Of a stretch of DNA of 62,031 nucleotides, positions 1-62,031 are shown one piece after another. Under the pieces are notes generated by a model, which was given only the letters and a program-made list of their open reading frames with translations, was not told the origin of the DNA and searched no databases. This stretch comes from a virus. Lineage: Duplodnaviria; Caudoviricetes. How positions within the stretch are numbered: position 1 is the stretch's first letter; each line of letters begins with the position of its first letter. Made by a program: the position numbers and the translations under genes. The DNA is taken from the IMG/VR virus record IMGVR_UViG_3300046170_000369, positions 1 through 62,031 of that record. One strand, given 5' to 3'.

Positions 1-42
1 ATTATGTTGATTTGCACGAAGGCGATTCCCCCTTTGCCCCCC

Positions 43-70
43 CTGTTACCTAATATGTTTTAGGTAACAC
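43..70. promoter_or_regulatory. Palindromic site TGTTACCTAA-N6-TTAGGTAACA (operator or dif-like recombination site)
   Basis: Perfect 10-bp inverted repeat (44-53/60-69) with 6-nt spacer; the half-site recurs at several gene starts. Confidence 0.5.
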
Positions 71-716
71 TGCTTTCCTAAATCCCTTATATACAACACC
101 ATCGATAGGTTGGCGTGTCCACTAAGGTATGAACAATTCAACAATCACCTAGTCAATCACTGACACAACCCAAACGCCTATCGATTACCTATAGATTTCA
201 CTGCGAGATGTTAGCAGTCTAAAAACCAAGTCCTAGTCAAGTAGTTTCAAACTGCTCTGCGAGTCGAGCGATCGATCAAAAATGTAACAGTCTGCCTGCT
301 AGTAGTCAATTAGTACGCTAGGTACGATGCCATGTCCAAGTCTAGATGGCGCTATGTAATCAGGGATTAATACTTACCTAAATGGGAGTCGGGTTACAGA
401 GTAGAAAGTCCATTGCGATAAGCTTTTAAAGAGTAATCGCCCTCGGGATTGAGTGGAAGGATATAAAGCTAATCCAATTATGAGGTGAGGATTTGATCGG
501 CATGACATCGGAGCGAGAACCCTAGCCCTTGTAATGTCAAGGAACGAGATACTATAGCACGGTGCGTAAACGAGTAATGTCCGAGTACCATTCCAATCCA
601 AGTTGTGTTTCCTATTAGCTTGTTGATCTTGTGGAAAATGCGTCTGATTCCCATATCTATGGGTGAGACAGAGTGGAAGGCTGTCAAACCACTATAATAA
701 ATTAACAGAATGCACT

Positions 717-853
717 GCGAGGTGGTTCTCTAGAGTATTGTGTCTGATGCAACGGACTAACTCTATATTGTAATTGCCAACTAATGTACGGATACGGATT
801 CGTGCACGGCTTGTCGATGTCATCCACGCAATACTCTAGTGAGCCACCTCGTG
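717..853 (+). ncRNA. Long RNA stem-loop (candidate structured RNA or processing site)
   Basis: 718-743 pairs with 826-851: 26 bp with one mismatch and two G.U pairs. Confidence 0.5.
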
Positions 854-878
854 CCTTGGGTTTCGTGTTGTCGATCTT

Positions 879-1691
879 ATGTCAATAGATAATAACATCG
901 ACGGACTAGTATCATTAGGTACTAGCTTATCGCTAGGTGCAAGCCTAGCCAACACTAACCATACCCTAGAAGCTATCGGTAGCCTTCGGGCTGCAGTAGA
1001 TGACGATGCTGTAGATCAGTGGTCATCACCTGCCGTTAACTACAGCGGTGGTATGAATCGTAGCGTTCATGCTTTCGATTCCATCGTTGTGCCTCATACT
1101 GCTGAGGAAGAACTGGCACTTAAAACTGCCAAGGAAAAACTCAATGCAGTTCGTGGCAACGGCACATTTGCTGAAGTCGAGTCGGCTGAAGAAGCTGTCA
1201 AGTTAGCTGAACGCTGGGACATCCGTAGTGATGTGCTTGATCATCTTGTGCGTCCACCTCAGTACGATGGTGAGACAGGCAAGCTTGTAGATCGTGGCGG
1301 GCTTATTGCTCGTGCGGTAGATTTGATTGTCAAAAAGGATGACAAGGAGCGAGTTGCTGTGTCCTTCCTGGGCAAAGTACCTCAGTGGGTACGCAATCGT
1401 GACTCAGTCAAAGAGGCTGTCACGAAGGCTGTAGTCGCTCGTCAGGAGCGTATACAAAACTGCCCACACACTCAGCGTATGTTCAAGGCTGTAGTCGAGC
1501 ACGAGAACTCAGTAATTACTGATGTGCCTCGTGACTTCGAGTGGACTAAGGGTGAGCATGGCTTAGATGCCAACTACCTTCTGCCCGTAAAGACTGAGGC
1601 TATGGACAACATCCTAACTGATCTGGGTAACACAGGTATTCTTGACGACGGCAAAGCAATCTCTGCACTGCCTGAGTTAGCTTCTGCCTGA
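879..1691 (+). CDS. Hypothetical early protein (270 aa)
   Basis: Long ORF with protein-like composition; no motif recognised. Confidence 0.75.
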   Translation: MSIDNNIDGLVSLGTSLSLGASLANTNHTLEAIGSLRAAVDDDAVDQWSSPAVNYSGGMNRSVHAFDSIVVPHTAEEELALKTAKEKLNAVRGNGTFAEVESAEEAVKLAERWDIRSDVLDHLVRPPQYDGETGKLVDRGGLIARAVDLIVKKDDKERVAVSFLGKVPQWVRNRDSVKEAVTKAVVARQERIQNCPHTQRMFKAVVEHENSVITDVPRDFEWTKGEHGLDANYLLPVKTEAMDNILTDLGNTGILDDGKAISALPELASA

Positions 1692-1737
1692 CGGCACTGC
1701 GTAGCATCCTTGCGAGCAAAGCTACGCATCCACCTTT

Positions 1738-2349
1738 ATGGCAACACGAAGATCACCTGAGGCGATTGCTCGTCGTAGGCTTAAACGGAGTAAGAATAGG
1801 TTTAAGCCTCAGAAGCATCGTCCTCCAACCAAGGCTGTTGCTGTGCCCAAGCGTCCGAGTAAGTTTACTCGTTGGTTCGATTGCAATGATGCTCATCGTG
1901 TCATGGCATCTGACCGCAGGACTGCCAAGCGTATCAATGAGAAGGTAGCGTTTGCTTCGCCTACTACACGCTTTCGTGTAGAGAATGGTGAGCCTAAGCT
2001 GTCACCTCAAGTACCACACAAGTGCCGTAAGGATCTTATGATCAACGGCAAGGTAGTTACTCACTCGCTCGTTATGTGGCATGGCGTAGCTGTACAACGA
2101 GCACGACCTCGCAACAAATTGTTGTATCGTGCTATCGGAGATATTGCCTACCCTAAGCATCTACGGAAGCTTAGCAATGGTAAGTATACTCCTGTGTATG
2201 GTAGTGCTACTGGCTTGCGTCGTATCGAGAATATCGTAGCGGCTCGGGCAGGTGGTGCTACAGAGTTAGCTACGGATGAGCGTGACTATTGGCGCACTAA
2301 TCGTGCCATGTGTCATGAGAATGCTCGCCGTAAGCGTATGTGGAAATAA
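1738..2349 (+). CDS. Hypothetical highly basic (Arg/Lys-rich) protein
   Basis: 203 aa ORF co-directional with its neighbour; follows an 8-bp intergenic hairpin (1698-1728). Confidence 0.65.
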   Translation: MATRRSPEAIARRRLKRSKNRFKPQKHRPPTKAVAVPKRPSKFTRWFDCNDAHRVMASDRRTAKRINEKVAFASPTTRFRVENGEPKLSPQVPHKCRKDLMINGKVVTHSLVMWHGVAVQRARPRNKLLYRAIGDIAYPKHLRKLSNGKYTPVYGSATGLRRIENIVAARAGGATELATDERDYWRTNRAMCHENARRKRMWK

Positions 2350-2447
2350 CCCTTAACCCTTCAACACGAACCCAATGTGTATCAGGTGTGCCACAGCGTG
2401 ACACTGTAATGTCACGACAGAACACTTCGCAGTACATTTACAAGGTA

Positions 2448-2744
2448 GGTACACAAGTGCCGACTAGCTACTAATGGTATTGGTAGGCTCTAGTCGGGGT
2501 CATATCAACCGATGCGAAAAATCCAGCTAGTTGATAAGCTGAAGTAGCACGTGACCTCGACTAGAGCTTATCAATACCAGCTAGATGTCCAGCCTCATCC
2601 TTTTCCTGCGGGGCATAGCTTGCTCAGTGGAGCTATACGACTATGTAAGGATGCGGACGGCGGCACGAGGTGATTCGTACAACACTACTATTCGGGACTA
2701 TGTCCGCGACACAAAGCGTCAATCATAGTCGGTACTCGTGTATC
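2448..2744 (+). ncRNA. Multi-branched structured RNA candidate
   Basis: Closing stem 2448-2466/2726-2744; internal 28-bp stem 2475-2502/2552-2579 whose three non-Watson-Crick positions are all G.U on the + strand; no credible ORF. Confidence 0.6.
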
Positions 2745-2942
2745 TATTTTATTTCCCCATATCCCCATGGAAGCGAGCAGTTGTCCCCCAGCTGTTCGCT
2801 TCCTATCACTTTCCTTAGTTGAGTAGGGGCGAGCAGGTTTTTGTCTTCCTGCTCGTCCTTCAATTTGCGGGTTAGGTTGGGTTATTATACATACAAACAA
2901 ACAAACAAACACGGGCGTGTCAGTCTATACGGGTTGGGACAC

Positions 2943-3038
2943 GACGCTGTGGAGCGTGTAGGGAGGCTTCACAAGTATTTACTGCCTCGGCAAAGCAATG
3001 CAAGTCCATGCTAGGTGAGGCTAGGCTAGGAATGGTAA
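2943..3038 (+). ncRNA. Satellite unit of the pentamer-repeat RNA: pseudoknot linker plus (GGN-NN)n tract
   Basis: ACGC/GCGT stem with loop TGTGGA pairing TTCACA, then AGTATTT, then GGCAA AGCAA TGCAA GTCCA TGCTA GGTGA GGCTA GGCTA GGAAT GGTAA. Confidence 0.7.
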
Positions 3039-3078
3039 TATCTTTACCAATTTAAAAATAATATAATACATTAGAACT

Positions 3079-3375
3079 ATGAAACTGACTAAACACTTAA
3101 CTTCTGTGTATCCTAATGATATACAGGAGCCTGATAAGAAGGAATTTGTAGAGCGTGTCACATCTTTGCTGCAGCGCGAAGGTGACAAGTGCTTTAAAGG
3201 GAACCCTCGGCTCGAAGAGGTGTTCCTCTATCGTGTATGCCTGGTACACGGTGGTGACAGCATGCTGTCACTTGAGGACAAAGAACTAAATGAAGTTCTT
3301 AAACAATTTAAATGCCTCATTGAACAAGGAGGCGTACTAATAACTCAGGTAACTGAGTGTAACCCAAATAACTAG
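3079..3375 (+). CDS. Hypothetical protein
   Basis: 98 aa ORF after an AT-rich leader. Confidence 0.65.
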   Translation: MKLTKHLTSVYPNDIQEPDKKEFVERVTSLLQREGDKCFKGNPRLEEVFLYRVCLVHGGDSMLSLEDKELNEVLKQFKCLIEQGGVLITQVTECNPNN

Positions 3376-3381
3376 ATAAAT

Positions 3382-3519
3382 ATGAAAATATCACGCAAAT
3401 TATGTAAAGCAGTAGCTCCTATTGCATTGAAGAAACACGAAAAGCTTTCGGGTAAGATAAACACCCGAGTAAACCGCAAGGTAAGCTTGCTGTCTTTTCT
3501 CAAGGAACTGCCTAGATGA
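3382..3519 (+). CDS. Small basic hypothetical protein (45 aa, not in ORF track)
   Basis: ATG 3382 to TGA 3519, MKISRKLCKAVAPIALKK...; directly preceded by the palindromic motif at 3358-3381. Confidence 0.5.
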   Translation: MKISRKLCKAVAPIALKKHEKLSGKINTRVNRKVSLLSFLKELPR

Positions 3520-3748
3520 GAAATAACAATGAAGATATGAAAAAAATAAGTGGGCATGAGGTTGTCTTACGAAATGATTCCCATGAGCATGATGAGAATG
3601 AGTGTTGGATCATTGATTTAAAAAAACGCTCACAACAATGAGTATATTCTTAGTGAGTGCTTTGGTGACAAGTCTGACGCTATTGCTAGGTATGATGAAC
3701 TTGCAACCCATTTAACTAAATACGGGAAACAATCTTTCCTCATGGAGC

Positions 3749-4450
3749 ATGAATGTAGTTATTGAAGCAAGCCCTCCTATCACGCCTATGATCATTGGTA
3801 GGCAAATCTCTCCTGCCTCATTGTGGGGCGTGGACAAGGGTCATGAGTACCTAGTACAGCCAAAGCTGAATGGTCAGCATGGTATCTGTGGTGTCATGAA
3901 TGGGGACATCGTGGCTCTTAATAAACATGGTAAGCCTCTTACTAAGTTTATGGAGTGGCGCAACCAACTGAGGTATCGCTTAGATACTCCAGCTTGGAGA
4001 GATACAATTGTTAATGGGGAGCTTGTTAAGCTTCCTAGGTCAGGTATAGGACATGAGTGGTTCTTTCCCTTTGATATACTATTCTATAGGGGCAAGGATG
4101 TTAGGCGCACCGCATTTCATGAACGGCTGAAGATTCTCAGGGACTGGATACAGGATCAAGGTGTATGTAACTACACGCCTAGTGTTGATCCATTTATCGC
4201 TGAGAATACCAGACGAATCATACCAAATATCCCATGGCAGAAACAAATGGGATACTTCAATTCAGATAAACAGGAACAGAACCGAAAGAGTATACTAGAG
4301 GCTCTTGTTCCTGGATGTAAGTATCCATTCAGTGCGTGCTTACTTGATGCTAAGGATGATCGCCTCATTGAGGGCGTAGTTCTCAAGCATAGAGACAGCA
4401 TATACATGGGTGGTAAGAACAAATCATTAATTAAAGCGAGGTGGGAATGA
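3749..4450 (+). CDS. ATP-dependent DNA ligase-like nucleotidyltransferase (adenylation domain only)
   Basis: Motif I QPKLNG, III NGELV, IIIa FPFDIL, IV EGVVLK, V LIKAR; the protein ends at motif V. Confidence 0.8.
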   Translation: MNVVIEASPPITPMIIGRQISPASLWGVDKGHEYLVQPKLNGQHGICGVMNGDIVALNKHGKPLTKFMEWRNQLRYRLDTPAWRDTIVNGELVKLPRSGIGHEWFFPFDILFYRGKDVRRTAFHERLKILRDWIQDQGVCNYTPSVDPFIAENTRRIIPNIPWQKQMGYFNSDKQEQNRKSILEALVPGCKYPFSACLLDAKDDRLIEGVVLKHRDSIYMGGKNKSLIKARWE

Positions 4451-4653
4451 ATAGAATCATCATAGAATTATATAAGAAGGTGGATGATAAATATCCTACC
4501 TATCGTTTCACCAGAACATATCCACGATGCTCAAATGATCGTGCTCATGACTTTGCTAACAAGTGGGCACAGAGTCGAGGGAAGGAGTTATTTGATTCTC
4601 CATCTTGGTATGTGAAAACCAAAACAATGTGGACACTAAAACAAAAAGAATGA
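4447..4653 (+). CDS. Hypothetical protein
   Basis: Small ORF coupled to the ligase stop by an ATGA overlap. Confidence 0.55.
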   Translation: MNRIIIELYKKVDDKYPTYRFTRTYPRCSNDRAHDFANKWAQSRGKELFDSPSWYVKTKTMWTLKQKE

Positions 4654-4871
4654 AGCATGACTTTCTAGAACAATTATCCATATCAATGGCTAGGCATGAA
4701 GAAGAAAAAGCCAAGAAGACTGTAGCCGTGAAAGTATGGATAGACAAAACTACTTTTATGATTGTCTGGATGACTCCAGAAGAAGCAGCGCGTCACCGCA
4801 AATTAACTGATCGCAAGGGTCAAACATCTATAGTGCGTAATGTATTGGATAAAGGTGGTAGACTGCAGTAA
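4650..4871 (+). CDS. Hypothetical protein
   Basis: Track ORF 4605-4871; likely start is MKHDF at 4650 (ATGA overlap). Confidence 0.55.
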   Translation: MKHDFLEQLSISMARHEEEKAKKTVAVKVWIDKTTFMIVWMTPEEAARHRKLTDRKGQTSIVRNVLDKGGRLQ

Positions 4872-4980
4872 CAATTTTTAGGAAGCCTCGGGTGGTTAGC
4901 CCTTGGATGACTCTAAAACAACACCGACACTCGGGTGCGAGGCTTCCTATCACTTTGTAAATGGCGTGCAACCGACAGGA

Positions 4981-5415
4981 ATTTACGGAGTGGTAAGCAC
5001 GGGAGGGGCGATGCGGTGAATGGACGAGAACGGAAGGGATTGGCGTGTAGCGGAAAGGCGGGGTCGAGAGAGGCCTTGCTTGACAAGCCAATCGACTGAC
5101 TGAGCGGTCGTAAAACTACTCAGACTATTTAAGGAGGGGACATGCTCGTGCTTGGAACGGAGGTGGCGAGGCTGTGCAATGGACGGACCGGCAAGGAACG
5201 GCAAGGGACTGACTAGGCAGTCTATAAATAACCTAGAGTATTTCAGGGGCGAGGCCTGCAATGGCGAGGACACGCATGGCTTTGGCGATGTCTGGCGAGG
5301 CGAGGCATGGGACTGACAGGGCAGTCGTTAAGTAACCCTGAGTATTTCAATGCTTGGATCTGCGATGTCGGGTCAGGCATGGAAGGGAAAAGACTGGAGT
5401 GGAAGGGCAAGGAAA
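4981..5415 (+). ncRNA. Array of four 5-nt-periodic (GGN-NN)n tracts with conserved 37-nt pseudoknot linkers; candidate guide-RNA array (VIPR-like)
   Basis: Tracts 4987-5081, 5133-5204, 5248-5308, 5351-5415; linkers GACTGAC-N4-CRGTC-N9-N4'-GASTATTT at 5094-5130, 5207-5243, 5311-5347; directly upstream of the RAMP-like gene. Confidence 0.85.
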
Positions 5416-5453
5416 GTTCCACATCCAATTAACAAACATAAACAATAATATAT

Positions 5454-6038
5454 ATGAAAAAAATAAGTATAGATGTAGAAGGGATTACTCCCATGTTATT
5501 ACACAATGGTCAGACTGCTGACCCACTGAATGAGTTCAGTAAAGAACTCAAGAAAGTATCAGGGAAACGCAACAAGACCGATGAAGATCACGCCCTTATG
5601 GGGGATATAGAGTGGCGAGCAGGTCTGTATTGGGACGACAAGCTTGGTGTATTCATGCCTGCCGAGAACCTACAGGCTATGTTATTGGCTGCCGCTAAGA
5701 AAACGAAGCAAGGTGCTCAATCCATACACATCCTTGTGGATGATGATATGGCAATCAAGTTCAAGAACTCCACTAAGTTCGATAAGCTTGAGAAAGACCC
5801 TGATATGAGGGACAGGAGAATCTGTCGAGTAGGTACTGCAAAGATAGCACGGACTCGTCCTAAGATTCCAGTGGGCTGGTCAGGCACTATTAATCTACTG
5901 ATCGATGTGGATGGTATCGATGAGGATGATGTCATCAAGTTTGCGGAGACTGCCGGGAAAATTATCGGCATGGGTGACTGGCGTCCTGAGAAGCGTGGGC
6001 GTTTCGGTAAGTTTGTAGTAACTAATGTCGTCAAGTGA
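5454..6038 (+). CDS. Stand-alone RAMP/Cas7-like RNA-binding protein (Vipr-like)
   Basis: N-terminal strand ISIDVEGITPMLLH, MPAENLQAML helix and C-terminal Gly-rich loop GMGDWRPEKRGRFGKFVV, typical of RAMP-fold proteins; no other cas genes in the window. Confidence 0.8.
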   Translation: MKKISIDVEGITPMLLHNGQTADPLNEFSKELKKVSGKRNKTDEDHALMGDIEWRAGLYWDDKLGVFMPAENLQAMLLAAAKKTKQGAQSIHILVDDDMAIKFKNSTKFDKLEKDPDMRDRRICRVGTAKIARTRPKIPVGWSGTINLLIDVDGIDEDDVIKFAETAGKIIGMGDWRPEKRGRFGKFVVTNVVK

Positions 6039-6532
6039 GTAGGTCTACATTACTACCAACTCGTAAGCATCCTGTGGAGAGGCATGTCTTTGAACAGCTT
6101 GAGGATGCAATTGACTATGGTGAGGTCATTAAGTGGCACATCATTGAGGAGATTGCTGATATGCCTAGGCTAGTACATGGCATTGTTGATCCTAAGTTTG
6201 CATTCATGTGGATGCAGGTGTCTCAGATGTTAGAGGGTAGAGGCTTCTTTACTACTGAACGAGGGATGAATGGTGAGGGCTTTAGGGTGTTGCAACGCGA
6301 AGAAGTAGCCTCCCATAACGATAAGAAGGTCAAGCAGGACATCAAGCAATGGGAACGCAGAGTTGTTGGTATGTCCTGCGTGTCTCGTGATGGCATGAGT
6401 CATGACGAGCAACGCAAGCTTGATCATATACAAAACAAAGTGGTCATGATGGCTGAGGTGAACAAACACCTGATGAGGAAGCGTAACCTTCCTATGCCAG
6501 GAAAAGCATTGGAGGCTGTTAAGTCATTATGA
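6035..6532 (+). CDS. Hypothetical protein coupled to the RAMP-like gene (possible winged helix plus helical C-terminus)
   Basis: GTGA overlap with the RAMP-like stop; GEVIKW...GEGFRVL pattern suggests a wHTH wing (inference). Confidence 0.7.
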   Translation: MSRSTLLPTRKHPVERHVFEQLEDAIDYGEVIKWHIIEEIADMPRLVHGIVDPKFAFMWMQVSQMLEGRGFFTTERGMNGEGFRVLQREEVASHNDKKVKQDIKQWERRVVGMSCVSRDGMSHDEQRKLDHIQNKVVMMAEVNKHLMRKRNLPMPGKALEAVKSL

Positions 6533-6990
6533 TCAACCAATTGAATAGCTTCGTAAAGGCGAACCAACAGATTGTGGACGCCACAGAGAAGTACATAGCA
6601 CAACTGAAAGGAATACAGATGTCATATATGTCGGACATAGACATCGAGCGTCAGAATCAAATCAATCCTGCTGACGAACCTGTGAACACGGCAGGTGAGT
6701 TATGCATGACGCTTGATACTACACGGGAAATACAAGCCATAAGGAGATACAAGGATGTGCTCATCAGCTTAGATGACGATGCTTGTCTCTCCGAAGATGG
6801 AGAACTTAGTAGGGCTGAAGCTCAGGAGAAGGAGCTAGGGCTTATGAAGGAAAGGGAAGCTATCGTGAAGTTCTTAGGCTATCGCCTCAAGAATCCTTCT
6901 GCTTGTGATGAACACTTGGAGAAATTCAAGGGACATCCTGAGTATGAGAAGGATACACCCCTTACTGCAGGGGACTCACCATGGACATAG
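6529..6990 (+). CDS. Hypothetical protein
   Basis: 153 aa ORF, ATGA overlap. Confidence 0.7.
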   Translation: MINQLNSFVKANQQIVDATEKYIAQLKGIQMSYMSDIDIERQNQINPADEPVNTAGELCMTLDTTREIQAIRRYKDVLISLDDDACLSEDGELSRAEAQEKELGLMKEREAIVKFLGYRLKNPSACDEHLEKFKGHPEYEKDTPLTAGDSPWT

Positions 6991-7817
6991 ATATAGATCA
7001 TGATCAGGAGGTGCTGAAGTTCCATGGACCTTCGAGTAAGATATCCAAGCTAGTCAACGCATACTCGTTGGCTAGCGGGTATACTTGCCCAGGTGCTAAG
7101 GATTGTCTGTCTCGGGCTAACCGCAAGACAGGTAAGATCAAAGACTTCGGTGAGTTCAGATGCTATGCTGCGATGCTTGAGGCGGTCTACCCCTCACTGC
7201 GTAAGCTAGTATGGCACAATACTATGCTCATTAAATCAATAGGCGATGATCGTGACAAGATTGTCGATCTACTTGAACGGTCACTTGTGATGCACAAGCC
7301 TGAGTTTATCTCAGGTTTCAAGGGTATCATGCGACCACATATCGGAGGCGACTTCTTCTCCAAGGAGTACGCTATGGCGGTCAACGACTTCGCATGGAAG
7401 CACAAGGATATGCTGGTGTATTGCTACACTAAGTCTCCTCACTTCTTCCATGGTGAATCGATTGCACCAAACTTTGTGATCAATGTCAGTAGCGGTGGTC
7501 ACTTCGACTACCTTAACTCATACTTCAATGAAGCACACATCGTGTACTCAGAAGAAGAGGCTGAAGAGTTAGGACTTGTGATTGATCATGATGACACAAT
7601 TGCCATGAACCCAGATAGCGGTGACTTTGCTATCCTGCTACATGGCTCACAACCAAAGGGTAGTCACGCACAACAAGCGTTACAACTACTCAAACGAAAC
7701 GGCTTCACGGGCTACAACAAGAAAGGTAAGTCCAAGGAGATAGATTATAAGGCGATGATCACATACAACGAGGTCATGGCTGTAACCCAGAAAACTAAAC
7801 AATCATGCTTAGTATAA
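6981..7817 (+). CDS. GP88-family protein (radical-SAM-related)
   Basis: LASGYTCPGAKDC...CYA, RPHIGGDF and YCYTK motifs. Confidence 0.8.
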   Translation: MDIDIDHDQEVLKFHGPSSKISKLVNAYSLASGYTCPGAKDCLSRANRKTGKIKDFGEFRCYAAMLEAVYPSLRKLVWHNTMLIKSIGDDRDKIVDLLERSLVMHKPEFISGFKGIMRPHIGGDFFSKEYAMAVNDFAWKHKDMLVYCYTKSPHFFHGESIAPNFVINVSSGGHFDYLNSYFNEAHIVYSEEEAEELGLVIDHDDTIAMNPDSGDFAILLHGSQPKGSHAQQALQLLKRNGFTGYNKKGKSKEIDYKAMITYNEVMAVTQKTKQSCLV

Positions 7818-8509
7818 ATAAAAAAGCAACCGAGGAGAAGAAGAAGACGCACAAGCGTCGGAAGACTCTCCATAATGAAAACGCAACCAAGCTACTTCAG
7901 GGGCTTGCGATGAAAAAGAAAGCGGAGGAGATGGTCGAGGATGCTCGGATATCTATTGATCGCTCAGTCTTGGAAGACGCAGTCACTTCTCCTGTAGAAG
8001 CTGGTTATCTGTTCCCTGCTGAGGGTGGCGGTAAGGTCGTTGTCGATCTTCGTAAGCCTATCGCATTCAGTGAGACAAAGAGGCAAGCAGCAGTTGATCT
8101 TGGTATCGACTACGAGCAAACCTTTCCTATCACAGCGACAAACCCCGTACTGCTTTGGAACTTGATCGAGCGGGCAGGAATAAGCGAAGAAGCAGAGGCT
8201 CTACTCAAACTGATTGATAATGCTGTAAGCTCTGATGAGGCTCGTACTTTGTTGGCACATCAAGCCAAGGAAGCAAAAGCTGTCGTGGATGAGTTTCAGG
8301 GGAATGCTATCGATCTAATAGAGAAGCGTGAACTATCCCCTGACCTCTCAGACCTGAGCTACCTCAAGGAGGTATCTCTACTGAGTACACCAGATCGTGA
8401 GGCTTATCTCACATCTATCGGAATTAACACTACTGCTAAGGCAGGCGAAACAACTGCCGAGCAGAAACAAACACTAAATGAATACAAGGAGCGTGTGCTT
8501 CTTGTGTAG
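7805..8509 (+). CDS. Hypothetical protein
   Basis: 234 aa ORF; ATG directly preceded by the motif at 7781-7804. Confidence 0.75.
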   Translation: MLSINKKATEEKKKTHKRRKTLHNENATKLLQGLAMKKKAEEMVEDARISIDRSVLEDAVTSPVEAGYLFPAEGGGKVVVDLRKPIAFSETKRQAAVDLGIDYEQTFPITATNPVLLWNLIERAGISEEAEALLKLIDNAVSSDEARTLLAHQAKEAKAVVDEFQGNAIDLIEKRELSPDLSDLSYLKEVSLLSTPDREAYLTSIGINTTAKAGETTAEQKQTLNEYKERVLLV

Positions 8510-8521
8510 AAAGGAAAAACA

Positions 8522-9448
8522 ATGCCAGGATTACTAAATCACTGCGGTGCAGAGCCTATCTCTCTGCCAAAACTGAGGGCACTACCCGACCCTCAACCAC
8601 TAACTGAAACGCACTACCCTCTTCGACATGATCGATTCGTTGATGAGTGTATCCACCAACTAGGCAAGTATGGCTGGGAGATTAGCAAGGACGATAAAGG
8701 TGAGGATCGTATGGAGTTCTCACTAATCAATACCTTCGCCAATGATCGTTGGTCTAAGGAGATGAAACACAAGGACACTATGTTCGGTGTCATCTGCCTA
8801 AAGTCCAAGTACTCAGACTATGAGCCTACCATTGGACTGAGGAACTCTAACACGATGCACTCCAAGGCTAGGTTTGCTCTGGGTAATCGTGTGTTCGTGT
8901 GTGACAATATGTGCTTCTTTGGTGAGGAGCAGTTCGAGCGTAAGCACACCAAGAACATCTACAACGAGCTTCCACAAATGGTCGAGGATAAGATCAAGAC
9001 CTGTCGTGCTCAGTTCGAGAAAGATCACATGAGGATCGAACACTACAAGTCCACACCATTGGATGGTGGTCAGTTCACTGCATTCGGTAATCAGTACAAG
9101 CTCAATGATGCCGATGATCTTCTTGAGACAATCTTGTCTCGTGCATCAGGTAAGGGTATCATGCTCAATCAGGGTACGGATCGTGAGAAGCATGTACGTA
9201 TTCCTGGTGGTGATGCCTTCGGTCCTTGGCGTACCAATTACTACACAGGTGCAGGTCATGTAGACTTCCTGCGTGGTGACTACTGGGCTTTGCTCAATGC
9301 GTACACTGAGGTGGCTAAGAAGCATGGTGCTGTTGGTGGCTTACATCAGGAGCGTACCCGTGCAGTAACGATGATCCTCGATGAGTTCTCAGGTTTCAAT
9401 AACCGACTCAGGGAGGTTGATTTAATCGAGGAGACGACTGTTGCGTAA
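8522..9448 (+). CDS. DUF932-family protein
   Basis: TETHYPLRH, IGLRNSN...GNRVFVCDNM, RKHT and WALLNAYTE motifs. Confidence 0.8.
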   Translation: MPGLLNHCGAEPISLPKLRALPDPQPLTETHYPLRHDRFVDECIHQLGKYGWEISKDDKGEDRMEFSLINTFANDRWSKEMKHKDTMFGVICLKSKYSDYEPTIGLRNSNTMHSKARFALGNRVFVCDNMCFFGEEQFERKHTKNIYNELPQMVEDKIKTCRAQFEKDHMRIEHYKSTPLDGGQFTAFGNQYKLNDADDLLETILSRASGKGIMLNQGTDREKHVRIPGGDAFGPWRTNYYTGAGHVDFLRGDYWALLNAYTEVAKKHGAVGGLHQERTRAVTMILDEFSGFNNRLREVDLIEETTVA

Positions 9449-9747
9449 TGCAGGTAAAACTGACCACACTTACAGGAGGTCAGTTGTCTGTCGAATCGAT
9501 CTATGATCCTACGTTCGATATGGAACTCACTCGTGCCTCTGAGCAGACTTGTGCCGAAACGCCCAATGATCTGCCAGAGACGAGGTGGGTACATCCTATC
9601 ACGCAGGATACCTACATTCACAAGACTGGTAATCTTTACTTACTGGTCGAAGAGGAAAAGGAGGCTCCATGGACTTACGAGAGTACATCCCTAAACAACC
9701 TGTTGAATTTCTCGGCAAATCTCAACAGAAGTGGGCTAGGTTGCTGA
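9448..9747 (+). CDS. Hypothetical protein
   Basis: TAATG coupling to DUF932; 3' end overlaps the next gene. Confidence 0.5.
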   Translation: MQVKLTTLTGGQLSVESIYDPTFDMELTRASEQTCAETPNDLPETRWVHPITQDTYIHKTGNLYLLVEEEKEAPWTYESTSLNNLLNFSANLNRSGLGC

Positions 9748-10286
9748 ATGGTTCTGTTCAGGCAATCAAGGACAATGAGTCTAGGAACTTAAAGGTTCTG
9801 CTCACTGGTCCTCCTGGTGTGGGTAAGACTAGTATGGCACGGTTTCTTGCAAGGCAACTCGTTGTTGATCCGTACAGAAATACCTCGATCATTGAGGAAT
9901 CTGCTGCGGACATCGACATCGATTGGTGCAGGAATCTGAAGCAACAACTAAACTATGTGCCAATGGGCGGTTACATTGCTGTAATTGTCAATGAGGCAGA
10001 CTTGTTGCCAAGAAAGTGTCAGGACTTGTTCCTTCACATCATGGATACCCTACCCAAGGGTGCATTGCTGGCATTCACTAGCAATCTGGAGAAACTAGAA
10101 AAACGATTCGAGGATCGGTGCTTTCGTGTACCGCTAGACAATCCTCACCCTAATGAGATTCAAGACTGGCTTAACTCAAATACCAGTCTCGGCTCAAGCG
10201 TCATCAAGAAGTTAGCCATGCTCAAAGGTGTACGCTCAGTATTCAATCAAGCACAGACGTGCATCATGGCTGAACAAACTAAATAA
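9669..10286 (+). CDS. AAA+ ATPase, clamp-loader/RFC small subunit-like
   Basis: Walker A GPPGVGKT, Walker B variant VIVNEAD, sensor TSN, FEDRC arginine-finger motif. Confidence 0.8.
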   Translation: MDLREYIPKQPVEFLGKSQQKWARLLNGSVQAIKDNESRNLKVLLTGPPGVGKTSMARFLARQLVVDPYRNTSIIEESAADIDIDWCRNLKQQLNYVPMGGYIAVIVNEADLLPRKCQDLFLHIMDTLPKGALLAFTSNLEKLEKRFEDRCFRVPLDNPHPNEIQDWLNSNTSLGSSVIKKLAMLKGVRSVFNQAQTCIMAEQTK

Positions 10287-10288
10287 TT

Positions 10289-11023
10289 ATGAATGTTAAT
10301 CAAACCCTACGGGATATTACAATGTGGTGTAATGGCAATGATCACAGACGACACGCCATTGCAGACTATGGCAGGAAGAAGCTAGGTATTGAAGGCTTTG
10401 AGGGTGTGCATAACCTGCATGCCGACAAGGATGGTTCTTTTGTGCCTGAGCCTGAGGACGGCTGGCCAAGTAAGAAGAAAGATATGGAGCAAGCTCTCAA
10501 TGTGGGCAGGAACAAATGCTATGATCAGATATGGGAAGCCATTCAGGATGGTACGATATCTACTGATTCAGGTGCCCCTACCCCACCAACTGAGTCAGTT
10601 AATGATCCTGTTATTGACGCTACCGAGCTAATGGACGACACGGACACACCACCTGATGAGGATGATATGCTCGAGCAAAGACTTGAGGAAGGTGGAATTG
10701 CTGAGGCTGAAGCTGAGGACACAGATGGCAATGTAGGTATTGGTACCACAGATGGCAATGTAGGTATTGGTACTACACGGGAGCCTGTCGTGACTGAGCG
10801 TATTGAAGACGAGACACCCAACTTCTTGGAGATGGATGAAGACTTAGAGGAAGAGGTTGAGGATGATGAAGAGGTTGAAATCGGCGAACGAGAAATGCTC
10901 CGTGGTCTACATCTGATAATCAGAGAGGTGGTCAAAGAGGAACTCAAGGGCTTTAAGGGCGTTCCAACAAGCAAGACTGAACTAAAGAAACTAATCAAAC
11001 AAACACTCAAGGAGGCATTCTAA
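10289..11023 (+). CDS. Acidic hypothetical protein carrying two GNVGIGT repeats
   Basis: 244 aa, D/E-rich; 27-bp tandem duplication at 10721-10774. Confidence 0.75.
   Translation: MNVNQTLRDITMWCNGNDHRRHAIADYGRKKLGIEGFEGVHNLHADKDGSFVPEPEDGWPSKKKDMEQALNVGRNKCYDQIWEAIQDGTISTDSGAPTPPTESVNDPVIDATELMDDTDTPPDEDDMLEQRLEEGGIAEAEAEDTDGNVGIGTTDGNVGIGTTREPVVTERIEDETPNFLEMDEDLEEEVEDDEEVEIGEREMLRGLHLIIREVVKEELKGFKGVPTSKTELKKLIKQTLKEAF
10721..10777 (+). repeat. 27-bp tandem repeat x2 (TDGNVGIGT)
   Basis: ACAGATGGCAATGTAGGTATTGGTACY twice. Confidence 0.9.
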
Positions 11024-11024
11024 A

Positions 11025-11690
11025 ATGTTAGATCAAATAGAAGAGCAGGTAAATAAAACTGCTAAACAGAAACTAAACGCATACAGGGATAATCTAAATA
11101 AAGAATTCCGAAATATTACGCCTTGGCGCAAGGAATATCGTCAAGTCATTGGTAATATGGGTGGGGAAGATAATATATTCGAGTGGACAGTAGAAACATT
11201 CTTTCTTGTCTACGACAATGTAGATGCGAAGGGGTCTGATGCCATGCGTGGAGATGAGTATGAGATGGCAGAAGCGTGGGGTGCATGGAGATTCTTATAC
11301 CATCTACTCTCTGCTTTCATTGAGGGATTACCCGAAGATGCAGAATATCAGCGGTACACCTTTAAGCGTATGCCAGTTGGGCAGGCACTGATAAATGTGA
11401 TACTTCTCTCTACTCACAGAGCATACGGAGCGTACAAAAGTAAAGAATCCTTAATGGGCGATAAAAAGTACGAATATAAGGACTCTGGCTTTAGAGATTC
11501 ACCAATTACATTTCTTCTAGCTAGAGGTGACCAAGCTGGCTCAGGCTGTTCACTGCTTGGTCAAGGTTACCTCGAAGAGGATCTACTTCATCTATTCAAA
11601 GACAGAACGATCAAGGACATGATCCGTGGTGTTCCCTCTGGAAAAGAAGAGTCAGTCACCATAACTGGTAACGGCTTACAAGTACAATGA
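11025..11690 (+). CDS. Hypothetical protein
   Basis: 221 aa ORF in operon. Confidence 0.7.
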   Translation: MLDQIEEQVNKTAKQKLNAYRDNLNKEFRNITPWRKEYRQVIGNMGGEDNIFEWTVETFFLVYDNVDAKGSDAMRGDEYEMAEAWGAWRFLYHLLSAFIEGLPEDAEYQRYTFKRMPVGQALINVILLSTHRAYGAYKSKESLMGDKKYEYKDSGFRDSPITFLLARGDQAGSGCSLLGQGYLEEDLLHLFKDRTIKDMIRGVPSGKEESVTITGNGLQVQ

Positions 11691-11711
11691 ATGTGGAGGA
11701 CTTAGCAAGAG

Positions 11712-12101
11712 ATGCTCTCAGATACACTAAACAACAAGATAATTACGAACTCGGACGGGCTTATCACAATGGCACGGGCGGGTCAGAAAATGGATTACAA
11801 CCGACAGGTGAACATAGAAAAACTGAAGGAGGTTCTACCAGAGGACGGAGGACTGCACATGGAGGTTCGCAAGGACATCCACGAGCACAAGCACGGAATG
11901 AAGGTAGAACCACACTACAGGTTGATGTGGATGGTTTGCACGAAGGACTTCCAGAACGACAAGAAGAACCTGAGCTTTCCTATCATCACACTTGATACGC
12001 CAATTCATGTCTACATGTCGTGTGTTACCACCTTCGATAAAATCCCATCGGAGGAGGAAATGTTAAATCAACAAATAATGGAGGAATTACAAAATGCCTG
12101 A
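11712..12101 (+). CDS. Hypothetical protein (start uncertain, possibly 11790)
   Basis: ORF overlapping the helicase start. Confidence 0.6.
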   Translation: MLSDTLNNKIITNSDGLITMARAGQKMDYNRQVNIEKLKEVLPEDGGLHMEVRKDIHEHKHGMKVEPHYRLMWMVCTKDFQNDKKNLSFPIITLDTPIHVYMSCVTTFDKIPSEEEMLNQQIMEELQNA

Positions 12102-14592
12102 ATTACATGCAGTAAAACCGCACCTTGTATTGTCCCCCAATGGTGCGTTCAGGGTGGATCGAACAACTAATTATCAGTTGGTCAATGCACTACTAAATTA
12201 TGTCAGAGGCAAGAAGCCGATGACACTGACATACGGGACAGACAGAACAGCACTAATGCGACTAATGGAGCAACATGACAAAGGTCGCCTTTATGTTAGT
12301 TTGGAATGTAAGCGTGAGATACATAAAGCCTTACAGTCATCCAAGCAGGATGTGCCTGTTATTCTTCCGCCAACAGATTACGAGCGGTTCGGACATATCA
12401 AAGACCACTCTAACCTGACGGCTCTGGAGACAATGGATGTGCGTGAGCATCCAAAGATGAAAGCACTGCTAAACAAAAAGCCTGCCCAAAAGCTACCAAT
12501 ACTTATAGCTGGTGAGAACTATACAGCCCGTTACCAAAGCGTGGAGTTTAGATCAAGGTACAAGAAGCCAAGGCTTAAGCTAGAGAATGGTGAGACTGTG
12601 GTGGTAAATAATGAGTATGAACTACGAGGGAATGATCATTCGATTATCATTCGTGATGAGCAGGGTCATGTGTTCAGGTTCAGGGACAATGCCCTTGGTG
12701 ATCGTGAGTTACCCTGCGAGATGATCTGGCTATTCTTCCAGGAGGTTGAGGTAAAGACGGTCAAGGATGCAAACCCTGAAGAGTATGCCAAGACGCTACA
12801 GATGATTGATGAGCTTGGATTCCTGAATGGATTCAAGTGTTATCCTGGACAAGTGGACTACATCACATCCCTCGGGATGACCGACTATGCATTGGTTGCA
12901 GCAGAGACAGGCACGGGTAAATCATTCATTGCTATTGTGCTTGACCTACTAAAGAACAATAAGCGTACACTACTGATTGCACCGAAAGGTACGATCAAGG
13001 ATGGTGAGTTGAATGGTGCATCCCTTGCATCTCAATGGATGAAGGAGTTCAAGCAGTTCTCCCCGACCCGCAAGGTGTTCAAGCTATTCTCTAAGAAGGA
13101 CTATCAGAAGATAATCCAAGAACATGGTGAGCTTCCAGCAGGTGTGTACTTTACTTACCATACTGTTTTCTTCCGTGGCTTTGAGCATATCCCTGCATCG
13201 TGGCAGGTGAATGAACACAATGCTAGGTTTAAGAAATGGTTGCGTAAGACTTATAACATCGAGTGCGAGGAAGGTGTGGCATATGGGATTGGTGAGACAC
13301 GCAATGGTATCACCTGTATTGCTCAGCCAAATCTTTCTACCAAGGTGGGTAAGGCATTCGACATGGTCATCTTGGATGAGGCACATCTTATCTGTAATCC
13401 CAAGTCGGGAGTCACTCGCAGTATGCTAAGGCTACAGCCTAAGTACAAATTCTGCCTGACAGCCACACCTATCCCTAATGCTGTACGCAATCTATTCCCG
13501 CTGATGGGGTGGCTTGCTGTACCTAATTGGTATCAGGGTGATGTATCCAACTCTCGGTGGCCTTACACTCTTAATGATGAGAACAGGTTTGTTAATGAGT
13601 TTCAGTCTAAAGAGTATGATATTACTGCTCGCCTGAATGGTGAGTACAAAGCCCCCAAGAACAGTCCTATACTCAGCAACAAGCAAAAGCTACTGCGTAT
13701 GGTCAAGACAATCATTGCATTCATTACCAAGGAACAATGCAATCCTGATCTTGTTGACTGCAATGTGGAGACTATCCGTGTTCCCTTCGGTAAGTATCAG
13801 AAGCAATTGTACTCATGGAATATGGACTTGGGCAATATACCGCACGAAGACCACAGGACTAAGCATGGTGTGCAGATGATGCGACTCCGTGGTATTTGCT
13901 CTGACCCTGAGGGTCGTGAGTTCAATAAGTTTCCTGGTTTCAAGATGGTCGAAAGCAATATGAACCCCAAGGTAATTGCTATCCTATCTAAGATTGCCAA
14001 GTGTATACAGGAAGGTGAGCAGGTCGTTCATGTCTCTGCTTTCACAGGTCTGAATGATGAATTGGAGAAGCGGTTACAGGAGGCAGGCGTGAAGGTCGCT
14101 AGGATTGATGGTACGCCAGGATTGGATCAGGCTGCTCAGGCTGCAATATTCAAGGAGAAGAAAGCTCAGGTTATGCTCATGGGTATCAAGTGTGCTGCTG
14201 GTCACTCGTTTGATCAGTGTAAGGAGTTGATCATTGGTGGTCTTGAATGGAGCTATGGTTCACTCAATCAGGCATTGGGTAGAGTATTCAGATTGAACTC
14301 ACCTAAAGATGTGAACGCTTATATTGTACTTACAGAGAGTAGCATTGAGGAGATGATGTTTGATCGCTTGGCACAGAAGAGGGATTCTGCCACTATTATC
14401 TTGCACGGCGAACCGATACCTCATGACTATCAAGATACTAGCGTGCAGGAGATATTTGCGGATCACTTCCTATCATACTCGCGTGGTGACGATAACACGA
14501 TGAACGAGGTGGAATGCGAACAGGATTGGGTAGCACTACAAATGGAACTACAACCAAGGAAGGAAGAGTTTGATCCAATTTTAATTGACTAA
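12094..14592 (+). CDS. SNF2-family (SF2) helicase
   Basis: AETGTGKS, ILDEAH, LTATP and QALGRVFR motifs. Confidence 0.9.
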   Translation: MPELHAVKPHLVLSPNGAFRVDRTTNYQLVNALLNYVRGKKPMTLTYGTDRTALMRLMEQHDKGRLYVSLECKREIHKALQSSKQDVPVILPPTDYERFGHIKDHSNLTALETMDVREHPKMKALLNKKPAQKLPILIAGENYTARYQSVEFRSRYKKPRLKLENGETVVVNNEYELRGNDHSIIIRDEQGHVFRFRDNALGDRELPCEMIWLFFQEVEVKTVKDANPEEYAKTLQMIDELGFLNGFKCYPGQVDYITSLGMTDYALVAAETGTGKSFIAIVLDLLKNNKRTLLIAPKGTIKDGELNGASLASQWMKEFKQFSPTRKVFKLFSKKDYQKIIQEHGELPAGVYFTYHTVFFRGFEHIPASWQVNEHNARFKKWLRKTYNIECEEGVAYGIGETRNGITCIAQPNLSTKVGKAFDMVILDEAHLICNPKSGVTRSMLRLQPKYKFCLTATPIPNAVRNLFPLMGWLAVPNWYQGDVSNSRWPYTLNDENRFVNEFQSKEYDITARLNGEYKAPKNSPILSNKQKLLRMVKTIIAFITKEQCNPDLVDCNVETIRVPFGKYQKQLYSWNMDLGNIPHEDHRTKHGVQMMRLRGICSDPEGREFNKFPGFKMVESNMNPKVIAILSKIAKCIQEGEQVVHVSAFTGLNDELEKRLQEAGVKVARIDGTPGLDQAAQAAIFKEKKAQVMLMGIKCAAGHSFDQCKELIIGGLEWSYGSLNQALGRVFRLNSPKDVNAYIVLTESSIEEMMFDRLAQKRDSATIILHGEPIPHDYQDTSVQEIFADHFLSYSRGDDNTMNEVECEQDWVALQMELQPRKEEFDPILID

Positions 14593-15664
14593 GTGTTACC
14601 TAAAGATATTAAAGGTATTTAGAGTGAAGTTAGTTAAAAACAAGAGTGGTCAGTATTCAGTAAAATACACAGGTCAGGACGGAAAAGAAAAGTCCACGGC
14701 TCTAGGTGTAACCCAACTAAGTGAAGCTAAGTCTATTGTATCTGAGCTAAAGATTGCAGAGATGGAGAAGGCTGCCAAGCTTCAACTGCTCTCACAGGAA
14801 GTTGTCGCTAAGCTTACTGGTGCATCAAATCATAACTTCATTGATGTCTTACGTGAATACAAACAACATAGACAACGGGTAGCAAGCTCGCCCAACACGA
14901 TCAATACGATCATGGCAATATACTATCAGTTCTCCAGAGACTATAAGTATGATAAAAGATCAATCTCTGAGGTATCTGAGAAAGACCTACATGATTTCAT
15001 TAATCGTAATGATGGTACATCTCTTAGTAATAAAAGACTGCGACTTACTTCTCTAAGCAGTCTATTTAAATACGCTGTAGCAAAAGGCTACATGCAAATA
15101 AACCCAAGTTCTCTAGTGAAGGTAGACATGGGTAAGATGACTCATGAGCAAAAGGAAGTAGAAAAGAGAAGACCTTTCACTCAATGGGAATACGAACAGG
15201 TAGTAAACCATGCACCCTACTTTTTCAAACAAGCCACCATTCTATCCTACTGGACAGGACTGCGATTGGGTGACTGCTGTAGTTTAGAGTGGGCATCCAT
15301 TACAGATAAACACATAACTGTATGGACAACCAAGAGAGATAAGCGTGTACGAATACCGCTAGGTCACAAGCTATTTGGTGGGCAGAAAGTTATACAAGCA
15401 ATCAAGAGCATAGAAAAGGAAGACGATGTGTATTGCTTCCCTCAGTGGCAAAAGGTTCAGTCAAATAGTAAGACGCGATCCAAGACTAGCGTGTACTTTA
15501 ATCGTATACTCAAAAGACTTTTTATTGAGGGTAAATCATTTCATTGCCTTAGACATAGCTTTACCACTCGCCTGTACAAGGCAGGTATAATGCTAGAGGA
15601 TATTGGCAAGGTGGTTGGTCATTCAAGTACCAAGACCACAGAAGGCTACATACATAAGAAGTAA
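14585..15664 (+). CDS. Tyrosine recombinase/integrase (likely start GTG 14624)
   Basis: TGLRLGD (R), HCLRHS (HxxR), VGHSS...TEGY (H, Y); SAM-like core-binding domain. Confidence 0.9.
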   Translation: MTKCYLKILKVFRVKLVKNKSGQYSVKYTGQDGKEKSTALGVTQLSEAKSIVSELKIAEMEKAAKLQLLSQEVVAKLTGASNHNFIDVLREYKQHRQRVASSPNTINTIMAIYYQFSRDYKYDKRSISEVSEKDLHDFINRNDGTSLSNKRLRLTSLSSLFKYAVAKGYMQINPSSLVKVDMGKMTHEQKEVEKRRPFTQWEYEQVVNHAPYFFKQATILSYWTGLRLGDCCSLEWASITDKHITVWTTKRDKRVRIPLGHKLFGGQKVIQAIKSIEKEDDVYCFPQWQKVQSNSKTRSKTSVYFNRILKRLFIEGKSFHCLRHSFTTRLYKAGIMLEDIGKVVGHSSTKTTEGYIHKK

Positions 15665-15665
15665 G

Positions 15666-15899
15666 CTACTCGTCTTCTTCTTCCAACATCTCGGAACCCA
15701 GATCAATGACCATAGGGTCACTTACTGAGTTCTTCGCTATCTCCAAACAGCCGACTATCGTTTCCATGTGCAGATCGAATTCATTCATGAACCTCGCAAT
15801 GAGGTTATCTAGTTCAATCGTAAATGCATCTATTTGCTCGTGGTACGGCGTCGTCCCCTCTTCGGCTGAATCGAACGGTTCTTTTTCTTCGGAAGACAT
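15666..15899 (-). CDS. Small acidic hypothetical protein
   Basis: 77 aa; last gene of the late strand, converging on the recombinase. Confidence 0.65.
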   Translation of the reverse strand: MSSEEKEPFDSAEEGTTPYHEQIDAFTIELDNLIARFMNEFDLHMETIVGCLEIAKNSVSDPMVIDLGSEMLEEEDE

Positions 15900-16096
15900 T
15901 TTAGATTACTCCTCTTGTTGTTGTTAGGGTTTCCATCCTTGTGGTGTGCTTCCTGCCCTTTCTTGCACTTAGCTTTTCTGCGAGCTTTATTCCTGCTAGA
16001 GCGTCTCTTGATTTGCTCCTTCTTGCCGTGGTATGCATCGTACTCAGAATCCTTTTCGCCTTTTTTGTACTTCCTCTTAGCTCTCATTCCTATCAC
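15830..16096 (-). CDS. Small HNH-motif protein
   Basis: AHHKDGNPNNNKRSNL...N motif; the C-terminal translation in the track may be imprecise. Confidence 0.7.
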   Translation of the reverse strand: MIGMRAKRKYKKGEKDSEYDAYHGKKEQIKRRSSRNKARRKAKCKKGQEAHHKDGNPNNNKRSNLKCLPKKKNRSIQPKRGRRRTTSK

Positions 16097-16344
16097 TTCA
16101 TTGACTTCTTACCTCTGCACTTCCATTTCTTTCTGGATAGAGCATTAGCACAAGGCGGATTCTTGCACTTTTTTATCCCAGCACTGCGAGCACAGTAAGC
16201 ATCTCCCTTTTTTGTTCCTGGGCGTATGCGATCCTTACCATCCTTAGCCTTACCCTTCTGCCCGAACGAACGGCACTTACCCTTCACTCGTTTGGCAAAG
16301 CGTTTACCCTTGGAGGGCTTACAGGCTTTCTTTCTTGCTGGCAT
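16093..16344 (-). CDS. Small basic Cys-containing phage protein
   Basis: SFGQKG...YCARSAG...SRKKWKC pattern, recalled from aquatic phage small proteins. Confidence 0.7.
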   Translation of the reverse strand: MPARKKACKPSKGKRFAKRVKGKCRSFGQKGKAKDGKDRIRPGTKKGDAYCARSAGIKKCKNPPCANALSRKKWKCRGKKSMK

Positions 16345-16460
16345 TAGTATCTTTTTTTTCTGACAGGCTTTTTGCCCATCTTTGATTTAGCTTTGTAGGC
16401 TTTTGCTGCTGCTTTTCCCTTTTTTGTGTAAGGGAATTTCTTTCCATTTACATTTGGCAT
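16344..16460 (-). CDS. Tiny basic protein (38 aa, MPNVNGKKFPYTKKG...)
   Basis: Internal ATG of track ORF 16344-16643; tiles exactly between its neighbours. Confidence 0.6.
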   Translation of the reverse strand: MPNVNGKKFPYTKKGKAAAKAYKAKSKMGKKPVRKKRY

Positions 16461-16461
16461 T

Positions 16462-16680
16462 TTATTTTCCTTTCTTTTTCTTCCACGAAATTCGTGCGGG
16501 TCCTTTTTTCTTATTTTTAGATGAGTTGCATTGTGCCTTAGTGGGTCTACACGCAGGGTATGGTCTTTTACTCTTACCCTTCTTGGCAGACTTTCTTCCA
16601 CAGGGCTTACCTGTCTTGCAGTCAATCCAGCCTTTCCCCCCATTACGGGAGAACCATTTCTTCAAGCCCTCACTGCTCAT
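16462..16680 (-). CDS. Small basic protein (DUF5872-like)
   Basis: GLKKWF...W...TGKPCGR...YPACRP motif. Confidence 0.65.
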   Translation of the reverse strand: MSSEGLKKWFSRNGGKGWIDCKTGKPCGRKSAKKGKSKRPYPACRPTKAQCNSSKNKKKGPARISWKKKKGK

Positions 16681-17221
16681 ACAATAATTTCTGTGGGGTT
16701 AATGATGGCTTTATATTATCCTCCCAAGCATCCTGCACTGCGTCTCCTTTATTTATAACATCCAAAGGAACTTTCATAGAGCCGTATGCATTAGCTGCTT
16801 TAGCTAAATTCTTTTTTACGGGAGAAACATTTGGCATCATATTAAGCGCCATGATCTTCTTGATCTTCCCCACTATCGGTAATGCCCCTACACCCTCAAG
16901 CAGAATGTTAAGCTTAGTCCCATCACCCCTCTTGAATTCACTGTAGGCTCTCCACAAATCATCCCAAGAGGCAACTCCCGTCATATCCCCAAACTCTAGT
17001 ATATTTTCCCAGAGTGGATCACCATCAGCTTGCTTTCTACTTAAGGTTAAAAGATCGTCTAGTTTATCATTCCCAGCACTCTCATACGGAGAATTCATCG
17101 GTCTTGTCGAGGTGGAATCCCAGCTAGTATAATCAATAAGTCTCCTTGGAGTTCGAGGTACGTAAGGGATGCCATCTCCTACATCACCCTGCACTCTCAC
17201 ATCTTGCATTTTATCCTTCAT
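16670..17221 (-). CDS. Hypothetical protein
   Basis: 183 aa; GDMTGVASWDD...GALPIVGK helical motif. Confidence 0.7.
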   Translation of the reverse strand: MKDKMQDVRVQGDVGDGIPYVPRTPRRLIDYTSWDSTSTRPMNSPYESAGNDKLDDLLTLSRKQADGDPLWENILEFGDMTGVASWDDLWRAYSEFKRGDGTKLNILLEGVGALPIVGKIKKIMALNMMPNVSPVKKNLAKAANAYGSMKVPLDVINKGDAVQDAWEDNIKPSLTPQKLLYEQ

Positions 17222-17397
17222 TTCTTCTTGGACTTGTTCCCCCAGTTCTTAGCTCCCTTCTTACGACACTGTACTAAAGCTCCAGAAGCATATGCACTAG
17301 GCCATTTCTTATAGCGGGACTTTACCTTGCTATAACAAGCATCTTTTTTAGCACCTTTCTTAGCGCTTTTTTTGGAGCTTTTTCCTTTTCTTGGCAT
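17218..17397 (-). CDS. Small basic protein with WPSAYASG motif (59 aa, not in ORF track)
   Basis: MPRKGKSS...DACYSKVKSRYKKWPSAYASGALVQCRKKG; ATGA overlap with the downstream gene. Confidence 0.7.
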   Translation of the reverse strand: MPRKGKSSKKSAKKGAKKDACYSKVKSRYKKWPSAYASGALVQCRKKGAKNWGNKSKKK

Positions 17398-17472
17398 TTT
17401 TTAAATGTGGGTTAAGTTTCATCTGTGTGCGGTGTGCAGCTTTTTGACAGCAACACATTGCTTTCCCTTTAT

Positions 17473-17667
17473 TCATCGCATACCCCTTCTCCTTGGCATT
17501 CTACCCTTCATATTCTGCATGGCTTCCATGCGACCAAGTTGCCTGACTCCTTTGCGTACATCACCGCCACCAAGCTGTTGAGCTTTTTGCATCTTTACGC
17601 ATCCTCTTTGGCAAAGCCTGCCTCCTTGTGGGCATGCTCCTAATCCTGCTTTACATTTATAGTTCAT
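17473..17667 (-). CDS. Small Cys-containing hypothetical protein
   Basis: 64 aa; preceded by the palindromic motif at 17672-17695. Confidence 0.55.
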   Translation of the reverse strand: MNYKCKAGLGACPQGGRLCQRGCVKMQKAQQLGGGDVRKGVRQLGRMEAMQNMKGRMPRRRGMR

Positions 17668-17696
17668 TATAATAATTCTAGTTTATTAGGTTACAC

Positions 17697-18107
17697 CTAG
17701 CAAATTAATTCCCATCCGTGTCTGTACTTCTCCCACTTTGCTTTACTCATGGGGTTCGGAAATAACTTGATTGTTAAATTTCTACCTATTTTCTCCTTTG
17801 GTATTATGTACCAGTAGGACTCTCCATCTCCTACCACTAAGGCTGCAAGTATATCGTATGCTTTCTCTGCATAGTGATTCTTCTCCGAGGTCTTTGACCC
17901 CATAGCTGTGCTAATATTGTAACCTGTCTTACTTCTTCTGGAAGAAGTTCCTTTTACCTGTACCTTATATAGCCTCCTCCCATTGTCTATAATTACATCG
18001 TAGGGAAGGTAGTCACCTTCTGCTTCACTCACATGCAATCCTCTTTTCATCGCTTCTACTTTAAACATACTCTCATATAATGTGCCTGCGTGCTTGTGTA
18101 TGCTCAT
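17697..18107 (-). CDS. PD-(D/E)XK endonuclease
   Basis: E...PYDVIIDNG...KVQVKG motif. Confidence 0.8.
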   Translation of the reverse strand: MSIHKHAGTLYESMFKVEAMKRGLHVSEAEGDYLPYDVIIDNGRRLYKVQVKGTSSRRSKTGYNISTAMGSKTSEKNHYAEKAYDILAALVVGDGESYWYIIPKEKIGRNLTIKLFPNPMSKAKWEKYRHGWELIC

Positions 18108-21100
18108 AATAAAGCTTGTCTCCTTAGATCGTCTATTTGGACTCTCTTGGTTCTGCTCTCTCCCTTTGGCTTTCCTCCTATGAGTTGTAGATAATAGGAA
18201 TGTTTTAGTAACGCATCTTCGATGTCATTTCTGTCCTCGGGGTCAAGAACTGATAATAGTTTAATCCAATCAGAATCACCCAATGTGTATTTACTTACTC
18301 CGTTCCTTAAGTTTCTTCTTTTAAATCTATCTGCGACATCTTTCTTAGGATCGGCATCGTCGGATAGTTGCAACGCTAACCGATATGCTTCCAAGAAGCT
18401 GTCCCTGTCTCCCACATATGCAGACCTTTCCATTTCCCGTATCGCTATGGACATAGCGTTGGGTCGATAAGATAGTCCTCCCCCAACCTTCTGCGTCTCA
18501 ATACCAATAGCTTTGGTGATTGCCCGCAACTTGTTACGCTGATTCAGAACATTGGTAACCTTGTATTCTGAACTGAATAATGGAAAGTCTTCTGTGCCTA
18601 GTAAGTTATTTGAGTACTGGGCGAATTGTATGACATTGTTCATGCCCACAATGTTCATCAGTGGTCTGATGACTGAGGAATACTCAGGTGTAAATGTATC
18701 AGCCGAACGAGTGTCGATTGCACTCAGGTAGTTCAGGAACACATCACTCAAGTTACTAGCCATACTTACTAGCATAATACGATTAGTAATGTCCCGTTGG
18801 AATGATTCACCTGTAGCTCCAAGCAATGCATTAGTTGCAGCCTCCTGATATATACCACCAAACGATGATGTCCTGCCGAGTCTCTCTATCAAGCTAAGAG
18901 TCCTGAAGGCTGGATCGTTTATTGCAAACAATAAGCCGAATGGTAAGTATGCTTCAGGTGGAACATAGCCAAGACCTGGGTCTTTACCAAGAACCTCCTC
19001 GTCATATAACTCACTACCACGCATAACAAACAATGAGATAGGTACACCAACTGACAATGCAGATAGTGCAAAGACTCCAAATGCTCGGTAAGTATCTATG
19101 TTGCTAGGATCAACTGCATCTCTGCTATCACCACGGAATTTTCGGTTGGCATGAGCAGCCATACTGGTAGACCATCCAAGAAGTGGGCTGGCGTAGATAC
19201 CGCCCTTGGTGTCAAGAATCCTAGCCTTAGCACTTGTCCCATCAAATGTGATTTGGGTACTTGCTATATGTGCAGCAACCAACTTGTTCTTATCAAGAAT
19301 AGGATCAGCACTGAGGTCGCCCTTTCTTCTCCTTCTGAAGTCCTGTGCAAGCTTGGTAATCGAAAGACCAAAGTTGGCAAGCTCACGATCAATACGATCA
19401 TTCACTTCTTTACTATCTCTGAGACTCATGCCCAAGAAGTTATTGGAGTATTCCATGTTCTCAGAACTCAACTCATAGCCATTGTCTTCTGGGTCAACCC
19501 CTAGTTGGTCAAGGGTATGTGCTGCCCCCTCAACTCTTCTCTTCAGGTCAGCCAATACTTCAAGTGTGGTATGCTTGAGCGTAGCATTACTTAACCATGA
19601 GAAAAGGTTAGAGAACCCAGGGATTAAAGAGAAGGTCGATAGTGAACCAGGAGCAGTCGTTAGAGTACCCTCTTCCGCAAGTTTCTCTCTTCCTGGCTCG
19701 CCATTTAAGATCATGTTGATTACCCGATTGTTTACGCCTGGGATTTTAAGACCGCTCTGTAGAGCCGTGCGTAGCATTCTTGTGAACTTACGCATTGAGG
19801 AGGTTTTGGTATTTTCACCTAGCACACCCTTTGCTCCAGCATCACTAAATCTATCTGATGTGGCTGTCTCTAATGATGTCCATAGTGGAGCAAGTGCTTC
19901 CTCTCCATACTGTTTCTTACCTGCGGAGAACATATTCTTGCCAAAGCCCTGCATGATTGTGTCAAGTGCTTCAACTGGCATTCTTTTCAGAACATTAAAT
20001 GCAGCTTTGAAGCCAGCAGGCTGTAAATCATACAGCTGAAAAATTTGATATATGGAAGCCAAGTTCATTATAGCAGACTTGGGATTCGCTACTAACATAC
20101 TAGAGATAGTCTGTAGTGTTTCAACTGCTGCCCTCTCATCAGAAAGCACAGAACCCTGACTCTTCGCATATGCAGCAAAGGCGGGCTTCATCTTCTGTGC
20201 TTCTTTTAATGCATAGATTTTTGTGTAAAGGCTCTTGAGCTTTTCATACTCATCAGAAGTTATTTTCTTTCGTAAGGCACGAGGTAGTCCAAACTTCTTG
20301 GTCGCCTGAATATTAAAGAAGTTCCTGCTATCTAAGTTGCGCTCATTGTCATCACGATCTGCCCATGGGTATGGTTCATCTGTTATCTTCCTGTAGATTA
20401 CATCCCATTCAGCTTCTAGCTCTCTCTCCTTATTCAACAACTCTTTATAGGCAGCATCGAGCTTCTCCTGATTTCTGCCAAAGTGATGAGCCATGAGCAT
20501 CTTGGCTACCATCTGCCTCATGTCGATTTCTGTCATCATGCTGTATGTGAAGAAATGACTAGGTAGTGATACACTTTCGTCCCGTGAGTTTAAAGAGTTC
20601 CAGACCTCTGACTTGTATATAATAGCATTTGGGTTTTCCTTACTCCCTGCTGTTTTCGATTCGTACTCGTCATACTTCTTGACTATCGCATTCGCACGAC
20701 GGTTTATTTGTGTCAGAAAGTCTAATCCGTTCTTTACGAAATCTTTCTTGGATACATTATCGGGCATCAGTTCGGCTATCGTCTGATAAATTCTAGCACC
20801 CACATCTCCACCCTCAGAATTATTCCAAGCTTCCGAAACCTCATCCATAGACACAAGCCTCTCACCCATCATCCACCCAAGGTTACGTGGGTTGCTATAG
20901 TCATTAAGGGTAGGCTCAAGAAAGAAAAGTTCTACATCACTTGACAATTTCCATGCTGATAACTCTGCCTGAAAAGAGTTTCTATCGTAGTCCTCCTCAT
21001 ACAAAGGATCATTTTTATCTGTCTTCTCTTTAATGCTAGTAACTATCTGATTAAAGATATTAGTCTTTTCATTATTCCTTGTTAAAGCACGACTAGCATC

Positions 21101-24100
21101 CCTGAGGTTTTGCATCATCAGCATTCTAGGAAGAGTCAATGCACCCATTGGGATTTGGCCTCTATAGAGTGTTCTTTTCTGAAGCAGAGGATCCATTATT
21201 TTTATGCTATCCTCAATGGGCAGATTAAATTCTTTGGCTGTCTTCTGGATCAGGTTGTTGGCTACCTGTATTTCCTGTACAAGCTCCATCCATCTCTTCT
21301 TTGCCTTCGCATCATCGTTATGAATCTTAAATCTTTGCTTTTTAAGAGTAGACCAAAAGTCCTCTGCCAGCGAATTAAGGTCATCAATCTTGGGTTGCCC
21401 CTCGACATATGCCATGAATGGATTAAATAGATACTGCTGGATTTGCTCGAGCGAAAGTTTTTTACCTGCACCATTCCGTAACTCAGCCTGTAGGTTGTAC
21501 CATGCCCTACTTACTGAGTGTCCCTGCCTCACTGCATTTGATCCATACTGCCTAAGCTCTGTATTCAGGCGGTTAATCATTGTGGAAATCATCAAGGCTT
21601 CCTCATCACCTGCACGGGAAACAACCTGCGAGAATGATTCAAGGTATGAAAATGCTGTACCTGTAAATGTGGCATCATAGGATTTAGCCAAGCCTTGTTC
21701 AATCAATGCATAGGTTCTGGCAAAAGCATCTCGATGAGCATCCGATATCTTATACTTGGGATTCTCAAGGATAGCCTTCATCCTGTTTGCTTTCTGCACA
21801 AACTCAGTGTAGCCCTTCCCTGAAACCATGTACTTAACTTTTATTGGTACAATGTTTCCTTCCTTATCCAGGTCGAGCATATCAACCATGTCCCCCACGG
21901 CTACCTCTGGAGTAATCACAGAACCAAGGTAGTCTTCGATCTGCATAGACCTCTCATTATACTTCTCAATGAGATGCTTGCCTAGTGGCATCAATTGTGT
22001 CTGCTTGGCAATCTTCTGATTAAGAGCGGTCATCTGTTTGCGAACCTGCTTAACCTCATCTATCTGCTTACCAAGGATTCCTGTGGTGGACACATCCTTC
22101 CAGTCATCTGATATTGCTGCCTGTCTGAGAGCTTCAACTTCCAGCTTCAATGCACGGGTTGGTGCATTCTTGGATAGTCTCATCTCAATAGAAAATGCAG
22201 ACCTAGCTTTATTCTTGGTGTCCTTGTGTAGCATCTCAGCAAGTAAGGCACGAACAACATTATCCTGTCTCTCGCCAGTTAGCCCCTCAAACATATCAGC
22301 CGACGATACCTGTCCCTCAAGAGCATCATATATCTCCTGTCTCGACATCTGCTCTGGAGCCATACCCCCTTCGATTATTGCCTGAAGTACCTCGTACACT
22401 TTATTAGCACGGAGGTTATCAATGAACTCTCCCTTATTGTAATCAGGCATACCCGCAAGATTGTTGTATCGGGTGTTATTGATTAAGCTCTTCAGCTTCT
22501 TTTCTACAAGCTTCTTAACCTTATCAGGGTCATATCTCTTTCCTGATGCTAAGTCCTCAAGTCTCTTCTTGTTCTTCGCCAGCTCTTCCTCCGACTCCTT
22601 CACAATCTTGTCGGTCTTCTGCATCTGTCTGGTAATTAAATCTTTTGATCCTTCGATTAGCTCCAAGGTTCTTCTGGCTACACGCATCCGCTCTGCGGTG
22701 GTTGCAAACTTGCCAATCGAATCAATTGGCTCTGCACCTTCCTGATCAAGCATCTTGGACAACGCCTGCTCCCTGTCTGCAGTTCGTGCCATGCTTTCCC
22801 CTTTCTTGAGCTTTTTCTTAGCAGCTTTTAGAGCGAGATTAAGGATACCAACCTTAGTAACAGACAGTCTGTTCTTTAAAAGGTTCTCGGTAATTTCATT
22901 CTGTAGCTCTTCAGGAAGTGTGGATGTCGCCTCCGTTAGTACCTTCATTAACTCAGCCAACGCTGCATATTCCTTCTGCAAGTTTTGCTCGACCTCACTC
23001 CTACTTGGGGTGTGAGAGTACATCTCAGAGTTGAGGGAAATCTTGCGGTACACATGTGAATTAGATACATCCGTTACATCCCTTCGCCTATTATAAAGAA
23101 CACTACTAGGGTTCTCCAAAGCATTATTTATGTTACGAACAAGGGCTTTTATAAAATCCCTCTGACCACGCGGCGAGGAGAGTTCCTCTTCAGGCATTCC
23201 ACGATAGATAGTTTCTCCGTCGAAGGGAGATTTTATCGCCAGTGCTCCACCTACCCTTTTGACTTCTTGAGATAAATCTTCGGTTGGCTCGAAGGCTTCA
23301 TCTCGTTTAAAAGTGAAGCCTAGCCGTTTAGACATTTCTATAGCATCCTCAAAAAGAGTTGCCTCTCGGGAGGATGGTTTACCCCTAGCTAGGTATTGCA
23401 CAAAAGCCTTTAATGTAGCTATCCTGTCCTGTTGTTTTAGTGTTAATAATCCTGTGTACGGAGAGTCGTTGTACTCCTCTGCACCTTCGTCGATTTTCTT
23501 TCTAGCCTCTCTTGCTTCCATCGAAAGCTGTAGGGAGCTTTTCTTAGATTTCTGAGGCGAAGGTTGATTTGGCCCAAGGTAATTTAAATCTGTAATCGCA
23601 GGCTTTTTCTGACCTTCTATTTGGATTTTAATCTTAAGATTGTTGTCTGAGAGGGTGGATTCATTAATATACGCACCATCTAATTTTCCATGATCAGGGT
23701 GAATTACTTCGAGAACTGTAGCTTCATCGCTTTTATCATCACCTTCCCACCAATAGCCCATCTCTTCCCATATTTTTCTTTTTTCCTCTAGCGTAGAGTT
23801 TGCCCAATTAGCTCTCTGTGTATCGTTAGGTCTTCGTCCTGTATGGTTCTTGAAGTAGTCACTATATAGATCATCCATCTCCCGCTCTGTTAGCGGAGGC
23901 TCGTAAAAGTAGAGTACTTTATCTCTTTTTTGAATTTTAGTTTCTGCCTCTAGATCACCATTTCCAAAAAGCACAGCAAAAGGTTGAGATTCCGTTTGTC
24001 CTGTCGGAGTAGAATTATTGATGTAATTATCTAAGATATAATTAACCATCTCACCTGTGGTGCGAGTAGCATGTTCTTGAATGCTTTCTCTACTTCCCAC

Positions 24101-25075
24101 CTTAGAGGCATCTGGACGCACCAATAGCTGTATAGCTTTTTCGTCAAGCGCACCTTTTTTGCTCTTAGCGTATGCTATTTTCTCTGATCCTGTGGCACTT
24201 TCAGGCACTTGAGTTAAGAGTGTCAATCCAAGTACATCCTTAATCTCTTTCTTTAAATCCTTTGGAAATATTACAGCCTTACTATCCTTATACCTATTTA
24301 GGTTTTTAACTAGATTATCGAGTTTCTCTTGCTGTACCTTACCCTCAAAGTATTCCCCGTCTTCCAGTATCGCTCTGCCCTCTTCATCAACTCCTTCCAA
24401 GCTCTGTAGGGATTCCGATTTACCTAACAGACTCTTCTTAAACTTCCTGTATTTATTCCACTGGCTATCTGAGATTTTATCAGACCCAAGCGTTGGGCGA
24501 GAAATGCCAAGCTGTGCTCGGATAGCATTAGCTAGTCGATCAACATCACCTTCCTTATTTAAGCCTAGTCCTCCTGCTAAGGTCAGGGCTGTGCCTGAAA
24601 TCATATCAGACTGATCATTATCAATTGTTGTTCTTGATAAATAACTACGGGCAATTGTTTGGAAGTCTCGATTCGCTACTGCTTCTTTTGGTATTCTGTA
24701 AAATTCCTGATATGTGGGTGCTCTCCAATCATCTTCCTCTACAGGGTCAGGGTCTTTGTTCTCACTCTTACCTTCCCAAAAATCAAAGAACTGCTGAGAT
24801 GCCAGTATTGGCTGACTCTCCAGTGAACTCATAAGGAATATATGATTCTCACCACTAATTTTATTTGAGTCCTTAAAGAATGTCTTCAGGTGGTCATCCA
24901 TCATCTCTAGGATTGATGCCTCTGGGATGCCTGTAAATATACGGGAAAGTATTCTGCGGAAGAAGTCCCCTACCCTTTGGAGGGTTGTTCGGTATCTAGG
25001 CACGGAAACTCTTTGGGTAACTTGAGGTTTTCTATCTCTGCACGGAAGTTGGCGTCTATTGCATAGCTTGCCCAC
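18104..25075 (-). CDS. Giant internal virion/ejection protein, C-terminal part (frameshifted from upstream ORF near 25005)
   Basis: 2323 aa, largely helical; sits at the end of the structural module. Confidence 0.7.
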   Translation of the reverse strand: MGKLCNRRQLPCRDRKPQVTQRVSVPRYRTTLQRVGDFFRRILSRIFTGIPEASILEMMDDHLKTFFKDSNKISGENHIFLMSSLESQPILASQQFFDFWEGKSENKDPDPVEEDDWRAPTYQEFYRIPKEAVANRDFQTIARSYLSRTTIDNDQSDMISGTALTLAGGLGLNKEGDVDRLANAIRAQLGISRPTLGSDKISDSQWNKYRKFKKSLLGKSESLQSLEGVDEEGRAILEDGEYFEGKVQQEKLDNLVKNLNRYKDSKAVIFPKDLKKEIKDVLGLTLLTQVPESATGSEKIAYAKSKKGALDEKAIQLLVRPDASKVGSRESIQEHATRTTGEMVNYILDNYINNSTPTGQTESQPFAVLFGNGDLEAETKIQKRDKVLYFYEPPLTEREMDDLYSDYFKNHTGRRPNDTQRANWANSTLEEKRKIWEEMGYWWEGDDKSDEATVLEVIHPDHGKLDGAYINESTLSDNNLKIKIQIEGQKKPAITDLNYLGPNQPSPQKSKKSSLQLSMEAREARKKIDEGAEEYNDSPYTGLLTLKQQDRIATLKAFVQYLARGKPSSREATLFEDAIEMSKRLGFTFKRDEAFEPTEDLSQEVKRVGGALAIKSPFDGETIYRGMPEEELSSPRGQRDFIKALVRNINNALENPSSVLYNRRRDVTDVSNSHVYRKISLNSEMYSHTPSRSEVEQNLQKEYAALAELMKVLTEATSTLPEELQNEITENLLKNRLSVTKVGILNLALKAAKKKLKKGESMARTADREQALSKMLDQEGAEPIDSIGKFATTAERMRVARRTLELIEGSKDLITRQMQKTDKIVKESEEELAKNKKRLEDLASGKRYDPDKVKKLVEKKLKSLINNTRYNNLAGMPDYNKGEFIDNLRANKVYEVLQAIIEGGMAPEQMSRQEIYDALEGQVSSADMFEGLTGERQDNVVRALLAEMLHKDTKNKARSAFSIEMRLSKNAPTRALKLEVEALRQAAISDDWKDVSTTGILGKQIDEVKQVRKQMTALNQKIAKQTQLMPLGKHLIEKYNERSMQIEDYLGSVITPEVAVGDMVDMLDLDKEGNIVPIKVKYMVSGKGYTEFVQKANRMKAILENPKYKISDAHRDAFARTYALIEQGLAKSYDATFTGTAFSYLESFSQVVSRAGDEEALMISTMINRLNTELRQYGSNAVRQGHSVSRAWYNLQAELRNGAGKKLSLEQIQQYLFNPFMAYVEGQPKIDDLNSLAEDFWSTLKKQRFKIHNDDAKAKKRWMELVQEIQVANNLIQKTAKEFNLPIEDSIKIMDPLLQKRTLYRGQIPMGALTLPRMLMMQNLRDASRALTRNNEKTNIFNQIVTSIKEKTDKNDPLYEEDYDRNSFQAELSAWKLSSDVELFFLEPTLNDYSNPRNLGWMMGERLVSMDEVSEAWNNSEGGDVGARIYQTIAELMPDNVSKKDFVKNGLDFLTQINRRANAIVKKYDEYESKTAGSKENPNAIIYKSEVWNSLNSRDESVSLPSHFFTYSMMTEIDMRQMVAKMLMAHHFGRNQEKLDAAYKELLNKERELEAEWDVIYRKITDEPYPWADRDDNERNLDSRNFFNIQATKKFGLPRALRKKITSDEYEKLKSLYTKIYALKEAQKMKPAFAAYAKSQGSVLSDERAAVETLQTISSMLVANPKSAIMNLASIYQIFQLYDLQPAGFKAAFNVLKRMPVEALDTIMQGFGKNMFSAGKKQYGEEALAPLWTSLETATSDRFSDAGAKGVLGENTKTSSMRKFTRMLRTALQSGLKIPGVNNRVINMILNGEPGREKLAEEGTLTTAPGSLSTFSLIPGFSNLFSWLSNATLKHTTLEVLADLKRRVEGAAHTLDQLGVDPEDNGYELSSENMEYSNNFLGMSLRDSKEVNDRIDRELANFGLSITKLAQDFRRRRKGDLSADPILDKNKLVAAHIASTQITFDGTSAKARILDTKGGIYASPLLGWSTSMAAHANRKFRGDSRDAVDPSNIDTYRAFGVFALSALSVGVPISLFVMRGSELYDEEVLGKDPGLGYVPPEAYLPFGLLFAINDPAFRTLSLIERLGRTSSFGGIYQEAATNALLGATGESFQRDITNRIMLVSMASNLSDVFLNYLSAIDTRSADTFTPEYSSVIRPLMNIVGMNNVIQFAQYSNNLLGTEDFPLFSSEYKVTNVLNQRNKLRAITKAIGIETQKVGGGLSYRPNAMSIAIREMERSAYVGDRDSFLEAYRLALQLSDDADPKKDVADRFKRRNLRNGVSKYTLGDSDWIKLLSVLDPEDRNDIEDALLKHSYYLQLIGGKPKGESRTKRVQIDDLRRQALL

Positions 25076-28000
25076 ATCTCCTGCTCACTAGTTAATATCT
25101 CAGAGTACTTGCCTTCTTTGGCGTACTTCTCTCTAAGGAAGTCAAAGATAGCTCCTGATGATTTACTTAAGTACTCAAAGTCTTTTATGCTTAACTTACC
25201 TTTGTAGTGGCTTGGTAGGAATCCATTCCTTCTGTAGTTATGTAGGGCATCTATGGTTGTGTACAATACGGCATGCTGAAGCTCTTCCGCTAGCACCCTG
25301 ATCATGTGCTGGAGTCTTTCGGCTTCTGTCATTTCTGTTCCGTCAGACTTAACATAACCATAATAGTTACCCATCATGATGTGTGGGTCTTCTTCCCCGC
25401 CCCTAGATAGAGGACTATACTGCCCGTACCTTGTAGGCACAGGTTGCCCCGCACGCTCTTTCTCAATACGAATCTGCTCAGTAACAGCCGCCCATTGCTC
25501 GTCAGTTGCCCATACTACATCAACATTATTAAGTTGCTTACGGAGTGGCTGTAGCATCTCCAGTACCCTTGCGGTACTCTCATCATCTACCAATTTGATT
25601 GCACGGACTAATGCATCGTATCCCTTAATTACTTTTCCTGGTTCTGCACCCTGTAGGAATTGTGTGCGGATGCGGTCACTCTCCTGTGCTGCGACTTCAG
25701 GATTTGGTTCACGCTCAGCACCTACCCTTTGTGAAGCAGTGACAATACCACTACCCCCACCCATATCACTACTGCCATCGTACACCCCAGCATCAAGAAC
25801 TCCTTCTTCTTTCTGCTCATCAACCTTATCGGTTACATACTCGTATACATTTCTGCCTGTTGCATCCTCTAAATCGCTTCTCCAATTTTCTAAAAACTTA
25901 GCATCGCCCTGAGAAAGTATTGTGCCCACTGCTAGTGGAGCATGCCCCACTTCTTCCTGCATATCCAGAAGAGTATTCGCTAGACTTTCATTGCTACTAG
26001 AAAGAATGTCCTCAGACCTTAAAGTCGATATCTCGTATCCATGCCCTGCATGAAATGTGTCCTCCCAAGTACTAAGCTCGGCCTTTACCCTGGATATATC
26101 TAGCTCAGTGGATTGACTTATATTTATTAAGCCCAATTGAGCAGCAGCCGATCGTACAGCGTCCTTGTTAATTCCACCACCGACAGCTTTTGCTGGCTCA
26201 TTAGGGTCATAGTTTTTCTCAAAGCTCTCCCTGAATGATGGATCATTAATTAGCCTATCAAGAATACCCTCAGAAAACTCTTTTGTTTTTTGGATCTTCT
26301 CCTCAACCAATCGCTTACTTTCCTCTAAGTCCTGTATCTCTTTATCTATATCGATCTGCTCCTGAAATACTAAATCACCCTCATTCAAAAGATTCACATC
26401 CGCTATATTATCAGCGTTCTGAATTATCTTTCTATTGTCTTCCCTTAATCCCTCGATTCGGTCATTTAGACTTTTAAGAACATCACTATAGCTTTTGCCT
26501 AAGCTTTCATCCTCAGTGCCGTCGACTGTTTCATTTATCTCTTCCTGAATCTCAGCCTTTAGTTCTTCAGTAATATCAGCAGGATTAACACGCTCTGTGT
26601 TATCAGAATCAAAAAAGTACCAGTAAAGAATGTCTAGTATATCCTGATGCAATGCACCTTCTTGATCTTTAACATTAAGTAGGTTCCTCAACTCGACAGC
26701 CTGCCTGACCTTTTCAGCCATAACCAACATCTCTTCCAGGGTAGGCAATGGAGGTATTCCACCATTCTCCATGAAGAAATTATAGATCGCACCCTCTTCA
26801 GTTATATCTAACTTATAAAGCTCAGGTAGTTTATTTCCGTACTGCTTGATCAAGCGGTCTTTTATTTCGTCAGGTATACTACCATCTTCAAAAAGTATAT
26901 TCCTTAGCGTCTTATATCCATAGGACTTGAACTCACTCCACCAATACGGAAGGTTAGAGTTAGGATTCTTATCTTTGGTTGCAATACCCTGGCTTGTTTT
27001 CTTTCCACCAAAAAGTTTCTTAAGGAAAGGATTATTACCCTCCTTACCATTATACATATGCTCCTCATAATCCGCACCGAGGTTGAGCTTTCCGCCATTC
27101 TTTGCACGCTTGCGAGCAGCCCAGAGTTGTTCAAATTGGGAAAGCTCTCTTATGCGAACCTGACCGCCCTGCTCTAATCCTTGAGTAAGGTAATCAAGAT
27201 ATGCCGATAGCTCAGGAAATTCAGCATATTTATTCTCAGCCAGCTTTTGCTGAATAAAACTTTTAATCTCATATATTCTTCTCTCAGCAAACTTTGCTAT
27301 ATCTGCTTTAGCTGCTTCTCTTTGGTCAGGCGGAAAATAAAGGTGAGCATATGGATTGTAACCTTCACTATCTGTAAGCTCCTCATTCTCAGGATCATTA
27401 TCGAATCTATATTTAGGATGACCATTCTCTACAGCTTTTACATTCTGCTCACGAACTGCGTCCATGAAGCTCTGCATGGTTGCGAAGTTTGAGTTAGCAG
27501 TAAAAAAGTTTTCACTCTCCAGAAGACCAACTACCTTAAAGGTTGCATCGCCCTCAAGCTGTACACCATCTCCATTATCTACAAAAGGACTACCCTCGTT
27601 TTGCCCTATAGTTGAAAAGCTACTCGATATATCACTTGGGTTAGGCTTTGTGAATGGATTAAATTTTCCACTGTTTCTATTTGAGGATTTATGGATAACG
27701 AGATTGTAGTTATCGAAACCGAAATGATTCTTTTCTTTCAGCTTCTTTATTTCCTCCCTTTTCTTGCCTTCTTTCTTTTTCTTGCTCTTATAGTAGATTG
27801 ATCGTACTGCGACCCGACCATAATGATCGACTACAACTATTGCTTTTTTTGAATACCCGTTTGCGTTACTTGTACCAATCAAGCCAAGCTCCTTGACCTG
27901 CTCTAGTACATCATCACCTGTAACTGGTATAAGTTCGCTCTCCAAGTACTCCTTCGGCGACATGTTTGAGCCACCGGAACTTGTTATACTAAATTGAACA

Positions 28001-29058
28001 CCTGCTACGCTATCCTCGATTACCGAGTTGCTGTAGGATATAAACTCATTCTTCTTTAGTGTTTTCTTCTTCTTTTGACCACCACCAGTTTGTCTAGTTT
28101 CTTGGGTTACTTCATACTTCTTACCGCCCATCTCTGAGACGATATTATTAAAGTGTTGAGCAAATATTCCGCTATTGCCTCTTATGTCAAATCTGCCCGA
28201 CTTTAACGGCATGCCTTTGATAAAGGTAGGCTTACCATCTAAGGTTTGATTTGTGCCAATATCACTTCCGAACTCTACTATATTACCATCATCATCAATA
28301 TAACCATACGCTACAGTTAGATCACCCTCCGCTCTTAGGGCTGGTTCACGAGTAAGTACAGTCGGTACAACACTATCTTTATGTACAAGCGTGTTGTCCT
28401 TTATAATATACCTGCCATCTTCAAGTCTTGTGTACAAGAAAGGTGGTTGCTTTGGCTTCTTTATTTTTAGCTTAGGTGGCTTAGGTGGCTTTATTACTGG
28501 GACGAGTTTATTATTCTCGATCCGTACAGTAGGATTGCGAAAGGCTGTGTATCGTCTGGCACCATTTACATCAGCTAAAGATTCAGGCTCAGAAAATACT
28601 TCTGCTTGGTTCTCAAGGTATCCCCATACGATGTCTCCATCCTCAGATACACTCTTTACTCTTCTTGGAGAACCCTTGTAGTTCCATAAAGTGTTAGGCT
28701 TAAATCTTTCTTTCCTCTCCTCGATTAACCTCTTTCTTTTCTCCTGCTCCTTTTGTTCAGATGTCTTCTTCTTTTTAAGTGTGGTTTTCTTGGTGGATGT
28801 TTTGTCGACTCCGCCTGTGTATTTTACCCTGCCATTCTTTACTTCAAAGTCTTCTCTTTGATTAAGGTAGGACTTGATGGCACTTTTCTCATCTCGGTTT
28901 TTTACTAAGCCTAACTCCTGATTTACAAACTCTGTAATCTTTTTGTTATCTTTGTCTGTCTCTCCTTTTACATCATCTACTATGCTGTTGTAGGTAGTTG
29001 CAACGCGAACCCGTGCTTTATAATCTAAGATCATCGTCACTGATGGTATCTCCATCAA
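24970..29058 (-). CDS. Giant virion protein, middle part with degenerate zincin-like motif
   Basis: 1362 aa; RVLAEELQHAV...EQEMWASY resembles HExxH...E. Confidence 0.7.
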   Translation of the reverse strand: MMEIPSVTMILDYKARVRVATTYNSIVDDVKGETDKDNKKITEFVNQELGLVKNRDEKSAIKSYLNQREDFEVKNGRVKYTGGVDKTSTKKTTLKKKKTSEQKEQEKRKRLIEERKERFKPNTLWNYKGSPRRVKSVSEDGDIVWGYLENQAEVFSEPESLADVNGARRYTAFRNPTVRIENNKLVPVIKPPKPPKLKIKKPKQPPFLYTRLEDGRYIIKDNTLVHKDSVVPTVLTREPALRAEGDLTVAYGYIDDDGNIVEFGSDIGTNQTLDGKPTFIKGMPLKSGRFDIRGNSGIFAQHFNNIVSEMGGKKYEVTQETRQTGGGQKKKKTLKKNEFISYSNSVIEDSVAGVQFSITSSGGSNMSPKEYLESELIPVTGDDVLEQVKELGLIGTSNANGYSKKAIVVVDHYGRVAVRSIYYKSKKKKEGKKREEIKKLKEKNHFGFDNYNLVIHKSSNRNSGKFNPFTKPNPSDISSSFSTIGQNEGSPFVDNGDGVQLEGDATFKVVGLLESENFFTANSNFATMQSFMDAVREQNVKAVENGHPKYRFDNDPENEELTDSEGYNPYAHLYFPPDQREAAKADIAKFAERRIYEIKSFIQQKLAENKYAEFPELSAYLDYLTQGLEQGGQVRIRELSQFEQLWAARKRAKNGGKLNLGADYEEHMYNGKEGNNPFLKKLFGGKKTSQGIATKDKNPNSNLPYWWSEFKSYGYKTLRNILFEDGSIPDEIKDRLIKQYGNKLPELYKLDITEEGAIYNFFMENGGIPPLPTLEEMLVMAEKVRQAVELRNLLNVKDQEGALHQDILDILYWYFFDSDNTERVNPADITEELKAEIQEEINETVDGTEDESLGKSYSDVLKSLNDRIEGLREDNRKIIQNADNIADVNLLNEGDLVFQEQIDIDKEIQDLEESKRLVEEKIQKTKEFSEGILDRLINDPSFRESFEKNYDPNEPAKAVGGGINKDAVRSAAAQLGLINISQSTELDISRVKAELSTWEDTFHAGHGYEISTLRSEDILSSSNESLANTLLDMQEEVGHAPLAVGTILSQGDAKFLENWRSDLEDATGRNVYEYVTDKVDEQKEEGVLDAGVYDGSSDMGGGSGIVTASQRVGAEREPNPEVAAQESDRIRTQFLQGAEPGKVIKGYDALVRAIKLVDDESTARVLEMLQPLRKQLNNVDVVWATDEQWAAVTEQIRIEKERAGQPVPTRYGQYSPLSRGGEEDPHIMMGNYYGYVKSDGTEMTEAERLQHMIRVLAEELQHAVLYTTIDALHNYRRNGFLPSHYKGKLSIKDFEYLSKSSGAIFDFLREKYAKEGKYSEILTSEQEMWASYAIDANFRAEIENLKLPKEFPCLDTEQPSKG

Positions 29059-30673
29059 TAGTGTGCTTGTTCTTAGTAAGCTCTGTCTCTAATGCCGAAG
29101 CGTCTGCAAATTGCTGGTCACCATAATAAGGGCTACCTTCCTCAGAACGCATAACCTTATCAATAAACTCAAGCTGTTTCCACGGCTCATCCCTGGATGG
29201 AAATTGCCACTCACCATCTCCGTCCTTAAATGGTTTCCGTTCCTTATCAGCCTTCTCCTTTAATGCCCTGCGGGCAACCTGCGTAGCTTTCTCTTTAGAA
29301 TCTTCGCTAAAGTTATCAACTGTTCTCTTGAGTCCCTTGAAGTGGATACCTTCACCATCTTCATAATCTACCTCTGCTAGTTGTTCGCCACCATCAGGAT
29401 TTAATATCTTACCATCCTTATAGTCATATACCTCATCTACAGTGATTGATGGTTCTTCTTGCTCCTGCTTTTCCCGAAGTTTATTTAAAGCCTTTTGTCG
29501 CTTGGCCTCTCTTTTCGCACCTCCGTCTGGAGATGTAAACTTATTTAGGTTAGCACGAAGCTCATCAAGTGCAGATAGGTCGCCTGCTTTTAATTTATCT
29601 TTTACAACTTTATTTAGTGTTTCGGTTAGATCAATACTTCCTTCACCACTACCTTCTTCGTCTAGGTTATACTCAGTAGCCGATTGAAACTCACCATCGT
29701 ACCACTTTACTACAATCTCATAAGGTCTTCCTTCTTCATCCCATACCTTTATCTTAGATGTCTGAACCTCGCGTCCGACTTGACCGCCCATGGTTGAGCG
29801 TTTAGTCTCCTTTGTGGTTTCCCACTTACTCTCCTCTTGTACATCTTCTTGTACAACCTCAGTAGTATCCTCATCAGTATCAAAAAAGTCTTTAACTACA
29901 GGATACAAATAACTCTTCTGTCCTTCTAATCTTTCCTCACCATCAACTGACTCTAAGTTTAAAGTTTCTCCACTAACACCAGTAACCTTGTACAACTTAT
30001 CGTTGTTAATGTTTCTTACAGTATCTCCAACAGACTGAGTAAAGGTTCTATCCAGCTTACTGATGTCCTCCTGCACCTCAGGAGTAGGCTCAATCTTTTG
30101 CTTCTTAGCTTCCTCTACATTCTTCTGAAATTTCCTACGAAGGATTTCCCTAGACTTATACAGATCGCTGATACCGCCAGCTACATCTGTACCCATCTTC
30201 ATCTGAGCACCACCAATAAATCCCAATGCGCCAGCCTCAACTAGGTGCTTCATATCCTGGTCTGTCCAGGGTTCACCCGTATGATCTTTCTCTACAAACA
30301 TTTGCAGAGCTTCCTGTGCAGCCTCTGTAAGCGACTCACCAGCCCCTGTTTGTGCAGTGCGAAGTGCATTACGACCAAGACCCTTAGCTAAATCTTTAGT
30401 AAAGATAGCACCCTCAGGCATCGAATCAACAAATGATGCTACAAGCCCAGTTGCCTTTTCCCTTCCAATACGATTGGTAAGTTTAGATGCTAAGAATGTA
30501 GGAACGATGGAATCCAAAGAACCCATCGCTGCACCTGCAACTGTGGACTTAGTACGAGCCTCAGCAGGTGACATATACAAAGGATCATCCTGATCCAACT
30601 TGTGTATATTGATATAAATCACTATATACATGACCTGTGTTCTGAGTGCCACTTGTTGCCACACCTGTCCCAA
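29018..30673 (-). CDS. Giant virion protein, N-proximal part
   Basis: GAGESLTEAAQEAL and AGALGFIGG Gly/Ala-rich helices typical of ejection proteins. Confidence 0.65.
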   Translation of the reverse strand: MGQVWQQVALRTQVMYIVIYINIHKLDQDDPLYMSPAEARTKSTVAGAAMGSLDSIVPTFLASKLTNRIGREKATGLVASFVDSMPEGAIFTKDLAKGLGRNALRTAQTGAGESLTEAAQEALQMFVEKDHTGEPWTDQDMKHLVEAGALGFIGGAQMKMGTDVAGGISDLYKSREILRRKFQKNVEEAKKQKIEPTPEVQEDISKLDRTFTQSVGDTVRNINNDKLYKVTGVSGETLNLESVDGEERLEGQKSYLYPVVKDFFDTDEDTTEVVQEDVQEESKWETTKETKRSTMGGQVGREVQTSKIKVWDEEGRPYEIVVKWYDGEFQSATEYNLDEEGSGEGSIDLTETLNKVVKDKLKAGDLSALDELRANLNKFTSPDGGAKREAKRQKALNKLREKQEQEEPSITVDEVYDYKDGKILNPDGGEQLAEVDYEDGEGIHFKGLKRTVDNFSEDSKEKATQVARRALKEKADKERKPFKDGDGEWQFPSRDEPWKQLEFIDKVMRSEEGSPYYGDQQFADASALETELTKNKHTIDGDTISDDDLRL

Positions 30674-31393
30674 ATGCTACTTGCCCTGCCTTCTTAGCAG
30701 CATCTCCCTTGATCTTTTTATCTATCTGGGCTGAGAAAGCACCACCTATTTTATCTTTTACTTCATCCGCTATCTCGATCCTTGATTTCACTGATTGCTT
30801 TCTTTTTACCTGCCTGTACTGCAACAGCACCTGCACCACCACCTGCTACCAAGGAAGCAATCACATCTGCTCCAGAAGCTAATGCTTCACCAGAACCAGA
30901 AGCAAGCCACCGACCCATGGGGCCAAAGTCGCCCTCATCTAACATATGCTCAAAAGCTAGTGAGAACTTTCCACGCATGGATGAGCCACGAAGACTGCCC
31001 TGTTCAAAGTTTGCCTGTGCTTTTTTCAGTAAGTTTTCTTCAGTGTCTTCCTGCGCCTAATGCACCTGCTGCTAATCCGAGGACAGCCTGATAGCCACCT
31101 TGCATTGAGTCAATACCACTACCAAAGCCTCTGGAAAACTCTTCTCCTGCTGTTCCAAAAAAACCAGCTCCTGCTAAGTAATCAGGTGCTTTTAGTTCTA
31201 CACGCCTGCGGGCACGCTGAAAGTCCTCCTCATACCTGTCCCAATCAGGATTATTGTTGGTGTCTTTGTATGTCTTTTGTACAAGATATGAAGTAAGTTG
31301 AAAATCATCCCAGTCGGCTGCAGGATGACCAATTTCCTTTAACTGTTCTCTGTACCGTTCAGTTCTTGCACTCGAATAATATCCATCCTCCAT
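30585..31393 (-). CDS. Giant virion protein N-terminus, broken into several frameshifted fragments
   Basis: ORFs 31040-31393, 30763-30978 and 30585-30842 read as consecutive parts of one Gly/Ala-rich sequence. Confidence 0.55.
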
Positions 31394-31400
31394 AAGTCAT

Positions 31401-32024
31401 TTATCCACTTCTTCTGCCAAAAGGTTTTTGTCTAATAAATTTATTTTCTTCCAGAGTATCTTGCAGTTCTTGATTAGTTTTCCTTCGCCTTATAACTTTT
31501 TCCTTTTCAAATTTTTGCTCTATATTTTCTTCAGGAAAATCCATTGCTTCTGGCTCAGGTAATTCTACATTTTCAGAGCCTTGTCCTGGATCACTCATTT
31601 CTGGATTAAAATTAGGAGCAGTACCCACATCTAACATCTGCAAGTTCATCTCTGTCTCAGGAATAACATCCTTAAACATATTAAGATAGCTTTTGAGATT
31701 ACTCTCTGCCATGCGTATTGTATCTGGACTTGCAGTCTGTAGGCTTGTAAGCAACTCCATTGCCTTGTTGATTTTCTCTTGCTGCTCCTGCTCAGCTACT
31801 GAAACCTGATCATCAAATGTCTTTCCTTTTCTTCGTGCAACCTGACGGGCAAACTCTATTTTCTGTGCTCCAGTAAGACTGCTGTATGTCTTGATAATGT
31901 CTTCATCTGACATCTTGTCCTTACTAAAAGTCGGGCCACCAGAGATACTAATATCTCCTTCATCTAATGCTGTATCCCAATCATAACCAGACTCACCAAA
32001 ATTTTCATTCGGTGTCCAAATCAT
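31401..32024 (-). CDS. Putative internal virion protein (probably continuous with 32005-32583)
   Basis: Overlapping ORFs in different frames. Confidence 0.55.
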   Translation of the reverse strand: MIWTPNENFGESGYDWDTALDEGDISISGGPTFSKDKMSDEDIIKTYSSLTGAQKIEFARQVARRKGKTFDDQVSVAEQEQQEKINKAMELLTSLQTASPDTIRMAESNLKSYLNMFKDVIPETEMNLQMLDVGTAPNFNPEMSDPGQGSENVELPEPEAMDFPEENIEQKFEKEKVIRRRKTNQELQDTLEENKFIRQKPFGRRSG

Positions 32025-32583
32025 TATCTTCTATATTAGTCCTTAAAAAGTCTTCTGCCCGAGCACCTTTCATGGCATCGAGTTCGTCCTGCATACTCTT
32101 TATCTGATTCCCTAGAATAGAAGCTCTTTGGTTATTAAGCTTCATTTGATCTACCCCTGCTGTGTTACTTACTAAAGTATTCATCAGCTTCATAGTGTCT
32201 AGGTTAGTCTTGAGCTTTAACTGCTTCATCTTCTCCTCGTGCGTCTCCTTGCCTCCACGCTCATTCCATAAAAACTGTTCTTTTTCTTTTAACTTGCGCT
32301 CAGTTTCTTCTGCTAGTTTCTTTCTTTTCTCAAACTCGTAATCTATATTAGCCCTCCTACGCATATTGGCTATATTGTCTCTAGCTATCTGTCTGTTGAA
32401 TTGCTGTTGGTCACGCATCGCAGTGAACTGGTTGTTCGCTCTTTGCTGCAGCGCATTGTACAAGGGTTGTGAGTTAGGCTTAACTACACCACCACGCATA
32501 TTCACTAACTGCTTAGGCTGTACTTGACCAACTTGTTGCCTTTGATAATCGGCAGGAACTGGTGACCATTTTATTGGGTTCAT
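32005..32583 (-). CDS. Putative internal virion protein, Gln-rich coiled coil
   Basis: 192 aa, Q/N/R-rich; ATGA overlap. Confidence 0.6.
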   Translation of the reverse strand: MNPIKWSPVPADYQRQQVGQVQPKQLVNMRGGVVKPNSQPLYNALQQRANNQFTAMRDQQQFNRQIARDNIANMRRRANIDYEFEKRKKLAEETERKLKEKEQFLWNERGGKETHEEKMKQLKLKTNLDTMKLMNTLVSNTAGVDQMKLNNQRASILGNQIKSMQDELDAMKGARAEDFLRTNIEDNDLDTE

Positions 32584-33638
32584 GATATCGCAGGGTCGTT
32601 AGGGTCAGGATCCACTGAATCAGGTGTACCATCACCATCAGTATCTGTCTCATCGTCATCTGGCCAAATATTTCCCAGTTCGTCAAAGACATCTACAACA
32701 TCGGTGACCAAATCAATAAATGATTGGTCGCCACTTTGTTGCCCTAAGGTTTGGAGTTGTGACATTAGAGCAGCCGCACCCTCTGAATCATAAGTTGGCA
32801 CTACAGGCCTGTCTGTAGTCAGTGGATTCACTCCTCCAGATACCGTCGATTTTGTTGCATTCATTTGTTGAGTCAAAGCATTAAGCTTATCAACAATTCT
32901 TATATATTCAGGATCAGTCGAGTTAAGGTTTTTTATAGCATTTGCTATTTCATCAATGTTCTCGAATTTGCCATCCATGATTTCACGAAATGCTTTGTCT
33001 TCAGCACCAATCTGAGCAATCATTCCAGCAACCTGAGATTGTAATAGACTTATGTATGTGTCTGGATTTGGATTATTTGCAATCAAGTCGAGCACTTCAA
33101 ACTGTTTTTGCCACCATTCTTCAGCATTCTGTACATCTATCTCACCCTTCTGTGCCATCAATTCAACATACTCCTTGGCAAGTTGTACGATAAAGTCAGT
33201 CTCCTCAGGAGTCTTACCAATGACGGCAGCAAAATCATTACGCATCTTAGCCAGAGCATCCTGTGCTGTCTTACCAAACTGATACTCACGAAGATCGGCT
33301 GCATCAATAATATCCTTACTCAATGCAGAACGATCACGAGAAGCACGCATATTAGCATCTACTAATAAACGATTAGTTGCATTGTTAGTACCACTCATTC
33401 CTGCACGCATGGCATTTAGATTATCACCACGCAGAGAATCAGTTATATCCTGAAATTGAGTGTTAAGACCAGAAAGCTGTTTTCTTTCAAGCTCATTATT
33501 TAACTGATTAACTGCATCTAAGTTTTCCTGATTGATTTTCTCCTTTAATTTCAGTTCGTCATAGGCATCATCAAATCTTTCGACATAACCTGCAGTCAGT
33601 GCATCTGCTCGGGATGGAATATTAAGCTCCTCGATCAT
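32580..33638 (-). CDS. Putative virion protein, coiled coil with C-terminal DTDGDG acidic motif
   Basis: 352 aa; probably fused to 33656-34135 across a frameshift. Confidence 0.6.
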   Translation of the reverse strand: MIEELNIPSRADALTAGYVERFDDAYDELKLKEKINQENLDAVNQLNNELERKQLSGLNTQFQDITDSLRGDNLNAMRAGMSGTNNATNRLLVDANMRASRDRSALSKDIIDAADLREYQFGKTAQDALAKMRNDFAAVIGKTPEETDFIVQLAKEYVELMAQKGEIDVQNAEEWWQKQFEVLDLIANNPNPDTYISLLQSQVAGMIAQIGAEDKAFREIMDGKFENIDEIANAIKNLNSTDPEYIRIVDKLNALTQQMNATKSTVSGGVNPLTTDRPVVPTYDSEGAAALMSQLQTLGQQSGDQSFIDLVTDVVDVFDELGNIWPDDDETDTDGDGTPDSVDPDPNDPAIS

Positions 33639-33655
33639 CTCACCAACTTCAGTAG

Positions 33656-34135
33656 CTAATCATTATCTACATCATCCTGAGTAGCGGGGCGGGTAGTATT
33701 TAAATTTCCTGTAACATCATCAAATGTTTCCCTACCAGGAGTATTCTCCAAAAAACTATTTATAGTATCATCTACTGATGCAGTACCGAATAAATCACCT
33801 GCGTCTGCTGCATCGAAGAAGCTAGTAGAATCGTTGAAGTTATCAAGCGTACCATCAAAATCAAAATCAAATGCATTTAGGTCTGTATTACCACGAGTGC
33901 TTGCAAACCAGTCATCCCATCCCTGCTGTTTTGCTTCACCCAATCCTGTAAAAAAAGCATCATTCTCACTACCTACAGGATTATTACTCCAGAAGTCCTC
34001 AACATAAGACTTGCCCGCTTGATTAGCAGCATCAAAACCGCCACTATAAAAATCAGAAGCAAGCTGATTACCTCCGTATCCTTTGTTTTTTAAGAAGCTC
34101 TGCTTGTCGGTATCTGTTATAAAATAGTTGTTCAT
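33656..34135 (-). CDS. Putative virion protein, N-terminal part
   Basis: 159 aa, D/F/G-rich. Confidence 0.6.
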   Translation of the reverse strand: MNNYFITDTDKQSFLKNKGYGGNQLASDFYSGGFDAANQAGKSYVEDFWSNNPVGSENDAFFTGLGEAKQQGWDDWFASTRGNTDLNAFDFDFDGTLDNFNDSTSFFDAADAGDLFGTASVDDTINSFLENTPGRETFDDVTGNLNTTRPATQDDVDND

Positions 34136-37100
34136 GTCGTACCAGTTGCACCAGTTGCAGTTGTTTTTGTTGTCGGAGTTTTTCTATTCTTTAAGAAAAT
34201 ATTATCCTCATTAATTGTTGGCAGGGTATAGTCTTCATTAAATAGTACCTGCTCTGGAGTCTGATCTACATTAGCTGGATCAAGTAAATTAAATACACTA
34301 CCTCCTGCAGCTACAGAATATGGATTACCTGCTTCTGCCTTTTTGTTTCCGAAAAAGTCATAACCCTCCTCAGGTTTCTGACGGGTAAACATATTCTTAT
34401 TGATACCCTGACCGCCATAAAGTACAGCTTTTGCAGTATTATTAAAAGCATCGGTACGAGCTTCAGCCATAGGAGAAGTATCCCCAGCAAAGTTGTAGAG
34501 TCTTGCTTGGTTTTCTAATTTTTTATTAACAGCAAGTTCTTCAAGTTTGTCATTCAACTGACGATAATAATCATTCGCCTCATTTAACTGCTTACTTCTA
34601 CCTGCTCGTGATCTTACATCATTTTCAGCCCCGAACTCCCAAGTGTACATATCATCAGCCAACTCATCATAAAGGCTCTGACTGTACTCTTGATATCCGC
34701 CTGGAGGAGCAGCACCTGGAGGTGAATCAATTACATTACCTTTGTAATCTACATACTGAACATTACCATCTTCATCTGTGATTGTATAAATCTGATCAGG
34801 GTCATTATAGAATCCCTTTTCATACAAGGCAGCCATGCCTTCTTCCTGCTTCTTTTCGTAAGCAGTTTGATCAGGTATACCGTCAAGCTTACCTGAAATT
34901 AAATTACCATCTTTATCGTAAGTACCTGTGTCATGCAAAGGCTTGTTGTAATAATCCATCTGCTCTTGGAGAGCACCTTCGTATCCAACACGCCACTCTG
35001 CCTCCATCTCTCTGTAGTCCCAAGGCAGCATCCAAGATGGTGTCCACATCTGCTCAAAGTCATCAGCAGTTCCTTCAATGCCATCTGGCCCCTTGTTATA
35101 AATAAAGTCAGAGAGACTTGGATCATATAAGGCATTAAGTTCGAGAGCACCAGTATTACGATTAACTATATACTTTCTTTGAAGAAAAGGAGCAGCTTGT
35201 TCCTGAATTGTGCCACCAGGATTTAACCAAGGCTTCCCAGCTAATTGACCAGCACCAACAAAGGTGGCTAAATTTTGATTACTTGCAGATGCTTCTGCTG
35301 CTGCGTTTTGTGCTCTCTGATACTCAATGGATATGTTCACCATATCCTCAGCACCATTTAGTTTATTTAGCCAGCGAATAGGATTCCATTCAGGACCAAG
35401 TAATTTATCAATACCTGCCGAAATCATCTTGGTACTCAATCCAGCCTGAGCACCTGGTGCGGTAGCAGCAAGACGAGCTAGATTAGCAGCATCTTCATTA
35501 GCAGCATCAAAAGCAGCTTTACCTGTTAATGGTTCACCCGTGAAAGCTGGATTTATAAGTTTTAGCGAACCATCCTCTAAAGTTTCAAACTCACTATTTT
35601 CAATGTCTAATCTTCTATAAGTCTCGCCCCAACCTGTCTCCTGTTCACCCAATGAGTTTTGCCAATCGGCTATATACTCTTCATAAGAAGGAACATCAGG
35701 TACAGTATCCTGTTGTGATAATCTAGTACCTGCTTCATCATAAACATTATAAAGTCTTTTGCCTGCTGCTACTACCGAGGTGTAGTATACTGGTACGCCT
35801 GCTTGATTTCCTGAATCTGTGTTGTTACCCATGTTATTACCTGTGTCGCTAGCTTGGCTTTCTTTTACAGCTTCCCATTCTGAATAATCCTTAAGGTCAG
35901 GCAACGCCTCATAGATTGATCCATTATTATAGAATTCAGGTATAAAACTATATTCTTTGTTTTCGCCCCCAAATAATGTTCCGTTGATTTTTACCTGATT
36001 TCCATTTTCATCAAAAAGATATGCTTTACCTCTACTAGTTTGCCGAATATAGACAGGCGTATTTGAACCAGTGTCGTCTGTATTGGTGTTATCTGTAGTG
36101 TCTTCTGTTTGACCCTTGTACCAAGTTTCATAATCTGGCAGGGCTGGTTTTTGTCTTACTCTCTTTATGGTGTTTCCATTGGCGTCTTTTATGTAGTATT
36201 TCTTGGAAAACCCACTTCCCTTAGAAGTGTAATAAGTAGGTTCACCCACGGTATTTGTCTCTGTTTCTTGAGGTGTCTGTGTTGTTTCGTCAGGTGTCTG
36301 TGTTGTTATTGGCTGCTGATTAATTACATTTATCTTTTCATCAATTTCAGATACAGAAGAGTCATAAGAATCTTGGTCGATTTTACCAATATCAAGTAAT
36401 CTATCCTTCTGGGACTTTAAATGCTCAAGCATTTCTGTTTGGTCAAAAGTACCTGAGCCATCTGCATCTAATAAATCTTCACTAGCGACCGTACGCCAGT
36501 CTCCTGAGTCGTCCATATATACGCCCAGTCCATCTTCAGTCGAAAACTGCTTGCGGTCACTAGCTAGTAATTTGTCATCCGTGTATACCCAAATTCCGTT
36601 ATCGGTATCAATATCGGAACTGCTTTTACCATCAGCTGCATACCACCTCCATTGCGCACCTGGGCGACCATCATCAACCTCCCTATCCGATTTATAATAC
36701 CAACCTTTATCAAGAACGCTATATGCCCAACCATTAGCGTTGACTCTTTCTAAATCATACTTTCCGTTATCATAAACAACAGGTGTCCAATAATCATGAC
36801 TACCATCTGCACTCTGTTTCAAAAAATTATATGCTCCGTCCGCAGCTAATTTCTTACCCTTGTATGTTACATTACCATCTGTATCTATTTTAACATCAGG
36901 GCGGGCTTTCCTGTAAGAACCTTGATCATTGAGTACATAAACAATACCTCTCTTATCTGTATAATAGCTCTCAGAAATACTTTCTACCCCTCCTGTAAAT
37001 TCTTCTCCTGATACAGGATTAGTAACAATTACATTTTCTAATCCATCTTCTTTAAATCTCTGAAAACCTGCACCTGCATATCCTGTAGCACCCAAAAAAT

Positions 37101-38136
37101 TTACATGTGGAGAGTGAGCTATAGTTTCTAAATTGGATTTTGCTTTAATTAAAACATTCCCATCCTCATCTACCTCATAATTACTCGATGCATCAGGCAT
37201 AACCAGACCATAGACATCTTTATCTATTTTGATATAGCCATTGTAAAAACCTGCTACTGTGTTACCGTCATTATCTTTTACACTACCATCATGAGCTAGT
37301 GTTCCATGCTTTGGTATTTTTACTTTTGTGCCATCAGAGAGCTGTACGGAATCATCGTATATCAATCCTTCATAGAGCCATGTCCCATTTCTTACTACTG
37401 CATCAACTCCAGCATCTCCAACACCACCCGTAGCTGTAAATACCCCATCCTTTACCTCTCCACTAAGAACACTTCCTTCTTTAAGATTAACTCGCTTACC
37501 ATTTATGATGGTATATAACCTATCCTTGCTAGCTTTCATCCGATTCGAATTTTTGCTATCACTGTAGATCTGCCCATCCTTAGGTTGCGCAGCCTCTAAT
37601 TGACTATATCTCCTCTGTTGATTTTCATCCAATTTATAATCATTAATATTTTTGGCTAGTTTAGTGTAATTTAAAGTACCAGACCCCTGTATCCACAAAG
37701 GAGCTAACTCTGACATTGCTACTTGTACAAGTGCTGGTTTTCTAGAGTCCCTATTCCAGTTAAATGCCGCAACAAGATTATCGTTAACTCTCCAGTTTGT
37801 ACCGTAACTAGCGACATCTCCAGATACATTTTTTTTGTAAAACTCTAAGAAATCGGGATGATCGTATACAATCTTTCCATCTATTGTAGGAATTTCCTGG
37901 AAACTATCAAAGTCTAGATCCATGAACAGATTTATGGCTCGTCGTGCTGTAGAGTTTTTAGCGCGACTCCATACCCCCCATGTAGGATTAGATGTTTCGC
38001 CAATCTCATACTGGCTATCCATGTACTGATTCAGATCACCAAAATTTTTAGTGAAATTCTCATCAGACATGTCGTCCCCCATGATTGCGGAGTATTTTAG
38101 TCCCAAACCCCCACCTAACCCTTCTGAAAGAACCAT
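34132..38136 (-). CDS. Large putative virion protein (1334 aa)
   Basis: Long ORF in the structural module; beta-rich central part with DxDG turns. Confidence 0.7.
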   Translation of the reverse strand: MVLSEGLGGGLGLKYSAIMGDDMSDENFTKNFGDLNQYMDSQYEIGETSNPTWGVWSRAKNSTARRAINLFMDLDFDSFQEIPTIDGKIVYDHPDFLEFYKKNVSGDVASYGTNWRVNDNLVAAFNWNRDSRKPALVQVAMSELAPLWIQGSGTLNYTKLAKNINDYKLDENQQRRYSQLEAAQPKDGQIYSDSKNSNRMKASKDRLYTIINGKRVNLKEGSVLSGEVKDGVFTATGGVGDAGVDAVVRNGTWLYEGLIYDDSVQLSDGTKVKIPKHGTLAHDGSVKDNDGNTVAGFYNGYIKIDKDVYGLVMPDASSNYEVDEDGNVLIKAKSNLETIAHSPHVNFLGATGYAGAGFQRFKEDGLENVIVTNPVSGEEFTGGVESISESYYTDKRGIVYVLNDQGSYRKARPDVKIDTDGNVTYKGKKLAADGAYNFLKQSADGSHDYWTPVVYDNGKYDLERVNANGWAYSVLDKGWYYKSDREVDDGRPGAQWRWYAADGKSSSDIDTDNGIWVYTDDKLLASDRKQFSTEDGLGVYMDDSGDWRTVASEDLLDADGSGTFDQTEMLEHLKSQKDRLLDIGKIDQDSYDSSVSEIDEKINVINQQPITTQTPDETTQTPQETETNTVGEPTYYTSKGSGFSKKYYIKDANGNTIKRVRQKPALPDYETWYKGQTEDTTDNTNTDDTGSNTPVYIRQTSRGKAYLFDENGNQVKINGTLFGGENKEYSFIPEFYNNGSIYEALPDLKDYSEWEAVKESQASDTGNNMGNNTDSGNQAGVPVYYTSVVAAGKRLYNVYDEAGTRLSQQDTVPDVPSYEEYIADWQNSLGEQETGWGETYRRLDIENSEFETLEDGSLKLINPAFTGEPLTGKAAFDAANEDAANLARLAATAPGAQAGLSTKMISAGIDKLLGPEWNPIRWLNKLNGAEDMVNISIEYQRAQNAAAEASASNQNLATFVGAGQLAGKPWLNPGGTIQEQAAPFLQRKYIVNRNTGALELNALYDPSLSDFIYNKGPDGIEGTADDFEQMWTPSWMLPWDYREMEAEWRVGYEGALQEQMDYYNKPLHDTGTYDKDGNLISGKLDGIPDQTAYEKKQEEGMAALYEKGFYNDPDQIYTITDEDGNVQYVDYKGNVIDSPPGAAPPGGYQEYSQSLYDELADDMYTWEFGAENDVRSRAGRSKQLNEANDYYRQLNDKLEELAVNKKLENQARLYNFAGDTSPMAEARTDAFNNTAKAVLYGGQGINKNMFTRQKPEEGYDFFGNKKAEAGNPYSVAAGGSVFNLLDPANVDQTPEQVLFNEDYTLPTINEDNIFLKNRKTPTTKTTATGATGTT

Positions 38137-38137
38137 C

Positions 38138-41100
38138 TTACCCGTTGTTGGTTACATCGTCATCTAAGAGTAGTGAACCGTCTTCATTCTTTCCTAAGAC
38201 CTCGTAGTCCTTATCACCTATCCTGATATACTCCTTACCGTCCTCTGCACGGATTTCCTTGATTTCATCAAGAGGTGACTCCGATAAACTTACCTGCCCT
38301 ACAGATACTTGTCCCAAACTTACCTGCCCCAAGGATACTTGTGCTACCTCTTGTGGCTCAGGTTGTGGCTCCTCGACTGCTTGAGGCTCAGGTGCTTCCT
38401 CAGCTACTGGTTCTTCTAAAACCTCTTCTACGACAGGTTCTTCTGCCTTATCAGGTTCGGGGCTGCCGCCTTCTAGTGTTACTATTCTAGACTTTAAGTC
38501 TTCGATTATGGTTTGTTGTTCTTGGATGGCCTTTACTAAAGTAAGAGTAATCTTTGATTCACTTGGAATCGTTTTTAAATCTTCCTCTCCTTCGGAAACG
38601 CAATGTTCCCAGCCTTCCATTTTTTGCCTAGATACTAACTCTGGATAAACTTCTTCAAGCTCGTCAGCAATCAAACCTAGATCAGTAGGAGGCATATCTT
38701 TTTCAGTATTCCAATCCCATTTTCTAAGCTTTAAAGATTTTATTTTTTCGATACCATTGATGTCACAATCTTCGATATTCTTCTTCATACGAATATCGGA
38801 ACTACTAAAGAACTCTGGAGTTGATGGGTTAGCGCTACAGCGTATACCTCCCGTTGCAGTTCCATCTCCATCGTGAAAACCTATATATACACACTGCCCA
38901 GCTCCGTTCGGCACCGTTCTACCAGCGGCTATATGCAATCCTCTATCTTCTTGACCTCCTCCGCCTGCTCCAATCTTCATGGCGTAACCGCTTAGAGCAT
39001 TATCTGTAACAACAGTTAATTTACAATCTGGAGTCGTAAGACCAATACCGACGTTGCCTGCCTGAGTGATAATCATTCTTGCCTGATTAGCATTATCGTC
39101 AGCAAAGAAACCTAATTTTCCACCACCTCCAGCATTCCAATTATCCGCAGTTGTATGAATACCCCAAGTTCCTCCGTTAGTAGAAATATTTGACAATTTA
39201 AGTTGTCCTGAAGCTGATGTAGAACCATTCCCGTGCGCATCAATTATATGTAATTGCGCACTAGGACTCGTAGTACCAATACCTACTCGACCGTCGGAGT
39301 CGATGACTAAATCGTTAGATCCAGAACTACCATTACCAAGTCGCAGTTGTCCATTATTAGCATCAATAGTTCCGCTTCCTTCATTATTTGCAAGAGTAAC
39401 TCTAGCAGGGTGGCCAGCAGCACCATTTGTAATAGAAATTCCAAGATTATTTATATCTCCCGTTATATCTAATTTATCACTAGGACTCGTAGTACCAATA
39501 CCTACTTTGCCGTCAGCATTGATCATCATCTTGGTACTTAGAGTGTCATCAGGATTGTTTTCATTCGTCTCTAGATCGAAATTCATCACAGGATGTGTGT
39601 TCCCACGATCTGGTGCACCTGAGTAGTTGGAGTTTACTCTGATTCTAGCTGAATATGCTCTTGATCCTACATCAGTGTCCCATCCGCTTGCCTGAAATAA
39701 AATTGCTGGCGGGTCATTACTTTGATTTGCTGCGGCGGAATCAGGATTTATCAACCTCAACCCAGTTGTATTATTTGTTGAAATATCAAGTTTTGCACTA
39801 GGATTCGTAGTACCAATTCCGACATGGCCTCCGTTAAATAAAGCAGCGTATTGACCTCCAGCATTAGTGTCCAAGTTTACATCGAGTCCAATGATAGTGT
39901 CATTAAGGTGATTATTTCCATTAGTAGAGAAATCTCCAGAGTAACTTAGCTCATGCAACTTGTGTGTCATGAATTGCCCTGAACCTTCTGGGTGTGAACT
40001 TGACCTTGTGTATGCAGTTTTCTGCAATGTAAAACTACCATCTACATTGGTACTACCCATATCTTTAAGAACATGAAGATTAGCACTAGGACTCGTAGTA
40101 CCAATACCTACGTTGCCGTCGGAGTCGATGCGCATCTTCTCATCTCCTTTGATGTTTAGGCGGATGTCTGCACCTGATCCTCCTGAACTGTCTTCATCTG
40201 CACCTATATACAGGCCATCACCATTAGGGCGAATCATGTGATAATAACTCTGTGAATCAACCGATAACCGCAAGCCATCTAATCCTGTTGTGGAAAGATG
40301 AAGCTTAGAATCAGGACTCGTAGTACCAATACCGACATTGCCGTTGTAATATGCACCGCTGGTATTCTCTGCCCAGATTCCTCCGCCACCTAATTGATCA
40401 ACGGTAGCTAGATCAGCACCATTTAATTTAGCTGTTCCCTGTATATCTAAGGTAGCATTCGGACTCGTAGTACCAATACCTACATTGCCGTTTGCAGCGA
40501 TTCTCATTTTTTCGCTTGCTGTATAACCACTGCCATTTTCAGTGCCGAAGGATATGTATGCTTTTCTATTTCCCTCTATAGTATAAGCACCCTCTTTTCC
40601 TACGCCGATATATGCACTTGGACTACTAAAAGCATTTGAAGTTGTATCATCTCCGAATCGCCATTTTATTCTTTGCTCTATTCCTGTAGTTTGATTTGAA
40701 TGTTCCCATTTAAATGTTAAGGCATCTACATTAGTAGTACTACTACCATTCAATATTTCCAACTTAGCTTCAGGACTCGTAGTACCAATGCCCACGTTGC
40801 CGCCAGTTCTTTGAAGTAATAGGTCATCTCCTTTGTTACTAATTCTTACTCCATCATCAGTTGTGGTATCATCTGACATTTTAATATCCACATACGGATC
40901 AGTTGAAACCAGCCGTAAACTAGCATCATTTGTGCCTGAATTTATTTCCAACTTCGCACTAGGATTCGTAGTACCAATACCTACATTGCCGCCCAATGCA
41001 TTTAAGTAAGAATCACTATTGTCTCTAAGCAAGGTGTGATTTTGCCCAGTTGCGTCCGCTAGTTTAAAATATGCAGTACCGTCAGTTAAATGACCAATAT

Positions 41101-42268
41101 GAGCAGTTTGGTTACCAAGACTATTCTCAACAATAAGACCTTCTTGACCCAAGCTTGAAGCCTTGATGTGTAATGCTGCACTAGGATTCGTAGTACCAAT
41201 ACCTACGTTGCCGTTGTGTTTTAAATATAATGATTCATTAAGTTTTAAATCTGTATTAGTGCCGTTATTTATTGCTTCTATATAAGAAGATTGAGTAGAC
41301 GATCCTTGTGGAGACATTCGTAATTTAACATTACCGGATGTATTACCTTGCAAATTAATAAAAACTCCACCTCCAGATTGCGTAACGTCCAATTTACCAA
41401 CAGGACTCGTAGTACCAATACCGACTCGGTCTAAATCATCTTTATAAATAAAATTGCTACCTATCTTAACATCACCATTCTCATAAGCAGTGATGATTGA
41501 ATTAGTGTGAGTCTTATCTACTACCCAAAAAGCCATTGCATTCTCAGCATCATCATTTGCTTTAACATGCAGTGTAGCACTAGGAGTCACAGTACCAATA
41601 CCTACGTTGCCGTTGGTGTCGATGGTCATCCTCGTTGTGTTTACAGTACCATTTTCAAAATGAAGATTTTCTGAATCGTCAGTTCTTATTCTCGCAAGAT
41701 TACCATCAGTGTTCTTGAATATCATATTTGGGCCGATGGTAGTTGAATTTGCTTCCAAAACAATTTGATCAACTACTGTCGATAATATATGTAGAGGTTT
41801 TGTAGGATTCGTAGTACCAATACCTACTCGGCCAGAGCTATCTATACGCATACGCTCTGATCCACCCGCGTACTGCACAAGATCATTAGCATCAGAGCCA
41901 ATCCGAACCTGTAGATCGTTGGTGGTTGTGTCAGCGTCTTTAAATACAATCATTGATCCGCTTGTAGACGCTGTTTCAAACTTACCCGCCAATACAGAAC
42001 CAGAGCCACCCGATACATGAAGCAATCTGTCTGGAGTCGCAGTACCAATACCTACATTGCCACTACCATCTACTGAGATGGCTGCACTCGATCCTCCAAT
42101 AGTATCAACTAGTGCATTAACCTTGTTCATAAGGTTCGCAAAGTTGTCATCTAAGTCTTCGTGAGTTAAAGGAGATGTCTCTAATGAGCGTATCTTAATC
42201 AAGTCAATATCGTCTGCGGAAACTTGATATGGTGTGGAATAAGGTATGGTCAGGTTCGTAATGCTCAT
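38138..42268 (-). CDS. Tail fibre with GNVGIGT repeats and C-terminal peptidase S74 intramolecular chaperone
   Basis: More than ten G[NRKH]VGIGT.P repeats; SSDIRMKKNI...LGLIADELEEVYPELV. Confidence 0.9.
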   Translation of the reverse strand: MSITNLTIPYSTPYQVSADDIDLIKIRSLETSPLTHEDLDDNFANLMNKVNALVDTIGGSSAAISVDGSGNVGIGTATPDRLLHVSGGSGSVLAGKFETASTSGSMIVFKDADTTTNDLQVRIGSDANDLVQYAGGSERMRIDSSGRVGIGTTNPTKPLHILSTVVDQIVLEANSTTIGPNMIFKNTDGNLARIRTDDSENLHFENGTVNTTRMTIDTNGNVGIGTVTPSATLHVKANDDAENAMAFWVVDKTHTNSIITAYENGDVKIGSNFIYKDDLDRVGIGTTSPVGKLDVTQSGGGVFINLQGNTSGNVKLRMSPQGSSTQSSYIEAINNGTNTDLKLNESLYLKHNGNVGIGTTNPSAALHIKASSLGQEGLIVENSLGNQTAHIGHLTDGTAYFKLADATGQNHTLLRDNSDSYLNALGGNVGIGTTNPSAKLEINSGTNDASLRLVSTDPYVDIKMSDDTTTDDGVRISNKGDDLLLQRTGGNVGIGTTSPEAKLEILNGSSTTNVDALTFKWEHSNQTTGIEQRIKWRFGDDTTSNAFSSPSAYIGVGKEGAYTIEGNRKAYISFGTENGSGYTASEKMRIAANGNVGIGTTSPNATLDIQGTAKLNGADLATVDQLGGGGIWAENTSGAYYNGNVGIGTTSPDSKLHLSTTGLDGLRLSVDSQSYYHMIRPNGDGLYIGADEDSSGGSGADIRLNIKGDEKMRIDSDGNVGIGTTSPSANLHVLKDMGSTNVDGSFTLQKTAYTRSSSHPEGSGQFMTHKLHELSYSGDFSTNGNNHLNDTIIGLDVNLDTNAGGQYAALFNGGHVGIGTTNPSAKLDISTNNTTGLRLINPDSAAANQSNDPPAILFQASGWDTDVGSRAYSARIRVNSNYSGAPDRGNTHPVMNFDLETNENNPDDTLSTKMMINADGKVGIGTTSPSDKLDITGDINNLGISITNGAAGHPARVTLANNEGSGTIDANNGQLRLGNGSSGSNDLVIDSDGRVGIGTTSPSAQLHIIDAHGNGSTSASGQLKLSNISTNGGTWGIHTTADNWNAGGGGKLGFFADDNANQARMIITQAGNVGIGLTTPDCKLTVVTDNALSGYAMKIGAGGGGQEDRGLHIAAGRTVPNGAGQCVYIGFHDGDGTATGGIRCSANPSTPEFFSSSDIRMKKNIEDCDINGIEKIKSLKLRKWDWNTEKDMPPTDLGLIADELEEVYPELVSRQKMEGWEHCVSEGEEDLKTIPSESKITLTLVKAIQEQQTIIEDLKSRIVTLEGGSPEPDKAEEPVVEEVLEEPVAEEAPEPQAVEEPQPEPQEVAQVSLGQVSLGQVSVGQVSLSESPLDEIKEIRAEDGKEYIRIGDKDYEVLGKNEDGSLLLDDDVTNNG

Positions 42269-42313
42269 GATATCTAATTTATTAGGTTACAGCAATTTCG
42301 TCAAGTTCTGAGG

Positions 42314-44503
42314 TTATAATAAAGCTGGTATAAGTTTAGTGTTTTTGGATACGCCATCTAACTTGGTATTGTTGTTCATGGCAGTGTCGATTTGGGGTGA
42401 AATATATTGTACTAGTTCTCCAGTGTCTTGCACCATTGGCTGATCGCCACTTTGCGCAAATAAAACACTAGTGCCATCATCTCTAAAGATTCTTGCTCCT
42501 GTAATGACAAGAGGAATACTTCCTGTATTCTGTAATTTTATGTCAGCATTATCAGTATTGATTCGGTAGTTCATGGCATCAATGGCAGTGATTGCATTGA
42601 ACCATTTTTCAATACCTGTGGTAGTAGTAGACTGGTAGACCGCAAACGCATACAACTCTCTGGAATCTGCGAATCCATCACCATCAGAAATATCTATCTG
42701 AACATTAGGATAGTCTGCACTGAGAGTAGTAATAGTGCTTCCATCGATTCCATTGTCATTGTAAACAGTGTCTGCTTGTTGGTCTGCCTTAAAACTGATA
42801 CCCACGCTGGTTGCGATACCGAATGCTTCGTAAGGAAGGAATGCAGATGTCCCTGCTTGGCAAGTGATACGCAGACGGATGTTATCGCCAACACTCACTT
42901 CCTGTCCTGTGTAAGTGCCAGAGGATGCCACCTTATTCCCTGCCGTTCCTGCAACTACAAGATTTTCCACCTCTAGGTTTTTGGTCATGTTGTAAAGTTG
43001 CAGAGTTGCAGATGCTTCTACATTAGTGACCTCCCAAGGAAGAACAGCAGTGTCCTTAAATGTTCCTATTACTTCTGCGTTATTTAAAAGTGTGGCAGAA
43101 CCACTTGTAAGAATATTGCCAGTAAAAGTAGTGGCTTTAATTGTTAGAGTATTACCGCTAATCGCAAATGTAGAAGCTGCACTTGCGTCCACCACCACAT
43201 CATAAGAGCCTGCGTCAATGGTGTCCCCATCTCTTGACACTAATGGTGATGCTTCTCCTGCATAATTATCAACAAGGTAAGATTTTGCTATGTCGTAGAA
43301 TTTCTGCGGAGTGTCTATTAAAGTATACCCATCTACAGTAGCCTTAGATGCTTCAGATACTACCTGATCTGGAGTCATTTTAATTGTGCTTTGCAAAGTA
43401 TCGAGTCCAACTAAACCTTCGGCAAAATCAGTAATAGTTTGGTTGTATGCAATTATAGAAAATGGAACCTCTGAATTGGAGTTGGTACGAGAATCAGTAG
43501 TAATGGTTTTATTGATGTAATTAATTACCTCGACCAAAACATCTTCGTCCAAATTGCCAGTCTGGTTGACTCCACTGTAGATCTTATCAGATCTATCATC
43601 TTGGCTTTTTGGCCCTAATGCTCTGTTGCCACTATCTAAATCTTTAGCGTAATAGGAATAGGTTAATTCGTTACCATCTAAATCTTCGACTACTAAACTT
43701 ATAGGTCTGACGCATTTGAGATACATGAAATTATTTCTGCCGGCATCAAGTGCGACTCGCAATCTATCAGAAAACCCTTTGATGGTAATTGTCTCTCCAC
43801 TTGATTGAGTTCTAGTAACATTAATTATGTCGAAGTCATGTAAGTTTGGGCCTGTGTCGAAGTTCTCAAAAGTCAGTGGTGGGAATGGTGAATTATAACT
43901 CTGGAATCCTCCTTTTTTAAATTTAAAGATTCCGACATTCCATCCGCTTTTTGTGAAGACCCTAGACTCCAAAGTCTCTCCATCGAAAGTTAAATTGTAA
44001 ATATTTATTTTTGCGTCACTTGTCGAGTTAGTGGACTCAATCCTGAACTGAGATGTGTTCGTGTTTGATGATCCCTGCTTTGCAAGGTTGTAGAAAATCC
44101 CACTATTGACTGTGACTGTTGCCCCATTTGCAGTACGCAAAGTTGCAGTAGTACGAATTATTCCACCATTCCATAAGAATGTAGAATTGCTACCAAACGA
44201 AATCCCAAAGGTATTATACATTTGCCCAGTCAAATTCTCATTGGGTAGATCAATTCCTACTCCGACAGAGTATTTATTTTTTCCATTTGCTGTAGTTTTG
44301 ACACCTAAGTTCAATGTGCCTGTCACTGTAAGTGGGTGTCCACTACCTGCGTTGATCGCTTGCTTCATCACTTGCAAGGTCTCATATGCAGGATCAATAC
44401 TAAGTGTTCCTTGAATCTCTAAAAAATGAGTTGAGGCAATAGTATAAGTAGTGTGATTTCCGCGAACTGTAGTAGTCACTCCTGTCACTCCATCCAATTC
44501 CAC
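42314..44503 (-). CDS. Putative tail/virion structural protein (true start probably 44561, frameshift near 44500)
   Basis: 729 aa, T/S/G/N-rich and beta-like; upstream MSFSEASNKITQTG in another frame. Confidence 0.7.
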   Translation of the reverse strand: MELDGVTGVTTTVRGNHTTYTIASTHFLEIQGTLSIDPAYETLQVMKQAINAGSGHPLTVTGTLNLGVKTTANGKNKYSVGVGIDLPNENLTGQMYNTFGISFGSNSTFLWNGGIIRTTATLRTANGATVTVNSGIFYNLAKQGSSNTNTSQFRIESTNSTSDAKINIYNLTFDGETLESRVFTKSGWNVGIFKFKKGGFQSYNSPFPPLTFENFDTGPNLHDFDIINVTRTQSSGETITIKGFSDRLRVALDAGRNNFMYLKCVRPISLVVEDLDGNELTYSYYAKDLDSGNRALGPKSQDDRSDKIYSGVNQTGNLDEDVLVEVINYINKTITTDSRTNSNSEVPFSIIAYNQTITDFAEGLVGLDTLQSTIKMTPDQVVSEASKATVDGYTLIDTPQKFYDIAKSYLVDNYAGEASPLVSRDGDTIDAGSYDVVVDASAASTFAISGNTLTIKATTFTGNILTSGSATLLNNAEVIGTFKDTAVLPWEVTNVEASATLQLYNMTKNLEVENLVVAGTAGNKVASSGTYTGQEVSVGDNIRLRITCQAGTSAFLPYEAFGIATSVGISFKADQQADTVYNDNGIDGSTITTLSADYPNVQIDISDGDGFADSRELYAFAVYQSTTTTGIEKWFNAITAIDAMNYRINTDNADIKLQNTGSIPLVITGARIFRDDGTSVLFAQSGDQPMVQDTGELVQYISPQIDTAMNNNTKLDGVSKNTKLIPALL

Positions 44504-44557
44504 TAAGGTCAGTGTCAGTCCCTGTTTGCGTAATCTTGTTACTTGCTTCAGAAAAAC

Positions 44558-44866
44558 TCATGCGTAGTCCTTAGTAATCGACTCTAAGTTTCCATCAGAG
44601 TCATAGGCTAATGTCTGTGTCAGCTCAGTTACACTAGACCCATCTGCTACTACTATCTGCGTCAATAACCCGTTAGTGTAGGTAAACGCTTTGGTCTGCA
44701 AAAGGTTGGACTTACTAGATGTAGACCAAGTCGTAATCTGACTCACGACTCCATTGGTGTAAGTAGTCTCCGAGTAGCTATCTTCTGACTCTAAAGCAGA
44801 AATGCGGGAAGATAGGGAGTCAACTTCCGTCCCTACCTTCCCGCCAATTTGCTCAAATATTGTCAC
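44558..44866 (-). CDS. Small tail-associated protein
   Basis: YTNG repeats; N-terminus similar to the neighbouring gene (IFEQIG/IFQLIG). Confidence 0.7.
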   Translation of the reverse strand: MTIFEQIGGKVGTEVDSLSSRISALESEDSYSETTYTNGVVSQITTWSTSSKSNLLQTKAFTYTNGLLTQIVVADGSSVTELTQTLAYDSDGNLESITKDYA

Positions 44867-45651
44867 TAGGCATTATTAAATCCTGTGAGGAAATCTTGGT
44901 AATCACCAAGTTCAGTGCCATCGACTTCGAGTGATCCTACACCTAAGGTTGCTAGGGCTGCACTTGAATCAGTTGAGGATATATCGGATGAGGCTGCTGT
45001 AGCACTAGTAGTAAGTGCCTTAAATTGGTCATCACCTTCATCCCAAATGAAAGCTGCATTATTTTCAGAAGAACCACGCTCAACGATAAAGCCACCGTCA
45101 TTGGATGCATTTGTGGAATTACCAGCTCCTGAGCTTACATTCAAAATGCTATCCTTAATGGTGACATTTGTTGTATCAACTGTAGTTGTTGTTCCCTGCA
45201 CGGTAAGATTTCCGCTAAGGGTCAAGTCAGCAGCAGATAGGTTTCCGCTGAAAGAAGCACTATTACCATCAGCAGCTAAAGAACCAGCTTGGGTTTGAAG
45301 ATTGCTAATGTCAGTGTCATTAGAAGCGATATTATCTGCGTTGGTCTTTACTTGGGTATCTAAAGCATTATCAGCAGCCTGTAATGTGGCTACAGAAGCA
45401 ATGTAGTTTGCCGAGCCATTAGCTGTATAAGAACCATCTGTACCAAGTCCTGCACCTGCCTGAGTAGCATCAAGCTCTGTCTGTAGACCTGAGGTAAGCC
45501 CATCAGCGTATGCTTTAGTAGCAGCGTGTAAATTTGAGGTTGGTGCTCCAGAAAGAGTCAAAGCACCCGTAAGGGTTCCTCCTGTAAGATTAAGCTTCTT
45601 ATCAAGCTCTGTTTTTGTTTTAGCACCTATTAATTGGAATATACTAGACAT
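44866..45651 (-). CDS. Tail fibre-like protein
   Basis: GGTLTGALTLSGAPTSNLHAATKAYAD and GNLTVQGTTTTV motifs. Confidence 0.75.
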   Translation of the reverse strand: MSSIFQLIGAKTKTELDKKLNLTGGTLTGALTLSGAPTSNLHAATKAYADGLTSGLQTELDATQAGAGLGTDGSYTANGSANYIASVATLQAADNALDTQVKTNADNIASNDTDISNLQTQAGSLAADGNSASFSGNLSAADLTLSGNLTVQGTTTTVDTTNVTIKDSILNVSSGAGNSTNASNDGGFIVERGSSENNAAFIWDEGDDQFKALTTSATAASSDISSTDSSAALATLGVGSLEVDGTELGDYQDFLTGFNNA

Positions 45652-45720
45652 AATTATTTATTTGGGTTGGGAGTTAGTGTTACCTAATATTTTAGATAAA
45701 GTCTTGGGGTTTTGCAATTA

Positions 45721-45924
45721 TTATCCTAGGTCAAGATTTAACGATCTTTCCACATCTTCCGCACAATACCTTATTACTCTTGAATTAATTTTTTGTAATC
45801 TCCATTCGTAACGCCTTGCCCATGCACGGACTGTCTTACCAGAAACTTCCATTTTCTCCTGTATCGTCCTAGACGAGACATATCTTTGACATTTCTTAGG
45901 ATATTCCATCTTCAAAGTCTTCAT
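45721..45924 (-). CDS. Small helix-turn-helix (excisionase/MerR-like) protein
   Basis: VSGKTVRAWARR...RVIRYCAEDV pattern. Confidence 0.65.
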   Translation of the reverse strand: MKTLKMEYPKKCQRYVSSRTIQEKMEVSGKTVRAWARRYEWRLQKINSRVIRYCAEDVERSLNLDLG

Positions 45925-46336
45925 ATACTTCTAGTGCTGCTGGTGCTGTTGAATATTGTGTAGTATCACCACCTACTGAGTCTTCAAAGTCATCATAGTA
46001 AGCTAGGTTTTGCTGTGGTATAGTGGTTGAATCTACCGTATTTCCATCAAGACCAAATAAAAAGTCACTATAGTAGCTAGTTTCCATTGCATCATTTTCA
46101 TAAAATGCAGCAACCGAACCATCAATATCGTAAGACTGCAGCCCTATACCTAGCCCACTTAAGAAATCACCATAAGCACTATTCGACTCTTCATCCGCCT
46201 CTAGCGTAATTTGTGCTGTTCTCATGACTCGTTCACGCAAACGAGCAAGCGACATTTGAAGGCTTACTGGATTATCAGTATTAAAGCCAGCATCCACGCT
46301 GTATGGAGCGTGTTTAGCTTTTCTTCTCCTAGGCAC
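45896..46336 (-). CDS. Hypothetical acidic virion-associated protein
   Basis: 146 aa with Y.DF repeats. Confidence 0.6.
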   Translation of the reverse strand: MPRRRKAKHAPYSVDAGFNTDNPVSLQMSLARLRERVMRTAQITLEADEESNSAYGDFLSGLGIGLQSYDIDGSVAAFYENDAMETSYYSDFLFGLDGNTVDSTTIPQQNLAYYDDFEDSVGGDTTQYSTAPAALEVYEDFEDGIS

Positions 46337-48608
46337 TTACTTCGTGAGCTTGATGAGTGTGCCTTGTTCTTACACCTGACACCTCAAAGGTTCTACCAAG
46401 AATTTTAAAACCATTATCCCGCCCTCTTAGCTCAATAGTATCCTGATAATAATTACCCTGTGCAAAAAGTGGAACCATTGTTTCAGTATCTAAGGAATCA
46501 AGTACTTCATTAATTTCCTCATCACCATCATCTACCCCTGTACTATATGTTTTGATTGAAACGGTAGCACTAAGGTCTTTTGTAAACTCTTCATCCACAT
46601 ATCCTTCGCGAGTGTAGGTGGTATAATCATATCTGTCAGATAAATGCAGGGCATAGGATCGTAACATTTTTTCAGAGAACTTATCTCCAAAATCATTCTT
46701 ACCATACTTAATTCTAGATATGTAATCCGCACCATCCCTACGAAATGACCTGTATGGCTGAGTGTTCCCAAAGATGTTTTCAACTGCGGGTCCATAGGAA
46801 TATCTCATGATCTTAGAACCTGCAGATGTAAATTCCTTATCTTCTTCCCTAAGCAACTCACTGTCTGTGTACATGTCAGACTCATTTTCTACCACATGTG
46901 TCGATAAAATGAACCATCGTGAACTTATTTTGGTAGTAGGAAATAAATTACAAGCAGAGGTCATTGCTGTATCGACCTGGGAAAGTGTTCCATATATCAT
47001 ATCATAACCAATAACACCCCAGTCAAGCTTCATGCCTGTTGAGTCATCTAGCTTAATTCCAACTGGTGCTATAACAAATATTTCCTGAGTCAGGTTATTT
47101 TCGCATGACCAGCAATATTCTATTTCGTCTCTAGTAATATTTCGCCAAAACTCTGGCCCCATCATAAAGGGCTGAAAAGGTGTAGGTTCTACATTTGCAG
47201 GTGTAACAATAAATACACCGTTAAAACCGACAAACATTTGCCTCTGTTCATCGATTGTAATTATCGTGTTCCTGAAATCAGCAACTCGTTCTCCTCGATA
47301 TTTTTCCTCAAAGAAATATGCACTTTGTGAATTACCTCGAGAAATTGCCAAATAACCAGTCTGTCTATACACAAGAAGCTTATCTGCCAGTTTTACCATT
47401 TTAAGTATTTGAGAACCATCTTCTGGAAAACTTAGCCCGTCTGCTGATTCCTTTTGGATTTGTGCGTCTGCAGAAAAAGTATCTGGCTCTTTCAATAGAA
47501 TTAGTTCTACAGGCTCCCCAACTTCTGGAGTGCTCGTCGATGTTTGGTCATCCCCTGAAGCTGTAAGTGAGCCTGCATTTGTCGCTGTTGCCGAAAGTGA
47601 TATTTTTGTTTCACCTCCCACTATCGACAAAGAAGATACTACGCCATCATATACCACGTAATTTGGAGACGGTTGACCAGGTGTCGTATTGATAGACATC
47701 CTTATTGAATCACCAAGCTTTATTGTACCCGCCTCTATTGATGAATTTGAGTGATACGGGTTAAGACTATTAGTTCCGCTTTCTATCCCCCCTAGCTTAT
47801 ATGGTAGTTTTATTTCTGTTAATGTAGAACCAGTCATTCCTGACACTTCCCCGCTATATACCTGCCCAAAAAGGTATGGACTTGCTTTTGCTACACCAAT
47901 GTTATCTGCGAGCCTCCATGCTGAATACTCTATTGAGTGTGGAGAGTTATAAGTAGGTGTGCTGAAGCTCTCATTCTCTGGCAAGCCGTATGGGTGTGAA
48001 GCATTCTGCATCCATTCCCTGAATGCATCAGAGTTTGACTCTTCATCAATGTATGTCACGTCGCCTAACCATAATCTGCCATCGTACTCAGTAATTGTAC
48101 CACACCTAATAATACCCCTTTCCCTTATGCCATAAATAGGATAAGCACATGACCATCCGTTTCTATAAATAAGCGGGAGGTCAGCACCATTATTCAGAAT
48201 ACAGAATCCGTCGATACTGACAGCCTCCCATCTTCGTGGCTGAACCACATGACTTGAACTATCTAAGTACTGCAACCCTTGAGCAATAATCTCCCAGCTT
48301 TCCGTGGACTCATTTAGTCTATAGATTTTACTGCCAGAGGCAGCAATCAATACCTGCTTCTCACCTGAAAGAAACTGATACACAAGCCTGACAGGGTCAT
48401 TTGTCCCAAGATTATCAATGTAGCTATTTAACTTTAATTTTTCCCAACCTTCTCGGCGAACTTCCCCGTCTGTCTCTCTGCGAAAATTTACCTTCTCCAC
48501 ATAATTACTAGCACCTGCAGTATCACCAGAATTACTGCCTGTAATTAACTGACCACCCTCTGTTGCCATAACAGAGAAATGACGATAATTTAGTGACTTC
48601 TTTGCCAT
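46329..48608 (-). CDS. Putative tail nozzle/packaged-DNA stabilisation protein
   Basis: 759 aa, beta-propeller-like pattern; position after the adaptor. Confidence 0.6.
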   Translation of the reverse strand: MAKKSLNYRHFSVMATEGGQLITGSNSGDTAGASNYVEKVNFRRETDGEVRREGWEKLKLNSYIDNLGTNDPVRLVYQFLSGEKQVLIAASGSKIYRLNESTESWEIIAQGLQYLDSSSHVVQPRRWEAVSIDGFCILNNGADLPLIYRNGWSCAYPIYGIRERGIIRCGTITEYDGRLWLGDVTYIDEESNSDAFREWMQNASHPYGLPENESFSTPTYNSPHSIEYSAWRLADNIGVAKASPYLFGQVYSGEVSGMTGSTLTEIKLPYKLGGIESGTNSLNPYHSNSSIEAGTIKLGDSIRMSINTTPGQPSPNYVVYDGVVSSLSIVGGETKISLSATATNAGSLTASGDDQTSTSTPEVGEPVELILLKEPDTFSADAQIQKESADGLSFPEDGSQILKMVKLADKLLVYRQTGYLAISRGNSQSAYFFEEKYRGERVADFRNTIITIDEQRQMFVGFNGVFIVTPANVEPTPFQPFMMGPEFWRNITRDEIEYCWSCENNLTQEIFVIAPVGIKLDDSTGMKLDWGVIGYDMIYGTLSQVDTAMTSACNLFPTTKISSRWFILSTHVVENESDMYTDSELLREEDKEFTSAGSKIMRYSYGPAVENIFGNTQPYRSFRRDGADYISRIKYGKNDFGDKFSEKMLRSYALHLSDRYDYTTYTREGYVDEEFTKDLSATVSIKTYSTGVDDGDEEINEVLDSLDTETMVPLFAQGNYYQDTIELRGRDNGFKILGRTFEVSGVRTRHTHQAHEVSA

Positions 48609-49939
48609 CAGGGAACCCTTCTAACATAACCCATGCCTTGCGAAACATAACCTGTTGAGAAAAATCTAGCTTCACTGAAGATTTGTACTAGGTCTGAATC
48701 TGATGTTTGTACAACTTGTATATTGAAATTATCTTGCGGTGAACCTGTGAAGTCACCATCTGGATTCAATAACCAATACTCAGGAACAACTGAATAGTCA
48801 GTAGTTTCATATACTGCTATTAGCTTCTGTCCTCCTGATCCAGTTTGTATCCACTCCCATTGGTTTTCTACTTCATTAAAAGCAATTACCTGATCCTCGC
48901 TTGTAGTACCAATAAATAGCTCCTTGTTATAATTAGTAGAATTAGCAATGCTCACCTCTGGCAACACACCACCTTCAAATATTCCCGTTAATGTAAGACC
49001 CGCAATTGGTGAAGTTGCAAATATAGAAACTGTAGATGCCTCTACTCCACTCAAAGCCTCTGCTTCTACTGGATCAACATCATACAATGTATATGGATTT
49101 GGTGGAGTCAGGTTATTAATGGACTCCTGCAGCTGATCGATCTTTGCATCTACTATCTCTAGGATTTGGTCTTTTGCTAATGCTATTCCAATCCTTAGTA
49201 GTTCATCTACATCTGGTTTATCATAAAAGTCATCAAGCAATGCTCGTTCATCTAACTTGATCTTATTGTCATTTATTAAACCAATAACTTCATTTGGTGT
49301 TGTAAATATTTCGTCTAAACCGCTTATCTCGGATGCCTGATGCTGATGCGATGCGTCAGCCTTATTTGCCAAGTCTCCTTGGGTTGCGAAATTACTAGAT
49401 TCCGCTCTTGTAATGTAGTCTGAATGTACATGACTTGCATCTGCTTTTGCTGCTATTAAAGCTTCTAGTGCAGTTACTGCTAACTGGAGTGCGGACACAG
49501 TAGCTCGATCTGCTATGGATGCATTTATAATATCATGCTCCTGAGAGTTCGATGTGATCTGTGAGGCTAAGTCACTAACTACATCAGATACATCAGATTC
49601 GATAGCAGTATCTTTATTCTTAAGTGTTTCTATTTGATCGCTAACAGATTGGATATCACTAGCAAATGCCTGAGATAGTTGCGCATCTAAGTCCTTAACT
49701 TCGCTCAGCGTAGGGTGCTGACCCTTGTATGTATCGTAATCGCTTTTATGGTCTTCAGCGAATGCTTTTAAATCATCAATCCGTGATGAAAGATTTGTTA
49801 CGCTTACACCAGTAGCTAATTCTCCGCTCGAAACGTCCTCATTAATATGTGCAAGACTTTCGATTAAACTGTGAAAGTCGGCTTCACCTATACGCTGACC
49901 CTTGCTGAATCTTGTTTTTAATTGATTTCGACTATCCAT
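48608..49939 (-). CDS. Putative fibre/collar protein with KADASH.H repeats
   Basis: Coiled coil plus KADASHVH and KADASHQH phage tail repeats. Confidence 0.65.
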   Translation of the reverse strand: MDSRNQLKTRFSKGQRIGEADFHSLIESLAHINEDVSSGELATGVSVTNLSSRIDDLKAFAEDHKSDYDTYKGQHPTLSEVKDLDAQLSQAFASDIQSVSDQIETLKNKDTAIESDVSDVVSDLASQITSNSQEHDIINASIADRATVSALQLAVTALEALIAAKADASHVHSDYITRAESSNFATQGDLANKADASHQHQASEISGLDEIFTTPNEVIGLINDNKIKLDERALLDDFYDKPDVDELLRIGIALAKDQILEIVDAKIDQLQESINNLTPPNPYTLYDVDPVEAEALSGVEASTVSIFATSPIAGLTLTGIFEGGVLPEVSIANSTNYNKELFIGTTSEDQVIAFNEVENQWEWIQTGSGGQKLIAVYETTDYSVVPEYWLLNPDGDFTGSPQDNFNIQVVQTSDSDLVQIFSEARFFSTGYVSQGMGYVRRVP

Positions 49940-50687
49940 CGCCTAGTAAGAATCCCTCCTCCCCGAGTGTTTCTGTTGATGCAATATTATTAAAACCAAC
50001 TTGCTCACGGATGTTTGCAAAAATTGATCTTCTTAATTGCTGGTAAATTTGAAAGTTATTCTGTGCTGAACTTGCATCATCATTTACATCTCTTTGGAAA
50101 TGATACTTGACATAATGGTAAACAGCTAGAGCTTCATCATCCCCAAGCTTAGTCTGCTCCTCTCGCTCAGAACCTGTACACTCAAACAAAGGCTTGAATA
50201 TTTTCTCCTGACTAAAATAGATTGTTAATGTTTCATCATCCCTGAGCAATGGAGCACTATAAAACTTTCCATTCTCAAAAACCATTTTCCCAGGATATCC
50301 TGCAGTTCTCGGAGAGTTGCCACCGTCAATTAGACTAAACTTCGCCAACTCTGTGTAAACTTTAGGGCGAAAATAAGTAGATGTTTCCTCACCTCGATCT
50401 GCATCTGGAAGCCTGCGAACTACAATATCTTTAATCCTAGAATTACTATAATTAAAATCACCAATCTCAGCCTTACCTTCACTATGATCCTCAAGGTCAC
50501 TTTCGGTAAATGAAACAGAACCTGTATGCTCGCGCAATAAAGGTATGTACCTCTGTAAGTCTCTTACACCATTAACTATCTGTCTGTCCCTAAACTTTTC
50601 TATGCCTCGTCCCTTTCGAGAACCATCGACAAGCAAAAGATCATTTACTGCGTCGTTGAATGCTTGCCAAGTTTTCATCTTTATCAA
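49932..50687 (-). CDS. Putative head-tail adaptor
   Basis: Size, position and helical termini (inference). Confidence 0.5.
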   Translation of the reverse strand: MIKMKTWQAFNDAVNDLLLVDGSRKGRGIEKFRDRQIVNGVRDLQRYIPLLREHTGSVSFTESDLEDHSEGKAEIGDFNYSNSRIKDIVVRRLPDADRGEETSTYFRPKVYTELAKFSLIDGGNSPRTAGYPGKMVFENGKFYSAPLLRDDETLTIYFSQEKIFKPLFECTGSEREEQTKLGDDEALAVYHYVKYHFQRDVNDDASSAQNNFQIYQQLRRSIFANIREQVGFNNIASTETLGEEGFLLGDG

Positions 50688-51072
50688 ATATATCGTCTAT
50701 TAGTTTTTTAACCTTAAATTTGGTATACAAGAATGGAGCGACCAAGAATACCAATCCACCTACTGCAATCATAATTATGATGTCATAGATTCCAGAAACT
50801 AACTTATCTATCCAACTCTTCTGATTCCCTTCGCTTTGCTTTATCAAAGTAACAATTTCGGTAAGCTCTTCCTCATCAAAGTTGGATCGTTTTATCTCAT
50901 CATTCTTAAATAACTCACCAGCAGCACTACCAACCATTCCGCCTGCAATACTGCCACCTACACCGCCTACACTGCCTGCCCCTGCTCCCAATCCCGCACC
51001 AATCGAGGGATAAAGGGTCGCCTTATTGCAACCCGATAAAAGAATAAATAAAGCCACTAGCATCCATCTCAT
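50641..51072 (-). CDS. Lipoprotein with glycine zipper and C-terminal TM helix (possible lysis/spanin-like)
   Basis: Lipobox LSGC, GAGLGAGAG zipper, hydrophobic C-terminal segment. Confidence 0.65.
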   Translation of the reverse strand: MRWMLVALFILLSGCNKATLYPSIGAGLGAGAGSVGGVGGSIAGGMVGSAAGELFKNDEIKRSNFDEEELTEIVTLIKQSEGNQKSWIDKLVSGIYDIIIMIAVGGLVFLVAPFLYTKFKVKKLIDDIFDKDENLASIQRRSK

Positions 51073-52031
51073 GAGGTGTAGTAGCCAGTGACTGCGTCAG
51101 ATACTCGATACTCATCTAGATTATTAACGCAGTAATATTCTTTTGTTGTAGATGGGAGTAGCTCTTCTTCGCCAGCTACATCTCTGTATACAAATAATGA
51201 CTCAATATCCTGTGAGGAAACTCCGTCAGCTGACATTCCTATTACAAAAGAATTTTGAGCAAATATCTCATCTAACATACCAACACCAGTAGATGTGACT
51301 GTAGCTGTGTGAACAGGTGACCACTGACCCGAAAAGGCAGGATTTTCTACATGAAGAGTAATATTAAACTCGGAATTACTTGCAGTTGCTTCCAGTTGAA
51401 CTCTGTACCACCTATCAAGAATTGCATCTGGTAGAGTTTCATCTGCTACATTACCTTTAAACAATCTAAATTCAGGTACTTCCGATGTATCTAATCCAAC
51501 ACCTAAAGATAAAGCTGGTAGATTTGCATCAATAGCTTGCTTACTAGTATAGATTCCGAATGGCTTGACCGCATGATCTGGTTTACTTGAATTTGTCCAA
51601 CCAATGGAATTTATCCTGAAATAAGCCTGAACACCAAAAAAGGATTCTGTAGTCTCTACAGACTCATAAGCTGCTGAGTCTCCAGCATGGGTTATTCTAA
51701 GAACAGCACTCTCTCCATTAGGAGTGTAAGAATCGACGGACTCCAACCTTATAGTATTCGAGTCAACATTTACATCTATGCTGTTATCAAAAGTCCTAAT
51801 TAAAAGAGGTGTCTTTTGAGTGACCACAACTGGGCTAGTGTTAGCATTTGTAATCCTAAACTGTTTGGCAGTAATTGAAGGCAACTCACCTGAAGTGGTT
51901 TGTCTAAATACTCCGAACCTAGAGGGGCGAGTATTTACCAGCAGGTGATTATCAGCAACTGCAACTAAAGGGTTTAGCTCGGAAGACCCAATAGTCTTCT
52001 GGGTAAGACCTGACTGCAATATAGTTTTCAC
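51069..52031 (-). CDS. Putative virion protein with lectin/beta-sandwich-like region
   Basis: 320 aa, beta-rich, LDRWYRVQL motif. Confidence 0.6.
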   Translation of the reverse strand: MKTILQSGLTQKTIGSSELNPLVAVADNHLLVNTRPSRFGVFRQTTSGELPSITAKQFRITNANTSPVVVTQKTPLLIRTFDNSIDVNVDSNTIRLESVDSYTPNGESAVLRITHAGDSAAYESVETTESFFGVQAYFRINSIGWTNSSKPDHAVKPFGIYTSKQAIDANLPALSLGVGLDTSEVPEFRLFKGNVADETLPDAILDRWYRVQLEATASNSEFNITLHVENPAFSGQWSPVHTATVTSTGVGMLDEIFAQNSFVIGMSADGVSSQDIESLFVYRDVAGEEELLPSTTKEYYCVNNLDEYRVSDAVTGYYTS

Positions 52032-52174
52032 TTCTTGATTTTATTAACTATAGCAATTGCCATGTATACAGCGGTCAAAGAGGCAGCAACACTTGCTGCA
52101 ACAAGATGATAATCTGCTAAACCCCAAGATGAAATAATTCCAAATAATCCGATCGATCCGTGACTATCCATCAT
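52028..52174 (-). CDS. Small membrane protein, holin-like (48 aa, not in ORF track)
   Basis: MMDSHGSIGLFGIISSWGLADYHLVAASVAASLTAVYMAIAIVNKIKK; hydrophobic with a basic tail. Confidence 0.55.
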   Translation of the reverse strand: MMDSHGSIGLFGIISSWGLADYHLVAASVAASLTAVYMAIAIVNKIKK

Positions 52175-52538
52175 TTTCTCCCTCTTCAGCATCTACAGCT
52201 TCTACGCGAATCAAGTCCTTTGGGTTCTTCTTTTTAGGCGAGCGTGACTTTGAAGGTGCGCTTTTTTCCTCCTCCGCATACTCCGCATTTGGATCCTTGT
52301 TGGCTTCTTGTTTTACTGTGTTCAACCGACGAAAAGTCACCGCTTCCTCTAGTACTTTTTTTTTGTACCAATCAAAATCTTCGTCGCTAAGCTCTGTAAC
52401 ACCGTCTTCTTTTAAAAGAGTTTTTGCGTATTTATCTTCAACTTTTGCAATTCCTACCCAAGACGAACCAACCAATACTGGCTGATACGACTCAAATCCA
52501 TTGTAAGCTTTATTAATGTTATCAAATAATAGTTTCAT
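52164..52538 (-). CDS. Hypothetical protein
   Basis: 124 aa ORF downstream of the capsid gene. Confidence 0.7.
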   Translation of the reverse strand: MKLLFDNINKAYNGFESYQPVLVGSSWVGIAKVEDKYAKTLLKEDGVTELSDEDFDWYKKKVLEEAVTFRRLNTVKQEANKDPNAEYAEEEKSAPSKSRSPKKKNPKDLIRVEAVDAEEGENDG

Positions 52539-52540
52539 GT

Positions 52541-52583
52541 TTAAAGAAAGACGGGAGGCGCCGCTAGATGCAGGCCTCCCGTC
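52541..52583 (-). terminator. Rho-independent terminator after the major capsid gene
   Basis: GACGGGAGGC/GCCTCCCGTC 10-bp stem followed by TTTCTTT on the - strand. Confidence 0.75.
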
Positions 52584-52624
52584 GGCATATGAGTGATATG
52601 TGGATGTGGAAGGCTTTCTAAAGC

Positions 52625-54523
52625 TTAGAAAGTATGTGTTGTACCTCCCAAGGTGAACTCGACTGCATCACTTACATTCTCAATAATGAGGTGGCGATGC
52701 GGACGATCCATCATGGTTGTCCATTTTGTGGAACGGAGGTTAAATGTCCTTTTGACAGAATCCATACGGCAGCTATACAAGCGATCTACTTCTGGATGTG
52801 GCTGTGTGCGGGTTACGCTATTAGTTCCAGCAACACCGATTTTTACATCAGACCAGTCAACGAGCCAGAGCATACGCTGTGAATTAGCATAGTAAGTAGG
52901 CATCATTACCATCGAAACACTGCATCTCCAGAGCGTCTTCCATCAAGCAAGGTATTTATTTCCGCTTCCAACATTCAACAAGTCGTCAAACATTGGGTCA
53001 TGGAATACTGCCAACTGAACGCCTACATCTGGAATATCATAGACATTGTAGTTAAAGAGAACGATTCCGTTGTGCTCGATGGTTTGGTTAATGTTAGCGT
53101 TACGCTGAGTTTCCCATCCGTAGCGAAGTTTGTAGTAGCTATTGAAAGCTTCAAAAATCTTTACGGAAGTTAAACGGTCAGTCATGACATCAATAACAGA
53201 AATTGTGTCGCCATCTTGCTCGCGATTTCTCTTAAGGAAATACAAGTCGGAGAACAAGTCATCAAGATTCAATGCTCCTCCTGAGTTATCCTTAACACGG
53301 TTACCCTCACGAAGAAGTGCCTTGATTCCAAGAGCGTTACATTTGTACTCCAATGTGCAGTTGGTGTCCTCTGGGTCAGTAACTGCAGGAAGTTGCATAT
53401 AAGTCTCAGGCTTCTGAGCAGCGCTAAGAGGCTGGTTGTACCATACCGCACGATTCCATTGGTCTTGAGACACTTTTGCTGCGAGCTTATTCTGCTCTGC
53501 AAGTGGCTGATAAACCATTGAGGAGAGGTAAGGATTAACTTTACCAGACATGATCGACTCAAGAGTTTTCTTGTAGTTATCATTAACCTCACGAGACTCA
53601 CGAGTTGTTTGCAACCAGTTAACAAGCAAACGAACGCTAAGGTCAGTTGGCTGATTTCTGCACCAGTGCTCATAGTCATTGATGTTATTGGCAATGGTTT
53701 GAAGAATACCAGTTGTTACTTGATACTTTTCTTTTTCAGCACTTGGTAAGCTGTTGAAGTTTCCGTCAGCAGGAACGATTGATCCTACAGGACGAAGAAC
53801 AACTTTAGCCTTAGATACTGAACCTGCGTCGGCATTTCCTGCTCCACAAATAATGTACTGTACTTCACGAGTAGCTGTTCCAGTAGCATTCCAGTGATTG
53901 ATAATTACATAACCACCGGGAAGGAAGTAACGCTCGATATTCTCGATTGGGGATGCCCAGTCAGAACCACCAAGGTTAATTGTAATCATCCAATCGCCCG
54001 ATGTAGCAGAATTTACAGGTGGCAAATAGGAAGGATCATATGGATAAGTATTAAGATCAGTCGAATCTGCTGCAACACCTGCTTCAATTGCGAAGTAGTT
54101 AGCATTCATTACAGAACGCTGTCTACGCTGGACATATGGAAGGATTATTGATTGCTCGGCAATGTTTTGCTTATTAATCAAAGGTTTAATGTTTTGAACA
54201 GAGCTTGTAAGAAGTGTGGTAAGTCCACGCTCTTCTACGCCGAGTGCTTTAGCTTCTGCCGCCGAAGCAATAACTCTAGCTAAATCAATTTCTTTATTTC
54301 CAAGGGCTTCAAACTCACCAGGAGTCATCCCTTTAATATGTGCCTTAGTAAGTGTGCAACCGTTCGAGCTATCAACCTTAACCAATCGTGGAAGAGCTTC
54401 ATATCCGCTTCCGCCTGACCCTGGAATTAATGAACTTGCAGAAGACGCAGTTGGCTGTGCCATTGCAGTGTTCTGATAGCCCGACGTTGTAAATTGTCCT
54501 GAACTTGAGATTTCGTTAGCCAT
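52625..54523 (-). CDS. Putative major capsid protein (split into 52943-54523 and 52625-52912)
   Basis: Follows portal and scaffold, followed by a terminator; the junction is restored by removing three extra T's. Confidence 0.65.
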
Positions 54524-54667
54524 AATATGTGTGAATTAAATGTTTTCACCCATACTAAATGATTTTTATGGCTACGCGCTCATTTCAGGCATTTTTTTCT
54601 AAATCTCTAAAAGTTTGGTAAAGTTGGGCAGTTTAATTGAATACCCAAGGAATCATTTGATTATCAA

Positions 54668-55975
54668 TTACAAGTCGAGTAACTTAAGGATTGAGTTACT
54701 TTGCTCAGGCTGTGCAGTGGCTGGAGCACTAACCCCTTTTGATGGAGTAGGCGTCTGAATCTTCCTAGGTTGCTGAACTTGCGGAGATTGCTGAGGGGCA
54801 ACCTGAACTCCATTTCTTACATAACCAGCTTTTTCGAGTGCTGACCTTGTGTTCTTAATCTGTCCGCTCATTGATTCTTTTGCACGTAGAGCGATCAAAT
54901 TAACAATATCATCATCACTAAATGTATAATACTTATCCAGTTGATCTTTTGGAACTAAAGGCATTCTTTCCCTGCGAACAAAAGTTTTACCACCTTTTAC
55001 TGTTCTGCCGCTTTTTATAAATTTCTCCTGTTCTTTATTTATAAAATCACTGAGTGCTTGGTGACTTGTGTTCTTCTCATCATAACTAGAAACATTATGT
55101 ACAATATCATAGAAGGTATTTACCATCTGCTGTGCATTGGTCAGGGAATCGTTAATGATTTTTGCTTCAATTGGGTTTTGATCAACTAATCCCTTAATCC
55201 CAGAATTTTTTATAACTTCTCTTGATTCATCGGGAATACTTTCAAATAGAACCCTTTTTGCTTTTAGAACATTTTCCTTGGCTACAGGTTCCCCCTGTAT
55301 TCTCTCCTGTTGACGACGCAATTTTATCAATTCAGGCTGAACCTTCTGTATTGCTCTTTTTTCAGCTTCGGATGTCCACATCTCACGCTCAAACTTTTTA
55401 AGATCTACCTTCGGCTTATTTTGATCCAGAAATTTTTTATACTCATCTGAATCTGATAAATCATATTCTGAATTATCATCTAAATATTTTTTATGCTTTT
55501 TAAAGAAATCTAAATACTTTTTATCTAGACCCTGTTGACCTTGCACATTCTGAGAAGCCCATCGGCTAATTTGATATACCTCCTTTTCCTCAGGTAATAA
55601 GTTTTTTACATAAGGGTCTGCAACTGGCTTACGAACAGGTGCATTTGGACGGGATGGCATATCGAATTGTGGGTCAATAATCTTTCGCTTTACTTTGGTT
55701 TTGGCTTTTGGCTTTGGGGCTTCCTCCTCAACCACCTCTTGTGGCGCTTGCTCCTGTGATTGCTCAACCTCATTTACAGCCTCTTCTGATAATGCACTAT
55801 GTATTGATGTTGGGCCTGTGTAAGGCTCACGCTGCTCTTCCTCTTCTTCCGCCTCGTCCTCTGCTGCCGCATACAAAGCATTAAAGATAACATTATCTGA
55901 TGACTCTTCTACAGGAGCCTGTTCCTCCTGAGCTGGGGCATCTACTACTTCTTCCACTTTTTCTTCTTCACTCAT
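54668..55975 (-). CDS. Putative scaffolding protein
   Basis: Acidic low-complexity N-terminus, helical body; lies between portal and capsid. Confidence 0.6.
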   Translation of the reverse strand: MSEEEKVEEVVDAPAQEEQAPVEESSDNVIFNALYAAAEDEAEEEEEQREPYTGPTSIHSALSEEAVNEVEQSQEQAPQEVVEEEAPKPKAKTKVKRKIIDPQFDMPSRPNAPVRKPVADPYVKNLLPEEKEVYQISRWASQNVQGQQGLDKKYLDFFKKHKKYLDDNSEYDLSDSDEYKKFLDQNKPKVDLKKFEREMWTSEAEKRAIQKVQPELIKLRRQQERIQGEPVAKENVLKAKRVLFESIPDESREVIKNSGIKGLVDQNPIEAKIINDSLTNAQQMVNTFYDIVHNVSSYDEKNTSHQALSDFINKEQEKFIKSGRTVKGGKTFVRRERMPLVPKDQLDKYYTFSDDDIVNLIALRAKESMSGQIKNTRSALEKAGYVRNGVQVAPQQSPQVQQPRKIQTPTPSKGVSAPATAQPEQSNSILKLLDL

Positions 55976-55978
55976 AAT

Positions 55979-58274
55979 TTATTGTGCCATTGCTGGTTGT
56001 TGTCCTTCGGGTGAGGGCGCTGGTTGTCCAGGAGGTCCTCCTGGTGGGGGCGGTTGACCTGGTTGGGGCGCACCGCCAGCTCCTTGCATTTGCATGATAA
56101 TTTTCTGTAACGCCTGCTCCACTTGAGGCCATTTCTTTTGCAGCTCATCTATAAACTGAGTTTGCCCAAGCTCCATATCCTCGTTGTCATCTGCTTCGTC
56201 GACCTGGAGATTTAAATCATGACCTACGCCAGACATTCTAAATATTTCATTAAATATGCTAAAAATTCTCTCCTTACCTAAAGTCTTAGCCATATCAGGA
56301 ATCTGAAGAACTTGCTGAACAAGCTGACCAAGAATCTGTGCAGACTGAGTATCTCTTGCTCTTTCCGAACCATCTCTACCCGAAAACAAATACTCATGTA
56401 CCAAGTTTTCTGGGTTACCAATTATATTCCTACCTTTTGGAAGTTCATCTTGATCACCACTATCTTCAATCTCAAGTCCCTGCCTCACGGATACTTTTAG
56501 GCGTGAACCTTTGCTTTACGGGAACATTAAACTCGGTGGTTGAACAGGATATTAAATGCTCATAAAGCATCTTTTTTGCTGCTGCTCGCATTTCATCAAT
56601 GCCTTCAGATATAAAGGCATAAATTGTATTAGTTGAGTTTGTTATCTCACTAACCTCGGTAGCAGATATTTCTCTCTGTGCAGCCTGTCCTAATTCCTGT
56701 GGAGAAAGAATCATCAGTCTCTCTACAAGGTTGAGTAACTGGAACAAGCTTTGAAGTGATTGATTAATGCCCTGAGATAATTCCCTAGAAACATCGACTA
56801 CTGTGATAATGTTCTTAGGGTCAATTCCTAGGTCTGCAGTCTTCGCACCACTATAAAATAGTGCTTTTGGTTTTTGATAAAATGTATCTTCTGCCAGTGA
56901 TTCTTCTAGGTATGCTTTAACATCATCATCTAATGCATCCTGATCAATAGATAATATTTTAAACATGCTAATTTTCATATGATGAAGCATAGCGTAAATA
57001 ATATTATTCATCTGATCCTGATATGGCATTAAATCATGAGCCATAGAGCAATTCGCCATACGGTCATCATTCTGATTAATTCCACCATAAATAGCAGGTA
57101 AGCTTGGTAGCCATTCTGCATATACAACAGTTTCATCAGATGCCACTACTAGCTTCAACCAGCAATCAAAAGGATAATCCCCAAGACCTTCAGCCTTTGG
57201 ATTAACTCTCATGAATACATTAGATAAAAACATCCCTTTATCTTCATCCTCACCAGCATAAATACCAGTATGAGCAGTACGCTCATTTTGAAATGGAAAA
57301 TCATCTTTTAATGACGGAAATGCTAAAATCTTAGGGTCATAATAAAAATCAAAGAAATCACGATATGCATTCACTATGCCCTGCAGGGAATTAGTGTATG
57401 TGACCTCATCCATATTAAAGTAATCAGGATTATCACGGACTGATCCATATCTTACTATATCCCAATACCCAAGCCACGAAGGACCAAGGTCACTATTCAC
57501 TGCTTGTAATGGACGAGAGTTATCCCAAATTACACGAGTAGGATGAGGGTTCACAAAGTAAACGCCCTCTCGCTCCACATAAGACTCTATATCATCCTCA
57601 CCAAGTGAGTCCTTGGTTTTTCTCCAATGCACTTCCCTTGTCCACGCTTCAGCAGGAAACAGGACAGAATATCCATACATAAACATATTTCTTATGCACT
57701 GAGCAAATGTATGGCGGTAATCAAATTGTTCTGCCATAATCTCGACACGCTGGCTAAGAACTTCTGCCCTAATTTTAGACTGCATATCTGTACCACGGGG
57801 AGCATATCTAAAGTATGGATATAAATTAGAAAACCTAGAAACTTGAGCAGCAACCCTACGAGTGATATATGATCTGATTAATGATACGGATACTTCATAG
57901 ATTCTAGTAAGTGAAATATCACGAATAGAACCCTCGTCATCATACTCTACAAATTGATCTTTTAATTTAGGATCAATTCCCTCTAATTTAGTAGCACAGG
58001 TCTGTATGTTAATTTTGCCCTGTGCATACTGTAATAACGGAATAGTAAATTTATTTATGGGCAGTGAATCCCAGGCTAAATCAACCGCAAGATATAATGA
58101 GTGATTTCTGCACGAATGATATATACCCTCGTGGATTCTAGACTGCACCATATCCTGCAATTTTTCACGAATCTGATAATCTTCAGTTCCTTTTTTTGCA
58201 GTAAAAACTTCACGCAACCTTTTTTGGGTTACACCTCTCTCTTCTAGTAATTTAAGATCGACCATAAAAATCAA
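55979..58274 (-). CDS. Portal protein (split at ~56480 into 56472-58274 and 55979-56488)
   Basis: Position after terminase; LMPYQDQMN, REISATEV and Gln/Pro-rich tail typical of podovirus portals. Confidence 0.75.
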
Positions 58275-58494
58275 AAAGGTTGTGGATTACATCTGGAGCA
58301 AATCCGTTCATATATCGTTTTTCCAGTATGGTGAGTAGTAGATACGCCGAAAGTGGCAGTTTTCCAGTCGGATACAGTCTTCCAAAGTCCCTGTGCAAGA
58401 CCCCAATCAGGCTCGCAAGTTCGTACTCGGTTACTCGCAAGTACCCACACAATCTCTCTAGCCTTTTCCTGTCCCATCTTTTTACTATTCCCAA
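58252..58494 (-). CDS. Small HTH-like protein
   Basis: VTEYELASLIGV pattern. Confidence 0.55.
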   Translation of the reverse strand: MGIVKRWDRKRLERLCGYLRVTEYELASLIGVLHRDFGRLYPTGKLPLSAYLLLTILEKRYMNGFAPDVIHNLFDFYGRS

Positions 58495-58623
58495 TCTCTC
58501 ATAATGCGTATCAATTAATACGCTCGCAGGCGTCGATGTCTTAGCAGAATTACTCCTCTTCGTCCCTCGTACTCGTCGTACTCTTCTTCGTCCTCTTCGA
58601 CTTCAGGTTCGTAATCTTCTTCG

Positions 58624-58812
58624 TCATCTTCCTCCTGATCCACCAATCACACTAACATCTGGGTCAAGCATATCGATTGTAGCTTTAAACCTTTCCTCAT
58701 CGATTTCACTTACTGTTACTTCAAAAGTTAGTTTTACCTTATCACCAGCGGATACACCTTCCATTACTTCGGATAGCTCTTCGCTCATTCCTAATTGTAC
58801 TACATCTTGCAT
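58624..58812 (-). CDS. Small acidic protein (probably extends to ~58550 across frameshifts)
   Basis: ATG preceded by the palindromic motif at 58816-58839. Confidence 0.55.
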   Translation of the reverse strand: MQDVVQLGMSEELSEVMEGVSAGDKVKLTFEVTVSEIDEERFKATIDMLDPDVSVIGGSGGR

Positions 58813-58843
58813 ATCTGTAACCTAGTTTTTTGGGTTTCAAAAA

Positions 58844-60374
58844 TCAAGCATTAATTTCAATTACAGATGATCTTGGTGAAGTCATTACAACACTCTGTCT
58901 TACATCGTAATACATAATCGGATAAGTCAGGGCATCGAAGGGGTGGATATATACTGACCTTCTAGGTTTTAATTCTAATGATGGGTCGTACTTTCCGTTC
59001 TTTGACTCTTCTGATGTTAGATTTCTTAGCATCTTGATTACATCTGTGCAGTGGGCTGATATAACTATCTCCTCGTTGACTAATTTAGCCATGAGCAACC
59101 TAACTCTACTTTCCACAGAACCAGAAAACTTAGGGGCTGCTTTCATACGAATTGGTTCTAGACCGAAAGTGCTCGCATTTGTCTTTAGATATTTCTTCGA
59201 AGTCTCTGACATCATAACTACCTGTTTTGGCTCTATACTGATTAAATGCTGAGTTATCTGAGATGTGTTGCCAGTTAAGTTGTCCTACCCTATCCTCCCA
59301 CTTTTTCATCTTTCTGTATATCTGTGGTATCAGGGCTGTATAGGGTATCTTCTTGTTCACTGTTACCAGTTCATCAAATATTATCCATATACTTTTATCT
59401 GTGCCTATTAAGCACTGCATGAATATCATAGCGTTATTTACTGATCCTGGATCGTACCCTATGACTACTGGAAAGTTGGGGTCTGGGACTATTCCGTTTC
59501 TTCTGTCTCCTACTACATGAGTTCCTTTACTAAAGTAAGGACCGAATATGGCGTTTCCCGCAGGGCGATCCACCCACTTACCCTCAAGCATTCGTTGTGA
59601 TTCAATTGGATCATTAGATACAGCTTCCATGACCCGATCGTAATATCCTTTAGGTAAATTCTTCTCATTGTCCTGAATCTTTACATGCACTACATGATAA
59701 TCAGGATTCCACTCGCCAGTCTTTAACGGAACCTCAAAGAATCTCTTATACACCCAATGACTTGGCCCCGCGGGATTGCAAGCTGCCGTATACTGCTGGC
59801 ATCCCTCAATTCCCTGCCTTCGACCCAACTGCTGAACTACAGCATCGAAATAAGCTGGCGAATCAAGATTGGTAAGCTCATCAATAAAAACATAACTAGG
59901 CTCATAACCCTTGATTCTGTCAGTCAGTATATTTCCATAAGGTGCTGAAAGTAAAGAAATCCTAGACCACCCTCCGTACCTGTTCTCAATGTCAAGATAT
60001 GGTTGCTTCTGTAAATCGAGCTTCTCATCAGTGTAATCAATCCCAATACCTTCCTTCCATTCTGGCAATACCTCCGTCTGTAATTTATGCCAAACACCCC
60101 CCTGGGTAGCCTGTGCCTTTACACCTACAATTATTAAACACAATCCATTAAATGACTCATAGGCATGACGAACTAACTTATGACCACCCAACACAAATGT
60201 CTTACCCGATGCCCGCTCGCCATAAGCTAAGATATATTTTGCAGTTGAATCAAAAATTTCTAACTGTGGTGGTGACAAAGATGGTGCCCATGTTTCCTGA
60301 ATTTCTTTGGTATCATTTCTCTCATCGAGCTTTTTGATTACCGAATCAGGATCAATCTTCCTTATTTTCGGCAT
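58844..60374 (-). CDS. terL: Terminase large subunit (split near 59170)
   Basis: Walker A YGERASGKT, Walker B FIDELT, ACNPAG, nuclease GYDPG and HPFDALTY. Confidence 0.9.
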
Positions 60375-60966
60375 CGTCCATCTCCTTTAGTGGTCTAAAT
60401 CCTGGCTTACGCTTCTTCTCGCCTTTCTCTCGCTCAGTCATTTTAAGCATTAGGTCTAAACCATGAAGTATTCTGTCATAGAACTTACCCTGCTGCTCAG
60501 TAGCTTGCATAAACAGACGAGTCCTTATTATCTCCTCTTCTGCTTCTAAACCGCCATCCTGAATATCGTCCCTGAGCTTTTCTGCTATTTCGAAAAGACT
60601 CATATTCTGACGAATGGCAATCTTCTGGGTAAGCTTTAGTGCTTCACCCATAAGTTGACCAACTGAGTCATCAAAAGATTCAAAGATTGCTAACTTCCCA
60701 ACATTGTCAGGATTATTCAACATATCAGCAATGTCATTCATGAATGCCTCTTTGCCGTTCTTTTCTAGGGCATCCATTAATTTATTCTGATCAGGCTCGG
60801 GTGGTGGCTTATCACGAACAAGCAATTCAGTAGCATCTGGCTGTTTTGTGTCATCGCCACTTGATATCCAAATGGCGCGCAGTTGCGGATTATCCTCAAC
60901 ATACCTTCTTAAATATCTACGACTTGTACCAAGTTCCTCAGCAACCTTTAGCATAGTCGCCATCAT
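60352..60966 (-). CDS. Putative terminase small subunit/HTH protein
   Basis: N-terminal HTH (VAEELGTSRRYLRRY); directly upstream of terL. Confidence 0.55.
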   Translation of the reverse strand: MMATMLKVAEELGTSRRYLRRYVEDNPQLRAIWISSGDDTKQPDATELLVRDKPPPEPDQNKLMDALEKNGKEAFMNDIADMLNNPDNVGKLAIFESFDDSVGQLMGEALKLTQKIAIRQNMSLFEIAEKLRDDIQDGGLEAEEEIIRTRLFMQATEQQGKFYDRILHGLDLMLKMTEREKGEKKRKPGFRPLKEMDDAENKED

Positions 60967-60992
60967 GATCGCTCATGAGCCGAGCTACATCC

Positions 60993-61385
60993 TCAGTAAG
61001 ATACTTCTTTTTTCTTGGCATTGATATATCTCCTTAACATCGGTAAGTATTTGCTCTTCCAGAAGGGACTGCATTTTAAGTAAGCAAACGATCCACCATT
61101 TGCTAATGCATAAGCACTATTTCTCACACGCCAGTCAAAGAAGTCGAAATTGCATCCCCTGCAAAACTTTTCAGCAATACCTATAGGCACCTGCTCCCAG
61201 CTAGTTTGGTTTGCAATCTCCTCAACCGTATCCACAGAAAGTCCTGAACGAATAGCTATCTCTTCATCCGACAATACACGGACTGAAGATTTGCCAATCT
61301 TTTCCCTCGCTAATAATCTTACAAAAACAGGCGGGAAGTAACTAAAAACCTCCCACCCCTTCCTGATTTTCCGCTCCATCTTCAT
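60993..61385 (-). CDS. HTH DNA-binding protein
   Basis: LSDEEIAIRSGLSVDTVEEI motif. Confidence 0.65.
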   Translation of the reverse strand: MKMERKIRKGWEVFSYFPPVFVRLLAREKIGKSSVRVLSDEEIAIRSGLSVDTVEEIANQTSWEQVPIGIAEKFCRGCNFDFFDWRVRNSAYALANGGSFAYLKCSPFWKSKYLPMLRRYINAKKKEVSY

Positions 61386-61590
61386 CTATAATATCCTTGA
61401 TCGCTTTTACGCATAGTCTTAATTTTTTATTCTGCTCAGGAAACTTTAACTGGTTCCCCAAACTACCCACCAAAATTGGTCTACCATTCTCACCACTCCG
61501 AAACCCAACACACAAATATCCATCAAACATTTCTTCATGCAAAGGCCTCAAATAATTCTTAATATCATTAGTTGTCATGTCACCACTCAT
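61342..61590 (-). CDS. Hypothetical protein
   Basis: Track ORF runs to 61668; the ATG at 61590 avoids overlap with the att arm repeats. Confidence 0.55.
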   Translation of the reverse strand: MSGDMTTNDIKNYLRPLHEEMFDGYLCVGFRSGENGRPILVGSLGNQLKFPEQNKKLRLCVKAIKDIIDEDGAENQEGVGGF

Positions 61591-61630
61591 GCATTTGATT
61601 TTCCATTTAAGTTTTTGAAAACGCAAGATA

Positions 61631-61871
61631 ATTTGACAATTTATGACAATCAATTCAATCGAACCCACTGTTTATCTACTACTATTAATGCATGACACGC
61701 ATGAGGTCGGCAGTTCGAATCTGCCATCTCCCACCACTCTTAAATAACTACAAAAGAGTGACTTACAAAATAATTAATTCTCTTTTTTGTAGCCTTAAAT
61801 ATCTCATAATATTTGACAATATCTGACAATTATACCTAATATCCGCTCAAATTTGACAATGATTTGACAAT
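61631..61871. mobile_element. attP-like site with arm-type TGACAAT direct repeats
   Basis: Three repeat pairs at 61631-61650, 61811-61830 and 61851-61871 flank a tRNA 3' fragment, next to an integrase-like start. Confidence 0.8.
61688..61736 (+). tRNA. 3' half of tRNA-Val(GAC) (att core, not a complete tRNA)
   Basis: ATGC-ATGACAC-GCAT anticodon arm, GGCAG-TTCGAAT-CTGCC T arm, ATCTCCC-ACCA end; no 5' acceptor strand or D arm upstream. Confidence 0.8.
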
Positions 61872-62031
61872 GGATTTTAAGGTAACACAGGTAAGTTTTT
61901 CAAAAAATTCTCCATGGATGGTAACACTGACCCATCAAAAGAAGAGAATCTACAGGAAGTTTTTCAAGTCTAAGAAAAAAGCAAAGGACTTCATTGACGA
62001 AGAAGAAGCTAAGATTGATTTAGGATTATCT
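61870..62031 (+). CDS. Integrase N-terminal arm-binding domain (truncated by window edge)
   Basis: MDFKVTQV...PWMVTL...KKRIYRKFFKSKKKAKDF open to the end of the window; adjacent to the attP-like site. Confidence 0.65.
   Translation, partial: MDFKVTQVSFSKNSPWMVTLTHQKKRIYRKFFKSKKKAKDFIDEEEAKIDLGLS

What the first reader, a model, noticed from the sequence alone, without database searches (positions are those of the whole stretch)
4981..6038. Candidate phage RNA-guided system: pentamer-coded RNA array plus a lone RAMP/Cas7-like protein
Seen: a 435-nt non-coding array directly upstream of 5454-6038 with four tracts of 12-19 pentamers. Each pentamer is a near-constant triplet (GGA/GGC/GGT, variants TGC/TGT/AGA) plus a variable dinucleotide, e.g. 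5351-5415 TGCTT GGATC TGCGA TGTCG GGTCA GGCAT GGAAG GGAAA AGACT GGAGT GGAAG GGCAA GGAAA. The tracts are separated by conserved 37-nt linkers. Established: the protein has RAMP-superfamily hallmarks (Gly-rich loop GMGDWRPEKRGRFGKF), and Cas7 proteins polymerise along guide RNA with a fixed nucleotide period. Inference: one subunit binds each pentamer, gripping the triplet and displaying NN, so each tract is a guide whose information is interleaved with scaffold. There are no cas1/cas2 genes, nuclease or CRISPR repeats, so this is not CRISPR. From memory it resembles the recently reported VIPR systems (GGY-NN RNAs), which I cannot verify here; the heavy use of GGA would be a variant.
Basis: partly seen in the sequence, partly recalled or inferred. 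Interest (0 to 1): 0.96.

Follow-up and report, generated by a model that had tools for sequence, protein, structure and literature searches.

The report
VIPR guide-RNA system in a marine phage
This is a real member of the recently described VIPR family, in which a small Cas7-like phage protein uses pentamer-coded guide RNAs to silence rival viruses, and one of its guides matches a gene of an unrelated marine phage perfectly.

Summary
ORF 5454-6038 is a homologue of the solved SUSP1 Vipr protein (PDB 36pp, E 1.8e-27). Its AlphaFold model hits Csm3/Cas7 chains.

Upstream lie four same-strand tracts of 17, 14, 12 and 13 pentamers. Three are capped by a 3' pseudoknot tail with compensatory changes. 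The next gene, 6035-6532, travels with vipr in relatives and is a remote vap1 homologue. Same-strand periodic tracts flank 76 of 92 distinct Vipr homologues.

New here: guide vr3, read by the published one-nucleotide-skip rule, matches 24 of 24 positions in a Holliday-junction-resolvase gene of an unrelated IMG/VR phage, in codon register. A guide of a 66%-identical system hits the next gene of the same operon.

Seawater strains swap or lose whole guide cassettes while vipr stays nearly constant. The repeat is relaxed, (G/T)G(A/C)NN, but such variants are already in print.

Verdict: a new member of a known kind. Expression and binding were not shown here.

The parts
4879..4956 (+). Stable branched stem-loop followed by the motif TTCCTATCACTTT. 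It is a candidate promoter or leader of the vrRNA array; its function is not shown.
   Evidence: RNA fold -32.3 kcal/mol, z -3.9, 0 of 200 shuffles as stable. The motif occurs exactly at 2799-2812 and 4943-4956. It also stands at the head of the arrays in L001 and L009. No Rfam match.
4987..5132 (+). vrRNA 1. It has a 17-unit guide tract (4987-5071), a spacer with a small hairpin-like stretch (5072-5093), and a pseudoknot tail (5094-5132). Units at 4963-4982 look like the remnant of an extra vrRNA that L001 still has.
   Evidence: Unit parse, tail alignment and pair counts, and comparison with L001. No target found.
5133..5245 (+). vrRNA 2. It has a 14-unit guide tract (5133-5206, two of the units 6 nt long) and a pseudoknot tail (5207-5245).
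   Evidence: The guide part is replaced in L001 and in seawater contigs, and the whole unit is absent from one contig. Its best match to the target-phage family, 19 of 28, is not significant (73 of 300 shuffles).
5246..5349 (+). vrRNA 3. It has a 12-unit guide tract (5248-5308, one 6-nt unit and three units not starting with GG) and a pseudoknot tail (5311-5349). It is the guide with an identified natural target.
   Evidence: 24 of 24 NN positions match L106 3840-3874 under the 1-nt-skip rule. 0 of 300 shuffled guides reach that. Tail.
5351..5415 (+). Fourth tract, 13 units, without a pseudoknot tail. It runs into the 38-nt vipr leader (5416-5453). It may be a tail-less vrRNA or a Vipr-binding leader; which is undecided.
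   Evidence: It is identical in L001 except for an 11-nt deletion at its 3' end, and X3 and X18 contigs carry 9-nt and 2-nt deletions there. No target found. Alignment with the short tails of L009 is unconvincing.
5454..6038 (+). vipr: a 194-aa minimal RAMP protein, the Vipr effector.
   Evidence: PDB 36pp_D, SUSP1 Vipr, E 1.8e-27 over residues 1-185. phrog_4652, E 6.3e-48. AlphaFold pLDDT 88; best Foldseek hits are Csm3/Cas7 chains, best E 6e-6, 68 hits at E<=1e-3. The equivalents of SUSP1 H17, K33, E71, R138, D177, W178 and R179 are kept.
6035..6532 (+). vap: a 165-aa vipr-associated gene that overlaps the vipr stop by 4 nt. It is a remote vap1-like protein with a probable winged-helix DNA-binding fold.
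   Evidence: Homologues (29-98% identity) lie downstream of vipr in 14 of 105 fetched Vipr loci: L001, L006-L015, L027, L069, L086. hhalign against the family of the gene in the vap1 position of a SUSP1-like phage gives probability 95.3%, E 2.4e-8; against the LESphi2 type, 95.9%, E 5e-9. AlphaFold pLDDT 80. Foldseek gives only weak hits (best E 0.08), mostly MarR-type winged-helix regulators.
2799..3038 (+). Second, separate locus. The same TTCCTATCACTTT motif and a leader of about 120 nt, homologous to the leader of the L009 array, are followed by a 10-unit pentamer tract (2989-3038) with no pseudoknot tail. It is a candidate solo vrRNA.
   Evidence: Its NN content is A/T-rich and gave no match above the null.

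Best explanation
Identity. Window 4879-6532, probably together with 2799-3038, is a VIPR (Viral Interference Programmable Repeat) system of an uncultured marine tailed phage.

Inferred by homology with SUSP1. The array is transcribed and cut into vrRNAs. One Vipr protomer (5454-6038) binds each pentamer. It sequesters the first three bases, (G/T)G(A/C), and presents the last two. A 3' pseudoknot caps vrRNAs 1-3. The filament reads double-stranded DNA by pairing each NN with two target bases and skipping every third base, and it blocks transcription. The downstream vap1-like protein (6035-6532) assists as a DNA binder.

Shown here by sequence. Guide vr3 is a perfect 12-unit match to the 5' part of the first gene, a Holliday-junction resolvase, of a resolvase/unknown/exonuclease operon in an unrelated marine phage. 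NN falls on codon positions 1-2 and the skipped base on the wobble position. The guide has the sense of the coding strand, so it can pair with the template DNA strand but not with the mRNA.

Proposed role. The system silences the recombination module of a competing phage in a co-infected cell. Guides turn over in nature by swapping or losing whole guide-plus-tail cassettes.
For: Protein. Sequence homology to solved SUSP1 Vipr, E 1.8e-27. A Csm3/Cas7-like predicted fold. The SUSP1 RNA- and DNA-contact residues H17, K33, R138, D177, W178 and R179 are kept (residue roles from sections 5 and 6 of 10.64898/2026.04.26.720927).

RNA. Lag-5 periodicity. 56 units with G at position 2 in 53. Over 13 tails from the window, L001 and L007, 130 of 130 cells pair, and 4 of the 5 pseudoknot pairs carry compensatory changes. 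0 of 500 shuffles reach the covariation score, and slid controls pair in 25-40% of cells.

Context. 76 of 92 distinct Vipr loci have a same-strand tract within 1 kb, against 3 of 92 on the opposite strand. The vap gene is conserved beside vipr and is vap1-like by profile comparison. No Cas1 or Cas2. The record is a virus record with tail-fibre and portal-like genes.

Target. Five guide patterns, four with 20 specified bases and one with 19 plus one two-fold-degenerate position, were scanned in IMG/VR. Four found nothing. The vr3 pattern found one site, and the two units left out of the pattern also match, giving 24 of 24. The site is in frame, with NN on codon positions 1-2. The gene is phrog_1770, Holliday junction resolvase, E 1.6e-14. 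The full 24-base pattern has 0 hits in 596 billion bases of prokaryotic genomes. 0 of 300 shuffled guides reach 24. L007 guide 3 matches 21 of 26 in the next gene of the same operon in L111, also 0 of 300.

No self-target. No guide reaches 80% on the phage's own genome, as the discovery paper reports for its systems (Methods section 27).

Population. Guide parts of vr1 and vr2 are replaced, and whole units lost, in L001 and in seawater contigs, while vipr shows only a few substitutions.
Against: - Nothing here shows that the array is transcribed, processed or bound by the protein. The only RNA-library signal is one 151-nt contig (5254-5404) at depth 2 in an oligo-dT library, and it could be DNA carry-over.
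- Only one of the five tracts has a target. vr1, vr2, vr4 and the 2989 tract gave nothing above the null.
- The repeats are more degenerate than in most relatives: the best score is 8 of 10 in-phase GG, where many loci reach 10 of 10, and 17 of 56 units do not start with GG.
- SUSP1's pyrimidine pocket is said to exclude purines, yet half the GG units here carry A. I found no residue change that explains this.
- vr4 and the 2989 tract lack the capping pseudoknot.
- The size of the IMG/VR collection is not given, so I cannot state an exact E-value for the target hit.
- The vap1 link rests on a profile comparison of small alignments with 11-17% identity. It also rests on my inference that the HY02 gene in the vap1 position is vap1.
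Confidence: 0.9

Rival explanations
1. The locus is a decaying VIPR remnant. The protein may be intact, but most tracts are eroded and no longer work as guides, and only vr3, if any, is functional.
For: 17 of 56 units do not start with GG, and three units are 6 nt long. In-phase GG scores are 6-8 of 10, where many relatives reach 10. vr4 and the 2989 tract lack the pseudoknot tail. Four of five tracts have no detectable target.
Against: The perfectly matching guide vr3 itself contains three non-GG units and a 6-nt unit, and their NN bases all match the target. Degeneracy therefore does not prevent a meaningful code. The closest relative, L007, has equally degenerate tracts and a significant target in the same operon. 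The discovery paper notes frequent internal degeneracy of vrRNAs (Methods section 20). vipr, vap and the tails are conserved across seawater strains. Missing targets are expected for an uncultured phage whose rivals are poorly sampled.
Confidence: 0.06
2. The protein works like a type III Cas7/Csm3 backbone on RNA. The tracts would guide binding or cleavage of a rival's transcripts rather than DNA silencing.
For: The best structural neighbours of the model are Csm3 and Cmr4 subunits of RNA-targeting type III complexes.
Against: The vr3 NN string has the same sense as the coding strand of the target gene. It is therefore complementary to the template DNA strand and cannot pair with the mRNA. 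The sequence homologue SUSP1 Vipr binds double-stranded DNA. No Cas10 or other type III partner was looked for beyond Cas1 and Cas2, and no large cas-like operon flanks the locus.
Confidence: 0.02
3. The 24 of 24 match to L106 is a coincidence of codon-biased sequence, and the natural targets are unknown.
For: The guide spells common codon starts (GA, CT, AT, CA, TT). The collection is large and of unstated size. Only one guide hit.
Against: Four other patterns of the same information content gave no hit in the same collection. The four bases outside the search pattern also match. The full pattern is absent from 596 billion bases of genomes. Homologous sites in three relatives of the target phage keep 19 of 24. 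An independent guide of a related system hits the adjacent gene in register.
Confidence: 0.03

Closest known systems
SUSP1 VIPR system of Escherichia phage SUSP1 and other Felixounavirus-like phages (type II VIPR; 10.64898/2026.04.26.720920, 10.64898/2026.04.26.720927, 10.64898/2026.10.15.759431)
   Same: A Vipr protein of about 195 aa with the same contact residues. vrRNAs of tandem pentamers followed by a 3' pseudoknot tail. A small downstream accessory gene related by profile. A phage carrier, the 1-nt-skip code with the skipped base on the wobble position, and a rival mobile element as target. A ligase gene lies just upstream in both.
   Different: Only 35% protein identity. All vrRNAs lie upstream here, whereas SUSP1 has one upstream and three downstream. 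The repeat consensus is (G/T)G(A/C)NN with A in half the GG units, whereas the SUSP1-like HY02 locus uses GGT in 11 of 11 strict units. 6-nt units occur. The last tract has no tail. The host is marine, and the target is a phage recombination operon rather than a satellite recombinase.
Pseudomonas fulva prophage VIPR and the related locus of Pseudomonas phage LESphi2
   Same: The gene order is the same: vrRNA array, then vipr, then vap1 (construct description; LESphi2 locus). The vap overlaps the vipr stop. Targets are genes of competing phages.
   Different: About 37% identity. GGC-dominated repeats, 19 of 25 strict units in LESphi2. A temperate Pseudomonas phage context, with targets at lysogeny switches.
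CRISPR type III backbone subunits Csm3, Cmr4 and Cas7
   Same: RRM-based RAMP fold with a glycine-rich loop and thumb. Best Foldseek hit 7uzw_A at E 6e-6, probability 1.0, TM 0.45-0.58. A fixed nucleotide period per subunit along a guide RNA (established knowledge of class 1 complexes).
   Different: 10-16% identity. No Cas1 or Cas2 and no repeat-spacer array. The period is 5 rather than 6 nt. Guide information is interleaved with scaffold. By homology it targets DNA through a gapped code.
VIPR-like arrays with non-canonical 5-mers (21 clusters, for example WGT/NN and TGH/NN) reported from a genomic language model (10.64898/2026.10.21.760802, passages only)
   Same: A trinucleotide that departs from GGY, beside a Vipr-like protein.
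   Different: Those clusters are described as having one dominant non-canonical motif. Here canonical GGC units are mixed with GGA, TGC, TGT and AGA units within single guides. I could not see their supplementary lists, so I cannot say whether this clade is among them.

Membership tests
VIPR system | Vipr protein: a minimal RAMP with RRM core, glycine-rich loop and thumb, homologous to described Vipr proteins | tested here: met
   PDB 36pp_D, SUSP1 Vipr, E 1.8e-27 over residues 1-185. AlphaFold pLDDT 88, with 68 Foldseek PDB hits at E<=1e-3 led by Csm3/Cas7. H17, K33, E71, R138, D177, W178 and R179 equivalents are kept. M72, C173 and position 175 (V in the SUSP1-like HY02 sequence used for numbering; the structure paper names T175) are N, I and M here.
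VIPR system | vrRNA: tandem 5-nt repeats of a conserved GGY (or related) trinucleotide and a variable NN, at least four units, beside vipr on the same strand | tested here: met
   Four tracts of 12-17 units and lag-5 periodicity. The consensus is relaxed to (G/T)G(A/C). Same-strand tracts occur in 76 of 92 homologous loci.
VIPR system | NN hypervariable and scaffold conserved between close relatives | tested here: inconclusive
   Between the window and L001, vr1 and vr2 differ heavily while the tails, vr3 and vr4 are identical. However, the changes fall on all five unit positions, so this looks like cassette replacement rather than NN-only change. Seawater contigs show the same replacements.
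VIPR system | Invariable 3' tail, a pseudoknot in the SUSP1 clade | tested here: met
   Met for 3 of 4 tracts. Over 13 tails, 130 of 130 cells pair and 4 of 5 pseudoknot pairs are compensatory. Not met for vr4 and the 2989 tract.
VIPR system | Minimal locus with a vipr-accessory (vap) gene, and no cas genes or CRISPR array | tested here: met
   The vap is conserved beside vipr and is vap1-like by hhalign, 95% probability. Cas1 and Cas2 profiles find nothing in the record. I ran no dedicated CRISPR-repeat finder.
VIPR system | Targets read by the 1-nt-skip rule, skipped base at the wobble position, and no self-target at 80% NN match or more | tested here: met
   vr3 matches 24 of 24 in a resolvase gene of L106, in codon register. 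The best self match is 19 of 24, against a null maximum of 18 in 30 shuffles. The other tracts have no target.
VIPR system | vrRNAs expressed as RNAs of about 100 nt that co-purify with Vipr, and RNA-guided repression of double-stranded DNA targets | not testable with these tools
   Only one 151-nt contig in an RNA library covers 5254-5404. This is a weak hint, not evidence of processing or binding.
VIPR type II (SUSP1 and P. fulva type) | Position in the Vipr phylogeny, vrRNA architecture, and a vap1 DNA-binding accessory gene | tested here: inconclusive
   The gene order and pseudoknot tail fit and the vap is remotely vap1-like. I built no tree against the paper's type representatives, and its classification tables are in supplements that I could not open.
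CRISPR-Cas class 1 (Cas7/Csm3 as part of a cas operon) | Repeat-spacer array, adaptation genes cas1 and cas2, and further effector subunits | tested here: not met
   No Cas1 or Cas2. The neighbours are a ligase, small ORFs, vap and a GP88-family gene. The array has a 5-nt period, not repeat-spacer units.

The most novel reading that the evidence does not exclude
This clade uses a looser repeat grammar than the solved SUSP1 system. A purine is accepted at the third scaffold position, G1 is dispensable, and occasional 6-nt units still keep the target in a strict 3-nt register. All of these are present in the one guide with a perfect natural target. In addition, the tail-less fourth tract, fused to the vipr leader, may not be a guide at all. 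It may be an autoregulatory landing pad on which Vipr polymerises to throttle its own translation.
Probability: 0.15. Interest if true: 0.55.

Novelty: new member of a known kind. Interest (0 to 1): 0.4.

Why it matters
VIPR was described only in 2026. The experiments in the parts of the papers I read were done on Escherichia and Pseudomonas systems, apart from two heterologously expressed type III and V loci.

This locus shows the same machinery in an uncultured phage that 17 of 24 listed seawater metagenome runs hold. It comes with a clean natural guide-target pair in which a perfect 12-unit match falls in a rival phage's resolvase gene.

It also gives a natural test case for tolerance of GGA, non-GG and 6-nt units. 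And it shows how guides turn over without Cas1 and Cas2: whole guide-plus-tail cassettes are replaced or lost between strains that are otherwise about 97.5% identical. None of this changes the published picture. It extends it and offers ready-made constructs.

Tried and rejected
**Pocket substitutions as the cause of GGA use.** SUSP1 M72, C173 and position 175 are N, I and M here. I rejected this idea because N72 with I or V at 173 and L or M at 175 is also the common state in loci that use GGC almost exclusively, for example L075 with 96 of 96 C.

**The phage's own 19 of 24 match of vr3 at 50672 (-) as an escaped homologue of the target gene.** Rejected: the ORF there is unrelated to the L106 resolvase.

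**Other targets.**
- 20-base patterns of vr4, vr1 (two windows) and vr2 found nothing in IMG/VR.
- An 11-unit pattern of vr4 found nothing in genome contigs.
- The 13-unit vr4 pattern with up to 3 mismatches found nothing in the whole L106 record.
- W_vr2 at 19 of 28 on the exonuclease gene of the target family is not significant (73 of 300 shuffles). L007_vr4 at the same site is marginal (7 of 300).

**A short L009-type tail for vr4 and the 2989 tract.** The alignment is unconvincing, with 51% mean column identity.

**Database annotation.**
- Pfam gave nothing for Vipr or vap.
- PHROGs gave nothing for vap.
- A PDB profile search with the vap alignment gave nothing.
- Foldseek on the vap model gave only weak winged-helix hits.
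- Rfam gave nothing in 4500-6100. In 2600-3200 it gave only a chance-level SorY hit, 22 bits against a threshold of 111.
- blastn against GenBank phages found no relative of the locus or of 25 kb of the structural region.
- A sigma-70 promoter and terminator scan of 2600-6600 gave no more sites than shuffles and none at the array.

**RNA libraries.** X18 is only guessed to be RNA. X20 gives one low-depth contig. Parts without cover say nothing.

**Not run or not seen.** I could not see the supplementary tables of the four papers, including the VIPR type lists, vap families, non-canonical repeat clusters and target lists, so this clade may already be listed there. I did not run complex prediction, the search of protein representatives or the protein-atlas search.
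Full report
**What is there**

The window is the whole record, a linear virus record of 62,031 bp that CheckV rates 83% complete. Between a small ORF ending at 4871 and ORF 5454-6038 lies a stretch with strong 5-nt periodicity of GG. Lags 5, 10 and 15 give 25, 23 and 22 pairs, against 2-5 at lags 2, 3 and 7.

A scan of both strands of the whole record finds such tracts only here, in four blocks, plus a weaker one at 2989-3038 and one probable chance site inside a long ORF at 30641-30695.

A dynamic-programming parse gives 17, 14, 12 and 13 units, 56 in all:
- Position 2 is G in 53 units and position 1 is G in 42.
- Position 3 is A in 26, C in 24, T in 5 and G in 1.
- Thirty-nine units start with GG, followed by A in 19, C in 17 and T in 3.
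- Three units are 6 nt long.

The region is non-coding. Against a 97.5%-identical IMG/VR phage (L001) it shows indels of 67, 4, 10 and 11 nt.

**The linkers are pseudoknots**

Three tracts end in a conserved element of about 39 nt. I aligned 13 copies from the window, L001 and L007. A 5-bp stem and a 5-bp pairing between its loop and a downstream pentamer form standard pairs in 130 of 130 cells. Four of the five loop pairs carry compensatory double changes, in 15 cells. None of 500 shuffles reaches the covariation score, and slid controls pair in only 25-40% of cells.

This matches the 3' pseudoknot tail described for SUSP1-clade vrRNAs (Results of 10.64898/2026.04.26.720920; section 6 of 10.64898/2026.04.26.720927). 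The fourth tract has no such tail and runs into the 38-nt leader of the ORF.

**The protein**

- Pfam finds nothing, and PHROGs places it in phrog_4652, of unknown function.
- Against PDB sequences it matches one entry, 36pp, named SUSP1 Vipr protein, at E 1.8e-27 over residues 1-185.
- The AlphaFold model built on 12 sequences has pLDDT 88 and pTM 0.81. Its best Foldseek PDB neighbours are Csm3, Cmr4 and Cas7 chains, with best E 6e-6 and 68 hits at E<=1e-3. That library ends in April 2026 and listed no Vipr entry among the hits shown.
- I numbered residues on the near-identical HY02 protein. The contacts named in the structure paper (H17, K33, E71, R138, D177, W178, R179) are kept. M72, C173 and position 175 are N, I and M.

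**The accessory gene**

ORF 6035-6532 overlaps the vipr stop. Homologues at 29-98% identity lie downstream of vipr in 14 of 105 fetched Vipr loci. In L011 and L012 the array sits between the two genes.

It has no BLAST similarity to the gene in the vap1 position of the SUSP1-like phage HY02. Profile comparison, however, gives 95.3% probability (E 2.4e-8, 131 columns) to that family and 95.9% to the LESphi2 type. The model has pLDDT 80 and gives only weak hits, mostly MarR-type winged-helix regulators. That is compatible with the predicted DNA-binding vap of type II systems but does not prove it.

**Relatives**

- GenBank phages hold 130 records with a homologue, all below 60% identity. The rows listed show at most 37.7%.
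- The large protein collection has 92 homologues at E<=0.001. After the window's own 99% cluster and an 83% partial match, the next full-length ones are 64% identical.
- I fetched 105 loci. Of 92 with distinct vipr DNA, 76 have a same-strand tract with at least 7 of 10 in-phase GG within 1 kb, and 3 have one on the opposite strand. Sixteen have none by this criterion. Several of those have short flanks and others may use other repeats.
- The third base is C or T in most loci. It is A-rich in L022 (11 of 12) and L087 (16 of 19), and mixed in L015, L038 and L040.
- The pocket residues do not track this, so I dropped that explanation.
- Non-canonical VIPR 5-mers are already reported (passages of 10.64898/2026.10.21.760802).

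**The target**

Following the published rule (Methods sections 26 and 27), I turned guides into xNN patterns.
- On the phage's own genome no guide reaches 80%. The best is vr3 at 19 of 24, against a null maximum of 18 in 30 shuffles, and the site is not a homologue of the later target.
- In IMG/VR, ten-unit patterns of vr4, vr1 (two windows) and vr2 found nothing. The vr3 pattern found one site, L106 3840-3868.
- The two remaining units also match, so all 24 NN positions agree.
- The full pattern has no hit in 596 billion bases of prokaryotic genomes, and 0 of 300 order-shuffled guides reach 24 on the target-family loci.
- The site lies 114 nt into ORF 3726-4202, so NN falls on codon positions 1-2 and the skipped base on the wobble position.
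- That ORF is a Holliday junction resolvase (phrog_1770, E 1.6e-14). It is the first gene after a divergent intergenic region, and it is followed by an unknown gene and an exonuclease (phrog_298).
- The guide has the sense of the coding strand, so it can pair with template DNA but not with the mRNA.
- The three non-GG units and the 6-nt unit of vr3 all contribute matching NN.
- The target record is 26,175 bp and 65% complete. It shows no protein-level similarity to the window beyond one 32-residue hit in a relative. The fetched parts of it and its relatives hold no Vipr gene and no periodic tract.

**Convergence on one operon**

Three relatives of the target phage, with a resolvase 71-72% identical, keep 19 of 24 at the homologous site. 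Guide 3 of L007, whose Vipr is 66% identical to the window's, matches 21 of 26 in the middle gene of the same operon in L111 and 20 of 26 in L108. Both are in register, and 0 of 300 shuffles reach that. L007 guide 4 (23 of 32, 7 of 300 shuffles) and the homologous window guide vr2 (19 of 28, 73 of 300 shuffles, not significant) align at one site in the exonuclease gene. This echoes the convergence of SUSP1 and P. fulva guides on single rival elements, but here only two matches are significant.

**Population**

Seventeen of 24 listed seawater or marine metagenome runs hold at least half of the sampled words of 4870-6100. I laid four runs:
- Contigs of X2 and X3 replace 4980-5033 by 119 other letters and 5131-5200 by 74.
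- X2 contigs also join 5130 to 5237 and 5231 to 5304, so whole vrRNA units are missing.
- vipr carries a handful of substitutions.
- L001 shows the same pattern and has one extra short vrRNA with its own tail.

Guides therefore turn over as cassettes bounded by the tails. The one RNA-library contig (X20, 5254-5404, depth 2) is at most a hint of transcription.

**Surroundings**

A stable branched stem-loop (z -3.9) followed by TTCCTATCACTTT precedes the array. The same motif, plus a leader of about 120 nt homologous to the leader of the L009 array, precedes the 2989-3038 tract. The window therefore probably holds a fifth, separate vrRNA.

**Comparison and verdict**

Every defining feature of VIPR that sequence can test is met:
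- a Vipr homologue;
- pentamer vrRNAs;
- pseudoknot tails;
- a vap gene;
- no Cas1 or Cas2;
- a phage carrier;
- a 1-nt-skip target in codon register;
- no self-target.

Expression, ribonucleoprotein formation and repression cannot be tested here. Gene order and tail type fit type II, but I could not check the type tables, which are in supplements.

This is a new member of a known kind. Its useful extras are a natural perfect guide-target pair in marine phages, tolerance of GGA, non-GG and 6-nt units within that guide, a tail-less tract fused to the vipr leader, and cassette turnover in natural populations.

Noticed in passing
window 2799-3038: There is a second pentamer tract of 10 units at 2989-3038, 2.4 kb upstream of vipr. 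It sits behind the same TTCCTATCACTTT motif and a leader of about 120 nt (ACAAACAAACA run, two small hairpins that seem to covary) that is homologous to the leader of the vrRNA array in L009. It may be a solo vrRNA with its own promoter, and it has no pseudoknot tail.
   Followed up: partly
window 2768-2812, 4879-4956 and 16086-16099: A GC-rich stem-loop is followed by TTCCTATCACTTT: two exact copies and a third with 2 mismatches. The copy at 4879-4950 folds with z -3.9. The element has no Rfam family. It could be a phage-specific promoter or a terminator/insulator of early genes.
   Followed up: partly
window 3749-4450; L004 1006-2106; L009 1249-1959: An ATP-dependent DNA/RNA ligase gene lies just upstream of the VIPR locus in this marine phage, in its 58%-identity relative L009, and in the distant Felixounavirus HY02. 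This shared neighbourhood across very different phages is unexplained.
   Followed up: no
window 18104-29058 (- strand): Two overlapping giant ORFs of 2,323 and 1,362 aa have no Pfam or PHROG match. Further ORFs of 1,334 aa (no PHROG match) and 1,376 aa (tail-fibre repeats) follow. The phage has no nucleotide relative in GenBank phages.
   Followed up: partly
L001 136-1253 versus window 3526-3749: The 97.5%-identical IMG/VR phage carries about 1.1 kb where the window has about 220 nt, between the small early ORFs and the ligase gene. This is an indel of unknown content.
   Followed up: no
L009 2486-2988 and L008 1-496: The 58%-identity relatives have near-perfect GGC/GGT arrays (10 of 10 in phase) with a different, short tail of about 20 nt and no pseudoknot. 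Tail type therefore changes within this Vipr clade.
   Followed up: partly
L011 and L012 3706-3975: In these 47%-identity relatives the vrRNA array lies between vipr and the vap homologue rather than upstream. The array position is therefore mobile within the operon.
   Followed up: no

Follow-up and report, generated by a model that had tools for sequence, protein, structure and literature searches.

VIPR has been described in 2026 preprints as a CRISPR-like, RNA-guided DNA-silencing system (10.64898/2026.04.26.720920). According to the available part of that text, its components are a minimal RAMP that branches early and is named Vipr, an accessory gene (vap) and vrRNAs of ~100 nt. Each vrRNA carries 9-16 YNNGG repeats, the NN of which serve as a gapped guide to double-stranded DNA, and ends in an "invariable 3' extension" (10.64898/2026.04.26.720920). 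In the SUSP1 clade this tail contains a pseudoknot, modelled by eye from five tails of phages with >90% identical Vipr proteins, and in other VIPR types hammerhead ribozymes are interspersed between the units (10.64898/2026.04.26.720920, available text). The SUSP1 tail stays attached and intact in cryo-EM, and the P. fulva system is described as being without such a pseudoknot (10.64898/2026.04.26.720927, available text). The accessible part of a further preprint speaks of a "vrRNA 3' pseudoknot tail" and states that a consensus tail makes the RNA competent for Vipr complex formation (10.64898/2026.10.15.759431). In the available text, the 2026 preprints propose that the RAMP effectors of CRISPR descend from a viral VIPR ancestor and that VIPR offers a minimal platform for programmable DNA binding.

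The locus described here lies in a stretch of viral DNA of 62,031 nt (the window) and, judged from its sequence, is a VIPR system of a marine phage from a distant clade. It encodes a Vipr homologue, recognised by its fold, 34% identity to phiSUSP1 Vipr, His17 and the GDWRP motif. Pentamer tracts, the putative guides, run on the strand of this gene, with M-N-N-K-G as a related consensus rather than a strict GGY, and are closed by a conserved structured 3' tail that covaries and has the topology of the phiSUSP1 tail. The locus is an independent and distant VIPR example, and its pseudoknot tail is backed by formal covariation on 11 distinct copies, compared with five tails aligned by eye in the preprint (10.64898/2026.04.26.720920, available text). 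A distant, covarying example of this kind indicates that the pseudoknot cap also occurs outside the coliphage clade. New here are the distant marine clade with its compact head-to-tail array, in which 7 nt lie between a tail and the next guide, the M-N-N-K-G repeat consensus and a possible base triple between loop 3 and stem 1, although the preprint figures (Fig. S9; cryo-EM fig. S8) may already show details called new here, such as loop-stem contacts.

Structured tails of the probable guide RNAs

Three 37-nt elements at 5094-5130, 5207-5243 and 5311-5347 on the + strand are covarying RNA pseudoknots. Their positions in the original prediction agree with the sequence, and the common stem 1 (S1) that it named, GACTG/C(G or A)GTC, can be read in all three copies. 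Each copy is ordered as the 5' strand of S1, L1, the 5' strand of S2, the 3' strand of S1 (CGGTC or CAGTC), L3, the 3' strand of S2 and finally ACTATTT or AGTATTT. In tail 1, S1 occupies nucleotides 1-5/12-16 and S2 nucleotides 7-11/26-30, with an L1 of 1 nt and an A-rich L3 of 9 nt before the closing ACTATTT; the endings of copies 1 to 3 are GACTATTT, GAGTATTT and GAGTATTT. As had been noticed, the S2 strands differ from copy to copy (CTGAG/CTCAG in tail 1, CTAGG/CCTAG in tail 2, CAGGG/CCCTG in tail 3) and each is fully complementary. A covariance model of the pseudoknot (R1) scores the three tails at 59, 53 and 56 bits, respectively. The S1 pattern occurs without mismatch at three sites in the window, and shuffled sequence gave a mean of 1.46 matches at <=2 mismatches. 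The elements stand as they were first described except for the label "linker", which is a slight misnomer because each is the 3' tail of the guide RNA upstream of it.

In phiSUSP1 (KT454805.2), an H-type pseudoknot of the same topology closes all four vrRNA tracts, with an S1 of 4 bp in three different helices, an S2 of 5-6 bp, likewise in three helices, and an A-rich L3 of 7-9 nt. The likeness to the marine phage is close: in both, the tail follows directly on the last GG of a pentamer tract, is ~37-40 nt long and folds as an H-type pseudoknot with 4-5 bp in S1, 5-6 bp in S2 formed from the S1 loop, and an A-rich L3 of 7-9 nt that starts with (G/A)T(T/A)AA. Each locus also lies beside a homologous Vipr gene and has a ligase gene on its upstream side. 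The tails differ in that S1 is fixed in the window (GACUG/CRGUC) and variable in phiSUSP1, and in that the window tail has an L1 of 1 nt and no L2. The layout differs as well, as the window holds a head-to-tail array upstream of vipr, whereas SUSP1 has one unit upstream and three spaced units downstream. All four SUSP1 tracts are tailed, while the last tract of the window (5348-5412) is not.

Small H-type pseudoknots with an A-rich loop in the minor groove of stem 1 are also found in the preQ1-I riboswitch and in luteovirus frameshift pseudoknots. The classical geometry of this class fits the window tail, with a 1-nt L1 over the 5-bp S2 and a 9-nt A-rich L3 along the 5-bp S1. This resemblance to small A-rich-loop pseudoknot aptamers could point to a preQ1-I-like ligand aptamer, and the richness of the tracts in GGA could point to a CsrA/RsmA sponge built from GGA motifs. 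Neither a preQ1 nor a Csr/Rsm model of Rfam matches at E up to 10, and in contrast to the preQ1-I and luteovirus elements the tails are multicopy within a guide array and have neither a slippery site nor a downstream expression platform. VIPR accounts for the strict 5-nt spacing of GG and for the association with a RAMP gene, which neither alternative does; the sponge was dropped on these two grounds, and the aptamer or sponge reading as a whole is improbable to the point of being almost negligible.

Selection on RNA structure

Relatives were found via the downstream protein and the linker pattern. They comprise a near-identical phage (L001, L004 and L010 are one IMG/VR contig, and L005 is a metagenome contig) and a divergent phage contig, L007. 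The near-identical phage has four tails, those of L005 being the same four as in L001, and L007 has six upstream of the homologous gene. A regex scan recovered 17 sense-strand copies (three in the window, four in L001, four in L005 and six in L007), every one of them with 5/5 S2 pairs, and nine antisense matches to the loose S1 pattern with 0-3 S2 pairs. When the three related phages are aligned, all 110 pair cells in the 11 distinct copies are standard, and compensatory double changes occur at four of the five S2 pairs, with UA, CG, GC and AU found at one position and GC and AU at another. Neither the observed paired percentage nor the covariation score was attained in any of 500 shuffles, and alignments slid by 1-3 columns were 26-42% paired. 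As a negative control, a relaxed S1+loop pattern (S1+L3) was searched in bacterial and archaeal genomes, and one of the 121 chance matches listed had 5/5 S2 pairs.

Natural variants behave in the same manner. Twenty public runs in 19 studies (seawater metagenomes) contain the window stretch or part of it; they were examined as contigs, which give no ends, strand or level and are uninformative for uncovered parts. Positions 5318 and 5339, an S2 pair of tail 3, change together in the contigs of all three variant-carrying seawater runs.

The two helices of the pseudoknot are documented in different ways, as S2 is compensated within this clade and the covariation of S1 comes from the phiSUSP1 tails. 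In the 11 distinct copies S1 is paired in 55/55 cells and varies at one pair alone (U.G in six copies, U-A in five), with no double compensatory change in this set. S1 does vary among the phiSUSP1 tails, and because three different S1 helices are found there, it covaries in the wider family. When single copies are folded thermodynamically with nested pairs only, their energies do not differ significantly from those of shuffles (z -0.5 to -1.8), and the evidence is thus one of covariation and not of energy. The nested-only folds flip between S1 and S2, as is to be expected if both helices form.

The + strand is fixed by the G.U pairs, since these would be A.C mismatches on the other strand, and the elements, the GG-periodic tracts and the RAMP gene next to them all point the same way. 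Taken together, the S2 covariation, the G.U pairs, this shared orientation and the SUSP1 topology uphold the earlier claim of selection on RNA structure on the + strand. An N4-type DNA hairpin promoter or other DNA palindrome was rejected on account of the G.U pairs and the S2 covariation downstream.

One further association may reflect tertiary structure. Column 13 of the alignment (the 3' base of S1 pair 4, G/A) is perfectly associated with column 24 (L3 nucleotide 8, U/A) in 11/11 tails, with a mutual information of 0.99 bit, equal to that of a Watson-Crick pair. A base triple between L3 nucleotide 8 and S1 pair 4 is plausible on this pattern because column 24 sits where L3 should reach the S1/S2 junction. 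Alternatively, the two tail subtypes could be two old lineages.

Putative guide tracts and array layout

The array fills a gap of 580 nt (4872-5453) that is G-rich, with a strong GC skew, and contains no credible ORF, Rfam match or tRNA. A blastn search of the region against phage genomes gave no match, and a small ORF within a tract (5142-5216) was rejected as not conserved in L001. Spurious ORFs over G-rich DNA likewise misled upstream-gap lengths that were taken from ORF calls. On the + strand, the array is preceded by a leader hairpin at 4879-4949, a perfect 12-bp inverted repeat (4879-4890/4938-4949) that is kept in L001 and L005. The tracts themselves are strictly periodic, with GG counts of 25, 23 and 23 at lags of 5, 10 and 15 versus 2-10 at all remaining lags between 2 and 14.

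Pentamer tiling on the + strand delimits four tracts, with about 13-15 units per tailed tract. The first (4950-5093), the putative guide region of vrRNA-1, is unusually long at ~2x the usual length, and its 3' 56 nt (5038-5093) are self-complementary and conserved. The putative guide tract of vrRNA-2 (5131-5206) has 15 units (14 pentamers and one of 6 nt), and that of vrRNA-3 (5244-5310) has 13 (12 pentamers and one of 6 nt). Consecutive tails start 113 and 104 nt apart, and the end of S2 is separated from the next tract by 7 nt, the junction A(C/G)UAUUU. The fourth GG-periodic tract (5348-5412) has 13 in-phase pentamers and no pseudoknot tail, as no R1 match follows it. It may represent a guide in decay, a guide that has no tail, or a leader that binds Vipr for autoregulation. 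This tract continues into the vipr leader (5348-5453), and relatives carry 9-nt and 2-nt deletions there (L001; contig of run X13).

Among 209 pentamers from the window, L001 and L007 the repeat consensus is M-N-N-K-G, with A 95, C 91, T 17 and G 6 at position 1, G 142 and T 45 at position 4 and G 177 at position 5. This differs from the YNNGG of SUSP1 in that A and C are equally frequent at the third position, counted as GG then Y.

Arrays vary by whole units between strains, with three tails in the window and four in L001, as expected for guide cassettes. In L001:2440-2645, compared with window 4950-5093, an extra tail (S2 AGGGG/CCCCT) and a different tract are inserted. A contig of seawater run X1 has 119 bases in place of 52 in the first tract, and in a contig of run X20 tail 3 follows another tract. 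Such differences by whole units between near-identical phages, together with the exchanges in X1 and X20, would also suit a DNA-level repeat, in which the 37-mers provide homology for the recombination of guide cassettes and their pairing is incidental. Recombination, however, needs identity, and the copies differ exactly at the paired positions, always with compensation; the G.U pairs are moreover a strand-specific constraint on RNA. A DNA-level repeat is therefore very improbable, and cassette exchange is better read as a by-product of the repeated tails.

The compact array shares several traits with CRISPR arrays. Structured elements of ~37 nt alternate with variable guides, as CRISPR repeats and crRNA handles do, beside a Cas7-fold protein that would, by analogy, form filaments, and strains differ by whole units in both. 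In contrast to CRISPR, with its Cas6-type 3' hairpin and 8-nt 5' tag, the guides of the window are pentamer repeats with a gapped code and not contiguous spacers, and the recurring element is a pseudoknot with compensated differences between copies instead of an identical repeat. No cas1/cas2-like or other cas genes were found among the 10 neighbouring proteins scanned. A CRISPR array proper was rejected on these three grounds: "spacers" made of pentamer repeats, repeats that differ at compensated positions and a neighbourhood with no cas1/cas2-like matches.

By analogy, the tracts are putative DNA guides in this phage as well. A search with the published 1-nt-skip rule gave 0 exact IMG/VR matches for two guides. 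In ~0.5 Mb of local sequence the best matches equalled those of shuffled guides, which is a weak test on little sequence.

Vipr and its genomic neighbours

The vipr gene (5454-6038, + strand) encodes a minimal RAMP of 194 aa with a Csm3/Cas7 fold (AF2 pLDDT 94; phrog_4652; no Pfam match). Its model matches Csm3 in Foldseek with E 5.7e-7 and prob 1.0, and more broadly the Csm3/Cas7 backbone subunits of type III, type VII, Cas7-11 and type IV effectors. Structure alignment with VIA gives Z 11.6 and rmsd 3.7 over 158 aligned residues. Homology to phiSUSP1 Vipr is seen directly in BLASTP (34% identity, E 1e-35), and His17 and the G-loop GDWRP are conserved between the two proteins. Both are named as contacts of the two guanines in the available text of 10.64898/2026.04.26.720927, where the SUSP1 Vipr pocket is also said to exclude purines. 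In a pairwise alignment the pocket residues named as purine-excluding differ in the window protein, for example M72 to N72. Together with A or C at the corresponding repeat position, the differing residues suggest from sequence that the specificity of the pocket is altered in the window clade. Since A and C are preferred at the third repeat position, the specificity of the "Y pocket" would seem to vary between clades, which matters for reprogramming.

Downstream, an ORF of 165 aa (6035-6532, + strand) is a candidate vap gene that is conserved beside vipr in array-bearing relatives, with homologues beside vipr in L007 (39%) and in a further locus, L011 (33%; tblastn). The model of its product is mediocre (pLDDT 73), with weak winged-helix-type matches (E 0.06-0.5), and the protein has only three near-identical homologues in the database and no similarity to the gene in the same position in phage HY02.

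Upstream of the locus lies a ligase-family gene (3749-4450, 233 aa) with weak Pfam matches to DNA ligase and RNA ligase. A ligase gene, annotated as putative DNA ligase, is also found upstream in Felixounavirus/Suspvirus coliphages (L090:1006-2106; L092), so this synteny is kept at 34-35% Vipr identity. Elsewhere in the window, the minus strand carries two adjacent very large ORFs of 2323 and 1362 aa as well as further ORFs of 1334 and 1376 aa (18104-29058); the very large minus-strand ORFs could encode virion-associated giant proteins.

Proposed assembly and separation of vrRNA units

Each of the three elements very likely forms the structured 3' tail of its own vrRNA in a phage VIPR system. 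In the mechanism proposed here, the region 4950-5412 would be transcribed on the + strand, and each unit would consist of ~13-15 pentamers (M-N-N-K-G, GG every 5 nt) followed by the 37-nt tail. Vipr would polymerise along the tract with one protomer per pentamer, holding the GG(Y/M) bases and presenting the NN dinucleotides to double-stranded DNA as a gapped guide. The tail would fold into a compact H-type pseudoknot, with S2 stacked on S1 and the A-rich L3 in the minor groove of S1, and would serve as a cap or handle where the filament ends on the 3' side. By marking the filament end it would define a unit RNA of ~104-113 nt, and the 7-nt A(C/G)UAUUU junction would be the site where the units separate. 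This mechanism builds on the covarying structure, the tract periodicity, the RAMP fold, the homology to SUSP1 Vipr and the common tail topology seen in this analysis. That a filament forms, that the pseudoknot is placed as its cap and that DNA is targeted is taken from the available text of the SUSP1 preprints (10.64898/2026.04.26.720920, 10.64898/2026.04.26.720927) and by analogy presumably holds in the marine phage too. Of the roles first suggested for the element, that of a cap at which the protein filament stops, so setting the unit RNAs, matches by homology the SUSP1 description in those parts of the preprints.

How the units become separate RNAs is a further question posed by the compact layout. 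As a tail and the guide behind it are only 7 conserved nucleotides apart, a promoter for each unit would not fit in, and since no promoter-like site was found either (no sigma-70-like promoter in 4500-6100), the array is probably matured from one precursor, a step on which the available preprint text is silent. It is possible, if doubtful, that the tails themselves are the maturation signal, with the pseudoknot and the A(C/G)UAUUU junction of a single precursor directing cleavage by an endonuclease, either an RNase E-type enzyme of the host or Vipr in a Cas6-like role. The pseudoknot would then block 3'-to-5' exonucleases, a role that is compatible with that of a cap and may be an added function. 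Processing signal and exonuclease block were the other two roles first suggested for the element, and both are plausible. The tight spacing and the lack of a promoter agree with such a signal, as does phiSUSP1, where ~45-50 nt with a recurring element lie between units. The ACTATTT/AGTATTT junction is conserved in 9/11 distinct tails, and a similar ACAGTTT follows the hairpin tails of L011. The hammerheads between units in other VIPR types (10.64898/2026.04.26.720920, available text) imply that unit separation is a real need.

Other observations speak against a maturation signal. The TATTT motif is missing from the last tail of L007 and from one other tail. An RNA-library (oligo-dT) contig of 151 nt, X19 (5254-5404), crosses the tail-tract junction at 5347/5348, and may be DNA carry-over. 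In the available text of the preprints, the word "processing" occurs once in 10.64898/2026.04.26.720920, 0 times in 10.64898/2026.10.15.759431 and 12 times in 10.64898/2026.04.26.720927, where the accessible passages deal with cryo-EM data processing. A more specific form of the idea, in which the tails are CRISPR-repeat-like signals on one precursor and are cut at a specific site, possibly by the ancestral RAMP Vipr in the way of Cas6, is unlikely. Each cut would leave the 3' part of a "repeat" on the following guide as its 5' handle, and arrays of this type, if real, would stand functionally midway between those of VIPR and the repeat-spacer arrays of CRISPR. The CRISPR-array-like compactness of the locus makes the separation of vrRNA units directly testable.

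A pseudoknotted, conserved and repeated element between RNA units also brings to mind a small self-cleaving ribozyme that releases the units. At 37 nt with two 5-bp helices, the element is, to our knowledge, below the size of the known self-cleaving classes. Rfam 15 gave 0 gathering-level matches in the window, and at E up to 10 the sole match in 4800-5500 was a 14-bit chance match to an enterobacterial sRNA model, with no ribozyme or riboswitch family among the matches. Hammerhead-interspersed arrays of other VIPR types offer a precedent (10.64898/2026.04.26.720920, available text), but the homologous SUSP1 tail is still attached in cryo-EM (10.64898/2026.04.26.720927, available text), and self-cleavage by the tails is extremely improbable.

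Tail diversity among Vipr homologues

Across the wider family, GG-periodic tracts lie on the strand of the gene, directly up- or downstream, in 76 of the 80 IMG/VR loci that encode a homologue, and weak GG-tract matches on the other strand were seen in 2/80. The R1 model matches the window and L007 alone among 81 sources (the window, L007 and 79 loci, L011-L089). Searched as an exact pattern, the linker recurred in IMG/VR in the near-identical contig alone and in metagenomes in five loci, of which the real ones are L005 and L007; L006, L008 and L009 have single pattern matches without GG tracts and were judged by eye to be due to chance. No recurrent tail of the window type was found in the other fetched loci, with scans that recovered 1/3 of the window tails and 4/4 of the SUSP1 tails, so that absence is not shown by them. 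Another generic pseudoknot scan was far too noisy, and Rfam found nothing besides two tRNAs in seven related loci.

Tail type varies by clade, with simple hairpins in L011 and L059 and T-arm-like minihelices in L071, and L019 has a single tract without a tail. Like the hammerhead arrays, as described in the available preprint text, these tails or separators share the 3' position and strand of the window tail and differ from it in fold. In L011 (1800-2460, + strand), whose Vipr is 46% identical, unrelated hairpin tails are followed by ACAGTTT, akin to ACTATTT/AGTATTT. An A/U-rich junction motif common to the tail classes may be a cleavage or end motif.

In L071 (1950-2400, + strand) the elements between tracts resemble minihelices of a tRNA acceptor and T-arm, with loops of the GGTTCGAG/GGTTCAGG type, and comparison of the four copies shows covariation in both stems. 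Neither ARAGORN nor Rfam called a tRNA there, and "tRNA-like" has 0 occurrences in the available text of 10.64898/2026.04.26.720920. These minihelices could recruit RNase P/Z to separate the units. L081, one of the 4/80 homologue loci without a GG-periodic tract on the strand of the gene, has upstream of that gene (2260-2335, + strand) an element that looks like a tRNA by eye, together with a thrice-repeated GAATTGTTTTTGAG-type element.
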